Positions 1 through 64,000 of a stretch of 64,000 nt of DNA are shown piece after piece. Source of the DNA: Candidatus Multivoradales bacterium (lineage in GTDB: Bacteria; Acidobacteriota; Thermoanaerobaculia; Multivoradales; Multivoraceae); NCBI GenBank assembly GCA_965223325.1, contig CBDCWI010000002.1, positions 3,488,850-3,552,849 on the forward strand. Direction: 5' to 3'. Each line of letters starts with the position of its first letter. Positions within the stretch are counted from its first letter, which is position 1. A program made the translations under genes and the position numbers. The notes under the pieces were generated by a model that had not been told where the DNA came from, did not search any database, and saw nothing but the letters and a program-made list of their open reading frames with translations.

Positions 1-729
1 GGGCTGCTCCTCATCGCTGTCTTCCTTGAGAGTGGCGTAGTAAGCACTTGGCCACACTGACAACTCGATGGCTGCGATGTCTACGACTCTCGGGAGTTCG
101 TAGAGCGAGTACGCCCCCGCCGGGTCCGATGTCTGCGACACCGCAACGCACAGAAGCTCTTGCTCACGGCGATTATCCCAGTCCGGAATGTCGATGTAGT
201 TGAAACCGGCATGTCCAAGAACCCAGCGATCGGCCATCGGGTCCCAATTCACCGTTGGTTCCCCTGCAGAGGTCGTGCAAGGACCGGTCGCCCAGAGATC
301 ACTCAGCGAAAAGGGCCCGACGAGAAGCTCCCCCGTCTTCGAATAGATCGCGACGCCTTCTGGGCTGACTACCTGAACGTAGTGGTTAGGCCCGACGTCA
401 CCCCGAGGGTCGGGCGTAGGGCACTCTACGCATGTCCCCTCCGCGCTCATCCCCTCCCACGAAAAGGGTCGGCCTGCGCGGACTCCGCGGCGGGCAGTTT
501 CGAAGTCCGGTTCGAGATCAACGAGGGGCGAACCGGCACCTTCAAGCGCGCGCATCGACGGGAGCGTGTCCACGCGCGGGCTGACCTTAACGGAAAGCAG
601 AAATCCACCGCACGGGTGAGGGTGGTTTGCCGATGCACTGCCGACGGCCAAAGCCAGCGCGAGGATGGCCGCGCCCGATGTCCGCCCGGTTCGGGAAGAG
701 GGCTGACGCTTGGAGAGAAACCGTGACAT
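1..729 (-). CDS. Hypothetical secreted protein, 5' part (gene runs off the left edge). It is not in the ORF track because there is no in-window stop.
   Basis: My translation of the minus strand from ATG at 729-727 reads MSRFLSKRQPSSRTGRTSGAAILALALAVGSASANHPHP... as one uninterrupted frame down to position 1. The N-terminus is signal-peptide-like (basic n-region, Ala/Leu h-region). The residue composition is protein-like, unlike the Arg-rich plus-strand ORF 160..726 covering the same DNA. Confidence 0.5.
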   Translation of the reverse strand, partial: MSRFLSKRQPSSRTGRTSGAAILALALAVGSASANHPHPCGGFLLSVKVSPRVDTLPSMRALEGAGSPLVDLEPDFETARRGVRAGRPFSWEGMSAEGTCVECPTPDPRGDVGPNHYVQVVSPEGVAIYSKTGELLVGPFSLSDLWATGPCTTSAGEPTVNWDPMADRWVLGHAGFNYIDIPDWDNRREQELLCVAVSQTSDPAGAYSLYELPRVVDIAAIELSVWPSAYYATLKEDSDEEQP

Positions 730-1020
730 AAAGGCCGAAAAGGATGAGAACCCAAGGGCAAGGGGACCCGCCTGGTCGCCCGCTAGAGTTTATCAGGCCA
801 CTGTTCTCTCAACACCGCCGGTTAGAGGCAGGCGTACGGTCCAGCCGATCCGTCGTCCAACTCAAGCCCCCCTGGGTACCGGCAGGGTTGTTCCACCTTG
901 GGCACCCGACGAGCGCTGCCGCCGGTCTCAGTTACTCGCGTCTTCTCTCGCTGGGCTTTTTCGAGCACCCGAGGCCTAGCTCATGACGACACCCCCGGGC
1001 GTCTATTGACTCCCTACGAA

Positions 1021-2430
1021 CTAGTCCTCGTCGACGTAGCCGAGGGCTTCGAGCTGCTCGCGGACCTCGTCGGGCATGGTTGCGACATCGCGGAGCTTCG
1101 AAGCCAAGCCGCGGCGCTCCTTTCGCAGTCGATCAATCGTCTCTAGGTGCTCTGCGGCACCAGCAGGTTCCCCGGAGACGAGTTCACCGTTCAAGAGGTT
1201 GTAGGTCGTCTTCGAGCCAACGCGGGTGTCCCACACCACGTGTCGCGGTTCCGGACTGAGGGAGGACACTGCCATCAGGCCGCCGTAGGAGGAGTAGGAA
1301 ACCCTTGTGCCCCCCTGGCGTGATGTCCCATCACAGATCGAACGAACCCCGCACTGTCCATCCCAGGCCTTCTCGGCAGGCACCTCCGCGATCGCCGCCA
1401 GAACGGGCGCGATGTCGACCTGCGGACACAGGCCATCTTCTACAACGCCCGTCGGCTCCCACGAACGGTGATAGAGAAGCGGAACTTTGACCAGTTCTGG
1501 CTCGAGACCTTTTCCGTGCCCCAAGCGACCGTGCTCCAGGAAAAGGTCGCCGTGGTCTCCGGTGACGACAACAACGAAGCGCTCGCTAGAGGTCTCAGCG
1601 AGCTGCACAACCCTTTCGACAAGGGAGTCCACGTAGCGTATCCCCGCATCGTAGAGGTCAACCATGTATTGGAGGTCGGTCTCTGAAACGCGCTCCGGCG
1701 GAACACCGTTGCGATAGCGATCCACCCCCTTCGCACCGACAAACATCTCGCGAAACTCGCGCGGCGGCCAGTAGGGATTGTGTACATCCATGAAGTGGAG
1801 GTACGCGAACCAGGGTCGCTGGGGCGGATCTCGCTGCGTCCAGGCCTCGAAGGCTCGCACGACCGTTTCACCCTTCGCATATGCGATCTTCTTGCGGCGC
1901 CCCTCCTCACGATGGCTGTCGAGCTCCAGCTGGGCAACCTCGAACAGCTCCGGGTAGCCCGAGCCGTCGGCCATGTGAGGGTTCGTCAGCACCGCGAACG
2001 TCTCGTAGCCTGCGCTGGCGAATGCTCCGGGGAGGGTCTCGGAGATCGGGACTAAGGACGAACGCCGCTCGGTGCCTGAGGAGGTGGCGACCACCGGGGG
2101 AGGCGACATACTGGTCAGCAGGGCAGCGGTCGAGAGGAAGGTCTGAGAGCCATGGGAGAGCCCGACGCGACAGCTGACGCTCCGTGAGGCTAGCTGGTCG
2201 AGGAAGGGGCTGACGGGACGCTGATACCCGGCAAACCCGAGGTGGTCGCCACGAAGCGCATCGATATTGATGAGGAGGATGTTCGGGGCCCTCTTCTCGC
2301 CCGTTTCTTCGCCCACTGGGTTCGAAGCAGACGAATGGCCAGCTGGGTCCGGAGAGCACGAGCCGAGCGTGACCGCCGCAGAGACGACCAGGACAACGAG
2401 AATCTCGTGGCATCCGCGGGGAATGGTCAT
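1021..2430 (-). CDS. Sulfatase-family (alkaline-phosphatase superfamily) protein with N-terminal signal peptide; possible lipoprotein. Paralog 1.
   Basis: ORF 1021..2469, probable start at internal ATG 2430 (MTIPRGCHEILVVLVVSAAVTLGSCS...). The metal-site block NILLINIDALRGDHLGFAGY and the rest of the sequence are typical of the sulfatase / phosphotransferase fold. No canonical C-x-P-x-R formylglycine motif was seen. The C-terminal tail is ...EQLEALGYVDED. Confidence 0.7.
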   Translation of the reverse strand: MTIPRGCHEILVVLVVSAAVTLGSCSPDPAGHSSASNPVGEETGEKRAPNILLINIDALRGDHLGFAGYQRPVSPFLDQLASRSVSCRVGLSHGSQTFLSTAALLTSMSPPPVVATSSGTERRSSLVPISETLPGAFASAGYETFAVLTNPHMADGSGYPELFEVAQLELDSHREEGRRKKIAYAKGETVVRAFEAWTQRDPPQRPWFAYLHFMDVHNPYWPPREFREMFVGAKGVDRYRNGVPPERVSETDLQYMVDLYDAGIRYVDSLVERVVQLAETSSERFVVVVTGDHGDLFLEHGRLGHGKGLEPELVKVPLLYHRSWEPTGVVEDGLCPQVDIAPVLAAIAEVPAEKAWDGQCGVRSICDGTSRQGGTRVSYSSYGGLMAVSSLSPEPRHVVWDTRVGSKTTYNLLNGELVSGEPAGAAEHLETIDRLRKERRGLASKLRDVATMPDEVREQLEALGYVDED

Positions 2431-2641
2431 TTGGCTGGGCTCCGGCTCGTTGGTTTCGCAAAGAGGCAAGAACCTAACAGCTCGAAGCTACACGTTCCAA
2501 GCCGAAGCGCCCGAGTCTGAGGAGCCCTGCCAATGGAGTACCGCAGCTGGCAGCACACGGGTACAAACGGAAGGGCCACCCGAGGGTGGCCCTTTCTATT
2601 GCCAGACTTCGCAGTCTCGCGTTCTTCTGGCTAGGCGCTGC

Positions 2642-3289
2642 TCAGGGGCTGAGCGTGCGAAACGACACGAAATCGTCGAAGTAGTGTGAGCCGACCGTAC
2701 CGGCATCCACACTGCTCGCCAAGAGACCGACCTTCACATTCTTGACGCCCTGGGAGGCGGTGGGGATTTCCGTCTGCTCCCGGATGGTCGCATCGTCGAC
2801 CATGATCCGCAGCAGACCATCCGTGGCACCGGCTGACGCTGCCGCGCGGAACTCGATCGTGATCTTGTGGGCCTGGTTCGGCTGCAGGTCGATGACGCCA
2901 GTCTTGCGGCGCTTGGTTCCGCCCGTCGCCTGGTACAGGGCGCGGATGTCGTAGCCGCTGCCGCCAGCCTTGCGGCGGAGCTGAGCCGAAACCACGCGAT
3001 TCCCGTTGTTGGAGTCGTTCGTGGTGCTGAAGATGATGTGACGGGCGCCGATGTCCATCGTCATGTTGTTGACGTTGAACATGAAGGAGGCGGAGTAGAC
3101 CGGCTCCTGGGCCGGGGTGTCGTCCTGGACGAAAGCATTCGTCTGGGATCCGTCTGCGGTTACCTCGAGGCCGAAGTTCCCGGCCATTGCAGCGTTGCCG
3201 TTGACGTCAAGGGACGAGTCCGCAACTGCTGCCCCGGCAAGACAGAGCAGGCCCGAAAGGGCGATGGTCATAGTTCTCTGAAGTTTCAC
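2642..3289 (-). CDS. Secreted hypothetical protein (Asn/Thr/Gly-rich; fold prediction is inference)
   Basis: ORF 2642..3340. AGGAGA lies 6 nt upstream of GTG at 3289, giving VKLQRTMTIALSGLLCLAGAAVA... as a signal peptide. The gene sits 10 bp downstream of the anti-sigma gene on the same strand. I recognised no catalytic motif. Confidence 0.55.
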   Translation of the reverse strand: MKLQRTMTIALSGLLCLAGAAVADSSLDVNGNAAMAGNFGLEVTADGSQTNAFVQDDTPAQEPVYSASFMFNVNNMTMDIGARHIIFSTTNDSNNGNRVVSAQLRRKAGGSGYDIRALYQATGGTKRRKTGVIDLQPNQAHKITIEFRAAASAGATDGLLRIMVDDATIREQTEIPTASQGVKNVKVGLLASSVDAGTVGSHYFDDFVSFRTLSP

Positions 3290-3350
3290 GTTTCTTCTCC
3301 TTTGGGCTTCAGCCCGGGCGGGCCGGGTCCTTGAATCCATTGTTGGGTTG

Positions 3351-3842
3351 TTACTGTTGGGTTGAGTCTTCCGAGATCGTCAGCCGCGCCGCCGGGCCCA
3401 GCTCGCCGTCTTCGAAGTCAAAGGTCGAGAGTGGCACCGCCTCTACTCCTGCAACTGTTGGGTTGGCATCCGGACCCCCTGCCTCTATCAGCGAATCAAA
3501 CGCACCTCCCGCGGCGGCGAGAATGCCTGAGAGTGCGAGCACACAGGCTGCTGCGGCCAGAGGAATTCTGGCCTTGGCCGTCACCTCGGCGGATGGAGCC
3601 ACGGTCGCCAGGTCCCAACTCACGGCTTCGACCAGCTCGCGGCATTCGGCACAGGAAGCAACGTGCCGCTCCACTGATTCAGAAACACATGATTTGCCAT
3701 TTCTTGCGCCGAGTGCGTGCTCGACAAGGGCGTCTGCATCAGGATGCTGGTCGAGCGCCTTGAGCACCTGAGCGAAGGCCGTCTCGGCACCTTGGGGGAC
3801 AGCGTTTGCGGCTTTGTCGAAGTCTAGGGTTGAGTGACTCAT
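3351..3842 (-). CDS. Putative anti-sigma factor (zinc-binding H-x3-C-x2-C motif, single TM helix)
   Basis: HVASCAECREL matches the ZAS-type HxxxCxxC motif. There is one hydrophobic segment IPLAAAACVLALSGILAAAGGAF. The gene lies directly downstream of an ECF sigma gene on the same strand. Confidence 0.55.
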   Translation of the reverse strand: MSHSTLDFDKAANAVPQGAETAFAQVLKALDQHPDADALVEHALGARNGKSCVSESVERHVASCAECRELVEAVSWDLATVAPSAEVTAKARIPLAAAACVLALSGILAAAGGAFDSLIEAGGPDANPTVAGVEAVPLSTFDFEDGELGPAARLTISEDSTQQ

Positions 3843-4010
3843 CTGGGGTTCCTCTGGCCTCGGGCTCCCTGCCCGGTTGCTCTATAGTCGAGCGCCCGTG
3901 GCTTTTGTTACCGACTTTCTTGAGGTGCCCACAAGACGTCCCGATTCTCGGCCTTCCCCGTGCGAGAAGCGTAGCCGCCGGTCGACCCCCCGGTCGTTGC
4001 CGCTCTCAGA

Positions 4011-4559
4011 CTACTTGGCGCCTGGACCCTCTTCAAACAATCGCGCCCGTACCCCGAGGGCAGCCTTCCGACACCGGCTGATTCGCACCCTCAATGCCCC
4101 CTCTTTGATGCCCAGGGCGGCTGCCATCTGCGTGTAGTCCTGACCCAGCGCGACCCGGCGCAGCAGCTCCAGGCACTCGGGCTTCAGCTCCTCCTCCAGC
4201 GCCCGGAGCAGGCGGTCGGTGTCGGCGGCACCGAGTTCTGCGGCTCGAGGGTCCTCGCCCGCGATCTCCGTTGCCTCATCACCAAGGGACTCGCTGGGCC
4301 TGCGACCCCGAAGCCTCACGCGGTCGATGCACTTGTAGTGCGCGATGCGGCGGGCGTAGCTCGCCAAGGTGCTTTCGCCGCGAAAGCGACCCTCTCGAAC
4401 CGCAATCAGTAGGGCCGAAAGGGAGTCCTGCTCGACGTCTTCGAGGTCGCCTGCGGCAAGGCTGTGGGCGGAGAAGGCGACGCGGATGGCTCGCCGTACC
4501 GCCGCGACAACCTCGGCGTCACCGGCGAGGAAGCGCGCGCCGTCGCTCTTCTCGGTCAT
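4011..4559 (-). CDS. ECF-type RNA polymerase sigma factor (sigma-70 regions 2 and 4)
   Basis: ORF 4011..4721. The real start is most likely ATG 4559 (MTEKSDGARFL...), which forms an ATGA overlap with the stop (4558-4556) of the upstream 1080-aa gene. Region 2 is LLIAVREGRFRGESTLASYARRIAHYKCIDRVR. The region-4 HTH is LGQDYTQMAAALGIKEGALRVRISRCRKAL. Confidence 0.8.
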   Translation of the reverse strand: MTEKSDGARFLAGDAEVVAAVRRAIRVAFSAHSLAAGDLEDVEQDSLSALLIAVREGRFRGESTLASYARRIAHYKCIDRVRLRGRRPSESLGDEATEIAGEDPRAAELGAADTDRLLRALEEELKPECLELLRRVALGQDYTQMAAALGIKEGALRVRISRCRKAALGVRARLFEEGPGAK

Positions 4560-7500
4560 GCACTTGCCCGGCCCGCAGCCCTCGACTGCTGTCCGAGGAC
4601 GCGGAGTTCGGAGGCTGCGGCTGCTTCGATGGTGAAGCGGGCAGCGATTCGCTGCCCGCGAGCTGCGAGTAGCTTGCGCAGGTCCCCGTCCTCGACCAGG
4701 CGCTGGAGGGCAGACAGGCAAGCACTCCGATCGGCTGTGTCAACGACCAGAGCGGTGTCGCCATCGATCGCGTACTCACTGGCGCCGCCAGCCTTCGGAA
4801 CGATGACGGCGCAGCCGCAGGCCATCGCCTCGAGGCCAGTGCGGCCGAAAGCCTGGTAGTGCGAAAGGTCGACGAACACGTCGGAGCGTTGCAGGAGCCC
4901 GGCCACGCCCTCCCGTGTCATAACGCCGCATCGTTCGAATGTGCCGTCGGTAGCAGCCTCATAGATCGGGTCATCGACTGGCAAGCCAAACGTCAGAACT
5001 TCTACGCCCGAAGGGTACTCGCGAGCGATCGCGCGAAGTACCTCGAGCGTGCCTTCGGCGTTGCGCCGCGGAGTGCTCGGCCGGAGCATCGCAGCAACAC
5101 GGACCGCTCCGGTGGCTGGCTCGCGGCCCCGGGGGTTGTAGACCGAGTGGTCGATGCTGGGCGTCACCTTGGCCACCGGAACGCCATGCTCCTCGAACAC
5201 CTTGGCGCGAATCCAATCGGTCTTGGCGAACAGCTGCGACCGCGGGACCCGAGAGTAGGACAGCCGCGCCTCGCGCTCGAGATTCGGATCGTGCGCCACG
5301 ATCCTCGGTTCGTAGTCCTGGACGTAGTACCCCAAACCGAGGTCAGGAAAGCTGCGCGACAGCTGCTCGAGGAGCTTGACGGAGGTAAAAATCGTGGCGA
5401 CGGCATGGGTCGCCTGGCGTGCGAGCCGGGCCAACTCATCAATCCCCTGAAAGCCGACGAAAAGGTCCGCCGGAACAGATGGGTAGTTGTCGAGGAACCA
5501 ATGGCGGTGCTGCTTGGGAACCGCGATGCGTGCCGCAGCCCCTAGCGCGCGCATGCCCAGCGCCTCCTGAACGATCGAATGCACGCCGCCGCCGCCGCGA
5601 CTGACCGGAAGAATAAAGAGAACCGACATGGCCTCGGGATCTGGGTCGACACCTGCTCCGGCGATGGGCGCTGCACGATCGATTCGGCCGAGGGCCTCCT
5701 GAATCCGAGCTCGCACCTTCGCCATCTCAGGGTTGTGGCGCATGAACTCGCTCGCCTGCTTGATCACCTCTGCGCCGTGCTTCTCGTCGAAGGCCTGACG
5801 GCTGCTGCTGGCGAGCTCGCGCCGGCGCTCGTGGCTGTAGCTCTTCGATTTGGCGTGGAAGACGAAGACGTCGTCGACCACCGCAAGTTCGAATCCTTCT
5901 GCCCGCGCGCGCAGGCAGTAGTCGTTCTCTTCGCCGTAGCCACGCGGGAAGGACTCTTCGTCGAGCAACCCGATCCGGTCGAGAAGCTCGCGCCGGATCA
6001 TGAAGCAGAAGCCGTTGAGAAACGGCATACGCGGCCGTGCACGGGCCGACGCCCGCTTCACCACGTCGTCCATTCCGTTGACACCGAGACCCTCGGGCAA
6101 CTCGTTGACGGCCCAGTCGCCCGCTTCGTCGAAGCGCTTGGGTACCGACTGGTAGCTCGCCGCGTTCGACAGTGGCCCGACGACGCCCAGCTTGCCGCTC
6201 GAAGCACCGGCTTCCACCATCCGATCGAGCCAGCCGAAAGGCACAACGACGTCGCTGTTGAGCAATACCACCCAGTCGGCCTCGCTCGCTCGCAGGCCAC
6301 GATTAGCGGCCCGGGTGTAGCCGGTGGCCCGGTCGCTTCGCAGCAGTTGGCTCTCGTGCCTGGTTGCAAAACCTCGCAGGTACTCGGCCGTTTCCATGTC
6401 CGAACCGTCATCGACGATATAGAGCGTGTACTGTCGCCGGGTGTTGCGAACCAGCGATTCGAGACAAGCTGTCACATCCTCGAGGGCGTTGTGAACACAT
6501 ACCACGACGTCGACGGTGAGTTCGTCGACCGACCTGGCGCCGGCGATGCTTTCCGGCGCAACTCTGGGCCCGGGAGCAGTGGCTGTAGATGTGGATGTGG
6601 ATGTGGATGTGGATGCGGGCGCCACGCTCAGCGGGCGAAAAAGGCCTTGGACCCGATTGCGAAGGCCCCTGAGCTTCCCGATCAGAAGCCAGCTGCGCGA
6701 CTCGTAGATCGCCCGCAGCTGCTGCTCGAGCCGGCGCTCTTTCCCCTTTCTGCGCTCATAGGCTTTTGAGTACTCGCTCTTCTCGCGACGCACCTTGCGA
6801 AGCGCGCGGGCAGCGAGCCGGTGACGGTCGATGTACTCCTCGAGTTCGCGCTTCTGTCTCTGGAGCTTCTCGTTGGCCGCGGCCAGGGCGGCTCTGAGTT
6901 CGCGCTCGTCCTCTCGGCGGCTGGCAAGCTCGTCGGCCAGCTGTCGCAAGATGCGCCGCATATCGGTATCGCGAACCGCTATCTCCTTGGAGTCGGCCGC
7001 CATCTGCTCGCGCCGCTGCCGTTCGCGCTGACGGCCGATTTCAACCCGAATCCTTTCGGACTCGATGGTTTCGATAATCGCCTCGCGCGTTTCCCTGCTA
7101 TCGAGCCGTTCGGCAAAGGCTGCCAGTGCCGGCGATGTACGAAGGCGCTCCTCGGGCAGGAGGACGGCGAGGCCATGAAGGCCACGCACGACCCGGAACC
7201 GAATGTCGCACTGTGTTCCCGCCAGGAAATCCTCGACCGCGGTGAGGACACCGTTCCTCTCGCCGCCTTCGACTGCCGCGTGGTGAAGGTGACCGTTAAG
7301 ACCGCCGGCATCAACCAGTAAGGGATGGTCCGGGTGCACACCGCGCCGGGCAAAGGGTTGCCTGTCGAGTTCTGGAATGCGGTCGGGCTCGTAGTAGAGG
7401 TCTCGCCGCCCGTAGGGCCAGCCGACGTCATGGAGCAAGACCACCGGAAACGGAACGCCTGCGCGCTGGCTGATCTCGTGCAGAAGGCGAAGCTCGTGAA

Positions 7501-7798
7501 AGACGGTGTACCAGTTGTGGTCTCCGTCGACCAGCGCCACGTCACACGCCGGGAGACCGGGAAGGACGTCGTGGCTCGTGCCTCGGTGAAAAACGAGCGC
7601 CGGGCCCCACTCCTGCTGCCACTCGTCGACGTCGTACTTCGGCAGCGGGTCGATGACGTGCAGCGTTGCGGCGTTCTGGCGGCAGTATCCGAGCAGCTCC
7701 CGCGTTTGCAGACCGCCGTCAGAACCGATTTCAACCAGAACTTTGGGCGACGTCGCCTCGAGCAGCGGCTCGGTGACGGTCTTCCAGAACCTTCTCAT
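4556..7798 (-). CDS. Multidomain glycan synthase with five segments in one chain. Residues ~15-215: class I SAM-dependent (O-)methyltransferase-like domain. Residues ~232-385: coiled coil. Residues 396-406: (ST)n linker. Residues ~428-650: GT2 glycosyltransferase. Residues ~725-1070: GT4 glycosyltransferase. Domain labels rest on motif reading only.
   Basis: Methyltransferase-like N-terminus: VLVEIGSDGG...HVIDP...DVALVDGDH...LLHDVGWPYG. Coiled coil: a heptad-like charged stretch REAIIETIESERIRVEIGRQRERQRREQ...LQRQKRELEEYIDRHRLAARALRKVRREKSEY...LEQQLRAIYESRS. Linker: STSTSTSTSTA. GT2: VVVCVHNALEDV...YIVDDGSD...LLNSDVVV...GFCFMIRRELLDRIG...GEENDYCLRA. GT4: GRTGLEAMACGCAVIV...E-rich C-terminal block. 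The gene lies in the same locus as wzm/wzt. Confidence 0.85.
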   Translation of the reverse strand: MRRFWKTVTEPLLEATSPKVLVEIGSDGGLQTRELLGYCRQNAATLHVIDPLPKYDVDEWQQEWGPALVFHRGTSHDVLPGLPACDVALVDGDHNWYTVFHELRLLHEISQRAGVPFPVVLLHDVGWPYGRRDLYYEPDRIPELDRQPFARRGVHPDHPLLVDAGGLNGHLHHAAVEGGERNGVLTAVEDFLAGTQCDIRFRVVRGLHGLAVLLPEERLRTSPALAAFAERLDSRETREAIIETIESERIRVEIGRQRERQRREQMAADSKEIAVRDTDMRRILRQLADELASRREDERELRAALAAANEKLQRQKRELEEYIDRHRLAARALRKVRREKSEYSKAYERRKGKERRLEQQLRAIYESRSWLLIGKLRGLRNRVQGLFRPLSVAPASTSTSTSTSTATAPGPRVAPESIAGARSVDELTVDVVVCVHNALEDVTACLESLVRNTRRQYTLYIVDDGSDMETAEYLRGFATRHESQLLRSDRATGYTRAANRGLRASEADWVVLLNSDVVVPFGWLDRMVEAGASSGKLGVVGPLSNAASYQSVPKRFDEAGDWAVNELPEGLGVNGMDDVVKRASARARPRMPFLNGFCFMIRRELLDRIGLLDEESFPRGYGEENDYCLRARAEGFELAVVDDVFVFHAKSKSYSHERRRELASSSRQAFDEKHGAEVIKQASEFMRHNPEMAKVRARIQEALGRIDRAAPIAGAGVDPDPEAMSVLFILPVSRGGGGVHSIVQEALGMRALGAAARIAVPKQHRHWFLDNYPSVPADLFVGFQGIDELARLARQATHAVATIFTSVKLLEQLSRSFPDLGLGYYVQDYEPRIVAHDPNLEREARLSYSRVPRSQLFAKTDWIRAKVFEEHGVPVAKVTPSIDHSVYNPRGREPATGAVRVAAMLRPSTPRRNAEGTLEVLRAIAREYPSGVEVLTFGLPVDDPIYEAATDGTFERCGVMTREGVAGLLQRSDVFVDLSHYQAFGRTGLEAMACGCAVIVPKAGGASEYAIDGDTALVVDTADRSACLSALQRLVEDGDLRKLLAARGQRIAARFTIEAAAASELRVLGQQSRAAGRASA
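6585..6614. repeat. Hexanucleotide microsatellite (GTGGAT)n, about 4-5 units. It lies inside the synthase gene and encodes the (ST)n linker.
   Basis: Plus strand reads gtagat gtggat gtggat gtggat gtggat. The minus-strand reading ACATCC repeats gives TSTSTS. The repeat is in frame, since 6 is a multiple of 3. Confidence 0.85.
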
Positions 7799-7807
7799 GC
7801 CACGGTT

Positions 7808-9265
7808 CTACTCGACATAGCCGAGCGCCTCGAGTTCGCGGCGCTCCTCTTCGGAGTAGTCGCGTCCTGTATTGTCGCGGACCGTCACCGACGGCTTCCC
7901 CATTTCTTGATGGATGAACGCGAGGTCGCGCTTGAAAGCTGTTTCGAGATCTTGATCCCCTCCGGGGAGTCCCAGTAGTTGCTGACCATCCATGTGCGCC
8001 AGTTGTGAGGCATGGGGAACCTCATACTGGAAAATCACTTGCCGATCCTCGCGCAGCAGCGTGACTCCCGAAACCCAGGTCGGGTCGTGCCGAACATGCT
8101 CGGAGATCGCGAAAGGGGGATCTCCGTTGTCAGGGGTCGGTGGAGCCAGGAAGAGAGCCGTTTGGTCGACACCGTCGAGACCATCCGGAACTTCTATGTC
8201 GGCAAGGGTTCCGAGGGTGGGGAACAGATCGATCTGCTCGATGATGGTCTCCTCGAATCGCGGCCCGGCGCCCATGTTTCGAGCCCGAAGCGCCACGGGC
8301 AAGCGCACGACCAGGGGTATGCGCACGACTTCTTGGTGAAGTGAATGGCCGTGCGCCCAGCCACCGCGGTCATAGAGCTCTTCGCCGTGATCGGCCGTCA
8401 CGATGATCAGAAAGTCGTCGAACTGCCCGGCGTCCCGCAACGTTTCGAAGAGGTGCGCAACATGGTCACCGTCGAAATAGGCGAGTTCTGTGTCATAAAG
8501 CGCCCGCGCCTCTTCAATGTCAGCGGGAGTGAGATCGCTCCGCTTCTTGTAGGTGAGCACGCTGAAGTCGACCGTGCTGTCGGTCGTCGGAAAACGGTCC
8601 CGGTAATGCGCGGCCTTGCCCTTCTTGATCACGTAAGGGTCGTGCGGCCCGATGAAGTGAACGTAAGCGAAAACCTTGTCGGCTTCGTCGAGGTCGCTGA
8701 ACCACTTTCGAAAGTGGCGTGCCGCTGGCTTGAGGCGGCCGTAGACTTCGAACCCTCGGCCGAAGCCTTGTTGTTCCGAGATGTGCGAGTTTTCGACAAA
8801 GCCAGCGGTCCTCCAGCCCGCATCTGTGAACGCCTGGCCAAGGCTCGGCACGTCGCTCGGAAAGCTCACCGTGCGCTCCTCTTTCGTGCCATCAGGAAGC
8901 ACCATGTGCCGGCCGACGGTGACGCCGTGGTGGCGCGGGTAGAGCCCCGAAAAAAGCGAAGCGACCGAGGGCTTGGTCCAGTTCGCCTGGGCAAATGCGC
9001 GCGTAAAGACGACTCCCTCGGCTGCCAACGCGTCGATTGTCGGAGTGGTTGGCCGCGGATAGCCATACACGCCGAAGTGATCTGGCCGCGCGCAGTCGAT
9101 CGACACCAGGAGGATTTTCTCGACCGGGCTCTCGATTTGGGCAGCCGGCTCTACCATCCCCCGCCCTTCTCCCGCAGGCGGCGCCGGCGAGCAGGCCAGC
9201 GGGAGCGAGGCCATCGCAACCAACAGGCCAGTGGACCGCGGGCGGCTGAAGAAGCGGGGGATCAC
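7808..9265 (-). CDS. Sulfatase-family (alkaline-phosphatase superfamily) protein with N-terminal signal peptide. Paralog 2.
   Basis: GTG start at 9265 gives MIPRFFSRPRSTGLLVAMASLPLACS. The block KILLVSIDCARPDHFGVYGYPRPTTPTIDALAAEG is sulfatase-fold like. Overall architecture and length match paralog 1. The C-terminal tail ...RELEALGYVE is nearly identical to paralog 1. Confidence 0.7.
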   Translation of the reverse strand: MIPRFFSRPRSTGLLVAMASLPLACSPAPPAGEGRGMVEPAAQIESPVEKILLVSIDCARPDHFGVYGYPRPTTPTIDALAAEGVVFTRAFAQANWTKPSVASLFSGLYPRHHGVTVGRHMVLPDGTKEERTVSFPSDVPSLGQAFTDAGWRTAGFVENSHISEQQGFGRGFEVYGRLKPAARHFRKWFSDLDEADKVFAYVHFIGPHDPYVIKKGKAAHYRDRFPTTDSTVDFSVLTYKKRSDLTPADIEEARALYDTELAYFDGDHVAHLFETLRDAGQFDDFLIIVTADHGEELYDRGGWAHGHSLHQEVVRIPLVVRLPVALRARNMGAGPRFEETIIEQIDLFPTLGTLADIEVPDGLDGVDQTALFLAPPTPDNGDPPFAISEHVRHDPTWVSGVTLLREDRQVIFQYEVPHASQLAHMDGQQLLGLPGGDQDLETAFKRDLAFIHQEMGKPSVTVRDNTGRDYSEEERRELEALGYVE

Positions 9266-9348
9266 GGGGGTCCTATCGGGACGTTTGCCCGATGCATTGG
9301 GGGCGTCTTGACGGATTCTGGATGGAAGCAGCAGGGCCAGGACTGTGG

Positions 9349-10665
9349 CTAGCCAGCCGAAAGCAAGGAAAAATACTGCGCCGCCATGCTAGCGCAGTCC
9401 TCCAGTTCGATGCGCTGAACTCGCTCGACGCCAGTCAGCCACTTCTCCCGATTGCCAACAAGCGACTTGATCTGTGCAAGCACATCCTCAGGAGCCGTTG
9501 GGGATACCGTCCACCCTCCGCCGGTTTCGATGATGCGTTCACCGACCGCCCCACGATCACTGGCGAGCACGGGGACGCCGAGGGCTAAGACTTCTGTCAG
9601 TGTGTGGCTCCAGGTTTCGGACCAGATGGGGAGAAGAATCGCCAGGCTGGGCTGAATCCGCTCCACCAGCCCGGGAAGTTCTGTCGGCGCATAGGGCCCG
9701 TGCTCCACCATAACGCCATGGGCGGCGTAGCGGCTGAGCTCTTCACAGTGCGGGCCGAGGTGGTGAAGAACCAGCTTCGGGCCGCCGCGCAGGCTTTCCT
9801 CTAGAACCGCCGCCAACTCGTTGCTGCCCTTGTGTCGATCGAGCTTCCCTAGGGTCACGATCCGGATGGTCTCGCCCGCTACCGGTGGCGCCGCGAGATC
9901 GTGGCGCTCGAGATCGCGGCCATGCGGAATCCGGTGGATACGATCGGCGAGCGACGGCAGGCTGCGGGCAAGAATCTCTTGCGACGACCATGAGGTCACA
10001 ACAACCGCCGAAACCTGCGCGAGGGCTTCCTCTACTTCCTGGACCCACTGTGCCCGGTAGCCCGACTTGAGAACCGGCAACCCTTCGAGCCAGGGCACCG
10101 GAAGTTGGCACTGGCCTCGCCCTTCGGTGCACTGACCACCGCAATCCCTGGCCTGGTCGTCGAGCAATACGAAGCTCGGACACACCAGATAGTGGTCGTG
10201 GGCCGACACGACGACGCGCACCCCGCGCTCGGCGCACAGGTCGAGCAGGTCGAAGGTGTGCGCGAGCAGGTGCCTGAGGTGCACCGCGTTGGGCCTTGTG
10301 GCATCGAGAACCCCACGGTAGAGCTCGCGAAAATCGGCGCGGCGATGGTCCGTCGCCTGCCAGGGTCGTCGATGGTGGAAGGCTCGATCAACCGCGCGAC
10401 CCTTACTGTCGGAGCCTTCGAGGACCATGCGAAAGGGGTCGGCCCGCAACACTGAAGCGTCGAGTCTCGTTCCCAGTGCGGCCAACAGGTCGCGGCTGGT
10501 TCTGTCGACCCCACCCGGCGCATCGTGGAGAACGGTGAGCACGCGCAGCGCATCCTTCTCGGCCCCAACCATCTGTGGCCGGAAATCGCGCTCTCGGCCA
10601 AGGAGCGTCTCGCGCAGCCTGCGCGCAAAGCGGTGCCGGCGACTTCCCCAGGCGAGCAGGTCCAC
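9349..10665 (-). CDS. GT4-family (group 1) glycosyltransferase
   Basis: LRVLTVLHDAPGGVDR N-terminus. GT4-type C-terminal half (...LGPHCEELSRYAAHGVMVEHGPYAPTELPGLV..., E-x7-E-like region). The start may instead be ATG 10572 (MVGAEKDALRVLTVL). Confidence 0.75.
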   Translation of the reverse strand: MDLLAWGSRRHRFARRLRETLLGRERDFRPQMVGAEKDALRVLTVLHDAPGGVDRTSRDLLAALGTRLDASVLRADPFRMVLEGSDSKGRAVDRAFHHRRPWQATDHRRADFRELYRGVLDATRPNAVHLRHLLAHTFDLLDLCAERGVRVVVSAHDHYLVCPSFVLLDDQARDCGGQCTEGRGQCQLPVPWLEGLPVLKSGYRAQWVQEVEEALAQVSAVVVTSWSSQEILARSLPSLADRIHRIPHGRDLERHDLAAPPVAGETIRIVTLGKLDRHKGSNELAAVLEESLRGGPKLVLHHLGPHCEELSRYAAHGVMVEHGPYAPTELPGLVERIQPSLAILLPIWSETWSHTLTEVLALGVPVLASDRGAVGERIIETGGGWTVSPTAPEDVLAQIKSLVGNREKWLTGVERVQRIELEDCASMAAQYFSLLSAG

Positions 10666-10666
10666 G

Positions 10667-11512
10667 CTAGTGCCCGGAGAGTTGGGTCTGAAGGTGGGCG
10701 CGCAGCCCTGCGAGGGGGTCGGCTTCGAGGAACTGCGAGACGCTTCCCAGGTAGTCCGGGTGCCGCACTTTCAGGACCCTCAGGCCGCGCCACAACAACC
10801 AGCGCTTCTTCCAACCGATCGAGCGCGACCCATGGTGGAAGACATAGACCGAGTCAGCGAGGACATGACGCATCCCGAGCGCGGTCGCTCGCACGCAGAA
10901 ATCGTTCTCTTCGCCCGCACCCTCCGGAAACGCCTTCTCGTCAAAGCTACCCACTGCCGCGAGCGCCGCTCGGCGCACGAAGAGACAGAAGCCGTGGCCG
11001 GTGGGGACTTCGGGAGAAAGCCCTGGGCTCCACTTCGCCACCAACGCCGCCATGCGCGCGTCGTCTATCGAAATGTTCGGAGCCGGCCCGTCGTAGGGCA
11101 CCGAAAAGGGGCCGGCGTTGTTCGACAGCGGGGTGACGGTAGCGATCTTCGGATCGGTCGCAGCCACCGCAACGATTCCGGCCAGCCACCCCTTCGTTAC
11201 CCGAGTGTCGCTGTTGAGCAGCACCACATCGCGGTCGCGAGCGAGGGCGCATCCTGCATTGATGGTGGCGGTATAGCCACGCCGCTGCGGATGAATGTGG
11301 AGCGCCCAGCCTGGGTTGCGGCGCCTGGCTTCTTCGAGTTGTGGTCGCGTCGAGTCATCGCGGCTCGCATCGTCGATGAGAAGAACCTGCTCGCCCTCGG
11401 CATGGCGTTCGAGCGCAGCGATACACTCCGCCACAACCCCCGGGGCGCCGTGGACTGGTACGACCACCGTCGTGTTGGCTACAGATGGGCTGCCTGATGA
11501 ATCTGAGGGCAT
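10667..11512 (-). CDS. GT2-family glycosyltransferase
   Basis: ORF 10667..11941. I trimmed the start to ATG 11512 (MPSDSSGSPSVANTTVVVPVHGAP...) because the longer N-terminus overlaps wzm and is low-complexity. GT2 motifs: LLIDDASRD, LLNSDTRV, GHGFCLFVRRAAL, EENDFCVRA. Confidence 0.7.
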   Translation of the reverse strand: MPSDSSGSPSVANTTVVVPVHGAPGVVAECIAALERHAEGEQVLLIDDASRDDSTRPQLEEARRRNPGWALHIHPQRRGYTATINAGCALARDRDVVLLNSDTRVTKGWLAGIVAVAATDPKIATVTPLSNNAGPFSVPYDGPAPNISIDDARMAALVAKWSPGLSPEVPTGHGFCLFVRRAALAAVGSFDEKAFPEGAGEENDFCVRATALGMRHVLADSVYVFHHGSRSIGWKKRWLLWRGLRVLKVRHPDYLGSVSQFLEADPLAGLRAHLQTQLSGH

Positions 11513-11515
11513 GGA

Positions 11516-12274
11516 GTGCGCCGCCTCACCGACCTGATCCTCTACAAGACCTACGCTGACCTGAAGTCGGAGTCCGAGCGGACCTACGTCGGTTTCCTGT
11601 GGTGGGCTATCGAACCGGTCATCGCGATGGCGGTGTACTACGTGGTCTTCGAGCTGGTCTTCCAGCGCGACGTGCCCAACTATGTCACCTTCCTTTTCGT
11701 GGGTCTGGTGCCGTGGCGCTGGTTCAACACCAGCGTGATGCGCGGGGCGAATTCGATCATCGGCGCGCGGGGCCTGATCCAGCAGGTTTACGTGCCGAAG
11801 GTGGTCTTCCCGCTGACCAACTTCGTCGTCGACACCATCAAGTTCCTCGTCGTTCTCCTCTTGGTGTTGATCGTCGTTCGCGTCGGCGACTTTCCCATCG
11901 GTGCGCCGTACCTCGCGTTTCCCGTGTTGCTTCTGGTCCAAGGATTGTTTGTTGTGTCGCTAACCCTCCTCATCGCCGCAGTCGCTCCCTTTCTTCCAGA
12001 CGTTCGGATCGTGATCGAGAACGTCATGCGGCTCCTTTTCTTCCTCTCCGGCGTCTTCTACGACATCGGCGACATGTCCCCCCGCATGCAGGCCTGGTTT
12101 CGAATCAACCCGATGACGACCATCATCGAGGCTTACCGCGACATCCTCATGCACGACGAATGGCCGGCTTTCGGAGCGCTGGCTGTCATCACCGTCTTGT
12201 CGCTCATGATTCTGGCGCTTGCTGTCTGGCTGCTCCGGCGGCTCGACTTCGCCTACGCCAAGATCGCCCTCTAG
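11516..12274 (+). CDS. wzm: ABC-2 type polysaccharide export permease (Wzm-like)
   Basis: LILYKTYADLKSESERTYVGFLWWAIEPVIAMAVYYVVF matches the conserved Wzm N-terminal block. About six hydrophobic segments. GTG start. The ATP-binding partner follows immediately. Confidence 0.8.
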   Translation: MRRLTDLILYKTYADLKSESERTYVGFLWWAIEPVIAMAVYYVVFELVFQRDVPNYVTFLFVGLVPWRWFNTSVMRGANSIIGARGLIQQVYVPKVVFPLTNFVVDTIKFLVVLLLVLIVVRVGDFPIGAPYLAFPVLLLVQGLFVVSLTLLIAAVAPFLPDVRIVIENVMRLLFFLSGVFYDIGDMSPRMQAWFRINPMTTIIEAYRDILMHDEWPAFGALAVITVLSLMILALAVWLLRRLDFAYAKIAL

Positions 12275-12290
12275 AGTGTCTGAATCCGTC

Positions 12291-13097
12291 ATGCCTGACA
12301 CCGAACTCAATGCGGACAGGGACTCCCCGGCGCCCGTGGTCGGCGAAACCCCTCACGGGCGGCCCATCCTGTCGCTCGAAGAAGTTGGCGTGTCGTATCG
12401 CCGCCGGCGGGGGCTCTTTTCGCGCCCGACCGATCTGTGGGCAGTGCGCTCAGTAACGATGGACATCTACGAAGGCGAAACCGTTGGCGTGATCGGCCGC
12501 AACGGTGCGGGCAAGAGCACTCTTCTCAAGGTGCTCGCCGGGATCATCAAGCCTGACCGCGGACACCTCGAGGTCCACACAGACCATCGGGTGTCCCTGT
12601 TGTCACTCCAGGTGGGTTTCTTGCAGTACCTGTCGGGGCGCGAGAACGTCTATCTGAGCGGTCTCCTGCTCGGTATGACCCGCCGCGAGCTCGACGCCAA
12701 GATCGACGACATCATCGCCTTCGCAGAGCTCGATCAGTTCATCGATGAACCGATTGGCACTTACTCGGCGGGCATGCGCGCGCGGCTCGGGTTCTCGACC
12801 GCCTTTCACGTCGATCCCGAGATCCTCCTGGTCGATGAGGTGCTGGGCGTCGGAGACGCCGAGTTCGTCGCCAAGTCACAAGCCGTTATGCGCGAGCGCA
12901 TCCGGTCCGATAAGACGGTGGTTCTGGTCTCGCACAGCGCCGCCTCGATCCGCGAGCTTTGCGATCGCGCCGTGTGGATCGACAAGGGGCGCTCTATGGC
13001 TTCTGGCCCAACCGAAGACGTTCTCGTCGCCTACATCGAGTCAACCAAGAAGGCCAAGACCAAGCCACCCGAAGAAGAAACCAAAGAACCGGGCTAG
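12291..13097 (+). CDS. wzt: ABC transporter ATP-binding protein (Wzt/KpsT-like; short form without C-terminal carbohydrate-binding domain)
   Basis: ATG 12291 (MPDTELNAD...) lies 17 nt after the wzm stop. Walker A GRNGAGKST, signature YSAGMRARLGF, Walker B ILLVDE. Only 268 aa, so there is no room for a C-terminal carbohydrate-binding module. Confidence 0.85.
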   Translation: MPDTELNADRDSPAPVVGETPHGRPILSLEEVGVSYRRRRGLFSRPTDLWAVRSVTMDIYEGETVGVIGRNGAGKSTLLKVLAGIIKPDRGHLEVHTDHRVSLLSLQVGFLQYLSGRENVYLSGLLLGMTRRELDAKIDDIIAFAELDQFIDEPIGTYSAGMRARLGFSTAFHVDPEILLVDEVLGVGDAEFVAKSQAVMRERIRSDKTVVLVSHSAASIRELCDRAVWIDKGRSMASGPTEDVLVAYIESTKKAKTKPPEEETKEPG

Positions 13098-13108
13098 AGG
13101 GTTGGGCA

Positions 13109-14128
13109 ATGCCTCGAAGTGAACGAGCGCCCGCGGCCGGCTGGACGATCGTCATCCCAACCCACGACACCCGAGAGCTCACCCTCGCGTGTCTCACAAG
13201 GGTTATGGAGGAAGCGCCTCAGGCGACCGTCGTCGTTGTCGACGATGGCAGTCGCGACGGCACGAGCGAAGCGATCGCGGTGGATTTTCCTTCTGCCCTG
13301 GTGCTGCGCAACGAAGAGGCACTTGGCTACACCGGTGCGGTGAACCGGGCGCTCGAGGGCGCCGCGGGTGACTACGTTCTGCTCCTGAATTCGGACGCCG
13401 TGCTGCTTTCTGGTTCGCTCGCCGCCGCTGCCGATGCCTTCGCGCGCGATCCTCGGCTGGGGATCATCGGCGCAGCACTCGAGAATGCCGATGGCAGCCC
13501 ACAGTGGAGCGGCGGCCGGAAGCCGTCAGCGCTGTGGCTATTCGCCCTCGCCTCTGGCCTAGCGAAGCGCCTTGGGCAGAGCGGGCTCTACCGAAGGCTT
13601 CGGCCGCCCGGCGGTTGGAAGCGTGAGGCTGTTCCTGGGGCCGATAAAACGGCGCCTGTCGACTGGGTCTCCGGGGCGGCGATGGCGATTCGCCAGCCGG
13701 TGCTCACGGCGCTTGGACCCCTTCCCGATGTCTACCGGTTCTTCTGCCAGGACCTCGAATACTGCCTTCGGGCCGGGGTCTCTGGTTGGCGTGTGGCCCT
13801 GGTGCCAGCGTTTCGCGTACGCCACCACCTCGGCGCCAGCTCGGTCGCCGAGCTCGCCTCGGATGGCGGTCTGACTGGCGAGCCTGATGAGGATGCTCTG
13901 CGCTTTTCGATCCTCCTCGAAGACCTGGTTCGCTTCTCTGGTCGTGACCTCGGAGGCCCCGGCCCGCAGCAGGCGCAGCGCGCGCTGGCCGCCGGCCTGC
14001 GTTTACGCGGGCTGCTCGAGGTGTTCTTGGGGCCGACTCCGGGGTTCGAGAACGCGGAACTGGATGTCATCGACCTGGCGTGGCGCCTCCGAACCATTGC
14101 CGAGAACGGCGCCGCGACAGGGAGCTGA
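13109..14128 (+). CDS. GT2-family glycosyltransferase
   Basis: ATG 13109 (MPRSERAPAAGWTIVIPTHD...). Motifs VVVVDDGSRDGT, LLLNSDAVL and a DxD-like region. Confidence 0.75.
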   Translation: MPRSERAPAAGWTIVIPTHDTRELTLACLTRVMEEAPQATVVVVDDGSRDGTSEAIAVDFPSALVLRNEEALGYTGAVNRALEGAAGDYVLLLNSDAVLLSGSLAAAADAFARDPRLGIIGAALENADGSPQWSGGRKPSALWLFALASGLAKRLGQSGLYRRLRPPGGWKREAVPGADKTAPVDWVSGAAMAIRQPVLTALGPLPDVYRFFCQDLEYCLRAGVSGWRVALVPAFRVRHHLGASSVAELASDGGLTGEPDEDALRFSILLEDLVRFSGRDLGGPGPQQAQRALAAGLRLRGLLEVFLGPTPGFENAELDVIDLAWRLRTIAENGAATGS

Positions 14129-14225
14129 CAGACGCCCCAGAGGCCTCTCAAGGTGGGCCTCGGCCGGAGAGCGGCCGGTCGCCTTCGGCTAGAATACATA
14201 TGGGAACGCGCGCCCGCGGCAATTC

Positions 14226-15248
14226 GTGAGGCGCCTCATTGTGATGACTTCGCGTCCCCTTAGGACTCTGCCGAATCTCATGGATCTGCGCCAGGCACCC
14301 ATCTTCAGCCACTTCAGCCGCGAGCACATCGTGGTCCTGGGCAAATGCGGTACCCGGCGGCGCTATGCCGCCGGCGAACGCCTCCTGCCTGCTGAAGACG
14401 GAACCGTTATGGCGCACGTGATCTTGCGCGGGCGCGTACGCTTTCACCGCGAAACGCCCTACGGGCCCTTCGAGCTCACCACCATTGGGGCGGGAAACAT
14501 GGTCGGCGAGATCGCCTTTCTCGACCCCACGATGATGTCGCTCGACGTCAGCGCCGAGACTGACGTCGACTGCCTGGTTCTCGACACGGCCAAGGTTCAA
14601 GAAGAAATGAAGAACGACAAGTTCTTCGACGTCGCCGTCTACTGGACGGCCTGGAAGAGCCTGTCGCTCAAGCTCCGCGACACCAACGCCAAACTGATGC
14701 GCTTCTTCTCGATCGGAGGTCCGATTCCCGAAGAAGAAAAAACGCCCCAGGATCTCTCCGGCGAATTCCGCATCGATATCGAAGCCAAGCGTGCGGTCTT
14801 CCGCGAGCAGAAACTCTCCAACATGGAGATCAACTTCCTTGCGTCGCTTTCGAAGGCGCGGCGGTTAGCGCCCAACGAGGTCATCTTTCGCGAGGGCGAC
14901 CCCGGCGACCGCATGTACCTGGTCGTCGACGGCCGCGTGATGATCAGCAAGGACATCCCGGGCGCCGGTGAAGAAGCCTTGGCGTTTCTCGAGCGTGGTG
15001 AGATCCTCGGCGAGATGGCGTTGATCGACGACGCCCCGCGTTCGGCCGACGCCAAGGCCGACGAGAACGGCGCCATTGTTCTCTCTGTACGCAAAGAGGT
15101 CCTCGAGAAGCTTCTCAACATCGAGAAGGTCTCCTCGTCGCGCCTGCTGCGCGTCTTGTGCCTCTTGATCTCGCGTCGCTTGCGTGACGCGCACGAGAAA
15201 ATCGTCGGCTGGTACATCCTCTCCGGCGGCACCCACGCCTCCGCCTAA
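14226..15248 (+). CDS. Protein with two tandem cyclic-nucleotide-binding (CAP/CRP-like effector) domains and no recognisable output domain
   Basis: Domain 1 contains GNMVGEIAFLDP. Domain 2 contains FREGDPGDRMYLVVDGRVMI...GEILGEMALIDDAPRSADAKA. No HTH or enzymatic motif is visible. Alternative starts at 14244 and 14280. Confidence 0.7.
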   Translation: MRRLIVMTSRPLRTLPNLMDLRQAPIFSHFSREHIVVLGKCGTRRRYAAGERLLPAEDGTVMAHVILRGRVRFHRETPYGPFELTTIGAGNMVGEIAFLDPTMMSLDVSAETDVDCLVLDTAKVQEEMKNDKFFDVAVYWTAWKSLSLKLRDTNAKLMRFFSIGGPIPEEEKTPQDLSGEFRIDIEAKRAVFREQKLSNMEINFLASLSKARRLAPNEVIFREGDPGDRMYLVVDGRVMISKDIPGAGEEALAFLERGEILGEMALIDDAPRSADAKADENGAIVLSVRKEVLEKLLNIEKVSSSRLLRVLCLLISRRLRDAHEKIVGWYILSGGTHASA

Positions 15249-15280
15249 GAGGTCTGCGGCGCGCATTCAGACGCCAACAC

Positions 15281-16504
15281 TTAGCGGCTCAAATCTTGGC
15301 GGCTCAGATCTACTGGCTTGGGCCCAACGGCGGCAGCGGCCGCGAGACACTTACCGACCATCGCAGCAAGCGGAAGCGAAGCGAGGTCTTCTTCGCTCGC
15401 CCAAACGGCCTCGTAGGGAACCTCGGCGACATCAGATCCTCCCGTCGTCCTGTCGGCAGACCACACCGCGGTGCATATCTCGTAAGTGATCTTGTGATTG
15501 GTGATCGAGTGCCGGGCTTCTGGTAGCCGCCGTATCGTCTCGCTACCTTCGGAGCGCCCTACGGCGCAGAAGCTGAACTTGCCGCCAACCCGACGTGCGA
15601 GGCGTTCGGCTGTTTCCTCGCTCGGCCAGAGACGTTCGGCCGCGACCTCAACGTTGGGCAGCTCCCACATCCCCGCTGCGACGCCCTTCTGACGGCCCCC
15701 GCGAGCCGCCCGTTCCCGCGCTAGCAGGTACCGGCCGCTCTTGTCACGCACCAGAGCCACAACGCGACGCACGAGTTTGGGTTCCGCGCGCTGTGGGCGT
15801 AGCGGATACTGGTCCACCGCCCCGATCTCGAAGGCGCGGCAGTCCTCCTTCAGCGGACATCGCCCGCAACGCGCCTTCTTCGGCCGGCAGATGGTCGCCC
15901 CGAGCTCCATCATCGCCTGCACGCTGTCGCCAGAACGTTTCCGGTCCAGAAGCCCGGTCGCCACCTCCTCGATGACGCGGCGACCGACCGCGCGCTTGGG
16001 GTTCTCATCGAGCGCCACCAGTCGTGCGATGACACGCTCTACGTTCCCGTCGATCGCAGCGACTGGTTCGTTCCAGCAGATGCTGGCGACGGCAGCAGCG
16101 GTGTACGCACCGACGCCCGGCAGCTCGCGCAATACCGCAACGCTACGAGGAAAACCGCCGCGCGCCACCAACTCACGCGCCGCTGCATGAAGCATTCGCG
16201 CTCGACGGTAGTAGCCGAGGCCCGACCACTCCGTCAGCACGTCGTCTTCAGTTGCCGTCGCCAGCGCGGCGGGATCGGGAAAGCGCTTCATGAACGATTC
16301 GAAGCGTTCGATCACGACTTCGACGCGCGTTTGTTGGAGCATCACTTCGGATACAAGAACCGGCCATGGTTCTCGCGACGCGCGCCACGGAAGTTCGCGT
16401 TGGTGCTTCAGGTACCAAGTGAGAAGCTTGGCGCTACTAGCGTCGACTCGCTTGTTCAAACCCGTCGATACTCCTCGCAACGTGATCTCTGACGGTCGTG
16501 ACAA
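15281..16504 (-). CDS. mutY: A/G-specific adenine DNA glycosylase
   Basis: LTWYLKHQRELPWRASREPWPVLVSEVMLQQTRVEVVIERFESFMKRFP...LGYYRRARMLHAAAR aligns closely with the MutY N-terminus. There is a HhH-GPD region, a 4Fe-4S Cys cluster C-x6-C-x2-C-x5-C (ICRPKKARCGRCPLKEDC), and a NUDIX-like C-terminal domain. There is no ATG at the 5' end, so the exact TTG or GTG start is uncertain. Confidence 0.85.
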   Translation of the reverse strand: MSRPSEITLRGVSTGLNKRVDASSAKLLTWYLKHQRELPWRASREPWPVLVSEVMLQQTRVEVVIERFESFMKRFPDPAALATATEDDVLTEWSGLGYYRRARMLHAAARELVARGGFPRSVAVLRELPGVGAYTAAAVASICWNEPVAAIDGNVERVIARLVALDENPKRAVGRRVIEEVATGLLDRKRSGDSVQAMMELGATICRPKKARCGRCPLKEDCRAFEIGAVDQYPLRPQRAEPKLVRRVVALVRDKSGRYLLARERAARGGRQKGVAAGMWELPNVEVAAERLWPSEETAERLARRVGGKFSFCAVGRSEGSETIRRLPEARHSITNHKITYEICTAVWSADRTTGGSDVAEVPYEAVWASEEDLASLPLAAMVGKCLAAAAAVGPKPVDLSRQDLSR

Positions 16505-16725
16505 GTCGACCCGCGGCCATCCTTGCGCACCCGCAAACTTTTTTTTGCTGACTCGGATCGCGTAAGTTTCCGTGCTGCGTCACCTTACGCCGAACGACAA
16601 GTGCACCTGGGATAATTTCTCTCTTCAAGACGTTCCCACGCCGTGCATCGCGTGGTATGTTGCCCCTCCTTCGCGGCGCATCCATTGATTCAGTTTGGGG
16701 AGTCGGTAGGTAACCGACAAAATCG

Positions 16726-16758
16726 TTTTTCCGCATTGAGGAAAACTCTGTGGAAAAA
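16726..16758. promoter_or_regulatory. DnaA-box-like 9-mers upstream of dnaA: TTTTCCGCA at 16727-16735 and TGTGGAAAA at 16749-16757
   Basis: These are 7/9 and 8/9 matches to TTATCCACA / TGTGGATAA. A T8 run at 16539-16546 is the most AT-rich spot in the mutY-dnaA spacer. Confidence 0.35.
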
Positions 16759-16774
16759 GACAGGTGGGGTGTAC

Positions 16775-18085
16775 ATGGCTGATTCGACGTGGATTGACCT
16801 CCTCGAGGTCATCCAGGACGAAGTACCTGCAGACGAGTTCAAGACGTGGTTTCGGCCCCTGGCCGTTGAGCACGAAGACCCGAACCGGTTGATCGTTCGA
16901 ACTCCCAGTCGACGCTTTCGCAACGTGCTCGAAGAAAGCTACCGACCGCTGGTCAACCGCGCGATTGCGGGTGTCAAGGGCCAGGCCTACGAGGTCTTGT
17001 TCTCGGTCCAGGAAGAGCCGGAACGGCGCAGTGCCGCACGGCCGAGAAGCCGAAAGGCACATGCACCGACGACCCGCTTCAACTCCAAGTACAGCTTTGA
17101 ATCGTTCGTGGTCGGTTCGTCCAATCAGTTTGCCCACGCCGCGGCGCGAGCCGTCGCAGAGAGTCCCGGTCAAAGCTACAACCCGCTCTTTCTCTACGGC
17201 GGAGTAGGACTCGGCAAGACTCACCTCCTGCACGCTGCGGGACAGGAAGTGCTGCGACGCAACCCTGGCACGCGCATTCTGTACCTGCCGGCCGAACAGT
17301 TCGTCAACGAGCTGATCAACTCGATCCGCTTTGACCGCATGCCGAAGTTCCGCGATCGCTATCGCACGATCGACGTTCTCCTGCTCGACGATGTGCAGTT
17401 CCTGGCCAACAAGGAACGTACCCAGGAAGAGTTCTTCCATACCTTCAACACGCTCTATACGAGCCAGAAGCAGATCATCCTGTCTTCGGACTCGTCGCCA
17501 CGGGACATCCCGATGCTCGAGGAGCGGCTGCGAAGTCGCTTCGAGTGGGGCTTGATCGCCGACATTCAATCTCCCGATCTGGAAACTCGAGTCGCGATCC
17601 TGCGCCGCAAGGCCGATCTGGATGGCATCGAGATGCCGCATGACCTGGCCTTGTTCATCGCCCAGCAGGTGCGCAGCAACATCCGTGAGCTCGAGGGATT
17701 GCTCAATCGGGTCGTTGCTTTCGCGTCTCTGACCGGTCGCAAGATCGATATCGAGCTGGCGCGAGAGACCTTGAAGGACATCCTGCCGCAGACCGATCAC
17801 CGAGTCACTGCCGCCAACGTCATCAAGACCGTTGCGCATCACTATGGCTTGAAGGTGCGCGAGATCAAGAGCAAGAACAACTCTCGCCAGATCGCCTTTC
17901 CGCGTCAGGTGGCGATGTTCCTGTGCAAGCGCCTCACCGACCTTTCCTTCCCGGAGATCGGTCGGCAGTTCAACGACAAGCACCACTCGACGGTGATGTA
18001 TTCGGTCGAGAAGATCGAAAAGCTGCGACAGGAAGACCGTGACCTCGACCGCACGCTCGAGCGCCTGACGCGGCAACTCGCCTAG
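16775..18085 (+). CDS. dnaA: Chromosomal replication initiator protein DnaA
   Basis: ORF 16643..18085. I trimmed it to ATG 16775, which is preceded by AGGTGGGG. Walker [12 protein letters not shown]. Domain IV signature [46 protein letters not shown]. Confidence 0.95.
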
Positions 18086-18424
18086 CTCGCGCCACCCGAA
18101 GGTGATCTCGCCAACCCTCGCTGCTGCCGGGGCCGCCCAACCCTTGAGGCTGGGCCGCGCCTCAGCGCATCCACCGCCGCGGTAAAGGTGGTGGAAAGCC
18201 TGTTGATAAAAGGGTCGGGCTGCGGAGGGCCTCAGCAATCCACATTCCTTCCGCATTTCATCCGCTCGTTCTCCGCAGGCTCTCCGCTGCCGGGTAAACA
18301 GTTCGCCCCTCGCTCAACTCACTCAGCCGGCGGTTCTTGCAGGATCGCTCCGAACTCTCCACCGCACCTACTCCTCCTACTACGACTACCTATATAGTCC
18401 CGTTCACTGAAAGGAGAGGGACCC
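18086..18424. other. dnaA-dnaN intergenic region, candidate oriC or part of it
   Basis: TGTTGATAA at 18201-18209 (8/9 to TGTGGATAA). CAATCCACA at 18236-18244 (7/9 to TTATCCACA). CATCCACCG at ~18169. A short AT-richer patch ctacctatatag near 18388-18399. The position between dnaA and dnaN is the classical oriC site in many bacteria. Confidence 0.35.
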
Positions 18425-19522
18425 ATGGAACTGCGGATCGATCGAGCCGAATTGCTCACCGAGCTCGCCCCGATGCAGGGAGTCGTGGAGCGTAAATCGA
18501 CGATTCCCGTTCTGTCTCACCTGCTGCTGCGGGTGCGCGACGGCAAGCTGCACCTGGCTGCCACTGACCTGGACGTGTCGCTGACGTCCTGGTGTGAGGC
18601 AGACGCCCAGAGCGAAGGAGCTGTTGCAGTTCAGGCTCGCAAGCTGGTCGAGATCGTGCGCGCAATGGCCGGCGACCAGATCCATCTGGCGCTCGAAGAC
18701 GGCAACCAGCTGCGTATTCGTTCCGGTGCTTCGGATTTTCGGATTCACGGGCTGTCTGCTGATGATTTTCCAAGCCTGCCCGAGGTGGGTGATGGCCCCG
18801 CGTTCAGTATTCCGGGCGTCGAGTTCAAGCGCCTGGTGTCGAAGATCTTGTTTGCGGTCTCGGCAGAGGAGTCACGCTTCCAGCTCAACGGTGCGCTCCT
18901 CAAGCTCAAGGGCGGTGGCGTTGAGATGGTGGCCACCGACGGTCACCGGCTGGCGCTCGTTGAAGCCGCCGAGGATGGCGCCAAAGAAGCCGAGGGGGTT
19001 CTGGTGCCGCGCAAGGCGCTTCAGGAGTTACAGCGCTTCGAGAGTGGCGAAGACGTGACCTTCCGGCGTTCTGAGCATCACCTTTCGTTCGCCGTCGGTC
19101 GCCGCGAGTTGATTTGTCGCATCCTCGAAGGCACCTTCCCGGACTACGAGAAGGTGATCTCAAAGGACAACGAACACATCGCCGTGTTCGAGAAGAGTTC
19201 GCTGGCCGACGTCGTCAGCCGCGTGGCGCTTCTGACCGGCGATCGGGCGCGAGCTGTACGCCTGCGCTTCGGTGAAGGTCAGCTCCAGGTTTCGGCACAG
19301 AATCCCGACCTCGGCGAGGCAAAAGAGGAGCTCGAGTGCAGCTACTCCGGGCCCGAGATCGAAATCGGCATCAACCCGGACTATCTGGGCCAGTTCCTCC
19401 AGGCCGTCGAGACGGACAAGGTCGAACTGCAGCTCAAGGACGAGCAGTCACAGTGCGTCGGCGTGCCGGTCGAAGGCGCGGATGCGCGCTACCTGTGCGT
19501 CATCATGCCCATGCGCATCTGA
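18425..19522 (+). CDS. dnaN: DNA polymerase III beta sliding clamp
   Basis: MELRIDRAELLTELAPMQGVVERKSTIPVLSHLLL... is a classic DnaN N-terminus. RBS GAAAGGAGAGGG. Gene order dnaA-dnaN-recF. Confidence 0.95.
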   Translation: MELRIDRAELLTELAPMQGVVERKSTIPVLSHLLLRVRDGKLHLAATDLDVSLTSWCEADAQSEGAVAVQARKLVEIVRAMAGDQIHLALEDGNQLRIRSGASDFRIHGLSADDFPSLPEVGDGPAFSIPGVEFKRLVSKILFAVSAEESRFQLNGALLKLKGGGVEMVATDGHRLALVEAAEDGAKEAEGVLVPRKALQELQRFESGEDVTFRRSEHHLSFAVGRRELICRILEGTFPDYEKVISKDNEHIAVFEKSSLADVVSRVALLTGDRARAVRLRFGEGQLQVSAQNPDLGEAKEELECSYSGPEIEIGINPDYLGQFLQAVETDKVELQLKDEQSQCVGVPVEGADARYLCVIMPMRI

Positions 19523-19610
19523 TTCACACGCCTCCCCTTCCAGACCACGCGAGCGCGGCAGTGACTTCGGTGCAAGATGACCGGAGTCTCGGAGCGGACG
19601 GTGGGTTCGA

Positions 19611-20720
19611 ATGGCGCGCGTTGACGCCCTGACGGTCCGCGGGGTGCGCAACCTCGCCGACCAGGAGTGGCAGCCGGGTGCCGGTGTCCAGCTGCTGCTC
19701 GGTGGAACCGGAGCGGGCAAGACGAGCCTCCTCGAGGCTCTCTACATCGTCGCCACGACCCGGAGCTTCCGGGCACAGCGTCTAGCCGACGTCCAGCGGC
19801 GCGAAGGCGCCCAGGAAGCGCCAACTTCGGAGCAGCAACCGGCAGAAGGCCTCTTTGTGCGTGCCGAGGTCCACGACGTCGGTCGGCGTACACGTCTCGA
19901 GACGGGCTGGAGCCGCAGAGCGGGTCTCGTGCGGTCGGTCAATGGGGACTCCTCGACCCTGGCTGAGCACCTGGCGGTCCTGCCGGTGCTCTGCTGGACC
20001 TCGGCCGATTCCGAAACCCTCACCGGCGAACCCGAGCTGCGTCGGCGGCTCATGGACCGTGGAGTGGTCAACAAGCGCCCCCTTGATCTTGAACTGCTCG
20101 GTCGCTACCGGACGGTGCTTCAGCACAAACGCGGACTGCTCGAGCAACGCGGAGGCGGTCTGGAGGCCTGGAACGGCGTTTTCGCCTCGGCTGCGTCTGC
20201 TCTGGTGGCAGCGCGCGCGGCATATGTTGCAGACCTCGAGCGAGCGTTCTCCGGCGTTCTGGCTGCCACCTCGTTGGGGTGGGATCCCATGCAGTTCGAG
20301 TATCAACCCTCGCCTCGCGAGGCGCTCGACGGCGAAGAGGCGCTTCTGGCAGCTCTGGAAGCCGCGGCGGGCCGCGAGCGCGACGAGCGCCGGCCGCTCC
20401 TCGGGCCGCATCGAGACCGCCTCAAGCTGGTCTGGAAGGGCGAAGAGCTGCGCCGAGTGGCCTCGGCGGGAGAGCGCAAAGGAATCGGCCTCCTGCTTCT
20501 GGCAGCCCAGGCGCGGCTACTCCGGGAAGCCCAGCGGACCCCCATCCACCTCCTGGATGACGCCGATACCGAGCTCGACCGCGACTCCCTCGAGGCCCTC
20601 TGGCAGGTGGTCACCGAGGCCGATCAGACCTTCGTCACATCGAACCGCGGAGGGGTCTGGAAGGGGCTTTTGACGGCGCAGACCTGGAGGGTCGAAAAAG
20701 GGCGAATTTCAGGGGAATAA
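19611..20720 (+). CDS. recF: DNA replication and repair protein RecF
   Basis: Walker A LLLGGTGAGKTSLLEALY. SMC-like signature and a D-loop near the C-terminus (IHLLDDADTELD). Confidence 0.9.
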   Translation: MARVDALTVRGVRNLADQEWQPGAGVQLLLGGTGAGKTSLLEALYIVATTRSFRAQRLADVQRREGAQEAPTSEQQPAEGLFVRAEVHDVGRRTRLETGWSRRAGLVRSVNGDSSTLAEHLAVLPVLCWTSADSETLTGEPELRRRLMDRGVVNKRPLDLELLGRYRTVLQHKRGLLEQRGGGLEAWNGVFASAASALVAARAAYVADLERAFSGVLAATSLGWDPMQFEYQPSPREALDGEEALLAALEAAAGRERDERRPLLGPHRDRLKLVWKGEELRRVASAGERKGIGLLLLAAQARLLREAQRTPIHLLDDADTELDRDSLEALWQVVTEADQTFVTSNRGGVWKGLLTAQTWRVEKGRISGE

Positions 20721-20732
20721 CCCCTTTGTTTT
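20711..20732 (+). terminator. Weak intrinsic-terminator-like hairpin at the recF stop
   Basis: aggggAATAAcccct followed by ttgtttt. The TAA stop is in the loop. Confidence 0.3.
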
Positions 20733-20747
20733 CAAGCACTTAAACCC

Positions 20748-20777
20748 TTGTAAAACAGCAGTTTCACGTGCTAGAAT
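20748..20777 (+). promoter_or_regulatory. Candidate sigma-70-type promoter for gyrB: TTGTAA - 18 bp - TAGAAT
   Basis: ttgtaa at 20748-20753 and tagaat at 20772-20777 lie in the AT-richer recF-gyrB spacer, about 290 bp upstream of the gyrB ATG. Confidence 0.35.
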
Positions 20778-20933
20778 AGGGGCCTACCTCGAGCGGGCTC
20801 AAACGGGTCTCGGAAGGGTCGATCCGGGGCCTTCTGGGGTCTCAAAAGCGGTGGTCTCAAGGGCGCCCTGGAGCTCTGGGCGAACCTCCCATCGATGGCT
20901 TCTCCAGGCATTGGGGAGGTCGAAGAATCCTAG

Positions 20934-23555
<2,622 letters not shown>

Positions 23556-23558
<3 letters not shown>

Positions 23559-23584
23559 TTCTTGTGGTGAAACCACAAGAATCA
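23556..23584 (+). terminator. Perfect 13-bp-stem hairpin overlapping the gyrB stop codon: tgattcttgtggt-gaa-accacaagaatca
   Basis: The two arms are exact reverse complements. The downstream sequence atatgtcttt is only weakly U-rich. The 3' arm is also the first 13 nt of repeat copy 1. Confidence 0.4.
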
Positions 23585-23763
23585 GATATGTCTTTCCCCC
23601 CCAGCCCCCGAATGGGGGGCCCGGAGTTCACTTCGTCGCGCCTTCTTTTGGTGGTGAGTCCTTGAATGTTTGATGGGTTCCAAGTTCGTTCGGCGTGCAA
23701 CCACAAGAATCAGATGCGTCTTTCCCCCCCAGCCCCTATAAGGGGGCCCGGAGTTCACTTCGT
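23571..23763 (+). repeat. Two copies (23571-23636 and 23698-23763) of a ~66-bp element, each with an internal C-run/G-run hairpin. A third accacaag seed lies at ~23797.
   Basis: Copy 1: aaccacaagaatcagatatgtctttcccccccagcccccgaatggggggcccggagttcacttcgt. Copy 2: caaccacaagaatcagatgcgtctttcccccccagcccctataagggggcccggagttcacttcgt. Period 127 bp. The copies differ mainly in the hairpin loop (gaat versus tataa). The shadow ORFs 23518..23706 and 23582..23803 share EVNSGPP.RG.GGK because of this repeat. Confidence 0.8.
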
Positions 23764-23811
23764 GGCCACCCATCAGAACCCTCTTTCCCACCACCTTGAC
23801 CACAAGCCCTT

Positions 23812-26367
23812 ATGAGCGAATCTGACGCTAAGGATCCTTCGGGATCGCCCCCACCTGAACCTCCCCTCGAGACGACGATCCCTGTCGATCTCGAGGATGA
23901 GATGAAGCGTAGTTATCTCGACTATGCGATGTCGGTCATCGTCGGTCGGGCGTTGCCTGATGTGCGCGATGGGTTGAAGCCGGTTCATCGCCGGGTGCTG
24001 TTCGGTATGTGGGAGCAGGGCAATCTGGCGAATCGGCCGTACAAGAAGTCGGCGCGCATCGTTGGTGATGTCATGGGTAAGTACCACCCGCATGGCGACA
24101 ACGCGATCTACGACACGGTGGTGCGTATGGCGCAAGACTTCTCGCTGCGCTATCCGATGGTCGATGGGCAGGGCAACTTCGGGTCGGTGGACGGTGACAA
24201 CCCGGCGGCTATGCGCTACACCGAAGTGCGCATGACGCGCCTGGCGCAGGAGCTTCTGCGCGAGGACATCGACAAAGAGACCGTCGACTGGATTCCGAAC
24301 TACGACGGCTCGGAGCAGGAGCCCGCGGTTCTGCCGGCGCGCTTTCCGAGCCTCCTGGTCAATGGGTCGGCGGGTATTGCGGTGGGCATGGCCACCAACA
24401 TTCCGCCCCACAACCTCACCGAAGTCATTGCGGCGCTCAAGTTGATGATCGAGAACCCGCAGGTGACGCTCAAGGAGTTGATGGAGGCTCTGCCGGGGCC
24501 CGACTTTCCGACCGGCGGCACGATCAGCGGTGCGGCGGGTATTCAGAGCGCCTACGCCACCGGTCGCGGCACGGTGATCATTCGCTCGAAGGCGCACTTC
24601 GAGGAGCGGAAGGGCGACCGGGAGTCGATCGTCGTCACCGAGATCCCCTACCAGGTCAACAAGGCGCGCCTGATCGAGAAGATCGCCGACCTGGTGCGCG
24701 ACAAGCGCATCGAGGGCATCTCCGACCTGCGCGACGAGTCAGACCGCGATGGCATGCGCATCGTCATCGAGCTCAAGCGTGGTGTGATCGCCGATGTCAT
24801 CCTCAACCAGCTCTACAAGATGAGCCAGCTGCAGGTCTCGTTCGGCATGAACATGTTGGCGATCGTCGACGGCCAGCCCAAGCTGCTTGCCTTGCCAGAC
24901 TTCTTGCGGCACTTCCTCGACCACCGCAAGACGGTGGTCATTCGGCGGGCACGCTACGACCTTAGAAGAGCCGAGGAGCGCGCCCACATCTTGGAAGGGC
25001 TGCTCAAGGCGCTCGACCACATCGACGAGATCATCACCACGATTCGCCAGAGCGCCACTCCGCCCGAGGCCAAGGAAAGCCTCATCGAGCAGTTCGCGTT
25101 CAGCGCGGTTCAGGCGCAGGCGATTCTCGAAATGCGTTTGCAGCGCCTGACCGGTCTCGAGCGCGATAAGTTGCTCGAGGAGTTCCAGACCCTTATGGCC
25201 GAGATCGAGCGACTACGCGCCATTCTCGGATCCGACCAGCTGGTGCTCGAGGAGATCAGCCGCGAGCTCGACGAGATCCTCGAGGCCTACGGCGACGAAC
25301 GGCGATCCGAGATCGTTGCGACGACCGACGAGATCACCATCGAAGACATGATCGCCGACGAAGACATGGTGGTCACGGTCTCGAACTCGGGCTATATCAA
25401 GCGCACGGCGCTCTCCGAGTACCGCGCCCAGGGGCGCGGTGGCAAGGGTCGCAAGGGCATGCAAACCAGGGATGAGGACTTCGTCGCCCACGTCTTTGTC
25501 GCTTCGGCGCACAGCTACCTCCTCGTGATTACCGACCGCGGTCAGATCTACTGGCTCAAGGTCCATCGCATTCCCGAGGTCGGGCCGGCGGCGCGCGGCA
25601 AGGCGATCGTCAACCTGCTGCAGCTCGACGAGGAGAAGCTCGCTGCCGTCGTCGCGGTCAAGGAGTTTCCCGAAGATCGCTACCTCGTGTTTGCGACCGA
25701 GAAAGGCACGATCAAGAAGACCCCGCTCTCGGCCTACTCGCGACCGCGCCCGAGTGGAATCATCGCCATCCGCATTGACGACGACGACTCGCTTCTCAGC
25801 GTGCGCGTAGCCGATGGAGGTACCGACGTCTTCATGGCCACTGCGGCAGGCTACTCGGTGCGTTTCCCCGAAGACGACACCCGCGCCATGGGCCGCGTCG
25901 CGCGGGGTGTGCGCGGCATCAAGCTGCGCGAAGGCGACCGGGTGGTGTCGATGGAGGTGCTCGAGGCCGAGGGCGACATTCTGACCGTTACCGAGAACGG
26001 TTACGGAAAGCGCACCCTCATGAGCGAGTACCGGCGCCAGGGTCGTGGTGGCCTGGGAATCATCAACCTCAAGGTCTCCGAAAAGACCGGGCAGGTTGTT
26101 GGCGCACGACAGGTCCTCGAGGAACAAGGCGCCATGCTGATCACCGAGGAAGGAAAGATCATTCGCATTACCGCGAGCGACGTTTCGAGGATCGGGCGCT
26201 CGACCCAGGGCGTCAAGGTCATGGACCTCGATGAGGGCGACACCCTGGTGGCGATGGCGAAGATTCCGGAGACCGAAGACGAAAACGAGGAAGGTTCTTC
26301 CGAGGAGCGTGCTTCCGAGGAGGGCGCGCCAGACGCTCCCAACGAGCCCGACGAACCGGTCAACTAG
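23812..26367 (+). CDS. gyrA: DNA gyrase subunit A
   Basis: The QRDR-region block [20 protein letters not shown], the active-site Tyr context ([10 protein letters not shown]) and the C-terminal beta-pinwheel repeats are present. Confidence 0.95.
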
Positions 26368-26458
26368 CGGCGCCTTGGCGCTCCCGGCCAGCCTGAGGCC
26401 CTGATACCCTCGGCTCCGTTCCTCCCATGTCCAGACAACCGAAGGAGACGGAGACCAA

Positions 26459-27115
26459 GTGCTCTTCTTTCTCGACACTGCGGATCTTGAAGAAATCGAG
26501 ACCGGCCTCTCCTGGGGCATGGTCGACGGCATCACGACCAACCCGAGCCTGATCGCCAAACAGGGCAAGCCCTATCTGCCGACCGTCAAGGCGATCACCG
26601 AACTCGTGCCCGGCCCGGTCAGTGGCGAGGTGCTGGCGACCGACGAGGAAGGCATGCTCGACCAGGGCCGTCGGCTGGCGGGGCTTGCCGACAACGTGGT
26701 CGTCAAGCTGCCCCTTGGGCCGGTGGGCTTGAAGGTCGCTCAGCAGCTGCACGAAGAGGGCGCGAGAACCAACGTGACGCTCTGTTTCTCGGCCAACCAA
26801 GCGCTCCTGGCAGCCAAAGCCGGTGCAACCTACATTTCGCCCTTCGTCGGTCGTCTCGATGACGTTGGCCACGACGGAATGGAGCTGATTCGCGAGATCG
26901 TCCAGATCTACTCGAACTACAACTACCCAACGCAGGTCCTGGTGGCCTCGGTGCGCAACCCGCTGCACGTCACCCAGGCAGCCCTGATGGGCGGCGACGT
27001 GGTGACCATCCCGTTCAAGGTCCTCTCACAGCTCTACAAGCACCAGCTCACCGACCTCGGGCTCGACCGCTTCCTCGCCGACTGGGAGAAGACCGGCCGC
27101 AGCTTCGACGACTGA
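26459..27115 (+). CDS. tal: Short-form transaldolase / fructose-6-phosphate aldolase family protein
   Basis: GTG start preceded by GAAGGAGACGGAG. LFFLDTADLEEI N-terminus. Schiff-base lysine context VVVKLPL. About 218 aa. Confidence 0.8.
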   Translation: MLFFLDTADLEEIETGLSWGMVDGITTNPSLIAKQGKPYLPTVKAITELVPGPVSGEVLATDEEGMLDQGRRLAGLADNVVVKLPLGPVGLKVAQQLHEEGARTNVTLCFSANQALLAAKAGATYISPFVGRLDDVGHDGMELIREIVQIYSNYNYPTQVLVASVRNPLHVTQAALMGGDVVTIPFKVLSQLYKHQLTDLGLDRFLADWEKTGRSFDD

Positions 27116-27123
27116 CGAGAACC

Positions 27124-27846
27124 TTGATGGAAGCGCACGAGCGCTTCGAAGGCGGCCAGCTCTATCGCGCGGCCTGGGTCTTCTACCTGCTGCTGGCGAC
27201 TGCCGGGATCGTCTGGGTCGGCCTGCGCGAGGGCCCGATTCCAGTCGAGCTCTTCTTCGACTCGTCTCGTTGGTGGATCGACCTGGCGCTCGGTGTTCTC
27301 GTCGGCGCTCTTCTCATCGGCTTCTCGTGGGGTGCGGAAGCCGTCGTGCCCGCCGCGCGCGGGCTGCGCGACATGCTGGTCGCGCGGCTGGGCCGGCTTC
27401 CTTCCGACGAGGTCCTCGGCATCGCCGTGCTCTCCGGTTTCGCCGAAGAACTCTTCTTTCGGGGCGCCGTACAGGGGTCGCTCGGGTTATTGTGGGCGAC
27501 GCTTCTGTTCGCCGTGCTACACGCCGGTCCCGGCCGCGGCATGGTCGCGTGGGCGCTCTTTGCAGCCGTCGCAGGCTTGGCCTTCGGTGGCATCATGGAG
27601 TGGACGGGCAACCTGCTTGCCCCGGTCACGGCCCACATGCTGGTCAACGCAGTGGGCCTGTGGCGCCTGGGCCGGCTGGCCGAGGAAGGCGTATCGCCCG
27701 AGGGCGCGGCGGAGTTCCCAGAGGCAGGGCCCTCGGAGACGGAACCTTCGGACACAGAACCCTCGGAGAGGGCACCCTCGGAGAACGGGAGAGAGGGCGA
27801 GAACACGACTTCGAGACAGGGAGAGGCCGATGACAGAGACCCATGA
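27124..27846 (+). CDS. CPBP-family (CAAX protease / Abi-like) intramembrane metalloprotease with a Glu/Pro/Ser-rich repetitive C-terminal tail
   Basis: Motifs EELFFRG (EExxxR), LFAVLHAGP (FxxxH) and HMLVN. Multiple TM segments. The tail reads PSETEPSDTEPSERAPSENGREGE. Confidence 0.75.
   Translation: MMEAHERFEGGQLYRAAWVFYLLLATAGIVWVGLREGPIPVELFFDSSRWWIDLALGVLVGALLIGFSWGAEAVVPAARGLRDMLVARLGRLPSDEVLGIAVLSGFAEELFFRGAVQGSLGLLWATLLFAVLHAGPGRGMVAWALFAAVAGLAFGGIMEWTGNLLAPVTAHMLVNAVGLWRLGRLAEEGVSPEGAAEFPEAGPSETEPSDTEPSERAPSENGREGENTTSRQGEADDRDP
27730..27789 (+). repeat. Four tandem 15-bp units (ccctcggagacggaa / ccttcggacacagaa / ccctcggagagggca / ccctcggagaacggg) encoding the CPBP C-terminal tail
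   Basis: Direct reading of the sequence. The repeat is in frame (15 = 5 codons). Confidence 0.8.
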
Positions 27847-29227
27847 CATCCTCGAACGGCTCGCGGGCCACGAAGAGCAGCACCTCGAGACGCTCCTCGA
27901 CTACCTTCGTATTCCCTCTGTCTCGACGGATCCGGCCTACCGAGACGACGTTCGCCGCTGTGCTGGTTTCGTTCGTGACCAGATGATCGCCGCCGGGCTC
28001 GAGGCGCGCATCATCGAAGCCTCCGAGGCGGGAGTGCCCGAGGGGCACCCGCTCGTCTACGGTGAGTGGATGGGCGCACCCGGGAAGCCAACGCTCCTGT
28101 TCTACGGCCACTACGACGTGCAGCCGCCCGACCCTCTCGATGCGTGGGACAGCCCGCCCTTCGAGCCAACCATCACCGACGGCCGGATCGTTGCTCGCGG
28201 CGCGACCGACGACAAGGGGCAGTCGCTGACCCACGTCCTGGCGGTGGGCGAGTTGCTGTCGGCGCGCGGTGAGTTGCCAGTCAACGTGCGCTTCCTGGTC
28301 GAGGGCGAAGAAGAGGCCGGCGGCGAGACCATCGAAGCCTGGGTGCGTGGAGCCGGTCGCGACCGCCTCGAGGCCGATGCGGTCGTGGTTTCCGACACCT
28401 CAATGCTCGCTCCCGGCTGGCCGTCGCTCATCTACGGCCTGAAAGGCATGCTCTACACCCAGATCGACGTACGCGGGCCGAACCGGGACCTGCATTCGGG
28501 TAGCTTCGGAGGGGCGGTACAGAACCCCGGTAACGCCCTTGCGACGATCGTCGGCGCCTTGCGCGACCCGCACACCGGCCGCGTCCAGATCCCCGGCTTT
28601 TATGACGACGTTCTGCCGCTCGAAGACTGGGAGCGCGAAGGCTTTTCTGCCATCGAGTTCGACGAGGAGGCCTACTGCGCCGAGATCGGTATACCGGTTG
28701 CTACCGGCGAACGCGGCTACAGCACGCGCGAGCGCGCCTGGGCGCGGCCGACCTGTGACGTCAACGGCATGTGGGGTGGGTACTCGGGCGAAGGTGCCAA
28801 GACAATCATCCCGGCAAGCGCCGGCGCCAAGGTGTCGATGCGGCTCGTTCCCGGTCAAGACCCAGAGAAGATCGAGCGCCTCTTTCGCTCCTACGTCGAA
28901 GCGTTGACACCTGACGGCGTAGAAGTCGAGGTGACGGCGCTTTCGGCGGCCGAAGCGGTGCTCGTCGACGTCCAGGGGCCGATCGCCGAGGCCGCTCTTT
29001 CCGCCCTCGAAGACGAATGGGGGCGCGCCCCGGCGAAGGTTCGCGAAGGCGGCTCGATTCCGATCGTCGGCGACTTTGCACGCGAACTCGAAGCACCTGT
29101 CTTGCTGATGGGCTTCGGCCTTTCCGACGATCGACTGCATGCGCCCAACGAGAAGTTCGAGGTCGCGCACTTTCACGCCGGGATTCGCACCATCGCGCGC
29201 TTTATCGATCGGGTTGGTGCTCTCTGA
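27830..29227 (+). CDS. M20-family metallopeptidase (dipeptidase / succinyl-diaminopimelate-desuccinylase-like)
   Basis: ORF 27293..29227. I trimmed it to ATG 27830 (MTETHDILERL...). The RBS is GGGAGAGG. There is a 17-bp overlap with the CPBP gene. M20 metal ligands: HYDVQP, GATDDKG, EGEEEAGG, SIP...H. Confidence 0.8.
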   Translation: MTETHDILERLAGHEEQHLETLLDYLRIPSVSTDPAYRDDVRRCAGFVRDQMIAAGLEARIIEASEAGVPEGHPLVYGEWMGAPGKPTLLFYGHYDVQPPDPLDAWDSPPFEPTITDGRIVARGATDDKGQSLTHVLAVGELLSARGELPVNVRFLVEGEEEAGGETIEAWVRGAGRDRLEADAVVVSDTSMLAPGWPSLIYGLKGMLYTQIDVRGPNRDLHSGSFGGAVQNPGNALATIVGALRDPHTGRVQIPGFYDDVLPLEDWEREGFSAIEFDEEAYCAEIGIPVATGERGYSTRERAWARPTCDVNGMWGGYSGEGAKTIIPASAGAKVSMRLVPGQDPEKIERLFRSYVEALTPDGVEVEVTALSAAEAVLVDVQGPIAEAALSALEDEWGRAPAKVREGGSIPIVGDFARELEAPVLLMGFGLSDDRLHAPNEKFEVAHFHAGIRTIARFIDRVGAL

Positions 29228-29246
29228 GTCGCCGAGGAAGACGCTC

Positions 29247-29846
29247 GTGGTAGGCGACGGCGATGCGGCAGGGCCCCAAGGAACAGCGGTCGAGCGTGAG
29301 CTCAAGATCGCAGTTGCACACGTCGACACGGTTCGCGCCGCGGTCGAGGCGGCGGGTGGCGAGTACCTGCACGGCCCGAGTTTCGAAGACAACGTGATCT
29401 TCGATCGCGACAGCCGGCTCTACTCGCGCAGCGAGGTCTTGAGATTGCGCACCGACGACCGAGGCTCACGCCTGGCCTGGAAGGGCGCGGCGCACTTCGA
29501 GGACGGGGTCAAGGTCCGCGATGAGCACGAGGTGGCGCTCGATGACCCGGACGCGATCACTGCCATTCTCATCGCCATTGGCTACCAGCCGGTGCGTCGT
29601 TATCAGAAGATTCGCGACGAGTGGCTTCTAGGCGGCTGTCACGTGGCCCTCGACCAGACGCCCATGGGCCACTACGTCGAGGTCGAAGGCGACGAGCCGG
29701 GCGCGGTCTTCGAACTCCTGGGCCTCGATCCAGAGCAGGCCGAGCCGCGTAGCTACCTCAGCCTCTGGAACGACCACCGCAAAGAAAACCCCGAGGAGGG
29801 TGAAGACATGCTCATGCCCGAGCCACCGGCGAGGGGTGCCTCATGA
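29247..29846 (+). CDS. CYTH-domain protein (class IV adenylyl cyclase / triphosphate tunnel metalloenzyme-like)
   Basis: GTG 29247 after GAGGAAG. ERELKIAVAH... is the EhE-type start of CYTH folds. About 199 aa. Confidence 0.6.
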   Translation: MVGDGDAAGPQGTAVERELKIAVAHVDTVRAAVEAAGGEYLHGPSFEDNVIFDRDSRLYSRSEVLRLRTDDRGSRLAWKGAAHFEDGVKVRDEHEVALDDPDAITAILIAIGYQPVRRYQKIRDEWLLGGCHVALDQTPMGHYVEVEGDEPGAVFELLGLDPEQAEPRSYLSLWNDHRKENPEEGEDMLMPEPPARGAS

Positions 29847-30898
29847 GCCGCGCCCCGTACCGAGTCCGGGGCATCGTGGTCGCCGGAGCGGCGGGTCGCC
29901 GCCTCGAGCCGCTCACCAGTTTCGTGCCACCGCTCCTCCTGCCAATTACCGGCGGTCCGGCAATTCGATTTACCCTGCGGGCACTCGAGCGTGCCGGAGT
30001 CGAGCGTGCGACCCTCGTCCTCGGTCCGGAGGGCGAGCGCGTCGAGCGCGTGCTCGGCGACCATTTCGGAGAGCTACCGCTCGACTACAGTCACCGCGAG
30101 ACCGCCGTTGGTTCGTTCGAGGCGTTCAAGGAACTGCCGGACGGTGCGGCAGCGGCCGACGCTCTGGTGGTCGTCGATGCCACGGCGCTTTGCCGCTGGC
30201 CGCTCAAACGCATGTTGCGTCGCCACCGCAAGCGCGAGGCCGATGCGACCCTGCTGCTTTCGAAGCGCGCACGGCCCGCGGAAGAGTCTGGTGTCGTGAC
30301 CGTCGGCCAGAAGGGGCAGATCCTCGCCCTCCGTGACGCCGACCTCGATCTCGAGGCCGGCGAGAAAACCCGCCGGCTGGTGTTTGCGGGTGCCCAGGTG
30401 CTGTCGCCAAAGCTGGTTGCCCAGGGAGGGCCGCGCGGAGACCTCATGCGTGATCTCTACGAGCCACTGATGATTGGCGGCGGCAGGCTGCAGACGGTTA
30501 CAACCGGGCGGCATTGGCACCGCGTCACCAGCATCCGGCGCTACCGCGAGGCAGCGTGGGACTGGGCACACGGCCGTTGGCCACTGCGCGCCTTTCGCTC
30601 GCGCTGGATCGCCTCGGAGGCACGTCTCGGCAACCGCGTCCGCATTCGGCAGAGCGTTCTCGAGGGTGGCGTCGAGGTCGGCGACCGTGCCCGCATCGAT
30701 CGCAGTTCGGTTCTTCCGGGAGCGCGCATTGGCGCCGGTAGTCGGGTCGAGGGGTCGATCATCGCGCCGGGAGTCGAGCTCCCCGAGTCGACACGCGTCT
30801 CGGGTCGCCTGGTCACGCCGCTGACAGCGGGGCGCGACCCCGGCGCCAACGACTCGGTCGTTGGCAAGCTCGTCTATACGCCGATCGGAAAGCGCTGA
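29843..30898 (+). CDS. Sugar-phosphate nucleotidyltransferase (NTP_transferase fold plus C-terminal left-handed beta-helix hexapeptide repeats)
   Basis: GIVVAGAAGRRLEPLT...P is the G-x-G-x-R-L motif. The C-terminus has repeated [LIV]-G-x-x-x-x-[LIV] hexapeptides (RVRIRQSVLEGGVEVGDRARIDRSSVLPGARIGAGSRVEGSIIAPG). Confidence 0.7.
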   Translation: MSRAPYRVRGIVVAGAAGRRLEPLTSFVPPLLLPITGGPAIRFTLRALERAGVERATLVLGPEGERVERVLGDHFGELPLDYSHRETAVGSFEAFKELPDGAAAADALVVVDATALCRWPLKRMLRRHRKREADATLLLSKRARPAEESGVVTVGQKGQILALRDADLDLEAGEKTRRLVFAGAQVLSPKLVAQGGPRGDLMRDLYEPLMIGGGRLQTVTTGRHWHRVTSIRRYREAAWDWAHGRWPLRAFRSRWIASEARLGNRVRIRQSVLEGGVEVGDRARIDRSSVLPGARIGAGSRVEGSIIAPGVELPESTRVSGRLVTPLTAGRDPGANDSVVGKLVYTPIGKR

Positions 30899-30899
30899 G

Positions 30900-31562
30900 G
30901 TGGCAAGACCCCACCTCGTGGTCTTCGACTGGGACGGCACCCTCTCCGACTCGGTCGGAGCGATCGTTGGCTGCGCTCAGGAGGCATTGGCGGCCGCCGG
31001 GCTCACCGGCCGCGACGAAGACATCCGTCAGACCATTGGCCTGGGCCTCGATGTCTCGGTGCCGCGCTGGAGCCCGGGCATCAGCGAGGCCGACCAGGCC
31101 AGGGTGCTGGCTGCCTATCGTTCGCGTTGGATCGGCCATTGGTCTGCCACTGGAGGCTTGTTCGAGTTCGCCCCCACCCTCCTCGCCGCGCTCGCAGAAG
31201 ACGGCCACCTGTTGGCGATTGCTACCGGCAAGAGCCGCGCTGGCCTGGTTCGCGACCTCGACAAAGCCGAACGGGTCGGAACGCCCGTCCGGCGAATGTT
31301 TGCCGGCTCGCGCACCGTCGACGAAGCGCCAGCGAAACCGGCGCCCGGCATGCTGATCGAGCTCATGGATGAGCTCGGGGCGCGGCGCGAGACAACGATC
31401 ATGGTCGGCGATACGACGCATGACCTCGAAATGGCGCGTGCCGCAGGCTGTGTTTCCGTCGGCGTCCTCTCGGGTGCGATGGAGAGCGAAGAACTCGCCC
31501 CCCTTGCCGACGAAGTGCTTCCCGATGCCGCGGGGCTCTTGCAGTGGCTGGCGAGGCGGTGA
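30900..31562 (+). CDS. HAD-superfamily hydrolase (phosphatase, phosphoglycolate-phosphatase-like subfamily)
   Basis: GTG 30900 directly after the upstream stop. Motif I VVFDWDGTL. Motif IV MVGDTTHDLEMARAAG. Confidence 0.75.
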   Translation: MARPHLVVFDWDGTLSDSVGAIVGCAQEALAAAGLTGRDEDIRQTIGLGLDVSVPRWSPGISEADQARVLAAYRSRWIGHWSATGGLFEFAPTLLAALAEDGHLLAIATGKSRAGLVRDLDKAERVGTPVRRMFAGSRTVDEAPAKPAPGMLIELMDELGARRETTIMVGDTTHDLEMARAAGCVSVGVLSGAMESEELAPLADEVLPDAAGLLQWLARR

Positions 31563-32638
31563 CCACTCCGCGCATTCTCGGCGTGGCGCACGCGTTGCCC
31601 GAGCACTACTACGACCAGGAAACGCTTCTCGCCCGTCTCGAAAAGGAATGGCAGGCGAAACACTACAACCCCGATCGACTACGCCGCTTGCATGAAAACG
31701 TTCTGGTGGGCGGCCGCCATTTGGCACTACCGATTGAGCGTTACGACGCGCTCTCAGGCTTCGGTGCCACCAACGATGCCTGGATCGAAGCGGCGTTGGC
31801 GCTCGGCGAGCGAGCTGTCACCGCCGCTCTCGAGGAAGCCGCGGTTTCAGTGGGCGAGGTTTCGGCAATGTTCTTCGTGTCCGTCACCGGCCTGGCGACT
31901 CCGTCGCTCGACGCCCGCCTGATGAACCGGATCGCCTTCAAACCGGACCTCAAGCGTATCCCGATCTTCGGCCTCGGCTGCCTCGCCGGTGCGGCGGGAA
32001 CCGCGCGCGCCAGCGAGTACGTGCGCGCCTTTCCAGGCGAAGTCGCGGTTCTGCTCTCGGTCGAACTGTGTTCGCTGACCCTGCAGCGCGAAGACCTTTC
32101 GATTCCCAACCTGATTGCGAGCGGCCTGTTCGGCGACGGTGCAGCGGCAGTGGTGCTGGGCGGAGAGAATCGTGCAAGTTCAGAGCACCCGTTAGTCGTC
32201 GACACGGCGTCTTCGTTCTACCGTGACACCGAAGGGGTGATGGGCTGGCAGATCAGCGAGCGCGGTTTTCAAGTGGTGCTGTCGGCCGAGGTTCCGAAGA
32301 TGGTCGACACCCACCTTCGTCGCGACGTCGATGCGTTTCTCGCTCGCCACGGCTTGACCGTTGCGGAGATCGAGCACTGGGTTTGTCACCCCGGTGGACC
32401 GAAGGTTCTAGAAGCCATGGCGCGGACCCTCGAGTTGCCCGCCGCCGCCCTGGAGCGCACCTGGCGTTCGCTACGCGAAGTCGGCAACCTGTCTTCGACC
32501 TCGGTGCTCCTGGTACTTGAAGAAACCCTGCGCGAGGGAGCGGCTCGCCCGGGAGACCACGGCGTGATGCTTGCCATGGGGCCAGGGTTCTCTTCCGAGC
32601 TGGTCCTGCTTCGATGGCCCGGGGAAGAATCGCGATGA
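31544..32638 (+). CDS. Type III polyketide synthase (chalcone/stilbene synthase superfamily)
   Basis: Catalytic Cys in FGLGCLAGAAG, His in HWVCHPGGPKVL, Asn in VGNLSSTSVLLVL. About 360 aa. GTG start at 31544 or 31559, overlapping the HAD stop. Confidence 0.9.
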   Translation: MAGEAVTTPRILGVAHALPEHYYDQETLLARLEKEWQAKHYNPDRLRRLHENVLVGGRHLALPIERYDALSGFGATNDAWIEAALALGERAVTAALEEAAVSVGEVSAMFFVSVTGLATPSLDARLMNRIAFKPDLKRIPIFGLGCLAGAAGTARASEYVRAFPGEVAVLLSVELCSLTLQREDLSIPNLIASGLFGDGAAAVVLGGENRASSEHPLVVDTASSFYRDTEGVMGWQISERGFQVVLSAEVPKMVDTHLRRDVDAFLARHGLTVAEIEHWVCHPGGPKVLEAMARTLELPAAALERTWRSLREVGNLSSTSVLLVLEETLREGAARPGDHGVMLAMGPGFSSELVLLRWPGEESR

Positions 32639-33204
32639 GCGCCTCACAAGTCCTCTTCCTGGCGCTCACGGGCCTTGTAGCCATCGAGCGCCTCGTCGAA
32701 CTACGCGTTTCGACCAAGAACGCACGCCGCGCCCTGGCGCAGGGGGCGGTTGAAACTGGCCGGGGCCACTACCCCTTCATGGTGGCCATGCACACCGCGT
32801 TTCTCGTTGCCGCGCCCCTAGAGGTCCTGCTCCTCGACCGTCCCTTCAGCCCGCTTCCCGCCGCGTTGATGGTAACGCTGGTTCTCCTGGCGCAGGCTCT
32901 GCGCTGGTGGACGATTCACACCCTGGGCGATCGCTGGACGACGCGCATCATCTGCCGCCCGGGGGACCGGGTGGTCAAAGGCGGCCCATTCCGTTTCCTG
33001 CGCCACCCCAACTACCTGGCGGTGGTGATCGAGATGCTCGCACTGCCAATGGTGCACAACGCATTCGTCACGGCGATTCTCTTCTTTGTCCTCAACGGTC
33101 TGGTGTTGCGCGCTCGCGTGGCTGCCGAAGAGGAGGCGCTGGGGCGCCTCACCGATTGGGACTCGGTTTTCAGTGCCGGTCGCGAGCGCGGTAGGGCACA
33201 ATGA
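32614..33204 (+). CDS. Membrane methyltransferase of the isoprenylcysteine carboxyl methyltransferase (ICMT) / phospholipid methyltransferase family
   Basis: RHPNYLAVVIEMLALP and the EE...L C-terminal motif. About five TM segments. The start is probably ATG 32635, giving an ATGA overlap with the PKS stop. Confidence 0.8.
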   Translation: MARGRIAMSASQVLFLALTGLVAIERLVELRVSTKNARRALAQGAVETGRGHYPFMVAMHTAFLVAAPLEVLLLDRPFSPLPAALMVTLVLLAQALRWWTIHTLGDRWTTRIICRPGDRVVKGGPFRFLRHPNYLAVVIEMLALPMVHNAFVTAILFFVLNGLVLRARVAAEEEALGRLTDWDSVFSAGRERGRAQ

Positions 33205-33503
33205 CCGAGGAAACCCGTCGCAGAGCGACCGTATGCGAGATCCTGTCCCTTGCCGCTGAGCTGGTTCCGGGCCAGGTAGCGACCGATCTCGAAGAACGAA
33301 TGGAACGCGGTTTACCCTCCGAGGATCTGCGCGTGGTTGAAGACCTCGGCCTCGACTCCGTCACGCTCCTGACCCTCGCTGTCGAGGTCGAAGATCATTT
33401 CAAGGTCTGCCTCGACGCCGATGACGAGGAGGCCATCGTGACCCTCGGCGATCTCGCCGACATAGTCTTGAGAAGAAAGTCTTCGACCGGCACCACTCTC
33501 TGA
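33201..33503 (+). CDS. Acyl carrier protein (phosphopantetheine-binding)
   Basis: LGLDSVTLLTL matches the DSL-type phosphopantetheine attachment site. About 100 aa, acidic. ATGA overlap with the upstream gene. Confidence 0.75.
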   Translation: MTEETRRRATVCEILSLAAELVPGQVATDLEERMERGLPSEDLRVVEDLGLDSVTLLTLAVEVEDHFKVCLDADDEEAIVTLGDLADIVLRRKSSTGTTL

Positions 33504-33509
33504 GGCCCC

Positions 33510-35363
33510 ATGACCATCTCCCGAACACTGACCGCTGCCCTCTATGACGCGGGCCGTTCGCAACGCGGCGCCGAGACCGGCTTGCGCTTTCTCGATCGTC
33601 ACGAGCGCGAAGAACTGGTTACCTGGAACGAAATCTGGAAGCGCGCCCGCGCCTTGCAACAGGCGCTTGCGGGAGAGGGCGGGGCGACCGGGCAGGCCGG
33701 GGTGGTGCCCGGCCAGCGCATCGCGATCATCTACCCGACCGTGCCAGGCTTCTTCGACGCCTTTTTAGGTGTCTTGATGGCCGGGGCGATTCCGGTGCCG
33801 CTTTATCCGCCCGTGCGCCTGGGGCGCCTTGACGAGTACCACCGCCGGACCGCACGGATGCTTGATCTGGTCGATGCCACGGGTGTCTTGGCCGACACCG
33901 GTGTGGCACGCCTTCTCGGCGAGACGCTGGCAGCAAGTGCAGCCCGGCCCTGGCTCTTGACGCCACGTGACCTGCGGCCGGTGTCAACTGCCCGCGACAC
34001 GGAGTCCGGCGCCCCACGCTGGCCGCCGCCGATCCATGCCGATGGTGGTGGGTTGGCGATGGTTCAGTTCTCCTCGGGGACGACGCGCGAGCCCAAGCCG
34101 GTGGCGCTCAGCCACCGGGCGGTTCTCGCTCAGGCCCGCATGCTGGCGAGTCATTTTCCAGACGGCGGCCGAGGAGGAGACGCTGGGCGCACCCAGAGCG
34201 GCGTCAGCTGGCTGCCGCTCTACCACGACATGGGTTTGATCGGCTGCGTGTTCACAGCCCTGGTGCGTGCTGCCGACCTCACCCTTTTGCCACCCGAAGC
34301 GTTCCTCGCCCGTCCGGCGCTCTGGCTGCGGGCGATCTCGAAGGCTCGCGCCACCGTTTCGCCGGCGCCAAACTTCGCCTACTCACTGTGTGTCGATCGC
34401 ATTCGCGACGAAGAGCTCGAGGGAGTCGATCTGTCGTCCTGGCAGGTGGCGCTCAACGGTGCCGAAGCGGTCACGCCAGGGGTCTTGCGTCGCTTCAGCG
34501 AGCGCTTTGGCGCCTGGGGCTTCAGGGCCGAAGCTCTAACGCCGGTCTATGGCCTCGCCGAGGCTTCGCTAGCGGTGACGTTTTCTCCCCCCGAGGAGCG
34601 CTTCTTGATCGAACGTTTCGACCAACAGCAACTCGAAACGCGGGGGCTTGCCGAACCGCTTGCGGCGGGCTCGGAAGAGTCGGCGGTCGAGCTGGTCTCG
34701 GTTGGTCGCCCCGTGCCGGGCTTCGACCTCGAGATTCGAAGCGAAGAAGGCAGGCAGCTGCCCGAGGGTGAGGTCGGCGAGATCTACACGCGCGGCCCGT
34801 CGCTCATGGCTGGCTACCTGGGAATGCCCGAAGAGACCGAGCAGGCGCTCGAAGACGGCTGGCTGCGAACAGGGGATGAAGGCTTCGTCTTTGGCGGCGA
34901 CCTCTATGTCACCGGCCGCACCCAGGACCTGGTGATCGTTCGTGGTCGCAACCACTCTCCCGAGCTCATCGAAGAGGCTGCTTCGCGGGTCCCGGGTGTG
35001 CGCACGGGGTGTGTCGTTGCGGCCGGTCATCGCTTCGAGGCGCAGGCGACCGAGTCGCTCGTGGTCTTTGCCGAGCGTGCGCGCGGCGAACGTCCGGTTG
35101 ACGCCCTGATCGAGAGCGGCGTTCGAGGCGAGGTGCTTTCTGCGGTGGGGCTCGAACCCGGCGAGGTGATTCTGCTCGAGCCCGGCGTACTGCCGCGGAC
35201 GTCGTCGGGCAAGCTCCGGCGCCGAGAGGCCCTCAAGCAACACCTCCAGGGGCAGCTCGAGGCGCGGCCCGGCCTGTCGCCGGTGCGGCTGGCGCTTGCT
35301 TTGTGGCGTTCGGCGCGCGCTCGCCGAATTCTGTCCCGAAGCCTGCCGCGCGAGCGCTCGTGA
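33510..35363 (+). CDS. Fatty acyl-AMP ligase / acyl-CoA synthetase-like adenylating enzyme
   Basis: AMP-binding motifs VQFSSGTTREPK, YGLAEAS, TGD...GR and the SGK of the A10 region (PRTSSGKLRRRE). An insertion typical of FAAL-type enzymes. Confidence 0.85.
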   Translation: MTISRTLTAALYDAGRSQRGAETGLRFLDRHEREELVTWNEIWKRARALQQALAGEGGATGQAGVVPGQRIAIIYPTVPGFFDAFLGVLMAGAIPVPLYPPVRLGRLDEYHRRTARMLDLVDATGVLADTGVARLLGETLAASAARPWLLTPRDLRPVSTARDTESGAPRWPPPIHADGGGLAMVQFSSGTTREPKPVALSHRAVLAQARMLASHFPDGGRGGDAGRTQSGVSWLPLYHDMGLIGCVFTALVRAADLTLLPPEAFLARPALWLRAISKARATVSPAPNFAYSLCVDRIRDEELEGVDLSSWQVALNGAEAVTPGVLRRFSERFGAWGFRAEALTPVYGLAEASLAVTFSPPEERFLIERFDQQQLETRGLAEPLAAGSEESAVELVSVGRPVPGFDLEIRSEEGRQLPEGEVGEIYTRGPSLMAGYLGMPEETEQALEDGWLRTGDEGFVFGGDLYVTGRTQDLVIVRGRNHSPELIEEAASRVPGVRTGCVVAAGHRFEAQATESLVVFAERARGERPVDALIESGVRGEVLSAVGLEPGEVILLEPGVLPRTSSGKLRRREALKQHLQGQLEARPGLSPVRLALALWRSARARRILSRSLPRERS

Positions 35364-36619
35364 CCACAGCGGCCAGCGGCCCGCAGGTGGTGGTGGTGGG
35401 CGCTGGACCAACCGGCCTGGCTGTGGCCATTGGTCTTGCGCGCTCAGGAGTTCGCGTTCGGGTTCTCGAGCGCCGGCGCCTGGCCGAACCGGGCGCTGGC
35501 CTCGACAAGCCCTGCGGCGAGGGGTTGATGCCCGACGCGGTGGCTCATCTCGAGCAACTGGGCGTCGATCTACGGCGGTTACCCAGGGCGCCGTTCGGGG
35601 GCATTCGATGGTTCGATACCGAATCGGGCGCGTCGGTCGAAGGGCGCTTTCCCGGGGGGCCGGGCCTGGGCGTCCGGCGAACGGTGCTCTATCGTGCGCT
35701 GATTGAGCGGGCGCAAGAAGTGGGCGTCGGGGTTTCGTACGGCGAACGAGGCGTGCGGTTGATCGAGCAGAGCCCGAACCGTTATGCGTTGGTGACCGAC
35801 GCGCGGCGGTACGAGCCGGCGGCGATCGTGGGCGCCGATGGCCTACGCTCGCGGCTGCGAAGCGATGCGGGTCTCCTGGGGCGATCTCGTTTCCAGACAG
35901 AGCGATTTGGAATCAGGCAGCACTTCAGCCTGCCGCAGCCATGGTCGAAGAAAGCCCGACCGGCGGTCGAAGTGTTCTGGGCCGACCGGGCCGAGGCCTA
36001 CGTAACACCGGTCGGGCCGTCTGAGATCGGCATCGCATTGCTGTTCGAGAAGGCGGCACCCGGAGCGGCGCCAACTACGGGCGAACCACCCTTTCAGCGT
36101 CACATGGCGCGTTTCCCGGCCCTTGTCAAAAGGCTCGAAGGTGCCACCCCGGTGTCGAAAGCGCTCGGGACCGGACCGCTGGCCCAATCCGCCCGTGCGG
36201 TGGCCGTACGCAATCTGTTCCTGGTTGGAGATGCTGCCGGCTATGTCGACGCCATCACCGGCGAAGGCCTGGCGGTTGGTTTCGGGGAAGCGCATCACCT
36301 GGCCGGCTGCTTGGCACCGCTGGCTGGTTGTTCAAGCAATGCGCATGAGATCATTGCCGGCGCCCGTCGCGAGTACCCGGTGCACTCGCGGCGAACTCGC
36401 AGGCGCCCCGAGCTCCTGACGCATGCCGCCCTCCGTTTGTCGCGCTCGCGCAGGCTTCGGCGTAGCGTCATCCGCGGCCTGGCTCGCCGGCCTGTCGCCT
36501 TTGACCGGATCCTGGCGCTGCACGTTGGCGAAGGAAAACCATCGGACGCGCTCGGAGAGCTCCTCCCCATCGTCCCCACGCTTGCCCTCGCCCTGTTGCG
36601 GCGACGCTCGCGGAGCTGA
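35303..36619 (+). CDS. FAD-dependent monooxygenase (aromatic-ring hydroxylase type)
   Basis: Probable GTG start at 35360 (GTGA overlap with the upstream stop). GxGxxG VVVVGAGPTGLAVAIGLARSG. GD motif LVGDAAGYVDAITGEGL. Confidence 0.8.
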   Translation: MAFGARSPNSVPKPAARALVTTAASGPQVVVVGAGPTGLAVAIGLARSGVRVRVLERRRLAEPGAGLDKPCGEGLMPDAVAHLEQLGVDLRRLPRAPFGGIRWFDTESGASVEGRFPGGPGLGVRRTVLYRALIERAQEVGVGVSYGERGVRLIEQSPNRYALVTDARRYEPAAIVGADGLRSRLRSDAGLLGRSRFQTERFGIRQHFSLPQPWSKKARPAVEVFWADRAEAYVTPVGPSEIGIALLFEKAAPGAAPTTGEPPFQRHMARFPALVKRLEGATPVSKALGTGPLAQSARAVAVRNLFLVGDAAGYVDAITGEGLAVGFGEAHHLAGCLAPLAGCSSNAHEIIAGARREYPVHSRRTRRRPELLTHAALRLSRSRRLRRSVIRGLARRPVAFDRILALHVGEGKPSDALGELLPIVPTLALALLRRRSRS

Positions 36620-36625
36620 TTTGAC

Positions 36626-36645
36626 ATGCAACCTTAGGGTTGCAT
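36626..36645. promoter_or_regulatory. Inverted repeat ATGCAACC-ttag-GGTTGCAT immediately upstream of the ArsR-family gene, overlapping a TTGACA hexamer (36621-36626)
   Basis: The arms are exact reverse complements. It sits 1 bp upstream of the ATG. Metalloregulator operators are typically such dyads, used for autoregulation. Confidence 0.4.
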
Positions 36646-36975
36646 ATGGTCTCTGCCATCGTGAACCAAGTGTTCGAGGCCATTGCAGATCCGACGCGGC
36701 GACAGATTCTGGGCTACATCCAGGAGTCGGGCCCGCTGTCGGTCAACGAAGTTGCCGAGCCCTTCTCGATCAGTCGCCAGGCGGTCACCAAGCACCTCGA
36801 TGTGCTTTCGAGGGCCGGCCTTGTGCACGTCGAGCGCAGCGGTAGACATCGACTGCACCACGTCGACCCCGCGCCGCTCCGCGCTGTGGCCGAGTGGCTA
36901 GAGCCGTACTCGGCGGCATGGGACGAGCGGTTAGCGCGCCTCGAGAAGTTCCTCGACGACCACCCGGAGGGATAG
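36646..36975 (+). CDS. ArsR/SmtB-family HTH transcriptional regulator
   Basis: ADPTRRQILGYIQESGPLSVNEVAEPFSISRQAVTKHLDVLSRAGLV is a canonical ArsR winged-helix block. Confidence 0.8.
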   Translation: MVSAIVNQVFEAIADPTRRQILGYIQESGPLSVNEVAEPFSISRQAVTKHLDVLSRAGLVHVERSGRHRLHHVDPAPLRAVAEWLEPYSAAWDERLARLEKFLDDHPEG

Positions 36976-36982
36976 AGACGAA

Positions 36983-37402
36983 ATGGACCGAAACGTCATC
37001 GAAAAGAGGCTCGAGCTCGAAGCCTCGCCCGAGCGAGTATGGAAGGCGATCACCGACCCAGAAGAGGTCAAGCAGTGGTTCGGTGACGGCTGCTCGTGGA
37101 AGCTCGAGCCGGGCCACAACGGGTATCTGTCGTGGCAGAAGTACGGGCGTTTCGCGGTACGCATCGAAGCGGTCGAGGCGCCCAGGAGCCTTGCGTGGCG
37201 GTGGACGAGCCGCGCCGATACGCCGATCGAGGCCGACAACTCGACCCTGGTGGAGTGGGAGCTCCGCCCGCGAGACGACGGCGGAACCACATTGTTGCTG
37301 CGCGAGAGTGGGTTCCAGACTCCCGAAAGCTGGAAGGAGAACAACGAGGGTTGGGACGAAGAGCTCGGCGAGCTGTGCGTTTTGCTTGGCGCGCAGGCCT
37401 GA
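36983..37402 (+). CDS. SRPBCC-superfamily protein (AHSA1 / activator-of-Hsp90-ATPase-homologue-like)
   Basis: The beginning reads WKAITDPEEVKQWFG. About 139 aa. The ArsR + AHSA1-like pair is a frequent gene couple. Confidence 0.65.
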   Translation: MDRNVIEKRLELEASPERVWKAITDPEEVKQWFGDGCSWKLEPGHNGYLSWQKYGRFAVRIEAVEAPRSLAWRWTSRADTPIEADNSTLVEWELRPRDDGGTTLLLRESGFQTPESWKENNEGWDEELGELCVLLGAQA

Positions 37403-37405
37403 GGG

Positions 37406-38902
37406 TCAGGCCAGCACCGAGAGCTCGGTCTGGCAGCGCGGTAGCCGGCTGGCGGTGCCCGTCAGGTACTCGTCGATAGCGGCAGCCGCCCCGCGGCCTT
37501 CGTTGATTGCCCAGACCACGAGGCTCTGCCCGCGGCGGCAGTCGCCGGCGGCGAAGACTCCTTCGGCCGAGGTGTTGAAGCGCCCGTACGGGGCGCTGAT
37601 GTTTGAGCGCTCGTCGGTTTCGAGACCAAAGGCCGCAGCGAGGGTCGCTTCGGGGCCGAGAAACCCCATCGCCAAGAGCACAAGGTCTGCCTCGAACGTT
37701 TCGTTGCTACCGGGCACTTCCTGCATCGCGAAGCGACCGCCGGCGCCCTTCGTCCATTCCACCCGAACGGTTTCGATGCCGGTGACATGACCGTTGTCAT
37801 TGCCGATGAAGCGCTTCGAGAGCACGTTGTACTCCCGTGGATCCCGGCCGAAGCGCGCCTCGGCTTCGCTGTGACCGTAGTCGACCCGAAAGATGCGTGG
37901 CCACAACGGCCACGGGTTGTCGGCAGCGCGCTCCTCAGGTGGACGATCGAGCAGTTCGAAGTTGACCATCGACCGGCAGCCGTGGCGAATCGACGTGCCG
38001 ATGCAGTCGGTACCCGTGTCGCCGCCACCGATCACCACGACCCTTCTGCCTTCGGCAGAAAAGAATCCCGCGCTGGGCTCTCTATCGAGCAACGAGCGCG
38101 TGTTCTCGGTCAGGAAGTCCATCGCGAAGTGAATGCCGTCGAGATCGCGACCAGGGATCTCGAGGTCGCGCGGCCTGGTCGCACCGCAGGCCAGAAGAAG
38201 TGCGTCGTGGTTCTGCCGGAGCGCCTCTGGGTCGACGTTCACGCCAACGTCCGCGCCAGTCTCAAAGGTCACGCCTTCGGCCTCCATCAGATTCAACCGG
38301 CGTTCGACGACGCGACGCTTGTCGAGCTTCATATTGGGAATGCCATACATCAGAAGCCCGCCCGGGCGGTCCTCGCGTTCAAAGACGGTCACTGTGTGGC
38401 CGGCGCGATTGAGTTGGTCTGCAGCCGCAAGGCCCGCCGGGCCGGAGCCAACGATCGCTACCGTCTTGCCAGAACGTTCGTGCGGCGGCCGCGGCTCGAC
38501 CCAGCCTTCGGCGAAACCGCGGTCGATGATCGCGTTCTCGATGTTCTTGATCGTCACCGGCGGCGAGGTGATGCCGAGGACACAGGAACCCTCGCAGGGT
38601 GCTGGGCACACGCGGCCGGTGAACTCGGGGAAGTTGTTGGTGCGGTGGAGTCGGTCGAGAGCAGTCTTCCAGCGCCCGCGATAGATCAGGTCGTTCCATT
38701 CGGGAATCAGATTGTCGACCGGGCAGCCGGTATCTGACTGGCAGAAGGGAACGCCGCAGTCCATGCAGCGCGCTCCCTGGCCACGTAGATGTTCCTCCGC
38801 AACCGGCTCGTAGAACTCGCGCCAATGTTCAATGCGCCGCAGCGGATCGGCGTACGGCACAGTCTGCCGATCGATCTCGAGAAACCCCGTCTTCTTGCCC
38901 AT
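37406..38902 (-). CDS. gltD: Glutamate synthase (NADPH) small subunit
   Basis: ORF 37406..39157. I trimmed it to ATG 38902 ([13 protein letters not shown]...). Fe-S Cys clusters: [21 protein letters not shown](P)-binding [11 protein letters not shown] and [10 protein letters not shown]. Confidence 0.9.
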
Positions 38903-38907
38903 CGTCG

Positions 38908-41900
38908 CTACGCCGCCTGTCGGTTCTTGCCGCGAGTCTCTTCGAGAACGCGACGGTAGTCGGTGGGCATGACCTGGACAAACTGGTCTAGAACCGTGCG
39001 CCAGGCGGCTAGGAGCTGTTCGCCGAGCACCGAGCCCGTCCAGGCGGTGTGCCGCTCGACCAGTCGGCGGAGCTCTGGCAGAAACTCCTCGGCGACCGGT
39101 TCGAGACCGACCATGTCGTGATTGGTGTTCGACTGCAGGCGCCCTTCCGGGTCCCACACCCAGGCGATGCCGCCACTCATGCCGGCGGCGAAGTTGCGTC
39201 CCGTTGGCCCCAGAACCACGATCCGGCCGCCGGTCATGTACTCACAACCGTGGTCGCCAATGCCCTCGATCACCGCTCGTGCTCCCGAGTTGCGGACCGC
39301 GAAACGTTCCGCCGCCCGCCCGCGGAAGTAGGCCTCGCCCGAGGTGGCTCCATACAATGCGACGTTCCCGATCAGGATGTTTTCCTCGGCGAGGAACGGG
39401 CTTTCTTCGGGTGGCCTGACGGTGACGATGCCGCCCGAGAGTCCCTTGCCGACATAGTCGTTGGCGTCGCCTTCGAGCTCGAGAGTGATTCCGGGTGCCA
39501 GGAAGGCGCCGAAACTCTGCCCCGCTGAGCCTTCGAACCGAAAGTGAATCGTGCCGTCAGGGAGCCCCTTGGCGCCGTGGGCCTTCATGACCTCGTTCGA
39601 GAGCATGGTGCCCACCGCGCGACAGGTGTTCGAGATCTCGATCTCGTGCGAGGCCTTCTTGCCGTGCTCGAGCGCTGGCCTGGCGCGCTCGATCAACTGG
39701 TGATCGAGCGCCAGCTCGAGGCCGTGGTCCTGCGCTCGCGAGTGCGTGACCAGAACCCCCTCGTGGTGGGGGATCGCCGGAGCAAGGAGCGCGCCGAGGT
39801 CCAGGCCGTCGGTCTTCCAGTGGTCCTCGGCCACCTTGCCGTCGATCAGATCGACCCGGCCGACCAGCTCGTCGATCGAGCGCACGCCGAGGCGCGCCAT
39901 GAAGATTCGCGCGTCTTCAGCGACCATGAATAGGTAGTTGACGACGTGTTCGGGTTTGCCGGCGAAACGCCGCCGGAGTTCCTTGTCCTGGGTGGCAATG
40001 CCAACCGGGCAGGTGTTCAGGTGGCACTTGCGCATCATGATGCAGCCAAGGGTGATGAGCGGTGCGGTCGAAAAGCCGAACTCCTCGGCACCGAGCATCG
40101 CCGCGATGACGACGTCGCGGCCGGTCTTGAGCTGCCCGTCGGTCTGCAAAACGACGCGCGAGCGCAGGTCGTTGAGCACCAGGGTCTGATGGGTCTCAGC
40201 CAGCCCGAGCTCCCACGGTAGGCCGGCGTGCTTGATGCTGGTCAGGGGCGAAGCGCCCGTGCCACCATCGTGACCAGAGATCAGAATGTGCTCGGCATGC
40301 GCCTTGGCGACCCCCGCGGCCACAGTTCCCACACCAACTTCCGAAACCAGCTTGACCGAAATGCGCGCCTCGCGGTTGGCGTTCTTGAGGTCGTGAATGA
40401 GCTGGGCGAGATCCTCGATGGAGTAGATGTCGTGGTGGGGTGGCGGCGAAATGAGGCCAACGCCGGGCGTTGAATAGCGCGTCGCGGCGATCACGTCGTC
40501 GACCTTGTGACCGGGCAGTTCACCGCCCTCACCGGGCTTGGCACCCTGGGCGATCTTGATCTGGAGCTCGTCGGCGTTGGTGAGGTACCAGCTGGTGACG
40601 CCGAAGCGACCCGAGGCCACCTGCTTGATCGCCGAGCGTTTCGAGTCGCCGTTGGGAAGCGTCTTGAAGCGCTCCGGGTCTTCGCCACCTTCACCGGTGT
40701 TGGACTTCCCGCCCAGCCGGTTCATTGCGATCGCCAGTGTCTCGTGAGACTCGGCCGAAATCGAACCGAAGCTCATCGCTCCCGTACAGAACCGTCGCAC
40801 GATGTCTTGTGCCGGCTCGACTTCGTCGAGGGGCACCAGGTAGTCGTCATCGGGGCGCTCATCACAGCTCAGGCGCAGGAGCCCACGCAGTGTGCAGGCA
40901 CGAGTGGATTGGCTGTCGGCGGCGCGCGCGAAACGAAAGTAGGCGTCGCGCTCGCCCGAGCGCGCCGCGTGTTGCAAGAGGGCGATGCTCGGCGGCGACC
41001 ACATGTGCTTCTCGCCTCCGGCGCGCCAATGGAACTCGCCGTTGTTGGCCAGGTCATTGCCGACCAGCGAGGTTCTTTCGTTGAGCGGCGGATAGCCGAG
41101 CCCATGCCGGCGGAGAGACTCCTCGGCCAGGACCTCGAAGTCGACGCCTTGCAGGCGGCTGGCGGTGCTGGTGAAGCAGCGCTCGATGACCGTGTCGCGA
41201 AGGCCGACCGCCTCGAAAATCTGCGCACCCTTGTAGCTTTGCAGGGTCGAGATCCCCATCTTGCCCATGACCTTGAGCATGCCCTTCTTGACCCCGGTGC
41301 GATAGCGACGCACGATTTCCTCGTCGGTGGTGTTGGGTTCGGCAGGGCCGGTGCGCCCGCCGCGCCAGAGAGCCTCGAAGGCCAGGTAGGGGTTGATGGC
41401 GTCGGCGCCGTAACCCACCAGCAGGCAGTGGTGGTGAACCTCGCGAGCCTCGCCACTCTCGAGGACCAGGGCAGAGCGCGTGCGCTTTCGCACCTTCAAA
41501 AGGTGTTGGTGAACTGCCCCGCAGGCAACGAGGCTCGGGACCGGAACGCGTTCGGCTGAAACGGCCCGATCTGAAAGCACCAGAAAGCCTGCCCCCTCGT
41601 CGACCGCCGCTTCGGCTTCACGGCAGAGCTCTTCCAAACGGGCCTCCAGACCGGCCGGGCCGAGGGCCACATCCCAGGTCATGTCGAGAACGGTCGAGCT
41701 CCAAGGCTCGCCGTCGAGCTGCAGGATCGCCTGCAGCTCGCGGTTGTCGAGGACCGGATGCGGAACCCGAAGCCGCCGGGCGTGTCGCCCTTCGACCTCG
41801 CAGAGGTTGCCCTCCGGGCCGATCGGGCACTCGAGCGACATGATCACCGCCTCGCGGATGGCGTCGATCGGAGGGTTGGTGACCTGCGCGAAGAGCTGCT

Positions 41901-43503
41901 TGAAGTAGTCGTAGACCAGGCGTGGCTGATCAGACAGACAGGCGAGTGCCGAGTCGTTGCCCATCGAGCCCAGCGGGTCGCGACGTTCACGGATGAGCGG
42001 CCGCAACATGAACTGCATGGTTTCGGTGGTGTAGCCGAAGGTGCGCATGCGTGGAATGACGGTCTCGGTGTCGAGGGTCGGGATCGGCCCGGAGGCTGGC
42101 AGCTTGCGCAGCTCGACGCGGTTCTGCTGCAGCCAGCGACCGTAGGGCTTGCGGTGGGCGAAGTCGTGCTTGACCTCTCTGTCGTCGACGATGCGACCCT
42201 CTTCGAAGTCGACCAGGAACATGCGTCCAGGCTCGAGCCGGCCTTTTGCGACCACGCGCTCGGGGGCGACGCGTACAACGCCAACCTCAGAAGCCATGAT
42301 CACCAGGTCGTCATCGGTGACGTAGTAGCGACTGGGGCGCAGGCCGTTGCGGTCGAGGATCGCACCGATCCAATGGCCGTCGGTAAAGGCGATTGAGGCT
42401 GGACCATCCCAGGGCTCCATCAGGTGCGAGTAGAAGTCGTAGAAGGCCTTCTTCTCGCGATCCATCCCATGATGGTTCTGCCATGCCTCGGGAACCATCA
42501 TCATGATTGCTTCCTGGAGGGTGCGGCCCGTCATCAGCAGAAACTCGAGCACGTTGTCGAACGATCCCGAGTCCGAGCAGTCGGGCTCGACGACCGGAAA
42601 GCACTTGTCGAGCTGGTCACCGAAGAGCTTGCTCTTTGCCACCCCCTGGCGGGCGTGCATCCAGTTCATGTTGCCGCGCACGGTGTTGATTTCGCCGTTG
42701 TGGCTCATGAAGCGGTTGGGTTGGGCGCGGTCCCAAGAGGGAAAGGTGTTGGTCGAAAAGCGCGAGTGAACCATCGCCAGGTGGCTCATGAAGTCGGCTT
42801 CGGCGAGATCGGGGAAGAACGGCACCAGTTGACCCGGGGTCAACATGCCCTTGTAGACGATCACCCGTGTCGAAAGCGAACAGGAATAGAACATCTGACC
42901 GTTCGAACCGTCGAGGCCCAGACGCCCCCGGAGGGCGGCCGACGCCTGCTTGCGAATCAGGTAGAGCCGACGCTCGAAAGCCGCCTGCGGGTCGGAGTCA
43001 CCGGTCTCTTCTCCGCCGGAGCCGACGAACAGCTGTTCGATGACGGGCATGGCGGCGCGCGCCGTCGGGCCGATGTCGGCGTCGTCGGGTGCGATTGGAA
43101 CCGGGCGCCAGCCGAGCAGTCGCTGACCTTCTTCCTCGATGATCCGATTCACCTCGGTGCGCGCCTTCTCGCGCCGCGCATCGTCGGTGGGCAGAAAGAT
43201 GAGGCCGGCGGCGTAGCGACCGGGCTCGGGAAGCTCGATTCCCAGATCGCTCTGTGCGACGCGGGCGAGGAAAGCATGCGGCAGTGCCGTGAGCATGCCG
43301 GCGCCGTCGCCGGTATTGGGTTCACAGCCGCAGGCGCCGCGGTGATCCATGCGCTGCAACATCACATCGGCGTCTTCGACCAGGCGGTGCGACGCCTCGC
43401 CCTTGATGTGCGCTATGAAACCCACGCCGCAGGCGTCGCGCTCGTGCACCGGGTCGTAAAGGCCGCGGGCGGAGGGGCGCTGGTTTCGGGCTTTAGGGGT
43501 CAT
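38908..43503 (-). CDS. gltB: Glutamate synthase large subunit
   Basis: N-terminal Ntn amidotransferase start [13 protein letters not shown]/3Fe-4S central domain. C-terminal GXGXG beta-helix. 1531 aa. Confidence 0.95.
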
Positions 43504-43531
43504 GGCGGAAGTTCTCTTATCGACTCGTGGG

Positions 43532-44494
43532 TCAGACGTTGGGCGGGACAGAGGAGGTGGCGGCGAGCGGAGTCTCGGCCGCCGCAGCGGTTGCGTCGTC
43601 GGGCAGTGGGCCGGCGTGCTGCGCCAGAAAGCCCAGCAGTGCCTGGGCGCCCGGCGAGAGACTGCGACCGCGCGCCCAGACGATGCCCAGCGGGCGCAGC
43701 AGCTCGGGCTCGAGCGCCAGGGCGGCGAGCGTTCCAGCTTCGACTTCGCGCAGAACCGTGCGCTGCGGGAGAATGGCCACCTTGCCGGTTGCCGCCACGA
43801 CGTTCTTCATCGTGTCGATGTTGTCGACGGCCTGCACGAGCCCCGGCGACACCTTCTGGCTCTTGAGGTAGCGGCGCACCGAGCGCGCAACCGGAAGGTC
43901 GGCCTCGAAGCCAACCATTTCGAGACCTCCGAGCGCGCTTGCATGGAGCGAACGCCTGGCTGCCATCGCATGCCCGGCCGAGCACACGACGCACATGCGT
44001 TCATCGCGTAGCGCGCGCACGGCAAGCCCCTTCCAGGTGCGCGGGTAGGAGACGATGCCAAGTTCGCAGCGGCCGTCGCTGACCGCCGCGGCGACCTTCT
44101 CCGGGCGGCGATACTCCAGCACCACCTCGAGCCCAGGGTGCTGCTCCTGGAACAAGTCACGCAGTCGCTCGAGCAAACCGATTCCAGCGGAATAGATCGC
44201 GTCGAGCCGAACGGCCCCGCGCAGCTCCATCGCCTCGGGGCTTCCAGCGCGTGCGACCTTTCGAACCAGATTGTCGTAGCGACTCACCACGTCGGCCGCC
44301 TCGCGCGCTAGAACCTCACCCGCGGCTGTCAATCCGACGGGTCGCACGCTGCGGTCGAGCAGCTGAACGCCAAACTTGGACTCGAGCTGACGAATGCGTT
44401 GAGACGCAGCAGACTGCGTGATCGAGTGCACTTCCGCGGCCCGGCTGAGGTTGCGCAGTGCCGCAACATCACAGAAAAGTCGAAGGTTCTGCAT
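43532..44494 (-). CDS. LysR-family transcriptional regulator
   Basis: N-terminal HTH LRLFCDVAALRNLSRAAEVHSITQSAASQRIRQLE. LysR substrate-binding fold. The gene ends 28 bp upstream of the gltB start on the same strand. Confidence 0.85.
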   Translation of the reverse strand: MQNLRLFCDVAALRNLSRAAEVHSITQSAASQRIRQLESKFGVQLLDRSVRPVGLTAAGEVLAREAADVVSRYDNLVRKVARAGSPEAMELRGAVRLDAIYSAGIGLLERLRDLFQEQHPGLEVVLEYRRPEKVAAAVSDGRCELGIVSYPRTWKGLAVRALRDERMCVVCSAGHAMAARRSLHASALGGLEMVGFEADLPVARSVRRYLKSQKVSPGLVQAVDNIDTMKNVVAATGKVAILPQRTVLREVEAGTLAALALEPELLRPLGIVWARGRSLSPGAQALLGFLAQHAGPLPDDATAAAAETPLAATSSVPPNV

Positions 44495-44610
44495 GGGGAG
44501 CAGGACGGTATCATAAGGGGCGCTAATCGAACGCGAGAGGCATAAGCGAGACTAATAGTTCCGGCTAGTGGCCGGCTGCGAAGACGAGCGGGGCGCCCGG
44601 TTTTCTCTCT

Positions 44611-45942
44611 TTACTGCAGGAGATGGGCGCGCAAGGCCGCCGCTTCAGGTGCCAGAGCGACGATCGTCTCGGCCTGGTCGAGCGTGCGGGCGATGGCGCG
44701 AGGTACGGGTGGCTCCTTGCCGGTGGCTTCGGCAACCGTGTCGGCGAACTTGGCCGGGTGAGCGGTCGCCAGAACCAATCCAACGGCGCCAGGCCTGGCT
44801 TCGAGGGCCCGGCGCAAACCGAGCCAGCCGACGGCGGTGTGGGGGTCGAGGACGTAACCGGTGCGGGCCTCGACTTCGCGCATTGCGGTCAGGGTGTCGT
44901 CGTCAGTGAAGGCATGGCCCTCGAGGTCGTGTTGCAGAGGCTCGATGTCTCCGCCGTAGAGGTGTTCAATGCGCGAGAAGTTCGAGGGGTTGCCTACGTC
45001 CATGGCGTTCGAGAGCGTGCGTTCCGAAGGTCGCGGTTTGAAACGACCCGTCGTCAGATACTCCGGCACCACGTCATTGACATTGGTGGCTGCTACGAAC
45101 CGATCCGCACCCAGGCCCAGTCGCTGCGCCATGAGGCCGGCGGTGAGGTTGCCGAAGTTGCCCGACGGCACGGCGATGCGCAGCGGCCGCTCCCGTAGCC
45201 CTCGTCGAGCGAGCAGCGCCCGGGCGTGGAAGTAGTAGAAGATCTGCGGCACCAGGCGGCCGAGGTTGATCGAGTTCGCCGATGCCAGAGCCCGCTGGCC
45301 GCGCAGCTCGCGGTCGCTGAAAGCCGCCTTTACCATCCGTTGGCAGTCGTCGAACGAGCCGTCGACCTCGAGCGCCGTGACGTTCTCTCCCAGGGTTGTA
45401 AAGAGGCGCCTCTGTGCCTCGCTGACCTGGCCTCGTGGGTAGAGCACTCGCACTTCGAAACCCGGTTGGCGCCAGAACGCCTGGGCAACTGCGCTTCCCG
45501 TGTCACCGCTGGTGGCCGCCAGAATGCACATCGGTGCTCCCGGTTGGAGTAGACCTGCTGCCTCCGGTGACTGGTTGATGAAGTGCTTCATCAGCTCCGC
45601 CAGAAAGCGCGCCCCGACGTCCTTGAAGGCCAGCGTTGGTCCGTGAAAGAGCTCGAGAGTGAACTGGTCGTCTTCGATCTCGACCAGCGGCACGTCGAAG
45701 TCGAGGGCGGCTGGCAGCATCTGCACCAGAACGTCGTCAGAGAGAGCACCGCCGAAAAGATGACGAGCGATGCGCAGGCCAATCTGTGGCAGCGAAAGCG
45801 AATCGAGCTCTTCGGCCATCGACGGCGCCAACGGCTGGATCGCGTCAAAGGTCCACAGGCCCCCGTCGGGCGCCAGGCCGGAGAAGATCGCTTCGGCCAG
45901 GCCAACCGGCTCTGAGCCGCCGTTGGTCGAAACCAGCTTCAT
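44611..45942 (-). CDS. thrC: Threonine synthase (long form)
   Basis: FHGPTLAFKDVGARF contains the PLP-lysine motif. About 443 aa. ATGA overlap with the thrB stop. Confidence 0.9.
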   Translation of the reverse strand: MKLVSTNGGSEPVGLAEAIFSGLAPDGGLWTFDAIQPLAPSMAEELDSLSLPQIGLRIARHLFGGALSDDVLVQMLPAALDFDVPLVEIEDDQFTLELFHGPTLAFKDVGARFLAELMKHFINQSPEAAGLLQPGAPMCILAATSGDTGSAVAQAFWRQPGFEVRVLYPRGQVSEAQRRLFTTLGENVTALEVDGSFDDCQRMVKAAFSDRELRGQRALASANSINLGRLVPQIFYYFHARALLARRGLRERPLRIAVPSGNFGNLTAGLMAQRLGLGADRFVAATNVNDVVPEYLTTGRFKPRPSERTLSNAMDVGNPSNFSRIEHLYGGDIEPLQHDLEGHAFTDDDTLTAMREVEARTGYVLDPHTAVGWLGLRRALEARPGAVGLVLATAHPAKFADTVAEATGKEPPVPRAIARTLDQAETIVALAPEAAALRAHLLQ

Positions 45943-46928
45943 GCCGATGCGGTAGCGGCAACCGGTTCGTCGTCGTTGCCGCTACCTTCGAGAATGTAGG
46001 CACCGCGCGAACCAACCGGCGAGACCCAGGAATCGACGCCTCGCCCAGTGGACTCGAAGGCGTCGACCATCGCGGCTCTAACCGCGGCGCCGGTCGCCTC
46101 GTCGCGGCAAATCGCAAACAGCGCCGGACCACTTCCCGACAGCGAACAGCCGAGCGCACCATTTCCTATCGCGGCCTCGCGTGCAGGCTGAAAGCCCGGC
46201 ACCAGATCACGTCGAACAGGCTCGGCGATGGCGTCGTGAAGCGACCGTGAAAGTAGCTCCATGTCCGAGCGAAAGAGGGCCGCCACCAGCGCTGCGGTAT
46301 TCGCCCACTGGGTCACCGCCGACGCCAGGGGCACGCGATCGCCGAGGAGCGCGCGCGCGGAATGAGTTTCCACGGCGATCGAGGGGCGAACTACCGCGGC
46401 GGTCAAGCCGGCTGGCACCGGCAGCGCGACAATGTCGGGCCGAGGGCGCAGGGCCCGCACCAGGACGAACCCGCCGTAGAGCGACGGCGCAAGGTTGTCG
46501 CCGTGCTCGCCACCACTGGCGAGTACCTCGCCCTCGAGCGCCGAGAGCAACAGTTCTTCTCGAGGGAGCTCTGTCTCGAGCAAGGCGTCGACGGCGATCG
46601 CTGCGGCGACGGCGCTCGCAGCGCTCGACCCCAGCCCACTGGCGAGCGGCATGCGCTTGTTGATGTGAAGCGCAACGCCCGAAGATGAACCGGAGCGTTC
46701 GAGCACCGCCTGCGCGGCCAGGCCCGCGGTGTTGCGGTCGGCCTCTCGCGGGAGCGCGCCACCGTCTCCTTCGATCGCGACGATCGTGACGCCCGCCGTT
46801 TCGGCAAAGGACGCCTCGACCTCGTCACCGGGACCCTCGATGGCAAACCCGAAGGCGTCGAAGCCACAGGCGACGTTCGAAACCGAGGCCGGTGCGAAAG
46901 CACGAAAGGAATCGCGGGGGGTGCTCAT
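45939..46928 (-). CDS. thrB: Homoserine kinase (GHMP kinase)
   Basis: GHMP motif PLASGLGSSAASAVAAAIA. ATGA overlap with the asd stop. Confidence 0.85.
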   Translation of the reverse strand: MSTPRDSFRAFAPASVSNVACGFDAFGFAIEGPGDEVEASFAETAGVTIVAIEGDGGALPREADRNTAGLAAQAVLERSGSSSGVALHINKRMPLASGLGSSAASAVAAAIAVDALLETELPREELLLSALEGEVLASGGEHGDNLAPSLYGGFVLVRALRPRPDIVALPVPAGLTAAVVRPSIAVETHSARALLGDRVPLASAVTQWANTAALVAALFRSDMELLSRSLHDAIAEPVRRDLVPGFQPAREAAIGNGALGCSLSGSGPALFAICRDEATGAAVRAAMVDAFESTGRGVDSWVSPVGSRGAYILEGSGNDDEPVAATASA

Positions 46929-48094
46929 GTCGGGGTCGCTTCACGAACCGCGCCAAGCCCGACCTCGCCTAGAACACCGCGGGCGACAGCCAATTCGGCG
47001 GCGAGCAGCGCGCCGCCGGCGGCGCCGCGCAGGGTGTTGTGCGAAAGGGTGACGTAGCGGAAGTCGAGAAGCGGGCAGGCGCGCAGGCGCCCGACCGAAG
47101 CCGCCATGCCGCCCTCGAGCTCGCGATGCAGTCGCGGCTGGGGTGCGGCCAGTTCGTTGAGCACATGAACCGGTTGGCGAGGGGCCGAAGGCAGCGCGAG
47201 CTCTTGCGGCAAGGCGTGAAACTCCTCCCAGGCCCTGCGCACGTCGTCGGCCGAGGCCTTGGTGCCAAGCGCGAGCGAGACGCAAAGGGTATGACCGTCG
47301 ATCACCGGAACGCGGTTACATTGGGCGCTGATCGTGGCGCCGTGCGGTTCGATCCCGCTGGCTGTGAGGGTGCCGAGGATCTTGTGCGGCTCCATCTCGA
47401 GCTTCTCCTCCTCGCCACCGATGTATGGCACGACGTTGTCGGCGATGCGGTAGCTCGCGACACCGGGTAGGCCGGCGCCCGAGATCGCCTGGAGCGAGAC
47501 CACCGATACCGCCTTCACGCCAAACGCGTGCACCAGTGGCGCGAGCGTCAGAACAAGCCCGATGGACGCACAGTTGGGGTTGGTGACGATCGCACCGCCG
47601 GTCTTCTGCGCCTGCCGGCTGGCGAGCTCGAGGTGGTCGGGGTTGACCTCGGGAACGAGCAGGGGAACCTCGGGTGCCATGCGATGGGAGCGGGCATTCG
47701 ACACCACGAGGTGGCCGCGCGCCGCCAGCGCCGCTTCGATGGGACCGGCGACCGAAGCGTCGAGCGCCGAAAGCACCAGCGGACAATGGTCGATGTTCTC
47801 GCCCTCGCCGAGGCTGCTCGCCTGTGCCTCGGCGACGGTTTTTTCGGCGGCTGCGACGGGAATCGGAGCGTCTTGAATCCAGTCGACTGCCTCACGGTAG
47901 GGCTTGCCCGCCGAGCGCGCCGAAGCCAGGAGGGCCTCGGCCCGAAACCAGGGATGGTCTTCGAGCAGCCGAATAAAGCGCTGGCCTACCGTTCCGGTTG
48001 CACCGAGGACGGCCACCGGGATTCTCCCTGCTGCATCTCCCGGGGCGGCGAGGTGCCCGTACCCGAGGGACTCGAGGCTCGGAGGGGTACTCAT
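46925..48094 (-). CDS. asd: Aspartate-semialdehyde dehydrogenase
   Basis: N-terminal VAVLGATGTVGQRF Rossmann motif. Active-site Cys context NPNCASIG. C-terminal dimerisation domain. Confidence 0.85.
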   Translation of the reverse strand: MSTPPSLESLGYGHLAAPGDAAGRIPVAVLGATGTVGQRFIRLLEDHPWFRAEALLASARSAGKPYREAVDWIQDAPIPVAAAEKTVAEAQASSLGEGENIDHCPLVLSALDASVAGPIEAALAARGHLVVSNARSHRMAPEVPLLVPEVNPDHLELASRQAQKTGGAIVTNPNCASIGLVLTLAPLVHAFGVKAVSVVSLQAISGAGLPGVASYRIADNVVPYIGGEEEKLEMEPHKILGTLTASGIEPHGATISAQCNRVPVIDGHTLCVSLALGTKASADDVRRAWEEFHALPQELALPSAPRQPVHVLNELAAPQPRLHRELEGGMAASVGRLRACPLLDFRYVTLSHNTLRGAAGGALLAAELAVARGVLGEVGLGAVREATPT

Positions 48095-48174
48095 CGCCTG
48101 CTACTCCAACGTACTTGTTCTGGGACTTGCTCCGTTGCGAAGGCAGGGTCGCCTTCGGTTGGGATCGCCGGGCG

Positions 48175-50718
48175 CTAGGCCTGAGAGGCCCACGGGCCCT
48201 CGACGAGCGGGTCGCGCACCGACTCCGCGTGGGCGCGGAGAATATCAGCGAACAGGCCTCCGGCGGTGACTTCACGCCCAGCGCCGGGCCCGATCACCAC
48301 CAGCGGGCGGCTGTTGTAGAAGCGCGAAGTGAAGATAAAGACGTTGTCGGTACCGTCGAGGTTGGCGGCCGGGTGACCCGGTTCCACCTCGCGCCAGCCG
48401 ACGGAACCCGCCGTCTTTCCGTCCTCGGCCACCGACAAGGTCGCCAGGTAGACCGGGACCCGCCCGTTCGAGCGCGCTGTCTCGATCCGTGCTGCCATAG
48501 CCTCATCCTGCTCGGGCAAGCGCTTCCAGAAGTCCGCCAGAGAGAGCCCGTCGAGGGCCGGGTCACAGAGCGCCTCGACCTCGAGATCTCCCAGTTCGAG
48601 CGCCGGCGCATCGCTCTCGCCGAGCGGCCGGAGGTCGCGCGCTAGGACCAACAGCTTGCGCGCCACATCCATGCCCGAGAGATCCTCGCGCGGGTCGGGC
48701 TCGGTGTAGCCGAGCTCGTGCGCCTTCTTGACCACTGAGCTCCAGGACTGGCCGGTGCGTATCGCCCCGAAAACGTAACCGAGGGTTCCAGAGAACACGC
48801 CTTCGATGCGCTCGACGCCATCTGCGGCGCGTACCATGCCTTGCAGGGTCCGCACGACCGGAAGGCCCGCTCCGACCGTCGCCTCGTAGTAGAGCCCCCG
48901 ACCATCGGCTGGCGCCCTTTTTCGCGGATCGTTCTCGATGGGGCCAGCAAACGGTCGCTTGTTGGCGGTCACTACCGAACAGTGTCCTTCGAGCAATCGC
49001 CTATAGAGGGCAGGTACCGCATCGCTGGCGGTGCAGTCGACTAGCGCCCTCGGGCCCACCTGCCGTTCCAGGAACCTGCTGACGGTCGAAAGGTCTGCCG
49101 CCTCGCCCGAACTCTCGAGCCACGACCGCCAGTCGCCGTCAGGAGGGCCCGCAATGCCGTCAGCATCGAGGCGCATGAAACGTGAGCTCACCACTCCGGA
49201 GAGGCGGACATCGATGCCTCGCTCTTTCGCCAGGCGCCTCTTGGTTTCCTCGAGCTGGTCGAGGAAGGCTCCGCCGACTCCGCCGACCCCGGCCACCACC
49301 ACCTTGAGTGTCCGGTCGTGCCAGCGGAAAAACGAGTCGTGAATCGCCTGCAGCGCTTCGACCTCGTCGTCTCGGGCAAGCGCGATGGAGATGTTGCGTT
49401 CCGAGGAGCCCTGCGCGATGGCGTGCACCGAGATGCCGCGCCGGCCGAGCAAGCGAAAGAGGCGCCCCGAAATGCCGGCACGGTGACGCATGCCCTCGCC
49501 GACGACGGCAACCACGCACTGGTCGTCTTCGATCACCAGTGGCTTGACGGTTCCAGCGGCGATCTCAGACGCGAATCGTGTGTTGACGGCGTCTGCTGCG
49601 CAAGCCGCTGAGGCGGGATCGATCGCGACGCAAATCGAGTGCTCACTCGAGGCCTGCGAAATCAAGATGACGTTGGTGTCGCAGCCGGCGAGCGCTTCGA
49701 ACATCCGCGCGGCAACGCCAGGGACTCCGATCATGCCCGGGCCTTCGAGGCGCAGAAGCGTCACTTCGTTGATCGACGCGATGCCGGTGATCGGCCTTTC
49801 GTCGAACGATCTGTCATCGCCGACCGAGCTCACCCGTGTGCCTGGGAACGACGGGTTCAAGGTGTTCTTGATCAACAGCGGAATGCCACGATCCCTTGCC
49901 GGCTGAACCGCCGCCGGAAAAACGACCTTGGCGCCGAAGTGTGAGAGCTCCATCAGCTCTTCGTAGCGCAACCGCTCGAGCGAAAAGGCGTCGGGCACAA
50001 CCCGTGGATCGGCACTCATGACGCCGTCGACATCGGTCCAGATTTCGACTACCGAGGCGTCGAGCGCCGCACCCACCAGCGCCGCGGTGTAGTCGGAGCC
50101 CGAGCGGCCGAGAGTCGTGGTTTTGCCATCGGGACCCGAAGCGATGAAGCCGGTAACGACCTGGGTGGCGGTGCGTTCTTCGAACCAGGCGCGAGTCAGG
50201 CGACGGGTCTCGTCAAGGTCGACGTAGGCGTGACCGTGTCGATCGTCGGTGCGAATGAACTGTCGCGCATCGGCATCCTCGGCAGCCACCTCCAGCTTTC
50301 TCAGCGCGCCAGCCATGATCATCGACGACAACCGTTCGCCTACGCTCACCACGCGGTCGCGACTACGCGGTGAGCACTCGCCCACCAAGGCGATGCCCGA
50401 AAGCAGCTCGCGAAGGTCGGCCAGGACGGCATCGAAGCGGGCCTCGAGCTCTCTGACCTCGGATGCTCTGGCGGCGACCGTTGCCGCCTCCCGATGGCGA
50501 AGGGCAATCGCATCGACGGCAGCTCCGACTACTGGCTCGGCAGAGGACCCCTGGCAGGCCGTGTCGGCCGCCGCTAGCAGGTCGTCAGTAGTACCTCCCA
50601 GGGCCGAGACCACGACAACGATCGGCCCGGCCGCGACCGCCTCGGCGGCAATTCCCGCTGCTCTCTCAATACGCTCTCCGTCACCGAGAGAGCTGCCGCC
50701 GAACTTGATCACGCGCAT
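48175..50718 (-). CDS. thrA: Bifunctional aspartokinase / homoserine dehydrogenase
   Basis: ORF to 50763. I trimmed it to ATG 50718 (MRVIKFGGSSLGD...). It has an amino-acid kinase domain, two ACT-like regions, and a C-terminal homoserine dehydrogenase domain (VVVAGVGGVGGAFLDQL). Confidence 0.85.
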   Translation of the reverse strand: MRVIKFGGSSLGDGERIERAAGIAAEAVAAGPIVVVVSALGGTTDDLLAAADTACQGSSAEPVVGAAVDAIALRHREAATVAARASEVRELEARFDAVLADLRELLSGIALVGECSPRSRDRVVSVGERLSSMIMAGALRKLEVAAEDADARQFIRTDDRHGHAYVDLDETRRLTRAWFEERTATQVVTGFIASGPDGKTTTLGRSGSDYTAALVGAALDASVVEIWTDVDGVMSADPRVVPDAFSLERLRYEELMELSHFGAKVVFPAAVQPARDRGIPLLIKNTLNPSFPGTRVSSVGDDRSFDERPITGIASINEVTLLRLEGPGMIGVPGVAARMFEALAGCDTNVILISQASSEHSICVAIDPASAACAADAVNTRFASEIAAGTVKPLVIEDDQCVVAVVGEGMRHRAGISGRLFRLLGRRGISVHAIAQGSSERNISIALARDDEVEALQAIHDSFFRWHDRTLKVVVAGVGGVGGAFLDQLEETKRRLAKERGIDVRLSGVVSSRFMRLDADGIAGPPDGDWRSWLESSGEAADLSTVSRFLERQVGPRALVDCTASDAVPALYRRLLEGHCSVVTANKRPFAGPIENDPRKRAPADGRGLYYEATVGAGLPVVRTLQGMVRAADGVERIEGVFSGTLGYVFGAIRTGQSWSSVVKKAHELGYTEPDPREDLSGMDVARKLLVLARDLRPLGESDAPALELGDLEVEALCDPALDGLSLADFWKRLPEQDEAMAARIETARSNGRVPVYLATLSVAEDGKTAGSVGWREVEPGHPAANLDGTDNVFIFTSRFYNSRPLVVIGPGAGREVTAGGLFADILRAHAESVRDPLVEGPWASQA

Positions 50719-50895
50719 GTCGAAGTCTCGCCCCGAAGTGTTCGGGAAGGGAACGCGGATCATTCCACAACTGTCGCTGTGGTGTCGTTCTCCCTTCCGA
50801 AGCCCTTCACCGGCTTGACCAAGAGGTCATCCGTCGCGAGGGGCTTTGTGAGGAGGCCCTTCGTGCGCTTCCAGGGCTCTTCCGTCGAAAGCCTC

Positions 50896-51564
50896 TCAGG
50901 GCTCGGGAACGGCGGTCGGCTCGTGCATGGCGTCCATGCCGCGGGCAACAAACTCATTGACCTTCTGGGCGTGGGCCTGGATGAGCTTCACCACGTAGGG
51001 GTCGTCAGAGGTTTCGGTGACTCGAACTCCGTCTTCGAGAAGTTCCGTCTTCACGACGATCTTGTCGGCGTGGTTGAAGATCTCGACGAACAGGGGGTCC
51101 CAGTGGCGGATACTGCCACCGTTCTCGACTAGCGCGACCATCTGCCCGACATGGGTTTGGAGGGTTTCGACGAGCTCCGGTTCGTCGGTTGTGGTGACCG
51201 CGATGATGCCGTATTCAATGTTCTCCACCGCGCGGTGGATCGAACGATGGTTATCCATCAGGCCATGGATGTTGCCCATGAGCGCCCGATGGTCGCCGCC
51301 TCTGCGCCCGTGCTCGCCCTGGCCCTTCCGGTGGCCTCTTCCCGTACGGCCCTCGCCGTGCTTCGCACCGTCGGCGTTCCTATGAGGGCACTCCATTCCG
51401 CCCTTTTCGCCGGCGCTGTCCCTCATCATCGGACAGCCTGCGTGCTCCCCTTCTGCCTTGGCACCATGAGCGTGGCCCTCCTGAGCTACAGCCGGCGCCA
51501 GGAGCCCGGAGAACAGGATGAGGATGCTGGTGATCGCAAGCCTGGTTCGGTTTTCATAAGTCAT
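50896..51564 (-). CDS. Secreted His/Gly-rich protein, possible periplasmic metal-binding protein
   Basis: Signal peptide MTYENRTRLAITSILILFSGLLAPAVAQ. The mature N-terminus is rich in H-x-G and G-E-H (HAHGAKAEGEHAGCPMM...HGEGRTGRGHRKGQGEHGRRGGDH). It is followed by a folded C-terminal domain. Confidence 0.55.
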   Translation of the reverse strand: MTYENRTRLAITSILILFSGLLAPAVAQEGHAHGAKAEGEHAGCPMMRDSAGEKGGMECPHRNADGAKHGEGRTGRGHRKGQGEHGRRGGDHRALMGNIHGLMDNHRSIHRAVENIEYGIIAVTTTDEPELVETLQTHVGQMVALVENGGSIRHWDPLFVEIFNHADKIVVKTELLEDGVRVTETSDDPYVVKLIQAHAQKVNEFVARGMDAMHEPTAVPEP

Positions 51565-51615
51565 GAGGTTCTGCTTCCCTGGAATGTTGAGCGGGTGGGC
51601 TTCTGGGCGCGAGGC

Positions 51616-52047
51616 TCAGGCGGCCGAAACGGTTTCGACGACTTCGAGAAGAGATGCGCGGACCTCGCGGCCGACTTCGGCGAGCTCGGTGTTGTCGAGC
51701 ATCTCCATGACCGGCTGAGGGTTCATGGCGCGCACCATGGTCTTGCCGTCTTCGACCGAAAGGGTGACGTTGCAGGGCAGAAAGACACCGACCGAAGGGG
51801 CCGCTCCGATCGCCTTGTAGGCCGACGGAGGGTGGCACGCGCCGAGGATGACGTAGGGCTCCATCTCGACGTCCAGCTTCTTACGAAGCGTTGCCTGGAT
51901 GTCGATCTCGGTGAGAACTCCGAAACCGCGTTCTGCCAGCGCCTTGCGTGCAGCGGCAACGGCGTCGCCGAAAGGTAGAGCACTCTCGGCTTCGAGGGCC
52001 ACCATCGATTCCTTGATCTGGGGTGTGGCTGTTTGGCGATCGGCCAT
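51616..52047 (-). CDS. DUF302-family protein
   Basis: About 143 aa with the characteristic GACHPPSAYK / FLPCNVTL blocks of DUF302. Confidence 0.65.
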   Translation of the reverse strand: MADRQTATPQIKESMVALEAESALPFGDAVAAARKALAERGFGVLTEIDIQATLRKKLDVEMEPYVILGACHPPSAYKAIGAAPSVGVFLPCNVTLSVEDGKTMVRAMNPQPVMEMLDNTELAEVGREVRASLLEVVETVSAA

Positions 52048-52182
52048 GGTCGTAAGATCCCTTCGCTTCGGTGGATTGGAGAGACGCGAGTCGAGTCCCG
52101 TTCAAGAGATGCAGGAACGGCGCGATTGGTCACAACCTCAGCAGCCAAACGGGCAGCGCCCGACCCCCCGATTCGATTCGTC

Positions 52183-52776
52183 TCAGGCGGATTGCGGCAG
52201 CCACTGGCCGAGTTGAGAGCGCAGAGCCTGGCGGGCCCGTGAGAGGCGCATCTTGACCGCCGACTCGCCGATCTCGAGAGCATCGGCTGTTTCTCGGGTG
52301 CTCAGTCCCTCGACGTCGCGCAGAAGGAACGTGATGCGCTCTTCGCGAGAAAGAGTCCGCGTGGCCCGCGCCAGCTGGCGGCGGAACTCGGCTCGCTCGG
52401 CCGCATCGCGTGGCAGGTCGCCCCATGCCGGCGAGCGGTCGAGCTGAACCCCGAGCCAGTCGCGATCGGAGAGCTCCTCGAGCTGAACCTCGGGCCCCGG
52501 CGGGTTTTGACGTCTGGTCATCAGGCACTGATTCGCCACGACGCGAAACAGCCAAGCGCGGATCGCCCGCGGGTCGCGCAGTTGCGACAGTCCCTGAAAG
52601 ACACGCAGCAGGGTCTCCTGGTAGACGTCTTCGGCGTCGGCATTCGGGCCGCACTGCCGGCGCCCGAAGCCGCGAATCATCGCGCCATAGCGGTCGACGA
52701 ACGCGTCGAAAGCACCGGCCTCCTGGCGCTGGACGGCCTCGAGCAGGCGTGCGTCGTGGTGAGCTCGAGAGGGCAT
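52183..52776 (-). CDS. ECF-type RNA polymerase sigma factor
   Basis: Region 2 is EDVYQETLLRVFQGLSQLRDPRAIRAWLFRVVANQCL. Region 4 is LSTRETADALEIGESAVKMRLSRARQAL. Confidence 0.8.
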   Translation of the reverse strand: MPSRAHHDARLLEAVQRQEAGAFDAFVDRYGAMIRGFGRRQCGPNADAEDVYQETLLRVFQGLSQLRDPRAIRAWLFRVVANQCLMTRRQNPPGPEVQLEELSDRDWLGVQLDRSPAWGDLPRDAAERAEFRRQLARATRTLSREERITFLLRDVEGLSTRETADALEIGESAVKMRLSRARQALRSQLGQWLPQSA

Positions 52777-53234
52777 GATCCATTATGTGCCAGTGCCGCA
52801 GTCGCCGTCTGGCCCCGACCGCCGGGCCCCGGCCGCTAGAGCAACCACACGATCTCACGGCATGGGGAAGAGCGCCTCGAGCAGGTCTCCCTCGCTCATC
52901 AACTCAATCTCACCAACTACGTGCCGAGCCCGCAGCTTGCGTTGGTGTTCGCGCAGGTCTTCGAAACCCCGACCGACGCAATCTTTGAACTGGAGACGAA
53001 GACGTGAGTTTCCTGAACCGCCTGGTTCGACGAGCGCTTCCTGGCCCATCGCCGACGCTCGACAGCGCTCGCCGGCCAAGCACCTTCTCGAACCGAACGC
53101 CCTGCTATCCCACCATTGGACTGATGGCATCAAGGGTTTTCTGTACGGCTTCGATCGCCCTGATGCTTTGTGGGGTCTGGAAGGGCGGTCGGGCGAGGCA
53201 GGTCGAGGGCCTGGTGCCCTCGCGCCCTCGCCCG

Positions 53235-55634
53235 TCAGTCGGAGCGCAGTGCGGCACTTGGGTCCGCGCGGGTCGCCCTGAGTGCGGGAGCAACAGAAGC
53301 CAGAAAGGCAACCGTGAGGAGCACCGCCGGCGTCACCAGAAAGGTCGCGGGATCAAGCGCCTCGACGCCGTAGAGCAGGGAACCGAGAAAGCGGGTCAGA
53401 GCCAGGGCGCCGGCCAGCCCGATGAGGATTCCTGCCAGCGTCAGCGCCAGGCCCTGTCCTACTACCAGGCGCAAGATGTCGCGCCTCTCGGCGCCGAGCG
53501 CGCTCCGAATGCCGAATTCACGGCTTCGGCAGCTGACCGAGTAGCGCAAGACACCGTAGAGACCCATCGCGGCGAGGAGGAGCGCGCCGAGGCCCAGGCC
53601 CCCCACTCCGCCGATTCCCATCATCCATGGCCCGAGCCATGTCGCGATCACCTGGTTCATGCCGCGCACGTTCTCGAGCGGTAGGTTCGGGTCGATCGAC
53701 GTGATGGCTGCCTTGATGGCCGGCCACGAGCTGGTTGGGCTGCTGGCAGTGCGCGCGACGACGAAACGGCGGCCGGTCGACGACTGGCGCTGCGGATAGA
53801 ACACCATCATGCCCGGCTCCTCGTCGAGCTCGAAGTAGCGAGCAGATTCGACCACTCCGACCACTTCGCGGCGCGTACCGCGGATCTCGATCTGTTGGCC
53901 GAGTGCACCCTGCTCCGGCCAGAGCCGCGTCTCCATGTCGTGGTTGACGATCACCACCGGCGGACTGTCGGGGCCGTCGAACTGGTTGAAGGAGCGCCCG
54001 GAAAGGAGTGCAGTTCCGGCGACCTCGAACCAGTCACCGCTGATCCACATACTGCTGGCGAAGAGCTGCTCGTCGGCGGGTTGGCCAGGCACCGAGAAGC
54101 CCGTACCGGGCCGCTCGTGGTTGAGCGGCAAGGGGTAGATCGACGCCACCGCTTCTACACTCGGGACATTTCGGATGCGTTCCGTGGCCGCTTCAAAGTA
54201 CTGCCTTTCCTGCGCGTCGTCGGGGTAGCTCGACTTCGGAAGTTTCACTTCGAATGTCAGGAGCCGGGCGGGCTCGAAGCCAAGATCGACGCTGCGCAAC
54301 GTTTGCAATGTCTTGACCATCAGCCCAGCACCGACCACCAGGAGCACCGCTAGCGACACCTGCGCAACGACGAAGGTGTTGCGCAGCCGCCGACTTCGCT
54401 GCGCGTCACTGTTTCCCGAACCGCCGCTGCGGACTGCCTCGGCAAGTTGAACGGCGGTCGTCGAAAAGGCCGGGACGAGGCCGAAAACGGCGACACACGA
54501 GAGTGAAACCAGGAGCGTAAAGCCAAGGGTGGCGAGGTCGACGTCGACCTGCCCTACCCGATAGAGCTCGCCGGGCAATGCGCGGTCGAGAACCTGACAG
54601 GCCCAGGTTGCGACCACCACGCCGAGGGCTCCACCGACGACCGCCAACAGAGCGTTCTCGGTCAGTAGCTGGCGCACCAGGCGCTTGCGGGGTGCTCCCA
54701 GGGTCAGCCGGAAGGCGATCTCGCGCTCGCGGTCCTGTCCGCGGGCGAGAAGGAGATTGGCGAGGTTGGCGCAGACGATCAGAACGACAAAGGCGACCGC
54801 CAGGAGCAGAACGGGAAACACCACCGAGAAGATGTCCCAGGTAAAGAGTAGCTGCGAGCGCAGGTCAACGACGTTCGCACCGACCCGATCGTTGGTCGCT
54901 GCATGCTCGCGCTCGAGATCCTTCATCAACGAGTCCAACTCCGCCTGCCCGGTGCTTGGCGATTCGCCGTCTGCAAGGCGGCCCACGACTAGAAGCGGCC
55001 CATTCCTGTCTCGCTGGTCGCGGTAGGGCTCGAGTGACAGCGGAGTCCAGAGGTCCATCCGGTTGAATGGAAAAACGAAGCTCTCGGGCATCACACCGAC
55101 GACGGTGTACGGCTTGTTGTCGAGCAGCAGTTGTTCGCCCACAATGTCACCTCGCCCGCCGAAACTGCGCCGCCAGAAGCCGTGACTGAGAAGCACGACC
55201 GCGTCATTCTCGCTGTCATCCTCATCGAACGCACGCCCGATCATCGGCGGCACACCGAGCAGGTCGAGCAGGTTCGGCGTCAGCCAAGTGGCATCGAGGG
55301 TCTCGGCTTCGGCACCTCCGGTGCGCACGAAGGAACCGTAGAAGTAGCCGCCCATGTCCGAGAACGTTCGCGAGCTCCGGCGCAGATCTTCGTAGTTCGG
55401 TACCGACATGCGTGCCGCGTCGTAGTCGATCTTGCCGTCGGTCTGCCAGATGTGAACCAGCCGGTCGGGATCCTCGAAGGGCATCGGGCGCAGCAGGAAC
55501 GCGTTGACCAGGCTGAAGACCGCTGTGATCAGCCCGATGCCGAGCCCCAGGGTGACGATGCTCACCAGGGAAAAGGCCGGGCTGCGCCGAAGGATCCGCA
55601 GTCCGAACTTCAGGTCGTCGAAAAACCGTGTCAT
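53235..55634 (-). CDS. Duplicated FtsX-domain ABC transporter permease (MacB-like; ADOP-type orphan permease)
   Basis: N-terminal MTRFFDDLKFGLRILRRSPAFSLVSIVTLGLGIG followed by a large periplasmic domain. There are two FtsX 4-TM modules (...IGLAGALALTRFLGSLLYGV...). No adjacent ABC ATPase gene is present. Confidence 0.8.
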   Translation of the reverse strand: MTRFFDDLKFGLRILRRSPAFSLVSIVTLGLGIGLITAVFSLVNAFLLRPMPFEDPDRLVHIWQTDGKIDYDAARMSVPNYEDLRRSSRTFSDMGGYFYGSFVRTGGAEAETLDATWLTPNLLDLLGVPPMIGRAFDEDDSENDAVVLLSHGFWRRSFGGRGDIVGEQLLLDNKPYTVVGVMPESFVFPFNRMDLWTPLSLEPYRDQRDRNGPLLVVGRLADGESPSTGQAELDSLMKDLEREHAATNDRVGANVVDLRSQLLFTWDIFSVVFPVLLLAVAFVVLIVCANLANLLLARGQDREREIAFRLTLGAPRKRLVRQLLTENALLAVVGGALGVVVATWACQVLDRALPGELYRVGQVDVDLATLGFTLLVSLSCVAVFGLVPAFSTTAVQLAEAVRSGGSGNSDAQRSRRLRNTFVVAQVSLAVLLVVGAGLMVKTLQTLRSVDLGFEPARLLTFEVKLPKSSYPDDAQERQYFEAATERIRNVPSVEAVASIYPLPLNHERPGTGFSVPGQPADEQLFASSMWISGDWFEVAGTALLSGRSFNQFDGPDSPPVVIVNHDMETRLWPEQGALGQQIEIRGTRREVVGVVESARYFELDEEPGMMVFYPQRQSSTGRRFVVARTASSPTSSWPAIKAAITSIDPNLPLENVRGMNQVIATWLGPWMMGIGGVGGLGLGALLLAAMGLYGVLRYSVSCRSREFGIRSALGAERRDILRLVVGQGLALTLAGILIGLAGALALTRFLGSLLYGVEALDPATFLVTPAVLLTVAFLASVAPALRATRADPSAALRSD

Positions 55635-55868
55635 GGCTAAGTCCCCCCCGTCAGTGGGTGGTTCCTGGTCGACGGAATTGGAGTACGCAGCAGTCTTTGG
55701 GATAGACGCGAGATCAGCCCGACTGTTTCAGGGCTGGAGCAACCGAGGATGGCAGCGTGGATGTCGGGGCCTAAGGGGGCTACGGTATTCCCAGAGGCCC
55801 ATCGGTGGCGCCAACGCGCTAACCTCTAGCGCTCCATCGCGAAGAACGGAAGAAACCGAACGGACCCT

Positions 55869-56438
55869 TTGTACCCTAGTGGAGTGCGATACCCAATGAC
55901 ACCCAAACACCAGTACCCGCAACCCGCTTCCCTTAGAGACGGTCGTCTCGTGACCCTGCGCCCCTTTGAAGCGGACGACGCCGACGAACTGTTCGATTTT
56001 TTCCAGAGACTGCCGGAGGACACGCGCCGGTTCGCCTGGGACCGTGTCGATCTCAAGGCGACCGCAGAGGGCTGGGCCACCAACATCGACTACGACAAGG
56101 TCTTTCCGCTTCTCGCGCTCGACGGGTCCCGCATCGTCGCCGACGCCACGCTCCATCGCCGCGAGTTCTCTCCGCTACGCCTCGTGGGTCGCATCAAGTG
56201 GTTGATCGACCCGGAGTACCGCAAAGACGGCCTGGGATCGATTCTGGTCAACCGCTTGATCGACCATGGTCGGCAGCACGGGTTACGCCACCTCACCTGC
56301 ATGCTGATTTCGGACCTCGAGGCCGATGCTGTCGAGACGTTGACCGAGCTCGGCTTCAGCAGCTACCAGATTCCTGGCTATGGTGCCGATCCCGATGGCG
56401 GCCAGCACGACATGACGAAGTTGGTCTACAAGTTGTAG
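55869..56438 (+). CDS. GNAT-family N-acetyltransferase
   Basis: The acetyl-CoA-binding block is RKDGLGSILVNRLIDHGRQHG (R/Q-x-x-G-x-G/A pattern). Confidence 0.7.
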   Translation: MYPSGVRYPMTPKHQYPQPASLRDGRLVTLRPFEADDADELFDFFQRLPEDTRRFAWDRVDLKATAEGWATNIDYDKVFPLLALDGSRIVADATLHRREFSPLRLVGRIKWLIDPEYRKDGLGSILVNRLIDHGRQHGLRHLTCMLISDLEADAVETLTELGFSSYQIPGYGADPDGGQHDMTKLVYKL

Positions 56439-56442
56439 CTGG

Positions 56443-56839
56443 CATCGTGGTTTTACGGCCTTTGGGTCGCGACGGGCGAGTGGAAGGCGGTTCAGTTGGG
56501 GGCCTGGGCTCCCTTTTTCGGCGCGCCGTTACCACGACGCCAGCTACCGATCACACTTGCGGCGCAAGCGTAGCGTTGCCGTTGCCGTCATCCCAGGCGA
56601 TCGCCCTGTCACGGCGCCCTGGACCTTCGATGGTCCGTCGCGCGCCGCGGATTCCTGGCTTCGTTGAAACGAAGAGATGCGTGCTGTTTGATCTGAAGGC
56701 CGCTCGGGTGGCATCGTGGTTTTACGGCCTTTGGGTCGCGACGGGCGAGTGGAAGGCGGTTCAGTTGGGGGCCTGGGCTCGCCTTTTCGGCGCGCCGTTA
56801 CCACGACGCCAGCGACCGATCACACTTGCGGCGCAAGCG
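56443..56839. repeat. Two direct copies (56443-56571 and 56709-56839) of a ~130-bp element, ~97% identical, in the spacer between the convergent GNAT and ruvB genes
   Basis: Each copy reads ggcatcgtggttttacggcctttgggtcgcgacgggcgagtggaaggcggttcagttgggggcctgggctc[c/g]c[t]ttttcggcgcgccgttaccacgacgccagc[t/g]accgatcacacttgcggcgcaagcg. The 5' end gcatcgtgg can pair with ccacgacgc near the 3' end (9 of 10 pairs). Each copy ends with a cttgc-ggc-gcaag hairpin. The 137-bp segment between copies contains the hairpin cttcgtt-gaa-acgaag. Confidence 0.85.
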
Positions 56840-56856
56840 GTCCGTGGCGCGACGGG

Positions 56857-57882
56857 CTAGAACAGTCGGCCGCTCTCTCCGGGCCTTGCCGGGGGAGTGA
56901 CCCCGAGGTGCTCCCACGCTCTTCGGGTGGCGACGCGGCCTCGTTGGGTGCGCTTCAGGAATCCCTCCTGAATCAAGTAGGGCTCGTAGAGGTCTTCGAG
57001 GGTGCCTTCGTCTTCTCCCACCGAGGCGGCGATGGCCTTCAACCCTGCGGGGCCGCCGTCGTAGTGCTCGATCAGGACCTTGAGCAGCTTGCGGTCGACT
57101 TCGTCGAAGCCGTTCTTGTCGACTTCCAGTTTGTCGAGAGCGCTACTGGCGGCGGCGGTGGTGATGACGCCGTCGCCTTCGACCTGTGCGAAGTCGCGCA
57201 CTCGACGCAGCAATCGGTTGGCGATGCGCGGGGTGCCGCGACTACGGCGGGCGATCTCCTGGGCGCCGCCATTGTCGCATTGGATCTCGAGCAGGCGGGC
57301 AGAGCGCTCAACGATCGAGGCGAGGTGTTCGGGCGAGTAGAAGTCGAGACGGTGCACGATGCCGAAGCGGGCGCGCAGAGGCGGTGTGATCAAACCGGCG
57401 CGCGTGGTGGCGGCGACGAGGGTGAAGTGCGGCAGCGGCAGGCGCACCGTGCGGGCGGCGGGGCCCTGGCCGATCACCAGGTCGAGCTCGTAGTCCTCGA
57501 GTGCGGGGTAGAGGATCTCTTCGATGGTCGGGCCGAGGCGATGAATCTCGTCGATGAACAGGACTTCGCCGGCTTCGAGGTTGGTGAGAATCGCCGCCAG
57601 GTCACCGGCGCGTTCGAGGACCGGGCCTGAGGTCGACCGCAGTGGAGCCCCCATTTCGTTGGCGATGATGTGGGCGAGGGTGGTCTTGCCGAGACCGGGA
57701 GGGCCGAAGAGCAGCACGTGGTCGAGTGGTTCGTTGCGGTTGCGAGCCGCCTCGAGAAAAACCCGCATCTTGTCGGTGATGCCCTCCTGGCCGACGTAGT
57801 CATCGAGGGTCTTGGGGCGCAATGCGGGCTCGAAGTTGGTGTCGTCCGGGCTGGGCGCCGCCGTGAGGATGCCTTCTTTCAT
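56857..57882 (-). CDS. ruvB: Holliday junction branch migration ATPase RuvB
   Basis: Walker [23 protein letters not shown]. Sensor and arginine finger regions. Winged-helix C-terminal domain. Confidence 0.95.
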
Positions 57883-57970
57883 TGGCCTGGCGCCCCGCAG
57901 CCTGAGATCACGAAAGGCGGCTACGGGGGCTCGAGCGGCATCTTACTCCGCCGCAGTTGCGCCTGCCGGT

Positions 57971-58585
57971 CTAGGCCCGCGAGAGGCGCTTGAGGCTGCG
58001 GCGCAAGAGTTCCTGAAACGCTTGGCTCGGCTCTTCCTCCGAGGCGGCGGCAACTGCACGTTCGGCTTCTTTGGCGCGGTAGCCCAGGTTGAGAAGCGCT
58101 TCGATGACGTCGCGCTCGGCGCTCGAAGGCAGCTCTGGCGCGACACTCTCGGGGTCGGTTTCCATCAGCTCGCGCGCCTTGTCGCGCAGCTCGAGAATCA
58201 TCCGCTCGGCGGTTTTCTTGCCGACCCCCGGGATGCGCGTGAGCTTGGCGATATTCGAAGACGCGAGAGCCCCGAGTACTTCCTCGGGGGGCATGCCCGA
58301 GAGAATCACCTGCGCCAGGCGCGGGCCGATTCCCGAAACCGCGATCAGCTTCTCGAACAAGGCCTTTTCCTGCGCGCTGTCGAAACCGAAGAGTTCGAGC
58401 GCGTCATCGCGCACGTGGGTGTGGACGAGTAGAGAAACGTCATCGGGGGTGTCGGCGCGCCAAACGGCGTCGAGTTTGTAGAAGGTCGGCAGCGCGATGC
58501 GCACCGAGTAACCGACGCCGCCAACCTCGATGAGGGCGAGGTCGGGTCCAAGCGCTTTGACCCGGCCGCGTAACGATCCGATCAT
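57971..58585 (-). CDS. ruvA: Holliday junction DNA helicase subunit RuvA
   Basis: MIGSLRGRVKALGPDLALIEVGGVGYSV is a classic RuvA N-terminus. HhH motifs (IPGVGKKTAERMILEL). About 204 aa. Confidence 0.9.
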   Translation of the reverse strand: MIGSLRGRVKALGPDLALIEVGGVGYSVRIALPTFYKLDAVWRADTPDDVSLLVHTHVRDDALELFGFDSAQEKALFEKLIAVSGIGPRLAQVILSGMPPEEVLGALASSNIAKLTRIPGVGKKTAERMILELRDKARELMETDPESVAPELPSSAERDVIEALLNLGYRAKEAERAVAAASEEEPSQAFQELLRRSLKRLSRA

Positions 58586-58616
58586 CGCCTCTCGAGGGCG
58601 CGCTCGAGCACTTTGG

Positions 58617-60587
58617 TCAGCTGCCGGCCGCCTGCGGGTCGATGTCGAAGGATTCGAGAAACGCAGGACTGTAGGTCACGCCCAGCTCGTCGCGTCGCTC
58701 ACGGATGACCGACTCGAGAATCTGTTGGGCGCGCTGCCCTTCGAGTTGCAGGCGAGTCTGTTCTTTCTCGGTGGCGAACTTGATGACATCGAACTTCTCG
58801 CGCTCGGTGACTTCGAAGATGACCGCTCCGCCCGTCGTTTTGAATGGCCCACCCACATCGCCTACCTCGGCTGCCAGGGCAGCCTGGGCGATCTCGGGTG
58901 CGCTTCCCAGGCCGGTGATCGCGCCGTTGGACGTAAACAGGCCAGACTCGGTCGCCGACAGGCCAAGGGATTCTGCAATCTCGTCGACGGTGCTCTCGGC
59001 CGCTCGCAAGGACGCGGCGTACTCTCTGAGCCGCTCGAGGGCGAGCTCTTCTTGTTTGCTGGCGAGAACCTCGGCCCTCACCTCGTCTCGCACTTCATCA
59101 ACCTCGGGAACGCGCGGCGCGAGCACTTCGAGGGTGACGGGAAGTGCCCAGCCAGTCGCGATCTGAACGGGCTCGCCAAGCGTGCCCACCTCGTTGGCGA
59201 ACACTGCTTCTGCGAACGGGGTGCCGCGCCCGATCGACGGAATGTTGTCGCTCTTAGCGAACGGTTCGGGACTCTCGTAGCCGACTCCCATGCCCTGCGC
59301 AGTCTCACCGACGGCCGCACCGTTGGCGAACTCCTGCCCTTCGAGCTCGGCGTAGATCTCTCTGGCACGCTCTTCGGCCCGCGCTCGCGCCTGGGAGTTC
59401 TTGAGGTTGACGCGGATGCGGTTCATCACCGCGCCTTCGAAGGGCTGCAGGCCGCCGGGGTCTTTCGCCATGACCTGAACGAGGTGCATGACCTCGCGGG
59501 TACCGAGGGTGGTTGCGTAGGGACCCACGAGGTCGCCCGCTTCGGCTGCGAACACCGGTTCCTCGAACGCTGGGGTGTAGCTGCCGGCGGTGAATGGGCC
59601 GAGGTCACCGCCACGTACCTTGGTCACCTGGTCTTCGGAGTACTCACTGGCGAGCGCGCCGAAATCTTCGCCCGCCTCGATACGCCCGCGCAGTTCCTCG
59701 AGAAGTGCTCGCGCCTCGTCGGGCGTACGGTCCTCATCGGTAAACAGCAGAATCTGGCGCGCCGTGGCCTGGGCCGGACGGGTGAACTGCTCAGGATTGG
59801 CGTCGTACTCGGCGCGCAGCTCGTCGTCGGTCGGTTCGATTTCGGCACGAATCTGATTGACGTTGACCGAGAGATAGCCGGCGCGTCGCTGTTCGGGACG
59901 GCGATAGTTCTCGCGTCGCTCGGCATACCAGCTCTCGATTTCGGAGTCGGTGACGTCGATTTGTTCGTTCAGTGCGCTGCCCGAGAGCTGGACGAAGCGG
60001 ATGTTGGCCTTCTCGGCGGTCTCGCGTGCCTGTCGCTCGACTTCCTCGTCGGAGACCCAGACCGAGTCGCCGATGACCGAACCCACCATCTGTAGGGTGA
60101 GCTGGCGACGGATGTCGGCTACCAGAGTCTCCTCGCTCAGCCCGTTGAGTTGCAGAATCCGCTTGTATTCGTCGACCCCTACGAAATTGCCATCGGCGTC
60201 CTGGAGCGCCGGCGTGGCGAAGATGGATTCCTTGATCGCTTCGTCTGAGGGCTGGATTCCGAGGCGCTCGGCTTCGGCAAGCAAGATGCGGTTGGTAATC
60301 AAGCCGTTCATGGCGCGGATCGGCAGTCCCATTTGCTGCGCGAGTTGGTCATTCCAGGCCTCGCCATAGATCTGCCGCATCTGGTTTTCGTTGTTTCGGT
60401 ATTCGGTACGGAACTCGGCAAAGGTGATCTTCTCGCCGCCGACTGTCGCGGCGGTCGACATCGGCCCGTTGGCCCCATCGCCCGCACTGCGACCGAACAT
60501 CCCGAACTCGATTGCGATGAAGGCCAGGATGACCAGCCACAGCACCCAGTGGAACTGCTTCAGGTTTTCGCGAAAGGTTTTCAGCAT
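58617..60587 (-). CDS. ppiD: Periplasmic chaperone / peptidyl-prolyl isomerase of the PpiD/SurA type with N-terminal membrane anchor
   Basis: ORF to 60851. I trimmed it to ATG 60587 (MLKTFRENLKQFHWVLWLVILAFIAIEFGMF...). It has a SurA-like N-domain and a parvulin-like region. About 657 aa. Confidence 0.7.
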   Translation of the reverse strand: MLKTFRENLKQFHWVLWLVILAFIAIEFGMFGRSAGDGANGPMSTAATVGGEKITFAEFRTEYRNNENQMRQIYGEAWNDQLAQQMGLPIRAMNGLITNRILLAEAERLGIQPSDEAIKESIFATPALQDADGNFVGVDEYKRILQLNGLSEETLVADIRRQLTLQMVGSVIGDSVWVSDEEVERQARETAEKANIRFVQLSGSALNEQIDVTDSEIESWYAERRENYRRPEQRRAGYLSVNVNQIRAEIEPTDDELRAEYDANPEQFTRPAQATARQILLFTDEDRTPDEARALLEELRGRIEAGEDFGALASEYSEDQVTKVRGGDLGPFTAGSYTPAFEEPVFAAEAGDLVGPYATTLGTREVMHLVQVMAKDPGGLQPFEGAVMNRIRVNLKNSQARARAEERAREIYAELEGQEFANGAAVGETAQGMGVGYESPEPFAKSDNIPSIGRGTPFAEAVFANEVGTLGEPVQIATGWALPVTLEVLAPRVPEVDEVRDEVRAEVLASKQEELALERLREYAASLRAAESTVDEIAESLGLSATESGLFTSNGAITGLGSAPEIAQAALAAEVGDVGGPFKTTGGAVIFEVTEREKFDVIKFATEKEQTRLQLEGQRAQQILESVIRERRDELGVTYSPAFLESFDIDPQAAGS

Positions 60588-60894
60588 GGTCGAGAGCTCC
60601 GAGCTCTGAGGTTGATCGGCGAAGGCGATGGGCGGCGTCCACCTGGCGGGTGGTAGGCGGCAGGCTGATCGCGTCGCGAGAGAAACGGCGGTCGACGAGG
60701 CATCCTCGGGCCGCCCGGAAAGCACGGAATCTAGCACAGGGCAGGCCTTTGCGCCTGCACGGAGCGGTCGCCGGCAAACCCACGTTTTCCCAGATTTTAT
60801 GGTATAACAGGGGGTCGGTCTCGGGCCGTCAACGGCCCACGATCGGGCCACCTGCGCCCACCTCCCCCAACTCCACGGCGAGCTTCAACCCTTC

Positions 60895-62325
60895 ATGGTC
60901 AGTGCCGCGAACCCCCCGTCGTCGCCGGAGACGCGCGACTGGTACAGCATCAGCTTCGATTCCCTGCGGGTCGTACTCGGGGCGTTGGTGCTGCTCGTTT
61001 GCCTCGGCCTGGTGGCTTGGGGGGGGATCTCATTCCAGGGCCACCGCCAGGAACAGCGTGCTGCCGAGCTGATCGCCAATGCGCGCAGCCTGGTGGGTCA
61101 GTTGCGCAACAACCAGGAGGTCGAGCGCCATCAGGAGTCGTTCGATCGCGGGGCGTCGCTGCTCGCCGAAGCGGAGGCCTCTCTCGAGAGCGGTGACTAC
61201 AGTCGGGCGACCGATGTCGGCGAAGAGAGCTTCCAGTTGCTCTCCGACATTCTGGACCGGCTGGTCAATGACGGTGAAGGTGGAATCGCCTGGTTCGTCA
61301 ACGTCGAGGGCGACGTTCAGTACCGCCGTGGCGAGTCAGGACGCTGGATTCGGGCAGTCGCGCGCGACTTCGTCTATGACGGCTACTACGTGCGGTCGGC
61401 TTCGAACGCCTCGGCGGAGCTCTACTTCCATTACGACGAGACTCGATTCACCATCCGTCCGGGCACCTTCTTCAAGGTCTCCAGCCGCGAGGCCCTGGAA
61501 CAAGGCAATCTCGGTTTCATGGAGTATGGCTACGTCGACCTCGACACCTCGCAGACCTCGAGTGGCGTGTCGACGCGCTACTCCGAGATCACCGTGGCGA
61601 GCAACACTCGCGCTTCGGTCGACGTCAACAAGAGCGGTGAGTCGCGCATTGTGGTCGAGACCGGCGAGGCGGCGGTTCGCTCGGGCGACGGTACGACCAG
61701 ACGGGTTGGCGAACGCCAACAGCTGGAAGGCCGCGGCTCGAGTCTTGGCGACGTCAAGACGCTGCCCGGCGCGCCAGCTCTGGCGGCGCCACCGGACAAC
61801 TTCAATATCGATATCGACGTGACGCGGCGGGTGACCCTGGAGTGGCAGCCGGCCCCCGATGCGGTGACCTATGCCTTGCAGGTCTCTCGCAGCCGGCTCT
61901 TCGGCGAGTCGGTGATTGACGCTCAGAATCGTCCGGAGACCACCGCCACCCTCGGGCTGCGTGCGATAGGCAGTTACGTCTGGAGGGTTGCGGCGATCGA
62001 CGCAAAAGGGGCGCGAGGCCCGTGGAGCGAACCGCGCAAGTTCCGCGTCGAGTCGTTTCGCGGCCTGGCACTCGATCGCGACGACACGCCGCCGCCGCTC
62101 GACGTCAACGTGCTGATGAACGGTCGCATCGCCATCCTGCGCGGCGAGACTGAACCCGGGGCACGCGTCGAACTCGACGGACGACCGGTGCGCGTTGGCG
62201 CGGACGGCAGCATTCAGACCTCCGAGACCCTTGCCGGTTCCGGCCGCACCATCATCCGCCTCCGGGCCATCGACCAGGCGGGGAACGCGCAAGAGGTCAA
62301 GAAGATCGTATTCCTGCCCGAGTAG
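60895..62325 (+). CDS. Single-pass membrane protein with FecR-like and Ig/FN3-like extracytoplasmic domains (hypothetical)
   Basis: TM helix VVLGALVLLVCLGLVAWGGI. The stretch ...IRPGTFFKVSSREALE...ASVDVNKSGESRIVVETGEAAVRSGDG... resembles FecR-type beta folds. VTLEWQPAPDAVTYALQVSR resembles an FN3-type repeat. Confidence 0.5.
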   Translation: MVSAANPPSSPETRDWYSISFDSLRVVLGALVLLVCLGLVAWGGISFQGHRQEQRAAELIANARSLVGQLRNNQEVERHQESFDRGASLLAEAEASLESGDYSRATDVGEESFQLLSDILDRLVNDGEGGIAWFVNVEGDVQYRRGESGRWIRAVARDFVYDGYYVRSASNASAELYFHYDETRFTIRPGTFFKVSSREALEQGNLGFMEYGYVDLDTSQTSSGVSTRYSEITVASNTRASVDVNKSGESRIVVETGEAAVRSGDGTTRRVGERQQLEGRGSSLGDVKTLPGAPALAAPPDNFNIDIDVTRRVTLEWQPAPDAVTYALQVSRSRLFGESVIDAQNRPETTATLGLRAIGSYVWRVAAIDAKGARGPWSEPRKFRVESFRGLALDRDDTPPPLDVNVLMNGRIAILRGETEPGARVELDGRPVRVGADGSIQTSETLAGSGRTIIRLRAIDQAGNAQEVKKIVFLPE

Positions 62326-62402
62326 GCCCCGAGAAGGGCCCTTTCTCCGCAACGGTGCCGACCGGCCTTCCGGTGCCGCCACTGCAAGACCGCATCAAGT
62401 TC

Positions 62403-62424
62403 GGCGGAAAACGCCTATTTTTCT
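62403..62424 (+). terminator. Terminator-like hairpin plus U-run in the spacer upstream of mreB
   Basis: ggcg-gaaaa-cgcc followed by tatttttctg. Confidence 0.3.
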
Positions 62425-62426
62425 GA

Positions 62427-63533
<1,107 letters not shown>

Positions 63534-63714
63534 ATAGTGATCTGTCGAGGAGTGACAACACAGAGGTCGCGTGCGAGGGCCGCTCAGACGCTAGGCGCCT
63601 TCGCTGGTACGGAGTACCAGGGAGGCAACTGGCCCACCCGGCCGCCGTCCGTTTCGAGATACAGGACGTGTTGAAACCACCCCCAGAACCGTTCTCTAGC
63701 ACTCCGTGGGCGCC

Positions 63715-64000
63715 GTGACGGAACGCCGCAGCGCCCTCTTGCTCGCCGTCGTGTTGCTGATGCATCTGGTCGCGCTCAGTGCGCAGACCACGAGCCCGAC
63801 TGGTGAGACTGGCCTCGAGCGCGCCGGCCTGCTGGCCGTTCGCCCGTTGCTGTGGAGTCTCGACGAGGCTTTCGATGCCGGCGCTCGTCTGCGCCGTTCG
63901 CTTTACCGCCGAACCCGCCTGCAGCGCGAAAACCAGGAGCTGCGCGCCGAGAACCACGCGCTCGCTCTCGACCTGGCGCGTTTGCGGGGTGTGGAGCAGG
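63715..64000 (+). CDS. mreC: Rod shape-determining protein MreC, 5' part (runs off the right edge)
   Basis: My translation from GTG 63715 gives VTERRSALLLAVVLLMHLVALSAQTTSP... (TM anchor) followed by a coiled-coil-like LQRENQELRAENHALALDLARLRGVEQ. It lies directly downstream of mreB. Confidence 0.6.
   Translation, partial: MTERRSALLLAVVLLMHLVALSAQTTSPTGETGLERAGLLAVRPLLWSLDEAFDAGARLRRSLYRRTRLQRENQELRAENHALALDLARLRGVEQ

What the first reader, a model, noticed from the sequence alone, without database searches (positions are those of the whole stretch)
12291..13097. Wzt lacks a C-terminal carbohydrate-binding module although the synthase carries a putative capping methyltransferase
In the characterised systems where a terminal cap (methyl/phosphate in O8/O9a, beta-Kdo in O12) stops polymerisation, Wzt has a C-terminal CBM that recognises the cap before export. 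Here Wzt is only ~268 aa, a nucleotide-binding domain only. So either the methyltransferase domain does not make an export signal, or recognition occurs elsewhere. The candidates would be the orphan secreted beta-rich proteins in the locus, or the synthase itself could hand the chain over. Alternatively this is a KpsMT-like (capsule-type) coupling.
Basis: inference. Interest (0 to 1): 0.5.

Follow-up and report, generated by a model that had tools for sequence, protein, structure and literature searches.

The report
Glycan exporter lacking a cap-reading domain
A sugar-polymer export pump here really does lack the add-on domain that normally checks for a finished, methyl-capped chain, although its partner enzyme looks like a capping "ruler" enzyme; the same pairing recurs in many bacterial phyla, so it is a common but unstudied variant of a known pathway.

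Summary
The gene at 12291-13097 (+) encodes a 268-aa Wzt with only a nucleotide-binding domain. The next gene starts 11 nt after its stop. A 95%-identical relative is 266 aa, and all 120 nearest homologues are 213-297 aa. No Wzt_C-like sequence occurs in any frame of the 64 kb.

The 1080-aa protein at 4556-7798 (-) carries, in order:
- an N-terminal O-methyltransferase-fold domain with invariant SAM/metal-type motifs;
- a 131-residue single helix;
- a disordered Ser/Thr/Pro linker;
- a GT2 module and a GT4 module.

This is the polymerase, coiled-coil and terminator layout of K. pneumoniae O7 ORF6, WbbB and WsaE. It contains no beta-sandwich domain.

In other loci carrying this methyltransferase domain, the neighbouring Wzt has no CBM in about 16 cases and a Wzt_C CBM in only 2. 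A sister polymerase clade with a WbdD-like methyltransferase always has a CBM-bearing Wzt.

Most likely the methyl cap ends or marks the chain but does not license export. Export then resembles the CBM-less K. pneumoniae O1/O2a and V. cholerae O1 systems. KpsMT-type coupling, a truncated gene and the secreted beta-rich proteins are all disfavoured.

I rate this a new variant of a known kind, of moderate interest.

The parts
12291..13097 (+). wzt: 268-aa ABC transporter ATPase with a nucleotide-binding domain only and no carbohydrate-binding module
   Evidence: Pfam finds ABC_tran only. NCBIfam's best matches are Wzt/RfbE and TagH. The PDB sequence match to the A. aeolicus Wzt NBD ends at aa ~250. 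All ATPase motifs are present. The same product is called in the source assembly.
11516..12274 (+). wzm: 252-aa ABC-2 type permease
   Evidence: Pfam ABC2_membrane E 1.2e-14. NCBIfam galactan Wzm/RfbD E 2.8e-14, ahead of KpsM at E 5.6e-8.
4556..7798 (-). 1080-aa synthase with methyltransferase, long helix, flexible linker, GT2 and GT4 modules
   Evidence: Pfam. AlphaFold2 model with mean pLDDT 81. More than 900 homologues share the architecture.
7106..7798 (-). N-terminal methyltransferase domain (aa 1-231), the putative chain-capping O-methyltransferase
   Evidence: Methyltransf_24 E 2e-10. Foldseek hits are class I O-methyltransferases: PaMTH1 (E 4e-6), TrmR and the M. hassiacum sugar O-methyltransferase MeT1. 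Invariant residues are E23, G29, D50, D91-G-D-H-N95 and W127-PYGRRD133. In the 150 best of 1158 cluster representatives listed, the domain begins within the first few residues in all but a handful.
6704..7096 (-). single long alpha-helix (aa 235-365), the putative coiled-coil spacer or ruler
   Evidence: The AlphaFold2 model shows one helix, H235-365. The region between the methyltransferase and GT2 varies from 144 to 270 aa in 30 homologues while both flanks keep constant length; it is rich in E/R/K/Q/L/A.
6539..6703 (-). disordered Ser/Thr/Pro-rich linker (aa 366-420, includes STSTSTSTSTAT)
   Evidence: pLDDT below 50 for residues 365-420; sequence.
5699..6526 (-). GT2 (GT-A fold) glycosyltransferase module (aa 425-700)
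   Evidence: Pfam Glycos_transf_2 E 6e-21; secondary structure of the model.
4574..5641 (-). GT4 (GT-B fold) glycosyltransferase module (aa 720-1075)
   Evidence: Pfam Glycos_transf_1 E 3e-15 and a weak WsaF_C hit. Foldseek matches MshA, PimA and BshA with target-normalised TM-score ~0.75.
9349..10665 (-). GT4 glycosyltransferase (438 aa)
   Evidence: Pfam Glyco_transf_4 and Glycos_transf_1; conserved in L001.
10667..11512 (-). GT2 glycosyltransferase (281 aa), divergent from wzm with a 3-nt gap
   Evidence: Pfam Glycos_transf_2 E 4e-16. The start at 11512 was set by comparison with L001.
13109..14128 (+). GT2 glycosyltransferase (339 aa) immediately after wzt
   Evidence: Pfam Glycos_transf_2 E 4e-19; conserved in L001.
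7808..9265 (-). sulfatase-family lipoprotein (485 aa); membership of the pathway is uncertain
   Evidence: Pfam Sulfatase E 8e-44. It has a lipoprotein-type signal, LPLAC. It is absent from this position in L001.
4011..4559 (-). ECF-type sigma factor (182 aa) overlapping the synthase stop by 4 nt
   Evidence: Weak Pfam Sigma70_r2 and Sigma70_r4_2 hits; conserved position in L001.
3351..3842 (-). putative anti-sigma factor (163 aa) with a CxxC motif and one transmembrane segment
   Evidence: Read from the sequence; no Pfam hit.
   Evidence: Signal-peptide-like N-terminus read from the sequence. No Pfam hit. No match to the local Wzt_C HMM.

Best explanation
What the locus is. It is an ABC-transporter-dependent (Wzm/Wzt) glycan assembly system.

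The synthase. One large cytoplasmic protein joins the polymerising glycosyltransferases (GT2 + GT4) to an O-methyltransferase. A ~130-residue helix plus a flexible linker holds the methyltransferase away from the glycosyltransferases. This matches the layout of the polymerase, coiled-coil ruler and terminator proteins WbbB, K. pneumoniae O7 ORF6 and WsaE.

Proposed role of the methyltransferase (inferred). It methylates the non-reducing terminal sugar once the chain is long enough to reach it. That blocks further extension and so sets chain length or end chemistry.

The transporter. Wzt belongs to an old, uniformly CBM-less clade of nucleotide-binding subunits. Export is therefore not licensed by reading the cap. 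The transporter presumably engages the lipid-linked reducing end, as all Wzm/Wzt pumps do, and takes whatever the synthase releases. This is how the CBM-less K. pneumoniae O1/O2a and V. cholerae O1 systems behave.

Shown versus inferred. Shown here: the domain anatomy, the absence of a CBM, and the recurrence of this pairing across phyla. Inferred: terminal methylation, ruler function, and cap-independent export.
For: Absence of a CBM. Wzt is NBD-only and is not truncated.

Synthase anatomy. AlphaFold2 shows a methyltransferase domain, a 131-aa helix, a disordered linker, then GT-A and GT-B modules, with no beta-sandwich. The N-domain has an O-methyltransferase fold and invariant catalytic-type motifs. 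The spacer length varies from 144 to 270 aa between flanks of constant length. In the listed best 150 of 1158 cluster representatives, the methyltransferase domain starts within the first few residues in nearly all.

Link to capping. The same methyltransferase family (46% identity) is encoded next to Wzt proteins with a bona fide Wzt_C domain in L100 and L109.

The CBM-less pairing is the norm.
- Single-NBD, CBM-less Wzt next to this methyltransferase family: window, L001, L003 (Paenibacillus), L004, L011 (Planctomycetota), L013 (Thermincola), L055, L089/L090, L102 and L165.
- Tandem-NBD Wzt without a CBM: L116, L122, L125 and L128, and probably L092 and L113.
- Sources.

No hidden reader among neighbours. 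Only wzm, wzt and the synthase/glycosyltransferase genes are conserved across these loci.

Age of the CBM-less state. The window Wzt sits inside an all-CBM-less branch of a rough neighbour-joining tree.

Literature.
- CBM-less transporters export glycans whether or not they carry a terminal group (PMC10629545; PMC11231755).
- E. coli O101 isolates with a disrupted coiled-coil methyltransferase still make O antigen (PMC13168486).
Against: - No glycan structure exists, so terminal methylation is unproven. Internal methylation would fit an O-methyltransferase fold equally well.
- The helix was modelled in a monomer with pLDDT 65-80. Its oligomeric coiled-coil state and any ruler function were not tested.
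- The characterised ruler-terminator systems all use a CBM (PMC11231755). The CBD is essential for export in CBD-type transporters (PMC9445017). A ruler without a reader would therefore allow premature export unless something else prevents it.
- Only 64 kb of a 4.55-Mb genome was searched, so a stand-alone CBM elsewhere is not excluded. Cuthbertson's in-trans complementation shows a separate CBM could work (cited in PMC9445017).
- In the window the synthase and wzm-wzt lie on opposite strands, separated by three genes.
Confidence: 0.55

Rival explanations
1. The methyltransferase domain is not a chain terminator. It decorates internal residues, the primer or the adaptor, or is catalytically inert. 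The long helix merely oligomerises or scaffolds the synthase. No export signal exists, and the missing CBM needs no explanation.
For: The fold matches only generic class I O-methyltransferases, with TM-score ~0.5. PDB sequence-profile hits are not significant (E > 0.5). Many homologues of the domain are stand-alone proteins of 226-420 aa, including archaeal ones. Several synthase homologues have no ABC transporter within 10 kb.
Against: The domain starts within the first few residues in nearly all listed family members. In the synthases it is separated from the glycosyltransferases by a poorly conserved helical spacer of variable length. That arrangement makes sense for action at a distance and is not needed for decorating each repeat. 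The same domain family is paired with Wzt_C-bearing transporters in L100 and L109, and a CBM predicts a terminal cap. The catalytic-type residues are invariant.
Confidence: 0.2
2. The cap is an export signal, but it is read by something other than a C-terminal Wzt module. Candidates are a stand-alone CBM encoded elsewhere in the genome, a surface of the NBD or Wzm itself, or direct hand-over from the synthase docked on the transporter.
For: A CBD and a CBD-less transporter can work in trans (PMC9445017). The A. aeolicus NBD hinge helix contributes to O-antigen binding (same paper). Only 64 kb of the genome could be searched. The wzm-wzt-synthase genes are directly adjacent in many loci, which would suit a physical complex.
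Against: No Wzt_C-like sequence occurs in any frame of the window or of L001. No additional gene family is conserved across the CBM-less loci. The synthase has no beta-sandwich domain. The whole Wzt clade is CBM-less, so a separate reader would have to have co-evolved in many phyla.
Confidence: 0.15
3. This is a KpsMT-type capsule export system. Substrate recognition uses a lipid-linked Kdo linker and a trans-envelope KpsE/KpsD complex, not a cap.
For: Wzm has a weak NCBIfam match to KpsM (E 5.6e-8). KpsT proteins also lack a CBM (general knowledge).
Against: No KpsE, KpsD, KpsC or KpsS homologue was found, nor any Kdo-related gene, among about 50 window genes. Wzt scores best against Wzt/RfbE and TagH, and Wzm against galactan Wzm. 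The best solved-structure matches are Wzt, TagH/TarH and RfbE.
Confidence: 0.04
4. The short Wzt is an artefact, caused by a frameshift or premature stop near 13097 that cut off a CBM.
For: None found.
Against: Only 11 nt separate the stop from the next gene. A relative has the same length and the same gene order. All 120 nearest homologues are short. No CBM-like sequence occurs in any frame.
Confidence: 0.01

Closest known systems
K. pneumoniae O7 ORF6 with its Wzm/Wzt (Kelly et al. 2024, PMC11231755)
   Same: A single large protein with an N-terminal methyltransferase, a central coiled coil and two C-terminal glycosyltransferase modules, encoded next to wzm-wzt. It adds a terminal methyl-containing cap.
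   Different: O7 ORF6 has an extra 223-aa kinase domain and an Ig-like CBM between the methyltransferase and the coiled coil, and it makes a methyl-phosphate cap. The paper states that every terminated OPS example has a CBM on Wzt; the O7 Wzt itself was not examined here. In this window there is no room for a kinase (the methyltransferase ends at ~231 and the helix starts at 235), no beta-sandwich, and no CBM on Wzt.
E. coli O8/O9a WbdD-WbdA-Wzt and K. pneumoniae O12 WbbB-Wzt (ruler-terminator prototypes)
   Same: A terminator held at the end of a coiled coil away from the polymerase, with assembly dependent on an ABC transporter.
   Different: In those systems the Wzt CBM binds the cap and export strictly needs it. 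Here Wzt is NBD-only. The methyltransferase is of the Methyltransf_24 type, not the WbdD Methyltransf_11/23 type.
K. pneumoniae O1/O2a and V. cholerae O1 (CBM-less Wzt systems; PMC10629545)
   Same: The Wzt has only an NBD. In O1 and Ogawa a terminal group (pyruvate or 2-O-methyl) is present but is not required for export.
   Different: From my own knowledge, not checked in the papers read here, their modifying enzymes (WbbZ, WbeT) are separate proteins and have not been described as coiled-coil rulers. Per, chain length in O2a comes from coupling extension to export and gives a broad length distribution, and loss of WbbZ does not substantially increase chain length. Here the methyltransferase is tethered to the polymerase by a long helix.
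G. stearothermophilus WsaE/WsaF S-layer glycan system (PMC2943079)
   Same: WsaE has an N-terminal methyltransferase (2-O-methyl cap on terminal rhamnose) followed by two glycosyltransferase domains, encoded directly after wzm-wzt. The window's GT4 module gives a weak WsaF_C hit. Firmicute loci L003 and L013 have the same wzm-wzt-synthase order.
   Different: Homology of the WsaE methyltransferase domain to this family could not be established; WsaE was not among the named hits. I also could not determine whether its Wzt carries a CBM.
E. coli O101/Onovel32 methyltransferase with coiled coil (PMC13168486)
   Same: A methyltransferase plus coiled-coil protein in an ABC-transporter locus. About 30% of isolates have it disrupted yet still display O antigen, so the cap is not obligatory for export.
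   Different: That methyltransferase is a separate protein. Losing it changes polymer composition. I could not check the domain content of its Wzt.

Membership tests
Wzm/Wzt-type (ABC-2, type V) glycan exporter | ABC-2 permease gene adjacent to an ATPase gene with Walker A, signature (YSxGM type), Walker B and H-loop | tested here: met
   Pfam ABC2_membrane and ABC_tran; motifs located in the sequence; genes 16 nt apart.
Wzm/Wzt-type (ABC-2, type V) glycan exporter | NBD closest to Wzt/TagH/RfbE rather than to other ABC families | tested here: met
   NCBIfam's top three hits are Wzt/RfbE and TagH, all below the equivalog cut-offs. PDB's best matches are A. aeolicus Wzt at E 9e-56, then TagH, TarH and RfbE.
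Wzm/Wzt-type (ABC-2, type V) glycan exporter | Transports a polyprenol-linked glycan made by neighbouring glycosyltransferases | not testable with these tools
   Only gene neighbourhood is available. The wzm-wzt-synthase synteny is conserved across phyla.
CBM-bearing Wzt (cap-reading transporters, Pfam Wzt_C PF14524) | C-terminal ~140-aa jelly-roll domain after the NBD | tested here: not met
   No Pfam hit. Only 18 aa follow the NBD. The local HMM was negative in all frames. Positive controls were detected.
Polymerase / coiled-coil ruler / terminator systems (WbdD, WbbB, Kp O7 ORF6 type) | Terminator catalytic domain (methyltransferase, kinase or Kdo transferase) at the membrane-distal end | tested here: met
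   N-terminal Methyltransf_24 with an O-methyltransferase fold. The domain starts within the first few residues in nearly all listed family members. Terminator activity itself was not tested.
Polymerase / coiled-coil ruler / terminator systems (WbdD, WbbB, Kp O7 ORF6 type) | Extended coiled coil separating the terminator from the polymerase or membrane, with its length setting chain length | tested here: inconclusive
   A 131-residue single helix in a monomer model and a spacer of variable length. Oligomeric state and ruler function were not tested.
Polymerase / coiled-coil ruler / terminator systems (WbdD, WbbB, Kp O7 ORF6 type) | Cognate ABC transporter carries a CBM that binds the cap and gates export | tested here: not met
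   The system therefore has the synthase half of this kind but not the transporter half.
Polymerase / coiled-coil ruler / terminator systems (WbdD, WbbB, Kp O7 ORF6 type) | Non-reducing terminal cap present on the mature glycan | not testable with these tools
   No glycan structure is available for this organism.
KpsMT capsule export | Accompanying KpsE (PCP-3), KpsD (OPX) and KpsC/KpsS Kdo-linker enzymes | tested here: not met
   None found among about 50 genes of the window. The rest of the genome was not searched.

The most novel reading that the evidence does not exclude
Ruler-type terminator synthases paired with CBM-less Wzt may form a distinct, widespread third mode of ABC-transporter-dependent glycan assembly. 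Chain length would be fixed by a tethered methyltransferase. Export of only finished chains would be ensured by something other than a cap-binding module, such as direct docking or hand-over between the synthase and Wzm/Wzt, or recognition by the NBD itself.
Probability: 0.2. Interest if true: 0.6.

Novelty: new variant of a known kind. Interest (0 to 1): 0.4.

Why it matters
Current models of ABC-transporter-dependent O-antigen and cell-wall glycan assembly recognise two modes. In one, a ruler and terminator cap the chain and a CBM reads the cap. In the other there is no cap, and extension is coupled to export.

This locus and about 16 related loci from Firmicutes, Planctomycetota, Acidobacteria-like and other lineages combine the synthase of the first mode with the transporter of the second. 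If the methyl cap is real, these systems separate chain termination from export licensing.

They would be a natural test of whether the CBM checkpoint is needed for length fidelity. The N-terminal methyltransferase family is also large (at least 1,100 clusters at 50% identity), uncharacterised, and a candidate marker for capped glycans in uncultured bacteria and archaea.

The practical value is limited until a cultivable or clonable example is analysed biochemically.

Tried and rejected
- Truncation or frameshift of wzt: rejected.
- A CBM fused to another locus protein: rejected for the synthase by the AlphaFold2 model, and for all window ORFs by Pfam and a local Wzt_C HMM.
- Secreted beta-rich proteins as cap readers: rejected on topology. 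The candidate has a signal peptide and is encoded beside an ECF sigma and anti-sigma pair.
- KpsMT-type system: rejected (and the window-wide Pfam scans).
- Placing G. stearothermophilus WsaE in this methyltransferase family: a search with a Firmicute N-domain gave no named WsaE among the best 120 hits. This is inconclusive.
- Papers I could not obtain: the Mann-Kimber-Whitfield 2019 census, the Whitfield 2020 review, Steiner 2008 and Messner 2008. I therefore cannot say whether that census already lists terminators with CBM-less transporters.
- Locating the source contig by exact protein look-up: failed. The rest of the genome could not be scanned, and the organism is known only as a high-GC bacterium whose nearest Wzt hits come from Acidobacteria-type MAGs.
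- Sequence and profile searches of the methyltransferase domain against PDB: nothing significant. Only the fold search was informative.
- Foldseek of the full-length model: returned only generic GT4 enzymes.
- Wzt domain content of E. coli O101/O52: could not be checked, because the E. coli collection accepts only DNA queries.
Full report
**Context.** The window is high-GC (about 64%). It contains the replication-origin gene set: dnaA 16643-18085, then dnaN, recF, gyrB and gyrA (for the syntenic relative). Just upstream lies a compact glycan locus:
- sulfatase-family lipoprotein, 1021-2469 (-)
- secreted protein, 2642-3340 (-)
- putative anti-sigma factor, 3351-3842 (-)
- ECF sigma factor, 4011-4559 (-)
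- 1080-aa multidomain synthase, 4556-7798 (-)
- second sulfatase-family lipoprotein, 7808-9265 (-)
- GT4, 9349-10665 (-)
- GT2, 10667-11512 (-)
- wzm, 11516-12274 (+)
- wzt, 12291-13097 (+)
- GT2, 13109-14128 (+)

The rest of the window is housekeeping or unrelated metabolism.

The wzt ORF runs from ATG 12291 to TAG 13097 and gives 268 aa.
- Pfam finds only ABC_tran.
- NCBIfam ranks galactan Wzt/RfbE and TagH first.
- The best solved-structure matches are the A. aeolicus Wzt NBD (E 9e-56), TagH/TarH and mycobacterial RfbE. The alignment ends near residue 250, leaving an 18-aa charged tail.
- All ATPase motifs are present.

It is not a truncation.
- The next gene begins 11 nt after the stop.
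- The nearest relative is 95% identical, has the same start, is 266 aa long, and shares the gene order.
- The same 268-aa product is on record from the 4.55-Mb source contig.
- All 120 best homologues are 213-297 aa with ABC_tran only.

Searched with filters off against every six-frame ORF of the window and of L001, it found nothing (best E 0.29, inside the mreB gene). The Pfam Wzt_C model did detect its domain in the positive controls L075, L079, L004 and L100 (E 1e-20 to 1e-30).

**The synthase.** Pfam shows Methyltransf_24 (aa 22-124, E 2e-10), GT2 (aa 431-656) and GT4 (aa ~900-1060, with a weak WsaF_C hit). An AlphaFold2 model built on 30 homologues (mean pLDDT 81) gives:
- a Rossmann-type domain, aa 1-231
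- one continuous helix, aa 235-365
- a disordered Ser/Thr/Pro linker, aa 366-420
- a GT-A module, aa 425-700
- a GT-B module, aa 720-1075

It contains no beta-sandwich domain, so no CBM is hidden in the synthase. This differs from K. pneumoniae O7 ORF6, which has an Ig-like CBM and a kinase between the methyltransferase and the coiled coil (PMC11231755).

The N-domain modelled alone (pLDDT 84) matches class I O-methyltransferases by Foldseek. The hits include PaMTH1 (E 4e-6), TrmR and the M. hassiacum sugar O-methyltransferase MeT1, with TM-score about 0.5. Sequence-only searches of PDB were not significant.

Residues E23, G29, D50, D91-G-D-H-N95 and W127-PYGRRD133 are invariant across 30 homologues at 38-79% identity to the window protein. 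That argues for an active enzyme.

Between the methyltransferase and GT2, the spacer varies from 144 to 270 aa and is poorly conserved. The N-terminal part (240-259 aa) and the C-terminal part (635-701 aa) keep their lengths.

An exhaustive profile search finds 1158 cluster representatives at E <= 1e-30. In the listed best 150 the domain begins within the first few residues in all but a handful. The proteins range from 259 to 2188 aa and include both stand-alone methyltransferase-helix proteins and glycosyltransferase fusions. None of the named relatives has a functional annotation beyond 'class I SAM-dependent methyltransferase'.

**Comparative test.** I fetched 80 genomic loci with the whole synthase as query. 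I fetched 80 metagenomic loci with the N-domain alone. I then typed the Wzt-like genes near them (Pfam checks). Among loci that carry this methyltransferase domain and an assessable Wzt:
- **Single-NBD, CBM-less Wzt:** the window, L001, L003 (Paenibacillus provencensis), L004 (the Wzt adjacent to the synthase), L011 (Planctomycetota), L013 (Thermincola), L055 (Hyphomonadaceae), L089/L090, L102 and L165.
- **Fused tandem-NBD Wzt without a CBM:** L116, L122, L125 and L128. The partial genes in L092 and L113 cluster with the second NBD of these.
- **Wzt_C-bearing Wzt:** only L100 and L109. In L100 a stand-alone 413-aa methyltransferase-coiled-coil protein sits beside a 443-aa Wzt (Wzt_C E 1.5e-30).

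L004 additionally has a second, separate wzm-wzt pair with a CBM about 6.5 kb away.

Many other homologues, for example those from Solirubrobacterales and a cyanobacterium, have no ABC transporter within 10 kb.

By contrast, the Chloroflexia loci L075, L076, L078 and L079 encode a homologous GT2-GT4 polymerase. In L075, the locus I checked with Pfam, its N-terminus is a WbdD-like Methyltransf_25/23/11 domain followed by a helical region, and L076 is nearly identical. All four loci have Wzt_C-bearing Wzt.

A further locus found through the Wzt search, L002, has a Methyltransf_11, coiled-coil and GT4-like protein of 829 aa next to a 246-aa Wzt.

Clustering all ORFs from these loci shows that only wzm, wzt and the synthase/glycosyltransferase families are shared. 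No conserved extra gene could serve as a cap reader.

In a rough neighbour-joining tree of NBDs, the window Wzt lies in a branch made up only of CBM-less proteins. CBM-bearing Wzt proteins appear in three separate places.

**Interpretation.** Three features match the published polymerase, ruler and terminator design:
- the methyltransferase position at the N-terminus;
- its variable helical tether to the polymerase;
- its occasional pairing with bona fide cap-reading transporters.

I therefore accept 'putative capping methyltransferase' as the best reading of the domain, while noting that it is an inference.

The transporter, however, belongs to a lineage that never had a CBM, and this pairing is the commonest state for the methyltransferase family. 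The literature shows that a CBM is not mechanistically needed to move a capped chain:
- the CBM-less O2a transporter can export the O3a/O9a glycan;
- K. pneumoniae O1 and V. cholerae O1 carry terminal groups that are dispensable for export;
- E. coli O101 isolates with a disrupted coiled-coil methyltransferase still display O antigen.

The most economical model is therefore that methylation ends or marks the chain and that export is not cap-licensed. What then prevents premature export of short, uncapped chains is unknown. Possibilities are processive retention by the synthase, stoichiometric coupling as in O2a, or an unrecognised hand-over.

**Rivals.**
- The methyltransferase may decorate internal residues, and the helix may only oligomerise the enzyme (about 0.2).
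- A reader may exist elsewhere in the genome, or within the NBD, Wzm or synthase (about 0.15). I could not scan the other 4.5 Mb.
- KpsMT-like coupling is disfavoured, because no kpsE/D/C/S-type genes were found and the family scores point to Wzm/Wzt and TagGH.
- The secreted beta-rich protein has a signal peptide and is encoded beside an ECF sigma and anti-sigma pair. It is on the wrong side of the membrane.
- A sequencing artefact is excluded.

**Novelty and limits.** Every part belongs to a known family. What is not among the characterised prototypes is the combination of a tethered methyltransferase terminator-type synthase with an NBD-only Wzt. A 2024 paper states that all terminated O-polysaccharide examples have a CBM on Wzt. 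I could not read the 2019 bioinformatic census that might already list such divergent systems.

I rate this a new variant of a known kind, with interest 0.4. The sample sizes are small (about 18 assessable loci). The gene calls in fetched loci are my own ORF calls. The tree is a quick distance tree. No experiment links the methyltransferase to a terminal methyl group.

Noticed in passing
L116:7098-8678, L122:4089-5657, L125:15288-16916, L128:2872-4407: These Wzt-like proteins of 512-543 aa consist of two fused nucleotide-binding domains and have no CBM. Each is encoded next to wzm and a synthase with the same N-terminal methyltransferase domain. Partial genes in L092 and L113 cluster with the second NBD. 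A fused tandem-NBD Wzt is not one of the described prototypes.
   Followed up: partly
L075:7953-12268, L076:2100-6415, L078, L079: Chloroflexia loci encode a homologous GT2-GT4 polymerase. In L075 its N-terminus is a WbdD-like Methyltransf_25/23/11 domain plus a helical region, and the adjacent Wzt has a clear Wzt_C domain. Within one polymerase family, the methyltransferase type and the transporter type appear to co-vary.
   Followed up: partly
L100:7851-11239 and L109:2-5845: These are the only two loci found where the same Methyltransf_24-type N-domain sits beside a CBM-bearing Wzt. Both, together with the tandem-NBD loci L116, L122 and L125, also carry a conserved ~203-aa protein with weak Methyltransf_11 similarity between wzt and the methyltransferase gene. 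It is absent from the window.
   Followed up: partly
window 1021-2469 (-) and 7808-9265 (-): Two sulfatase-family proteins with lipoprotein-type signal peptides lie in the locus. The second is inserted between the synthase and the GT4 gene, a position where the close relative L001 has nothing. Related loci (L002, L084, L085) carry sulfotransferases. This hints that glycans of this group may be sulfated or remodelled outside the cytoplasm.
   Followed up: no
window 2642-4559 (-): An ECF sigma factor overlaps the synthase stop by 4 nt. It is followed by a putative anti-sigma factor (CxxC motif plus one transmembrane segment) and a secreted beta-rich protein. The arrangement is conserved in L001 and suggests envelope-stress-type regulation linked to the glycan locus.
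   Followed up: no
window 6599-6646 (-), synthase aa ~385-400: A perfect Ser-Thr repeat (STSTSTSTSTAT) lies in the disordered linker between the long helix and the GT2 module. It is not conserved in homologues.
   Followed up: no
window 31544-36619 (+): A gene run encodes a type III polyketide synthase (chalcone/stilbene synthase-like), an ICMT-family membrane methyltransferase, an acyl carrier protein, an AMP-binding enzyme and an FAD monooxygenase. It resembles the srs/ars-type phenolic-lipid (alkylresorcinol) operons I recall from the literature.
   Followed up: no
window 11512-11516: The divergently transcribed GT2 (-) and wzm (+) genes have start codons only 3 nt apart; L001 shows the same 3-nt spacing. 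Both promoters must therefore lie inside the neighbouring coding sequence.
   Followed up: no
L002:4712-10741: A locus found through the Wzt search has an 829-aa protein with Methyltransf_11, a coiled coil and a GT4-like domain, plus a sulfotransferase, next to a 246-aa CBM-less Wzt. This is a second, unrelated methyltransferase type showing the same pairing of terminator-like protein with an NBD-only transporter.
   Followed up: partly

Follow-up and report, generated by a model that had tools for sequence, protein, structure and literature searches.

A candidate intergenic repeat with a hairpin around the gyrB stop codon separates gyrB from gyrA in an Acidobacteriota-type lineage

The unusual spacer between gyrB and gyrA in the 64-kb stretch of DNA analysed here (the window) is best explained as a lineage-specific insertion of a non-coding repeat of ~140 nt, which belongs to a clade-restricted dispersed family and is present as one full copy and a 5'-truncated local duplicate; we put the probability of this reading at roughly 0.6. 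A related copy lies behind a different gene, dnaN, in a sister lineage, which argues for an intergenic repeat rather than a gyrase-specific switch. As judged from the sequences compared, the element, with its hairpin that embeds the stop codon and its apparent ATCTGA target, is a candidate for an undescribed, clade-restricted intergenic repeat, and the copy between gyrB and gyrA does not appear to be a gyrase-specific control element. The two genes of an essential enzyme, tightly coupled in relatives, have thus been moved apart by a small repeat that also encloses the upstream stop codon in a very stable hairpin, an arrangement that the lineage tolerates.

A perfect palindrome takes in the gyrB stop codon

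The window comes from the core chromosome of an uncultured Acidobacteriota-type bacterium; among named organisms, its GyrA is closest to those of Acidobacteriota and Thermoanaerobaculia MAGs. It contains the dnaA-dnaN-recF-gyrB-gyrA cluster, flanked by polysaccharide, amino-acid and ruvAB/mreB genes. From the gene call on a 98.4% identical contig (L001), where Pfam recovers the domains HATPase_c, DNA_gyraseB, Toprim and GyrB_C, gyrB extends over 21069-23558 on the plus strand and ends with TGA at 23556-23558. The coding sequence of gyrA (23812-26367, plus strand) begins with the ATG at 23812, 253 nt beyond the gyrB stop; its product is identical to a database protein encoded on a 4.55-Mb contig.

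Inverted-repeat search and folding define a perfect 18-bp palindrome, P1, at 23551-23589 (plus strand), which is the longest perfect hairpin of the 64-kb window. Its left arm, ATATCTGATTCTTGTGGT (23551-23568), contains the gyrB stop codon, its right arm is ACCACAAGAATCAGATAT (23572-23589), and the two are joined by a GAA loop (23569-23571). A preliminary description of this region had reported a perfect palindrome overlapping the gyrB stop; the palindrome is indeed there, with arms of 18 nt and not the 13 bp claimed. Relative to dinucleotide shuffles the hairpin is exceptionally stable, both as RNA (-26.6 kcal/mol, z = -8.1) and as DNA (-17.9, z = -9.4), and, at 33% GC, its stem is AT-rich as well as unusually long. 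Downstream of it the window has GTCTTTCC, with 4 T in 8, and so narrowly misses the consensus scan for terminators. Elsewhere in the spacer, the plus strand is not structured beyond the level of shuffles (z of +0.5 and +0.15). A SECIS-like reading, with the UGA inside a hairpin, was discarded, as the read-through products are not conserved between copies.

Repeat units within the spacer

Two 70-nt units, 23567-23636 and 23695-23763, form a direct repeat with 63 of 71 aligned columns identical (89%), and its three sub-blocks are found nowhere else in the window. The repeat of ~66 bp that had been described as recurring 127 bp downstream is therefore real, with a start-to-start distance of 128 nt. 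Each unit had also been credited with its own C7/G6-type hairpin, and the units had been called structured. The loops do differ (GAATG versus ATA/TATAA) and one stem pair is compensated, C-G to T-A; the hairpins themselves do not exceed the stability of shuffles with matching composition on the plus strand (z = -0.9 and -0.9 as RNA, -0.4 and -0.4 as DNA), and reach z = -2.1 and -1.4 as minus-strand RNA, so that folding of both strands does not bear out the structured character of the units.

The spacer ends in a pyrimidine-rich tail before the gyrA ATG (23764-23811, plus strand). It holds a degenerate start of a third unit, ATCAGAACCCTCTTTCCCACC at 23772-23792, which is weak and of marginal significance (17/21 matches, p = 0.014), and the 8-mer ACCACAAG at 23799-23806 on the same strand, the third seed that had been noted just before the gyrA ATG. 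All four occurrences of this 8-mer in the window fall within the gyrB-gyrA spacer. Other candidate relationships were rejected: the first tail (23638-94) is not a decayed unit (p = 0.85) or the inverse of the second tail (p = 0.12), and alignment gives no significant backing to an origin of the spacer by duplication of the gyrB 3' end (p = 0.02-0.08). Nor does the spacer look like a DnaA-box cluster or replication origin, since TTATCCACA-like boxes are not enriched and ACCACAAG matches a box poorly. Around dnaA itself we found no canonical DnaA-box cluster, and the origin is not obvious in the window (16343-16771, 18083-18424), where single one-mismatch DnaA boxes occur at 16749 and 18201.

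Tight coupling of gyrB and gyrA in relatives

We compared the gyrA neighbourhoods of eight relatives, all sampled within the dnaA-gyrA cluster. The contig L001 carries this spacer too, altered by a single substitution and by an additional C that lengthens the C-run to C8, and the 253-nt spacing is confined to the window and L001 among the relatives compared. At 77-80% GyrA identity the junctions are different: in L022 the stop of gyrB and the start of gyrA share one nucleotide (TGATG), in L002 they are separated by 1 nt, in L003 and L018 by 3 nt, and the distance is 37 nt in L020, 95 nt in L021 and 130 nt in L019. Because four of these relatives overlap or are separated by only 1-3 nt, the window spacer is, on this comparison, a recent and lineage-specific insertion, and the tightly coupled pair would be the ancestral state.

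In L019 the 130-nt spacer may represent a third, decayed copy of the element. It resembles copy 1, copy 2 and the element of L002 (described below) with p = 0.010, 0.012 and 0.038, respectively, and at 2871-3000 it carries, in order, blocks common to the element (ATCGAT..CCTTCCCCC..CACTTCGT..CCCATCTGAGCCC..GTCGCGCC). The closest sampled relatives of L019 have a 3-nt spacer. If the L019 spacer is a true homologue, either the same junction was struck independently or the element was lost several times. No similarity of this kind was found in the L021 spacer.

Between the window and L001 the 253 nt of the spacer differ by one substitution and one homopolymer indel, and third codon positions of gyrB and gyrA show 4.2% change. 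This is not decisive for purifying selection on the spacer, as the first 750 nt of gyrA are equally invariant. Elsewhere the two contigs diverge unevenly. The spacer between gyrA and tal (26368-26458) has 10 differences in 91 nt, and the acidic C-terminal tail at the gyrA 3' end (26286-26367) has a 5-codon indel (851 aa in the window, 846 aa in L001) in a region with a 15-nt tandem repeat. A stretch of ~4.3 kb (32060-36366) holds a single difference, with none from 33310 onwards, and the remaining 18 kb is ~1.9% different; this near-invariance suggests a recent recombination tract or sweep. To the left of dnaA (window 1-12000), a polysaccharide/sulfatase/glycosyltransferase cluster is strongly diverged from its counterpart in L023, which is otherwise 98% identical: identity falls to 50% for the sulfatase and to 77-91% for blocks of DNA. 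An ISL3-family transposase lies in the diverged cluster of the L001 contig (L023 11484-12845).

A homologous element behind dnaN in the sister lineage

The strongest evidence on the nature of the spacer comes from L002, the sister lineage of the window in the GyrA tree. Among 176 intergenic chunks of the relatives, the top match to the window spacer is the dnaN-recF spacer of L002 (z = 5.8). The matching element there is ~133 nt long (1884-2016) and directly follows dnaN. Its local alignment with copy 1 scores 34.5 against 16.5 +/- 2.7 for dinucleotide shuffles, none of which scored as high in 1000 trials. It opens with a perfect 18-bp palindrome, ATCTGAAACGTCCGTGGT gtg ACCACGGACGTTTCAGAT (1884-1922), in which the final codon and stop of dnaN, ATC TGA (...MPMRI*), supply the first six bases. 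After the palindrome come GT-TCTTTCCCCC, a CCCC/GGGG hairpin, ACTTCGTC, GCGCC, GTTCGTTC and GGCGTGC. The L002 hairpin followed by GTTCTTTC passes the consensus scan for terminators.

Pattern search finds the same ordered series of seven blocks in the window at 23553-23699 and in the L002 element. The full-length copy of the window (copy 1, delimited by the alignment to L002) covers ~141 nt 3' of ATCTGA, at 23559-23699 on the plus strand. It contains TCAGAT (23582-87), GTCTTTCCCCCCC (23590-23602), the C/G hairpin (23604-23620), ACTTCGTC (23630-37), GCGCC (23638-42), a copy-specific stretch of ~41 nt (23643-83), GTTCGTTC (23684-91) and finally GGCGTGC (23692-98). Conserved features of the two independent copies thus include a G-TCTTTCCCCC tract directly after the hairpin and a short stem, GCGCC/GGCGT, near the 3' end, and the family is described by the pattern GTGGTNNNACCACN{5,7}TCAGATN{1,3}TCTTTCC. 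Within the palindrome the outer ATCTGA/TCAGAT and the inner GTGGT/ACCAC are conserved and the middle is variable. All 18 pairs are formed in both lineages, with nine changed on both sides and none changed on one.

The second copy in the window is partial (copy 2, 23695-23763, plus strand). It is recognised by its identity to copy 1 and aligns to the L002 element with p = 0.001. It opens in the loop (GTGCA ACCAC...), carries the same variable stem segment, AAGAA, as copy 1, and has neither the left arm nor an adjacent ATCTGA; it is read most simply as a 5'-truncated local duplicate of copy 1. It nevertheless carries TCAGAT, which indicates that TCAGAT is part of the element and not of its flank.

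Each site is empty in the other lineage. In the window, dnaN ends CGC ATC TGA and is followed by an unrelated spacer of 88 nt; in L002, gyrB ends GAC ATC TGA and gyrA starts 1 nt later. In both independent copies the element begins directly after ATCTGA, and the empty sites retain this hexamer. The shared blocks and the reciprocal empty sites point to a true unit of ~140 nt, the unit of the preliminary description plus the next ~60 nt, inserted directly 3' of ATCTGA. ATC TGA at 23553-23558, the last codon and stop of gyrB, would then be the target hexamer.

This correspondence bears on two other explanations. The spacer could have been built up purely locally, through slippage, duplication and template switching, with the resemblance to L002 being convergence or low-complexity noise. 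Template switching can create perfect palindromes, copy 2 does look like a local duplicate of copy 1, and searches of ~100 kb found no other copies. Against this, the L002 match lies far outside the shuffles and outside the 175 other control chunks, the hairpin architecture is common to both lineages along with the seven ordered blocks, and the likeness to the gyrB 3' end that local duplication might have left falls short of significance; we regard an entirely local origin as very unlikely. The least probable of the readings we considered is a gyrase-specific, supercoiling-responsive device, in which the inverted repeat extrudes as a cruciform or forms an attenuator and so tunes the gyrB:gyrA ratio. 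A perfect inverted repeat with a 3-nt spacer favours cruciform extrusion, and this one sits between two gyrase genes. However, the junctions of the relatives (1-nt overlap, 1, 3, 3, 37, 95 and 130 nt) lack the element, with a possible decayed copy and the only, weak similarity in the 130 nt of L019, so that a gyrase leader or attenuator is not conserved; the homologous element of L002 is at dnaN-recF; and scans of the window copy found no promoter or canonical terminator. A gyrase-specific attenuator or regulator site had been among the functions proposed in the preliminary description, which named conservation in close relatives among its tests. With tight coupling as the apparent ancestral state that conservation is missing, and the proposal does not hold up.

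Several observations on L002 stand apart from the element. gyrB is called as two ORFs there (3473-5999), as it is in L018 (546-2997); the L002 contig is a low-coverage (2x) long-read contig, and its split gyrB is probably a frameshift error and not a real split. At the end of the contig (L024 22108-22233) there is a weak Pfam match to Y2_Tnp, an IS91-type rolling-circle transposase fragment, with no link to the element.

Copy number and distribution

Two clear independent loci, gyrB in the window and dnaN in L002, and one decayed candidate in L019 make up the known distribution, which is confined to the dnaA-dnaN-recF-gyrB-gyrA cluster. Neither profile (nhmmer) nor covariance-model searches detected another copy, whether in the remainder of the 64-kb window, in an additional ~15 kb from the L001 contig or across 22 kb of L002 contig sequence, which implies that the family is not dense. 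At about one non-ascertained locus per 100 kb, the sampled density would fit a genome with just a handful of copies, one with a few hundred, or any number in between. ATCTGA closes only two or three real genes in the window, of which one is occupied; a third gene end with ATCTGA (L024 15749-15754) is unoccupied.

Database searches agreed with the statement in the preliminary description that this is not a known element. Rfam has no match in the whole window, with just generic hairpin (miRNA-model) noise at E <= 10 and E <= 1, and plasmid and phage blastn returned no match to the element. No element matches were found in the GTDB-representative and JGI collections either, a result of little weight because the probe segments vary between the known copies. 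With such variable segments as probes, a genome_contigs scan with GGGCCCGGAGTTCACTTC gave 8 matches and a metagenome_contigs scan with ACCACAAGAATCAGATNNGTC gave 5, all of which have unrelated flanks and are due to chance. In viral contigs, one family pattern found nothing and a second had 4 matches, again by chance, and a six-frame translation of the spacer retrieved nothing at E <= 10 from 5.8 billion proteins.

The distribution invites the suggestion that the replication cluster (dnaN, gyrB) has a cis-regulatory element of its own, at the RNA or DNA level, whose stop-codon hairpin controls the following cistron (recF, gyrA), through attenuation or protein binding for instance. Every one of the two or three occurrences is inside the cluster, the hairpin is perfectly kept in two lineages, and two identical right arms (I1, I2) are available to the left arm for pairing. 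Such co-location is expected, however, when relatives are sampled in the cluster only, and the restriction to the cluster may be a sampling bias of this kind. The position of the element differs between sister lineages, with reciprocal empty sites, four relatives do without any spacer, nothing beyond P1 is structured above shuffle level, and there is no Rfam family. These points make a cluster-specific role unlikely, and a dispersed insertion is preferred.

Possible consequences for gyrA expression

Comparison of the regions upstream of dnaN, recF, gyrB and gyrA revealed no Shine-Dalgarno-like purine run ahead of the gyrA ATG; dnaN and recF have a purine-rich ribosome-binding site. A sigma-70 consensus scan found no sigma-70-like promoter for gyrA in the spacer, and TATAAG in the loop of unit 2 was rejected as a gyrA promoter because it has no -35 partner.

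One way to restore gyrB-gyrA coupling across the insertion would be a translational relay of the MIRU type, in which small ORFs lead from an AUG in the 3' foot of the hairpin to the downstream start codon. The window has an ORF at 23588-23665 whose TGA is followed by an ATG at 23666, and this second ORF ends at 23815 with a stop overlapping the gyrA ATG (ATGA). In L001 an ORF ending on ATGA is kept despite the extra C (C8), and in L002 an ORF at 1921-2100 overlaps the recF ATG. The lack of a purine-rich site at gyrA, unlike dnaN and recF, would also fit a relay, and MIRU ORFs have been described as overlapping adjacent genes (PMC3184786). Dinucleotide shuffling of the spacers, though, yields such ORFs in 33% of cases for the window and in 28% for L002, a joint probability of 0.09, and the conserved CTTTCCCC block is read in three different frames by the three copies, with no conserved peptide. 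We therefore consider a relay improbable.

If the spacer is an inserted repeat, as we prefer, its hairpin may act in the mRNA. A stem-loop of -27 kcal/mol placed on the stop codon and followed by a U/C-rich tail could serve as a leaky intrinsic terminator, a 3'-end stabiliser or an obstacle to ribosomes. It would break the tight gyrB-gyrA coupling seen in relatives, as intercistronic repeats of the REP, ERIC and SPRITE type do. Since gyrA is essential, and its upstream spacer offers neither a Shine-Dalgarno-like sequence nor a detectable promoter, read-through must be substantial; for this reason a leaky terminator, stabiliser or ribosome obstacle is favoured over a full stop.

A proposed route of insertion

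The arrangement at gyrB and dnaN suggests how the hairpin may come about. An element that brings its own TCAGAT, placed at the end of its 5' part, would enter 3' of ATCTGA, whereupon the last codon and stop of the gene would become the outer 6 bp of the 18-bp hairpin. The element would be mobile now or would have been so formerly, with a choice of target tied to the complementarity of ATCTGA and TCAGAT. The middle of the stem, variable in sequence, could be kept complementary by templated (quasi-palindrome) correction or by strong selection.

It is tempting to go further and to imagine a self-targeting, or guided, miniature mobile element. Its TCAGAT would pair with ATCTGA in single-stranded DNA or RNA and home to sites 3' of Ile-TGA stops, a putative HUH or RNA-guided recombinase would mobilise it in trans, and the hairpin, kept perfect by templated correction, would act as an expression brake on the upstream gene. 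We offer this extension as a doubtful though conceivable one. Were it true, this would be a small mobile element whose specificity for gene ends is defined by base pairs. Much depends on the hexamer: should ATCTGA specificity extend genome-wide, a compact non-coding element would choose gene ends by complementarity to the last sense codon and stop, and would provide a natural tool for operon polarity in Acidobacteriota, a phylum for which hardly any repeat families have been described; should it fail, the element would be one more uncharacterised intergenic repeat.

Comparison with known repeat systems

Small intercistronic repeats are well documented in bacteria, among them MIRU, REP and SPRITE, as are stem-loops derived from IS200/IS605 at the 3' ends of genes, with compensatory changes and with examples of IS-derived stem-loops in Borrelia (PMC3184786). 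By analogy, the element resembles in function SPRITE, MIRU, REP/BIME and the IS200/IS605-derived 3'-end stem-loops. Like the repeat family of PMC3184786, it is ~100-150 nt long, lies downstream of genes, has a predicted structure similar to an intrinsic terminator and would probably act at the RNA level; unlike that family, to which it has no sequence relationship and which belongs to another phylum, its hairpin takes in the stop codon and a fixed flanking hexamer. With MIRU it shares the intercistronic position in operons, an orientation matching that of the genes, the occasional tandem arrangement, filled and empty sites among relatives, and ORFs touching the flanking genes (PMC3184786). MIRUs, however, are 40-100 bp long with tetranucleotide direct repeats and have no long perfect stop-codon hairpin, and the relay ORFs of the window and L002 are not beyond chance level (28-33% of shuffles).

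Among the options raised in the preliminary description, REP-like is the closest: the element is apparently a dispersed intergenic repeat, while the defining features of REPs and MITEs are absent. Its likeness to the REP/BIME elements of enterobacteria and pseudomonads, which are RAYT-associated, is that of an intergenic palindromic repeat in transcribed intercistronic regions. Work by Newbury (1987) and by Liang, Rudd and Deutscher (2015) is said to have found that REPs can stabilise upstream mRNA and hinder the terminating ribosome near the stop codon. REPs are imperfect palindromes of 21-65 bp with a GTAG head and usually hundreds of copies, whereas the element is ~140 nt long, only its first 39 nt (23551-23589) are palindromic, and this palindrome is perfect and lacks GTAG. 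Its sampled density is low compared with REP/REPIN, with one locus in ~80 kb of the window lineage, and the window contains no transposase, Y1 included. As for MITEs, the ends of copy 1 (TTCTTGTGGT... and ...GGCGTGCA) are not complementary and thus do not form terminal inverted repeats; the sole match spanning the whole spacer is the 8-bp CTTGTGGT/ACCACAAG. No direct repeat that could represent a target-site duplication flanks copy 1, copy 2 or the L002 copy.

The ends of IS200/IS605 elements and PATEs offer a closer parallel in some respects. Insertion 3' of a short fixed sequence, in one orientation and with no target duplication, is common to both, as are a left-end hairpin, a second stem near the right end (here GCGCC/GGCGT) and a compensatory stem change. 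In IS608-type elements, by contrast, the target tetranucleotide is outside the hairpin and is recognised through non-canonical contacts, and the target of the present element would be Watson-Crick paired inside a perfect stem. PATEs have similar subterminal imperfect hairpins that are recognised by Y1, but the 5' hairpin of the element is perfect and includes the target, and its 3' stem is different; a further difference from IS200/IS605 is that no Y1 transposase is within reach of the window element. The pairing also recalls the P1 helix of group I introns, whose 5' arm joins the last 6 nt of the upstream flank to the start of the insert, with an internal complementary guide as the 3' arm. 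The analogy is architectural only: the element has no ribozyme core, splits no gene and finds no Rfam intron match even at E <= 10.

A second repeat in the window, separate from the element, also measures 140 nt. It is a direct repeat (56440-56579 and 56709-56848) with 95% identity and copies 269 nt apart, each of which encodes a similar hydrophobic peptide of ~45 aa (ASWFYGLWVATGEWKAVQLGAWA..FGAPLPRRQ.PITLAAQA) with no Pfam match. This repeat may be a tandem small-gene pair between a MacB-like permease and ruvB.

Follow-up and report, generated by a model that had tools for sequence, protein, structure and literature searches.

The 64,000-nucleotide stretch of DNA analysed here (the window), from a Candidatus Multivoradales bacterium, very probably carries an ordinary ftp-type phenolic-lipid cassette that sits behind an unrelated, conserved housekeeping block, as the result of a rearrangement and not of an extension of the lipid pathway. 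Two modules would be joined head-to-tail. Module A (~26459-31562), made up of tal and the genes for CPBP, M20, CYTH, nucleotidyltransferase (NTase)-like and HAD proteins, would be part of a housekeeping array anchored by gyrB-gyrA, and module B (31544-36619) would be the cassette.

Extent and junctions of the gene run

Ten genes, all in one direction (+), occupy positions 27124-36619. The ten domain calls made for them earlier were reproduced by Pfam above gathering scores, and NCBIfam was consistent (Table 1). The junctions are either overlaps of 4-17 nt (19 nt with the alternative PKS start) or gaps of no more than 20 nt. The CPBP and M20 genes overlap by 17 nt, the CYTH/NTase junction is an ATGA, and the HAD gene opens with a GTG 1 nt past the NTase stop. 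HAD and PKS meet at a GTGA, or in a 19-nt overlap if the alternative PKS start is used; ATGA recurs at PKS/ICMT and at ICMT/ACP, the FAAL gene follows the ACP gene at +6 nt, and the junction of FAAL with the flavoprotein gene (FMO) is again GTGA. Inspection of the junctions bore out the ATGA/GTGA overlaps that had been predicted at PKS/MT, MT/ACP and FAAL/FMO, as well as the placement of the HAD gene, whose start abuts the NTase stop and whose end overlaps the PKS start. Independent gene calls on the 98% identical contig of strain L085 gave the same starts, including that of CYTH at 29217. Since the HAD and PKS genes overlap in the window, modules A and B are probably co-transcribed there and, on sequence alone, might also be linked in function.

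Upstream, tal lies 8-11 nt from the CPBP gene, so the tight run comprises 11 genes and truly starts at 26459; tal is its first gene and represents context, outside the cassette. The run ends at 36619, just before a promoter-like site which turned out to be the sole sigma-70-like match in 23.5-37.5 kb (14 kb). The ArsR regulator and AHSA1/SRPBCC genes that follow are a separate unit downstream of the run. A search for Rfam elements in 20-40 kb of the window found none. In locus L003, the ArsR and AHSA1/SRPBCC pair is absent downstream of the cassette.

Table 1. Features of the gene run and its immediate downstream region (positions in the window)
Feature	Position	Strand	Evidence
tal, fructose-6-phosphate aldolase-type transaldolase	26459..27115	+	PF00923 TAL_FSA on orthologous gene calls; translation
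CPBP (Rce1-like) intramembrane protease	27124..27846	+	PF02517, E 7.8e-14
M20 dipeptidase	27830..29227	+	PF01546 + PF07687; NF006053 dipeptidase 518 bits, above cutoff
CYTH (triphosphate tunnel) protein	29217..29846 (29247 also possible start)	+	PF01928, E 2e-11, above cutoff
GMPPB-like NTase + LbH protein	29843..30898	+	PF00483 (NTP_transferase), 52.9 bits
HAD-IA phosphatase, phosphoglycolate-phosphatase-like	30900..31562	+	PF13419, E 2e-23
Type III PKS, FtpA/PKS11-like alkylresorcinol/alkylpyrone synthase	31559..32638 (alternative start 31544)	+	PF00195, PF02797
Membrane ICMT-family methyltransferase, FtpB/SrsB-like	32635..33204	+	PF04140, E 2.5e-27
Stand-alone acyl carrier protein (ACP), FtpC-like	33201..33503	+	PF00550 above cutoff
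Predicted fatty acyl-AMP ligase (FAAL), FtpD-like	33510..35363	+	PF00501, E 4e-55
Class A FAD-dependent monooxygenase/oxidoreductase, FtpE/SrsC-like	35360..36619	+	PF01494 (FAD_binding_3), E 2e-20
Promoter-like site	36621..36650	+	TTGACA, 18 nt, TATGGT; encloses palindrome ATGCAACC-TTAG-GGTTGCAT
ArsR-type HTH regulator	36646..36975	+	PF12840/PF01022; same gene call on L085
AHSA1/SRPBCC protein	36983..37402	+	PF08327; same gene call on L085

The cassette and its predicted product

The gene order PKS-MT-ACP-FAAL-flavoprotein, with tightly linked junctions, is that of the M. xanthus/Mor1 comparison (PMC5006271). Domains, order and overlaps all support the original prediction, according to which 31544-36619 is a translationally coupled ftp-type cassette. 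Homologs of the PKS bear the names alkylresorcinol/alkylpyrone synthase. The closest solved structure is the long-chain-acyl-primed Mtb PKS11 (4JAO), which aligns over the full length with 326 bits and has an identical triad context: Cys (GLGCLAG), His (HPGG) and Asn (GNLSS) match the PKS11 positions, the Cys column being confirmed by the C138S mutant chain 4JAT. The genomic setting differs, as flanking type I PKS genes are found in mycobacteria. Scores elsewhere are 207 bits for CylI, 160 for THNS, 124 for PKS18 and ~100-120 for plant CHS. Judged by bit scores against solved structures and by homolog names, the PKS belongs with bacterial enzymes primed by long-chain acyl groups and not with chalcone/stilbene synthases. 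Affiliation with chalcone-type enzymes, named beforehand as the outcome that would speak against the cassette, is countered by the 326 bits for PKS11 vs. ~110-120 bits for chalcone synthases.

The methyltransferase has the ICMT 4A2N as its top PDB match, and the ACP translation carries the phosphopantetheine-serine motif LGLDS. For the FAAL gene, the top NCBIfam model is the fatty acyl-AMP ligase model NF006624 with 410 bits (model cutoff 600), a typical FACL model reaching 179 bits. Among PDB structures, its 11 top relatives are either FAALs or close homologues that carry older names (7R7E, 3PBK, 3KXW, FadD32, FadD23), followed at lower rank by FadD28, two NRPS-type adenylation domains and McyG. 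The flavoprotein is closest in the PDB to UbiI/VisC (4K22), and its top NCBIfam model is that of the geranylgeranyl-reductase family (106 bits, below cutoff). Because this model scores best, the proposed role of the flavoprotein as a ring hydroxylase rests on analogy.

By analogy with Myxococcus ftp, Streptomyces srs and Mycobacterium pks10, FAAL would adenylate a long-chain fatty acid and load it onto the stand-alone ACP. The type III PKS would then extend the acyl-ACP starter with ~3 malonyl-CoA and either cyclise the chain to an alkylresorcinol or alkylresorcylic acid, or lactonise it to an alkylpyrone. The membrane ICMT-family enzyme would methylate the PKS product and the flavoprotein would hydroxylate the ring, to yield a methylated alkyl-benzoquinone-type membrane lipid.

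It is also conceivable, albeit on balance unlikely, that the cassette is correctly recognized and its chemistry is different, the end product being an alkylpyrone in place of a resorcinol-derived quinone and the flavoprotein being a reductase in place of a ring hydroxylase. PKS11 is an alkylpyrone-forming enzyme, with methyl-branched alkylpyrones as its reported products, and the best NCBIfam model of the flavoprotein points to a reductase. Similarly, a homologous myxobacterial BGC is catalogued as alkylpyrone (MIBiG BGC0001831; PMC12766979). However, oxidation to alkylquinones has been reported for the products of FtpA and SrsA (PMC10896814), PKS10/PKS11-type enzymes have likewise been linked to quinones derived from alkylresorcinols, the pks10 operon of Msmeg giving polyketide quinones (PMC5916927), and the top solved relative of the flavoprotein, UbiI, is a phenol hydroxylase.

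As compared to M. xanthus ftp, the window has the same five predicted functions in the same order and, as predicted, the same FAAL/ACP priming logic, a likeness judged on function and order. The M. xanthus operon, reportedly described by Hayashi et al. in 2011, is said to encode the type III PKS FtpA, the methyltransferase FtpB, the ACP FtpC, the FAAL FtpD and the oxidoreductase FtpE. For the acidobacterium Mor1, a cluster of this kind, its genes in identical order and with 47-58% identity to the M. xanthus pathway, has already been described (PMC5006271); the cassette type is known, including from an acidobacterium. Streptomyces griseus srsABC (roles given in PMC6669644), the M. smegmatis pks10 operon and cyanobacterial/planctomycetal hidABC-type operons likewise combine an alkylresorcinol synthase of type III with a methyltransferase, of the ICMT family or another, and with a flavin oxidoreductase. 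Those systems give methylated alkylresorcinols or alkylquinones (PMC6669644, PMC5916927, PMC10896814) and are three-gene and acyl-CoA-primed, whereas the window adds its own predicted FAAL and ACP. Most Thermoanaerobaculia cassettes have an extra small gene upstream (139-186 aa) and some have YceI/MMPL downstream, both of which the window lacks.

Block and cassette across Thermoanaerobaculia

The sample comprised 80 NTase-centred loci from 80 species of Thermoanaerobaculia (Acidobacteriota), 61 of them informative for PKS distance. The pattern used in the genome scan, [ND]G[DT]SLCRWP, retrieves canonical NTases only, so that the degenerate clade discussed below is under-sampled. The arrangement gyrB-gyrA-(tal)-CPBP-M20-CYTH-NTase-(HAD) is kept nearly everywhere in the 80 loci, with orthologs of CPBP in 65, of the M20 dipeptidase in 77 and of CYTH in 79. 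The window CYTH protein has an intact N-terminal ExExK (ERELK), and its conserved R/K/E positions align with the orthologs. The HAD protein retains motif I (FDWDGT, for DxDGT) and motif IV (GDTTHD, for GDxxxD). HAD is the least conserved member of the block, missing in L084, L053, L056, L019, L044 and others; in L084, the nearest species, the NTase gene overlaps the PKS gene directly.

In 29 of the 61 informative loci, at least the nearest 9 kb around the block hold no PKS, a negative that applies to the 9-10 kb of flank scanned. Another 30 have one at 2.9-10 kb, and in two the PKS directly adjoins the block. In most of the 30, as seen in the intervals examined, opposite-strand genes lie between block and PKS, the intervening minus-strand genes being DUF2911, ferrochelatase, Pyr_redox, metallophosphoesterase and radical SAM. 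When loci were centred on the PKS, the prefix was sought within 10 kb and not found in L001, L087 and L088; in L086 it lies 2.7 kb upstream of the PKS, with two minus-strand genes between. The grouping of prefix and cassette as one ten-gene operon or pathway found no support in this comparison, neither their co-occurrence nor their adjacency being conserved across the relatives.

The cassette is widespread in Thermoanaerobaculia. In about half of the informative species it lies no more than 10 kb from the block. This neighbourhood conservation is looser than chance, and we attribute the proximity to inherited synteny. Five lineages, divergent but belonging to a single clade, have NTase/HAD directly next to PKS, namely the window, L084, L003, L053 and L056, and direct fusion, on the sequences compared, is confined to this deep clade. 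There, the opposite-strand genes separating A from B would have been lost, so that B came to adjoin A, and the NTase would have lost its catalytic residues while being retained by selection.

The degraded nucleotidyltransferase and its meaning

Catalysis in RmlA, GlmU and GMPP involves a G-x-G-x-R...P-K signature, the Asp of (N/G)xD and the Asp of D-x-G. The family profile of the Thermoanaerobaculia orthologs has human GMPPB (7D72, E 4e-48) as its top match, and the window protein shares the NTase + LbH architecture of this GDP-mannose pyrophosphorylase family. Its motifs read AGAAGRR / PPL / AVGSFEAF / VDATAL / WHRVTSI, vs. the canonical AAGxGxR / PKP / LGTxGAL / NGDSL / WHDLGTP of the 80 orthologs and GGYGTR..PKP, NSD and DIG of GMPPB/RmlA. 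The catalytic Lys (GxGxR..PK) and both Mg-binding Asp (NxD, DxG) are missing, and the protein is probably a pseudoenzyme, closer in this respect to the non-catalytic paralogs GMPPA and eIF2B gamma/epsilon, known members of the fold; GMPPA and eIF2B are among the PDB matches. The residue comparison suggested earlier for this gene, run on the motifs, failed to recover the signature of an active sugar-1-phosphate nucleotidyltransferase. As compared to strain L085, there are 11 synonymous differences and 1 nonsynonymous one, and by this pN/pS from 12 substitutions the gene is still under purifying selection.

The dead NTase-LbH protein, perhaps together with CYTH, might have been recruited in the fused clade to regulate or scaffold the phenolic-lipid pathway as a non-catalytic partner, like GMPPA for GMPPB or eIF2B gamma/epsilon, which we consider improbable. 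Such a role would fit the full length and substitution pattern of the gene, the non-catalytic proteins among the PDB matches, the occurrence of degenerate motifs in three lineages only, all of them direct fusions (window/L085, L084 and L003), the overlap of the NTase stop with the PKS start in L084, and the new clade-specific conserved stretches common to the window and L084, e.g., LLPITGGPAxRFTLRALE. Yet L053 and L056 are fused to the cassette and have canonical NTases, the scan pattern biases the non-fused sample toward canonical motifs, the pN/pS comes from 12 substitutions, and the data fit just as well with a protein whose evolution was relaxed and later re-stabilised for a housekeeping role that has nothing to do with the pathway.

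Highly improbable is a single pathway of ten genes in which NTase and HAD, aided by CYTH, would supply an ftp-like phenolic lipid with an activated polar head group: the dense packing, in which the end of the HAD gene overlaps the beginning of the PKS gene, and the adjacency kept in the five fused lineages are in its favour, but 29 loci keep the prefix although at least the surrounding 9 kb hold no cassette, in ~30 more the cassette is set apart by opposite-strand genes, the cassette occurs without the prefix (L001, L087, L088), HAD is missing in three of the fused lineages (L084, L053, L056), and the catalytic Lys and both Asp are gone from the window NTase. Neither a glycosyltransferase nor a phosphotransferase for attaching a head group was found by Pfam among the ten genes. 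What the original prediction read as an unusual prefix that might supply such a group is a class-wide block downstream of gyrBA, present whether the cassette is near or not.

The sole unexpected item under the two-module reading is this NTase homolog, with its catalytic residues gone and purifying selection kept, seen only where it adjoins the PKS cassette. The case also calls for caution, as tightly packed, overlapping co-directional genes gave a housekeeping block the appearance of a biosynthetic extension, an impression which comparative synteny dispelled. In general, these data, of modest practical value, place in an uncultured lineage of Thermoanaerobaculia an ftp-type phenolic-lipid cassette whose product may serve as an alternative quinone or as a membrane lipid.

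Gene run and boundaries

The compact gene run at 27124–36619 is read, with good confidence, as two modules: a class-wide housekeeping array and a phenolic-lipid cassette of the ftp type. The two would have been brought together when intervening genes were lost in one lineage, and in the window they are probably co-transcribed. The original prediction had treated the ten genes as a phenolic-lipid cassette with an unusual prefix that could supply a head group. All ten of its domain assignments were recovered by an ORF map, Pfam and NCBIfam, and its overlapping junctions reappeared when in-frame start codons were listed at each gene boundary. The CPBP and M20 genes overlap by 17 nt, and ATGA or GTGA overlaps occur at CYTH/nucleotidyltransferase (NTase), HAD/PKS, PKS/ICMT, ICMT/ACP and FAAL/flavoprotein. 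One base lies between the NTase stop and the HAD GTG, and 6 nt separate the ACP and FAAL genes. The starts are identical in independent gene calls on the contig of a 98%-identical sister strain, L085 (ENA sample ERZ25072999). Because tal (26459–27115) lies only 8–11 nt upstream of the CPBP gene, the compact run comprises eleven genes; gyrA is another 91 nt upstream of tal.

Features of the gene run in the window, and selected genes in comparison loci from related genomes (L numbers)
Feature	Sequence	Coordinates	Evidence
CPBP/Rce1-like protease	window	27124–27846	ORF map, Pfam, NCBIfam
M20 dipeptidase	window	27830–29227	ORF map, Pfam, NCBIfam
CYTH	window	29217/29247–29846	ORF map, Pfam, NCBIfam
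NTP_transferase + left-handed beta-helix	window	29843–30898	ORF map, Pfam, NCBIfam
HAD-IA hydrolase	window	30900–31562	ORF map, Pfam, NCBIfam
Type III PKS	window	31544/31559–32638	ORF map, Pfam, NCBIfam
ICMT-family methyltransferase	window	32635–33204	ORF map, Pfam, NCBIfam
ACP	window	33201–33503	ORF map, Pfam, NCBIfam
AMP-binding/FAAL	window	33510–35363	ORF map, Pfam, NCBIfam
FAD_binding_3 flavoprotein	window	35360–36619	ORF map, Pfam, NCBIfam
Degenerate NTase	L084	8940–10004	
Degenerate NTase	L003	8117–9247	
Small protein 5' of PKS	L001	9582–10004	
Small protein 5' of PKS	L015	16988–17455	
Small protein 5' of PKS	L086	9494–9958	
Small protein 5' of PKS	L087	9563–9982	
Small protein 5' of PKS	L088	9444–10004	

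The promoter and terminator scan gave no signal in the HAD–PKS interval. Terminator-like matches (15 vs. 8.9 expected from shuffled sequence) were discounted, since the excess is modest and all lie within coding regions. An Rfam scan of 20–40 kb of the window matched no family. The run ends cleanly at the flavoprotein stop, 36619, with gltD and gltB downstream on the minus strand. Directly past this stop is a sigma-70-like match at 36621–36650 (TTGACA-18-TATGGT), the only one in the 14 kb scanned, which encloses an 8+8 palindrome, ATGCAACC-TTAG-GGTTGCAT. An ArsR regulator and then an AHSA1/SRPBCC gene with a weak Polyketide_cyc2 match follow, the unit spanning 36621–37402; the pair is not kept after the cassette in L003. 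Window and L085 diverge by 2–4% on both flanks and differ at 2 positions over ~6.9 kb (~32000–38900), a stretch running from mid-PKS through ICMT, ACP, FAAL, flavoprotein, ArsR and AHSA1 to gltD. Such near-identity points to strains that occur together having recombined recently, or else to a chimeric assembly.

Cassette enzymes and proposed chemistry

As judged from sequence, the cassette at 31544–36619 is, in gene set and order, the ftp arrangement. PDB relatives served as a proxy for FtpA–E, SrsA–C and ArsB/C. Among these relatives the PKS scores best with M. tuberculosis PKS11 (4JAO; 326 bits, alignment along the whole protein), then with CylI (207), THNS (160) and PKS18 (124); chalcone and stilbene synthases of plants reach about 100–120. 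The prediction of a PKS using long-chain starters stands: among the PDB relatives the enzyme does not cluster with those chalcone or pyrone synthases that work without such starters. All three catalytic residues, Cys, His and Asn, are retained in the alignment, and a C138S mutant chain fixes the Cys column. Fatty acyl-AMP ligase is the top NCBIfam model for the putative FAAL. Its eleven top-scoring PDB matches are either FAALs or close homologues that carry older names (7R7E, 3PBK from E. coli, 3KXW from Legionella, FadD32, FadD23); FadD28, two NRPS-type adenylation domains and McyG come lower down. The ACP translation carries the LGLDS serine, and the methyltransferase belongs to the ICMT family (Pfam; top PDB match 4A2N). 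For the flavoprotein, the closest solved relative is UbiI/VisC, a ubiquinone phenol hydroxylase; its top NCBIfam model, the geranylgeranyl-reductase family, scores 106 bits, below cutoff, and the UbiH-type hydroxylase model 60 bits. A DKPCGEG motif is also present. By analogy with SrsC/FtpE, the flavoprotein is a putative ring hydroxylase.

PMC10896814 describes the oxidation of alkylresorcinols from FtpA and SrsA to alkylquinones; srsB belongs to the ICMT family and srsC is a monooxygenase (PMC6669644). The pks10 operon of M. smegmatis yields polyketide quinones, which serve as alternative electron carriers (PMC5916927). By homology, the order would run from FAAL to ACP to type III PKS, the product of which would then be methylated and, after methylation, hydroxylated on the ring to give a quinone. 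An alkylpyrone is also a possible end product; PMC12766979 lists the homologous BGC of myxobacteria under alkylpyrone. The Entotheonella cep cluster consists of only two genes, PKS and MT. Homologs of the PKS at 65–71% identity come from Thermoanaerobaculia/Acidobacteriota metagenome-assembled genomes, as do the NTase homologs and all 80 retrieved loci, which assigns the window to an uncultured member of the class Thermoanaerobaculia. The phylum is already known to have a cassette of this kind, which is therefore not new to it.

Most Thermoanaerobaculia cassettes have, directly before the PKS, a protein of 139–186 aa with no Pfam match; the window's clade does not have this protein. Copies from distant loci are 33–47% identical to that of L001, whereas close loci reach up to 91%, and the protein is likely a sixth cassette member. 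Genes for YceI (lipid/isoprenoid-binding) and an MMPL transporter lie behind the flavoprotein gene in L086 (14707–17640) and L087 (19871–21050), a place where the window has nothing comparable; as an accessory or export module for the phenolic lipid they are a better candidate than the NTase/HAD prefix. A non-FMO replacement as fifth gene of L084 was ruled out (FMO ortholog, 42% identity). The fifth gene of L001 (13777–14964), in an unrelated context, encodes a 395-aa protein that has no Pfam match and does not resemble the flavoprotein of the window. L087 (11047–17211) shows an ICMT::ACP fusion call and three inserted S8 peptidase genes, and L088 (11632–14501) has lost ACP, FAAL and FMO.

Array and cassette in related genomes

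One genome per species was scanned with an NTase-ortholog alignment; the pattern used, [ND]G[DT]SLCRWP, finds canonical NTases only. Every window protein was then mapped by tblastn onto the 80 loci obtained, each with 10 kb flanks. Orthologs were found for gyrA (67/80), CPBP (65/80), M20 (77/80), CYTH (79/80) and HAD (65/80), many misses being contig ends. The PKS is absent for at least 9 kb downstream in 29 of the 61 informative loci, 6–10 kb off in 25, 2.9–6 kb off in 5, and adjoins the block in only 2 (L053, L056). The interval typically holds minus-strand genes (DUF2911, ferrochelatase, Pyr_redox protein, metallophosphoesterase, radical SAM enzyme), after which a small unknown ORF stands directly 5' of the PKS. 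Given these genes and the PKS spacing, block and cassette do not form one operon in most species but lie next to each other in divergent or convergent orientation. A literature search gave nothing useful on any known CYTH–NTase–HAD neighbourhood.

Seen from the PKS, the cassette of L001 (71% identity) lies in a wholly different neighbourhood, and in L087 and L088 the prefix was not found within 10 kb upstream. In L086 the block is 2.7 kb upstream, with two minus-strand genes between (PilZ, MscS-cNMP channel). L003 (68% identity) has the direct arrangement of the window; in L084, the closest distinct relative, NTase stop and PKS start overlap, and the HAD gene is absent. In a rough neighbour-joining tree of M20 and gyrA, a single deep clade unites window/L085, L084, L003, L056, L053, L044 and L019. 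Since the fused loci fall within it, direct fusion is a clade-specific rearrangement. L019 has lost the cassette and retained CYTH and a canonical NTase.

In L080 (11020–13000), ICMT-like and FMO-like genes come straight after the NTase, before gltD/gltB, and tblastn with the window proteins detected no PKS, ACP or FAAL in the locus; the pair is possibly what remains of a fused cassette after decay. The whole cassette is inverted relative to the NTase in L078 (5371–9300). In L086 (3565–5526), the gene calls give one 653-aa product that contains both an M20 peptidase and a CYTH domain; if real, it would be a fusion that links the two functionally inside the housekeeping block.

The nucleotidyltransferase and the role of the prefix

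The profile of NTase orthologs resembles GMPPB, matching the human protein 7D72 at E 4e-48. The motifs AAGxGxR, PKP, LGTxGAL, NGDSL and WHDLGTP occur in all scanned orthologs, as gathered with the canonical-only pattern; the window NTase has AGAAGRR, PPL, AVGSFEAF, VDATAL and WHRVTSI at these positions, and the proteins of L084 and L003 are likewise degenerate. In a direct alignment with GMPPB and RmlA, the window NTase has Pro in place of Lys, DAT in place of NSD and R-V-T in place of D-I-G; by established RmlA/GlmU/GMPP enzymology, these positions hold the phosphate-binding Lys and two Mg-binding Asp. With the catalytic Lys and both Asp lost, nucleotidyl transfer by the window NTase is improbable. 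The gene differs from that of L085 by 11 synonymous changes and 1 nonsynonymous change (pN/pS 0.035), and new conserved stretches are common to window and L084; it looks like a maintained pseudoenzyme and not a decaying gene. CYTH (ERELK) and HAD (FDWDGT, GDTTHD) keep intact motifs in the window. MurU/MupP-like cell-wall recycling roles for NTase and HAD were rejected, at NCBIfam scores of 42 and 36 bits vs. cutoffs of 250 and 359.

Degenerate NTases were seen in three lineages only, each with the cassette fused directly behind. Co-option of the dead NTase as a non-catalytic partner of the phenolic-lipid pathway is nevertheless a long shot: the restriction to fused loci is biased, because the scan pattern finds canonical NTases only, and L053 and L056 are fused, yet their NTase is canonical. 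It would be the more interesting reading if true. That the prefix supplies a head group to the phenolic lipid, as originally proposed, is hardly credible, since by Pfam none of the ten genes encodes a glycosyl- or phospho-transferase able to attach one, the NTase motifs are lost, the nearest distinct relative does without HAD, and block and cassette each occur without the other within 9–10 kb. The reading as housekeeping array plus ftp-type cassette thus amounts to the correct annotation of a known cassette, the neighbourhood of which had been over-interpreted.

Follow-up and report, generated by a model that had tools for sequence, protein, structure and literature searches.

The spacer between two convergent genes of a Candidatus Multivoradales bacterium, one for a GNAT acetyltransferase and the other ruvB, holds two almost identical copies of a sequence of about 130 bp, and this raises the question of what such a pair is and how it came to lie there. 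A reading made from the letters alone (hereafter the sequence-only reading) had offered three answers, namely a genome-specific repeat family, duplicated structured sRNA genes, or att-like duplications left by an excised element. In our analysis of the 64-kb stretch of DNA that contains the spacer (the window), the first of these is compatible with everything seen, the second finds no support and the third is disfavoured. The pair is most likely an ordinary lineage-specific intergenic repeat rather than a new RNA gene. The locus is laid out as follows, in window coordinates.

55869-56438, + strand: GNAT acetyltransferase gene (Pfam), coding for a conserved Thermoanaerobaculia protein with an intact C-terminus (...KL*)
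56440-56570, + strand: repeat copy A, 131 nt, beginning 1 nt past the GNAT stop codon
56571-56708, no strand assigned: segment between the copies, 138 nt, unique within the window
56709-56839, + strand: repeat copy B, 131 nt, 128/131 identical to copy A, ending 17 nt before the ruvB stop codon
56857-57882, − strand: ruvB (Pfam), C-terminus intact (...LF*)
57971-58585, − strand: ruvA, upstream of ruvB, followed by a SurA-like PPIase gene

The copies had been described as direct repeats of about 130 bp and about 97% identity, with some three differing positions, in the spacer between convergent GNAT and ruvB genes. Both genes are confirmed by Pfam, and the repeats are present with their boundaries shifted by a few bases; pairwise alignment and a script count give exactly 3 mismatches and 0 gaps over the 131 nt (97.7% identity), at copy A positions 56512 (C in A, G in B), 56514 (T in A, C in B) and 56545 (T in A, G in B). 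A and B share one orientation in a convergent spacer of 418 nt, which measures about 155 nt without them, an ordinary size for a convergent spacer. Because the flanks of A and B are unrelated on both sides, the boundaries of the repeat are sharp. A 40-mer from the repeat unit occurs exactly twice in the 64-kb window (0 occurrences expected), and neither blastn-short nor a covariance model found a further copy of the unit there. Tandem Repeats Finder, run on the window, does not list the pair because it amounts to fewer than 2 periods. The G+C content of the unit (65%, versus 64.4% for the window) equals that of the genome and thus gives no hint of a recent foreign origin. The two shadow ORFs noticed earlier (56198..56860 and 56716..57630) exist as well, and they read both copies in one register, as 269 and 518 each leave a remainder of 2 on division by 3.

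It is also evident that the arrangement of genes around the pair is peculiar to this lineage. To the left of GNAT lie genes for MacB/FtsX, an ECF sigma factor, a DUF302 protein and a hypothetical protein, and beyond them thrA-hom, asd, thrB and thrC; the remainder of the window consists of housekeeping genes, including dnaA-dnaN-recF-gyrB-gyrA, and no transposase, integrase or reverse transcriptase is encoded anywhere in the 64 kb. The closest non-self matches are 78% identical for RuvB and 82% identical for the GNAT protein, and those with names come from Thermoanaerobaculia / Acidobacteriota MAGs. In the relatives' loci L001-L004, ruvB has downstream of it, in the same direction, a DAGK-like gene or thrA-hom-asd-thrB, the latter standing either directly after ruvB or behind the DAGK gene. 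In loci L041-L043 the GNAT gene is found at another place, and the next gene, 20-60 nt further on, codes for a metallophosphoesterase or a CBS protein; in L042 it is an uncharacterised ORF. The downstream gaps in the relatives are 20-130 nt long in 5 of the 6 loci examined, the other being a gap of 438 nt after ruvB in L002. Because GNAT and ruvB are not neighbours in the relatives and the gaps downstream of them are short, both the convergence of the two genes and the 418-nt spacer, with its roughly 400 extra bases, are specific to the lineage. Compared with the relatives, the GNAT and ruvB products keep the conserved C-termini listed above. The genes from the hypothetical one to GNAT make up a block of about 6 kb (50764-56438) between thrA-hom and ruvB; the two copies lie where this block meets ruvB, and no copy is present at the block's other junction.

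To look for other copies, sequences from the unit were used as queries in progressively wider collections. In a blastn comparison with the 7 loci from relatives, no sequence similar to the unit or the spacer was found. Similarly, a covariance model built from the two copies scores those copies only (176 and 173 bits) and nothing in the relatives' loci, the next-best match (17.9 bits) being a self-match of the inverted repeat. A 20-mer from the 5' end of the unit has 0 matches in 185,579 species genomes, a null that speaks against a young dispersed family only if the source genome is among those 185,579 with the window masked. The central 18-mer has 19 matches in the 185,579 species genomes, and the right-arm 18-mer has 17 matches in metagenomes; all of these are seed-only chance matches. 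Moreover, viral collections yielded 0 matches in two scans, one of which used a gapped inverted-repeat pattern, and blastn against plasmids and phages returned no match to the repeat. Across these searches, the element appears to match nothing known and to have no known relatives.

Each copy contains an inverted repeat and a number of smaller hairpins, whose positions, together with that of the bases just left of copy A, are given below.

56436-56439, + strand: TAGC directly left of copy A, including the GNAT stop codon TAG
56440-56451, no strand assigned: left arm of the inverted repeat in copy A (TGGCATCGTGGT); in copy B at 56709-56720
56498-56518, + strand: intrinsic-terminator-like motif in copy A, GGGGGC-CTGG-GCTCCC followed by TTTTT
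56531-56542, no strand assigned: right arm of the inverted repeat in copy A (ACCACGACGCCA); in copy B at 56800-56811
56556-56568 (copy A) and 56825-56837 (copy B), no strand assigned: CTTGC-GGC-GCAAG hairpin in the 3' tail
56649-56664, no strand assigned: hairpin CTTCGT-TGAA-ACGAAG in the segment between the copies, 6 pairs around a 4-nt loop

The sequence-only reading had proposed a long-range terminal helix in each copy and a cttgc-ggc-gcaag hairpin near its end. The hairpin was recovered in both copies, and the helix exists with a length of 12 bp, TGGCATCGTGGT pairing with ACCACGACGCCA around an enclosed 79 nt; one of its positions reads A.C, a mismatch, on the + strand and pairs as G.U on the − strand. 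Among 500 dinucleotide shuffles of the unit, 20 (4%) contain an inverted repeat of this length or more, and the 12-bp inverted repeat taken alone is only marginally beyond chance. The left arm starts exactly at base 1 of the repeat unit, which adds specificity to an otherwise modestly unusual structure. At the other end the right arm stops 28 nt short of the boundary and a 28-nt tail follows within the unit, so the termini are not symmetric. The helix is lengthened to 16-17 bp in copy A only, because there the left flank TAGC, with the GNAT stop codon in it, pairs with an internal GCTA, at which copy B reads GCGA.

The minimum free energy folds of copy A reach -70.2 kcal/mol on the + strand and -63.2 kcal/mol on the − strand, and the folding z-scores are -3.0 (+) and -3.7 (−) for copy A and -1.4 (+) and -3.4 (−) for copy B. 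In the interior of the unit, separate small hairpins are predicted that differ between A and B, and the 3 substitutions alter these predicted hairpins instead of preserving them. Two of the 3 (at 56512 and 56514) fall within the terminator-like motif and both weaken it in copy B; the motif inside copy A is the only terminator-like site on either strand between 55800 and 57400. As for the segment between the copies, which had been given as 137 bp with a hairpin of 7 bp, the hairpin is there, although with one pair fewer and in a segment one nucleotide longer, and the overall structure of the 138 nt is no greater than in shuffles.

The repeat element is non-coding. In A, B and the spacer alike, G+C content stays level across the three codon positions whichever of the six frames is read, whereas GNAT and ruvB show the strong GC3/GC2 contrast of this genome. 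The concatenated six-frame translation has no match among 5.8 billion proteins, a test of low power because the called ORFs cover not even the two known copies. An ORF of 86 aa on the − strand (56544-56804) resembles low-complexity shadow sequence. The unit is open in all three + frames and interrupted by stops in all three − frames, which is probably a by-product of G+C content. Copy A lies in frame with GNAT (56436-56573), and if the TAG stop of this gene were read through, the protein would gain 44 residues (LASWFYGLWVATGEWKAVQLGAWAPFFGAPLPRRQLPITLAAQA) up to a TAG directly after the repeat. A type I toxin-antitoxin system of the Sib/Ibs type was considered and rejected, as none of the six frames holds a short hydrophobic ORF with a start codon.

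The bases that border the copies bear on how they arose. The TAGC directly left of copy A is found again directly right of it (56571-56574), and the two may be a 4-bp target-site duplication; copy B, with CGGG on its left and GTCC on its right, shows no duplication. Deletion of copy A together with one TAGC leaves ...TTGTAGCG..., and the same pentanucleotide stands after GNAT in the nearest relative (L041), which reads TGTAGCG at that place. If copies of the unit were inserted here, the empty site would be a spacer of about 155 bp reading ...TTGTAGCGTTGCC.... The sharp boundaries, the four unrelated flanks, the inverted repeat from base 1 and the possible 4-bp duplication in the flanks of copy A suggest that these are the traces of a small non-autonomous transposable or duplicative repeat. 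Moreover, four unrelated flanks are not the pattern of a simple tandem duplication.

The reading that we tentatively prefer, with somewhat less than even confidence, is that the pair represents a young and lineage-restricted non-coding intergenic repeat of 131 bp of the MITE/ERIC class, which is present twice and forms 3'-UTR stem-loops. The lack of any relative anywhere, the genome-like G+C content, the candidate terminal inverted repeat and the possible 4-bp target duplication are all compatible with a repeat family; against a MITE/ERIC-class element stand the fact that only 2 copies are known and these are adjacent, the asymmetric termini, the missing duplication at copy B, the lack of a transposase in the window, the marginal significance of the inverted repeat by itself and the changes that the 3 substitutions make to the inner hairpins. 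Bacterial MITEs include, for example, the Correia elements of Neisseria and RUP of the pneumococcus. The repeat resembles them in its size class (about 100-150 bp), its non-coding nature, its intergenic site close to gene ends, its possible inverted-repeat termini, the possible short duplication flanking copy A and the long stem-loop that would form upon transcription. It differs from them in that only 2 copies are known and these are adjacent, the right arm ends 28 nt before the boundary, no duplication flanks copy B and no partner transposase was identified in the window. A survey of bacterial MITEs is given in PMC11602168.

ERIC (or IRU) sequences of enterobacteria are about 127 bp long and lie in transcribed intergenic regions, where their RNA stem-loops may affect transcript stability. 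They are imperfect palindromes over their whole length and occur in many copies, and RNA-level roles similar to those of REP sequences have been proposed for them. Size, intergenic location and predicted RNA stem-loops are shared with the present repeat, in which, unlike in ERIC, pairing is confined to 12 bp near the ends and the enclosed 79 nt do not form a palindrome. A whole-length ERIC-like palindrome was rejected for the unit, as only the 12-bp arms pair and the interior consists of separate small hairpins. REP sequences are palindromes of 20-40 bp that are tagged with GTAG or CGTC and occur in high copy number, and roles in termination and mRNA stabilisation have been proposed for them (PMC3733652). 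What the present repeat has in common with REP and BIME is an extragenic palindromic sequence at gene 3' ends, for which the same roles could be proposed, together with a GTAG before copy A and a CGTC in the − strand arm. However, this GTAG is no more than the context of the stop of GNAT, copy B lacks it, and no RAYT gene is present in the window. With a unit of 131 nt, 2 known copies and a GTAG beside copy A only, REP/BIME was rejected as an identification.

Under the MITE/ERIC-class reading, the element would be a small non-autonomous unit with inverted-repeat termini that was recently (2.3% divergence) copied into each edge of a convergent spacer originally about 155 bp long, and the possible TAGC duplication around copy A suggests that it spread by transposition-like insertion. 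Its effect would probably be at the RNA level only: transcription reading through from either convergent gene would produce one very stable stem-loop per copy, at -63 to -70 kcal/mol, and on the + strand copy A would additionally offer a hairpin with a U-run. Such stem-loops could terminate or insulate convergent transcription and shield 3' ends from exonucleases, and it is by inference only that we assign them a functional role in read-through GNAT or ruvB transcripts.

A two-step local duplication is almost as likely as a MITE/ERIC-class element. Such an event would be neutral, without mobility or function, and is in our view less likely than not. Template switching or slippage during replication may have placed a second copy of a 131-bp stretch of the spacer 269 bp further downstream, or a tandem duplication of 269 bp may have been followed by loss of the second spacer. 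The copies would then be young, or would have been kept alike by gene conversion. That the only two known copies are adjacent, in the same orientation and 97.7% identical fits such an origin, and so does the lack of a copy elsewhere in the collections searched and of mobile-element genes nearby; yet a simple tandem event would have repeated the 138-nt spacer too, and this segment is not repeated. A second local direct repeat (55-75 nt) in the gyrB-gyrA spacer of the same window indicates that local duplications in spacers do occur in this genome. On the other hand, the coincidence of the left boundary with the start of the inverted repeat and the TAGC on either side of copy A count against a local copying event.

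It is improbable that the copies are sibling small-RNA genes in tandem, each giving a putative structured RNA about 100-130 nt in length, or that they act as structured RNAs derived from the 3' UTR of ruvB or GNAT. A tandem arrangement of near-identical sRNA genes is known from PrrF1/PrrF2, OmrA/OmrB and AbcR1/AbcR2, and the present pair shares with these the two near-identical units of about 130 nt, separated by some 140 nt within a single intergenic region. The unit has a significant folding energy, and more strongly so on the − strand, on which G.U replaces the A.C mismatch; copy A has in addition, on the + strand, a hairpin followed by U5. However, unlike those sibling genes, the copies lie between convergent gene ends, no sigma-70-like promoter was found for the repeat units, no terminator stands at the end of a unit and none of the 7 loci from relatives conserves them. 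The terminator on the + strand, which is weakened in copy B, lies in the middle of the unit and gives no reason for the 52 conserved nt beyond it, whereas the − strand has no terminator at all. Rfam at the gathering score gives 0 matches in the window, and at E<=10 on both strands it gives nothing inside the repeats. The 3 differences between the copies are too few to show covariation, and they alter the inner hairpins. The proposal of duplicated structured sRNA genes thus gains no support from the Rfam search, the promoter search, the place of the terminator or the relatives.

A more far-reaching outcome is likewise unlikely in our view, namely that the pair represents a structured non-coding RNA that has not been described before, or a new family of MITEs with TG...CA tips like those of IS3 and a 4-bp target duplication, which is confined as a sibling pair to one Thermoanaerobaculia lineage and shapes 3'-end formation of ruvAB and GNAT. 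An assembly artefact, that is, a single copy spuriously duplicated in a long-read metagenome assembly, is very unlikely; the source is a single contig, but a unique spacer of 138 nt and 3 point differences between the copies would be unusual for polishing or collapse errors. Least probable of all is that the copies are attL/attR-type direct repeats from an integrative element whose interior was almost wholly deleted, for although their size is like that of some att duplications and the locus is a lineage-specific junction of gene order, the 64-kb window contains no tRNA or tmRNA (ARAGORN) and no integrase or recombinase, only 138 non-coding nt of genome-like G+C separate the repeats, no similarity to phages, plasmids or viral contigs was found, and every testable defining feature of att-like duplications from an excised element failed.

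Two further kinds of known system were compared and rejected. A TR/VR pair of a diversity-generating retroelement does not fit, as no reverse transcriptase is encoded in the window, both copies are non-coding and one of their differences is C/G. For an integron attC site or CALIN, inspection of the sequence found TGGTAAC near the 5' end and GTAAAAC near the 3' end on the − strand, neither of which fits RYYYAAC/GTTRRRY, and no integron integrase is present.

The repeat accounts for an unusually long convergent spacer and for two spurious overlapping ORFs, and in this respect has little import beyond annotation. The pair also draws attention to what may be a young repeat or MITE in a class of Acidobacteriota that has been little studied. 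Should dispersed copies be present in the full genome, the element could serve as a marker for strain typing and for studies of genome plasticity in the lineage; if the copies are transcribed as a sibling RNA pair, they would constitute a new RNA family.

The direct repeat in the gyrB-gyrA spacer (23550-23770) consists of units of about 55-75 nt at 23567-23640 and 23695-23767, which are 128 nt apart, show 85% identity over 55 nt and are unrelated to the 131-nt repeat. Each unit carries a CCCCC-loop-GGGGG hairpin and ends in GGAGTTCACTTCGT, and before the first unit an 18-bp perfect palindrome, ATATCTGATTCTTGTGGT-GAA-ACCACAAGAATCAGATAT, overlaps the gyrB stop codon. Rfam has no match for this spacer repeat, which may combine a gyrB terminator with a duplicated regulatory sequence of gyrA. 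The two gyrase genes belong to the replication-origin cluster dnaA-dnaN-recF-gyrB-gyrA, which lies within 15249-26367. A gene-free gap of 1.4 kb upstream of dnaA (15249-16642) is a candidate oriC. A search for DnaA boxes of the E. coli type (TTATCCACA, <=1 mismatch) showed no enrichment (3 found versus 2.6 expected). Other unusually long stretches without a convincing ORF, according to a gene sketch based on GC3, are found at 10666-11515, 13098-13558 and 3341-4010.
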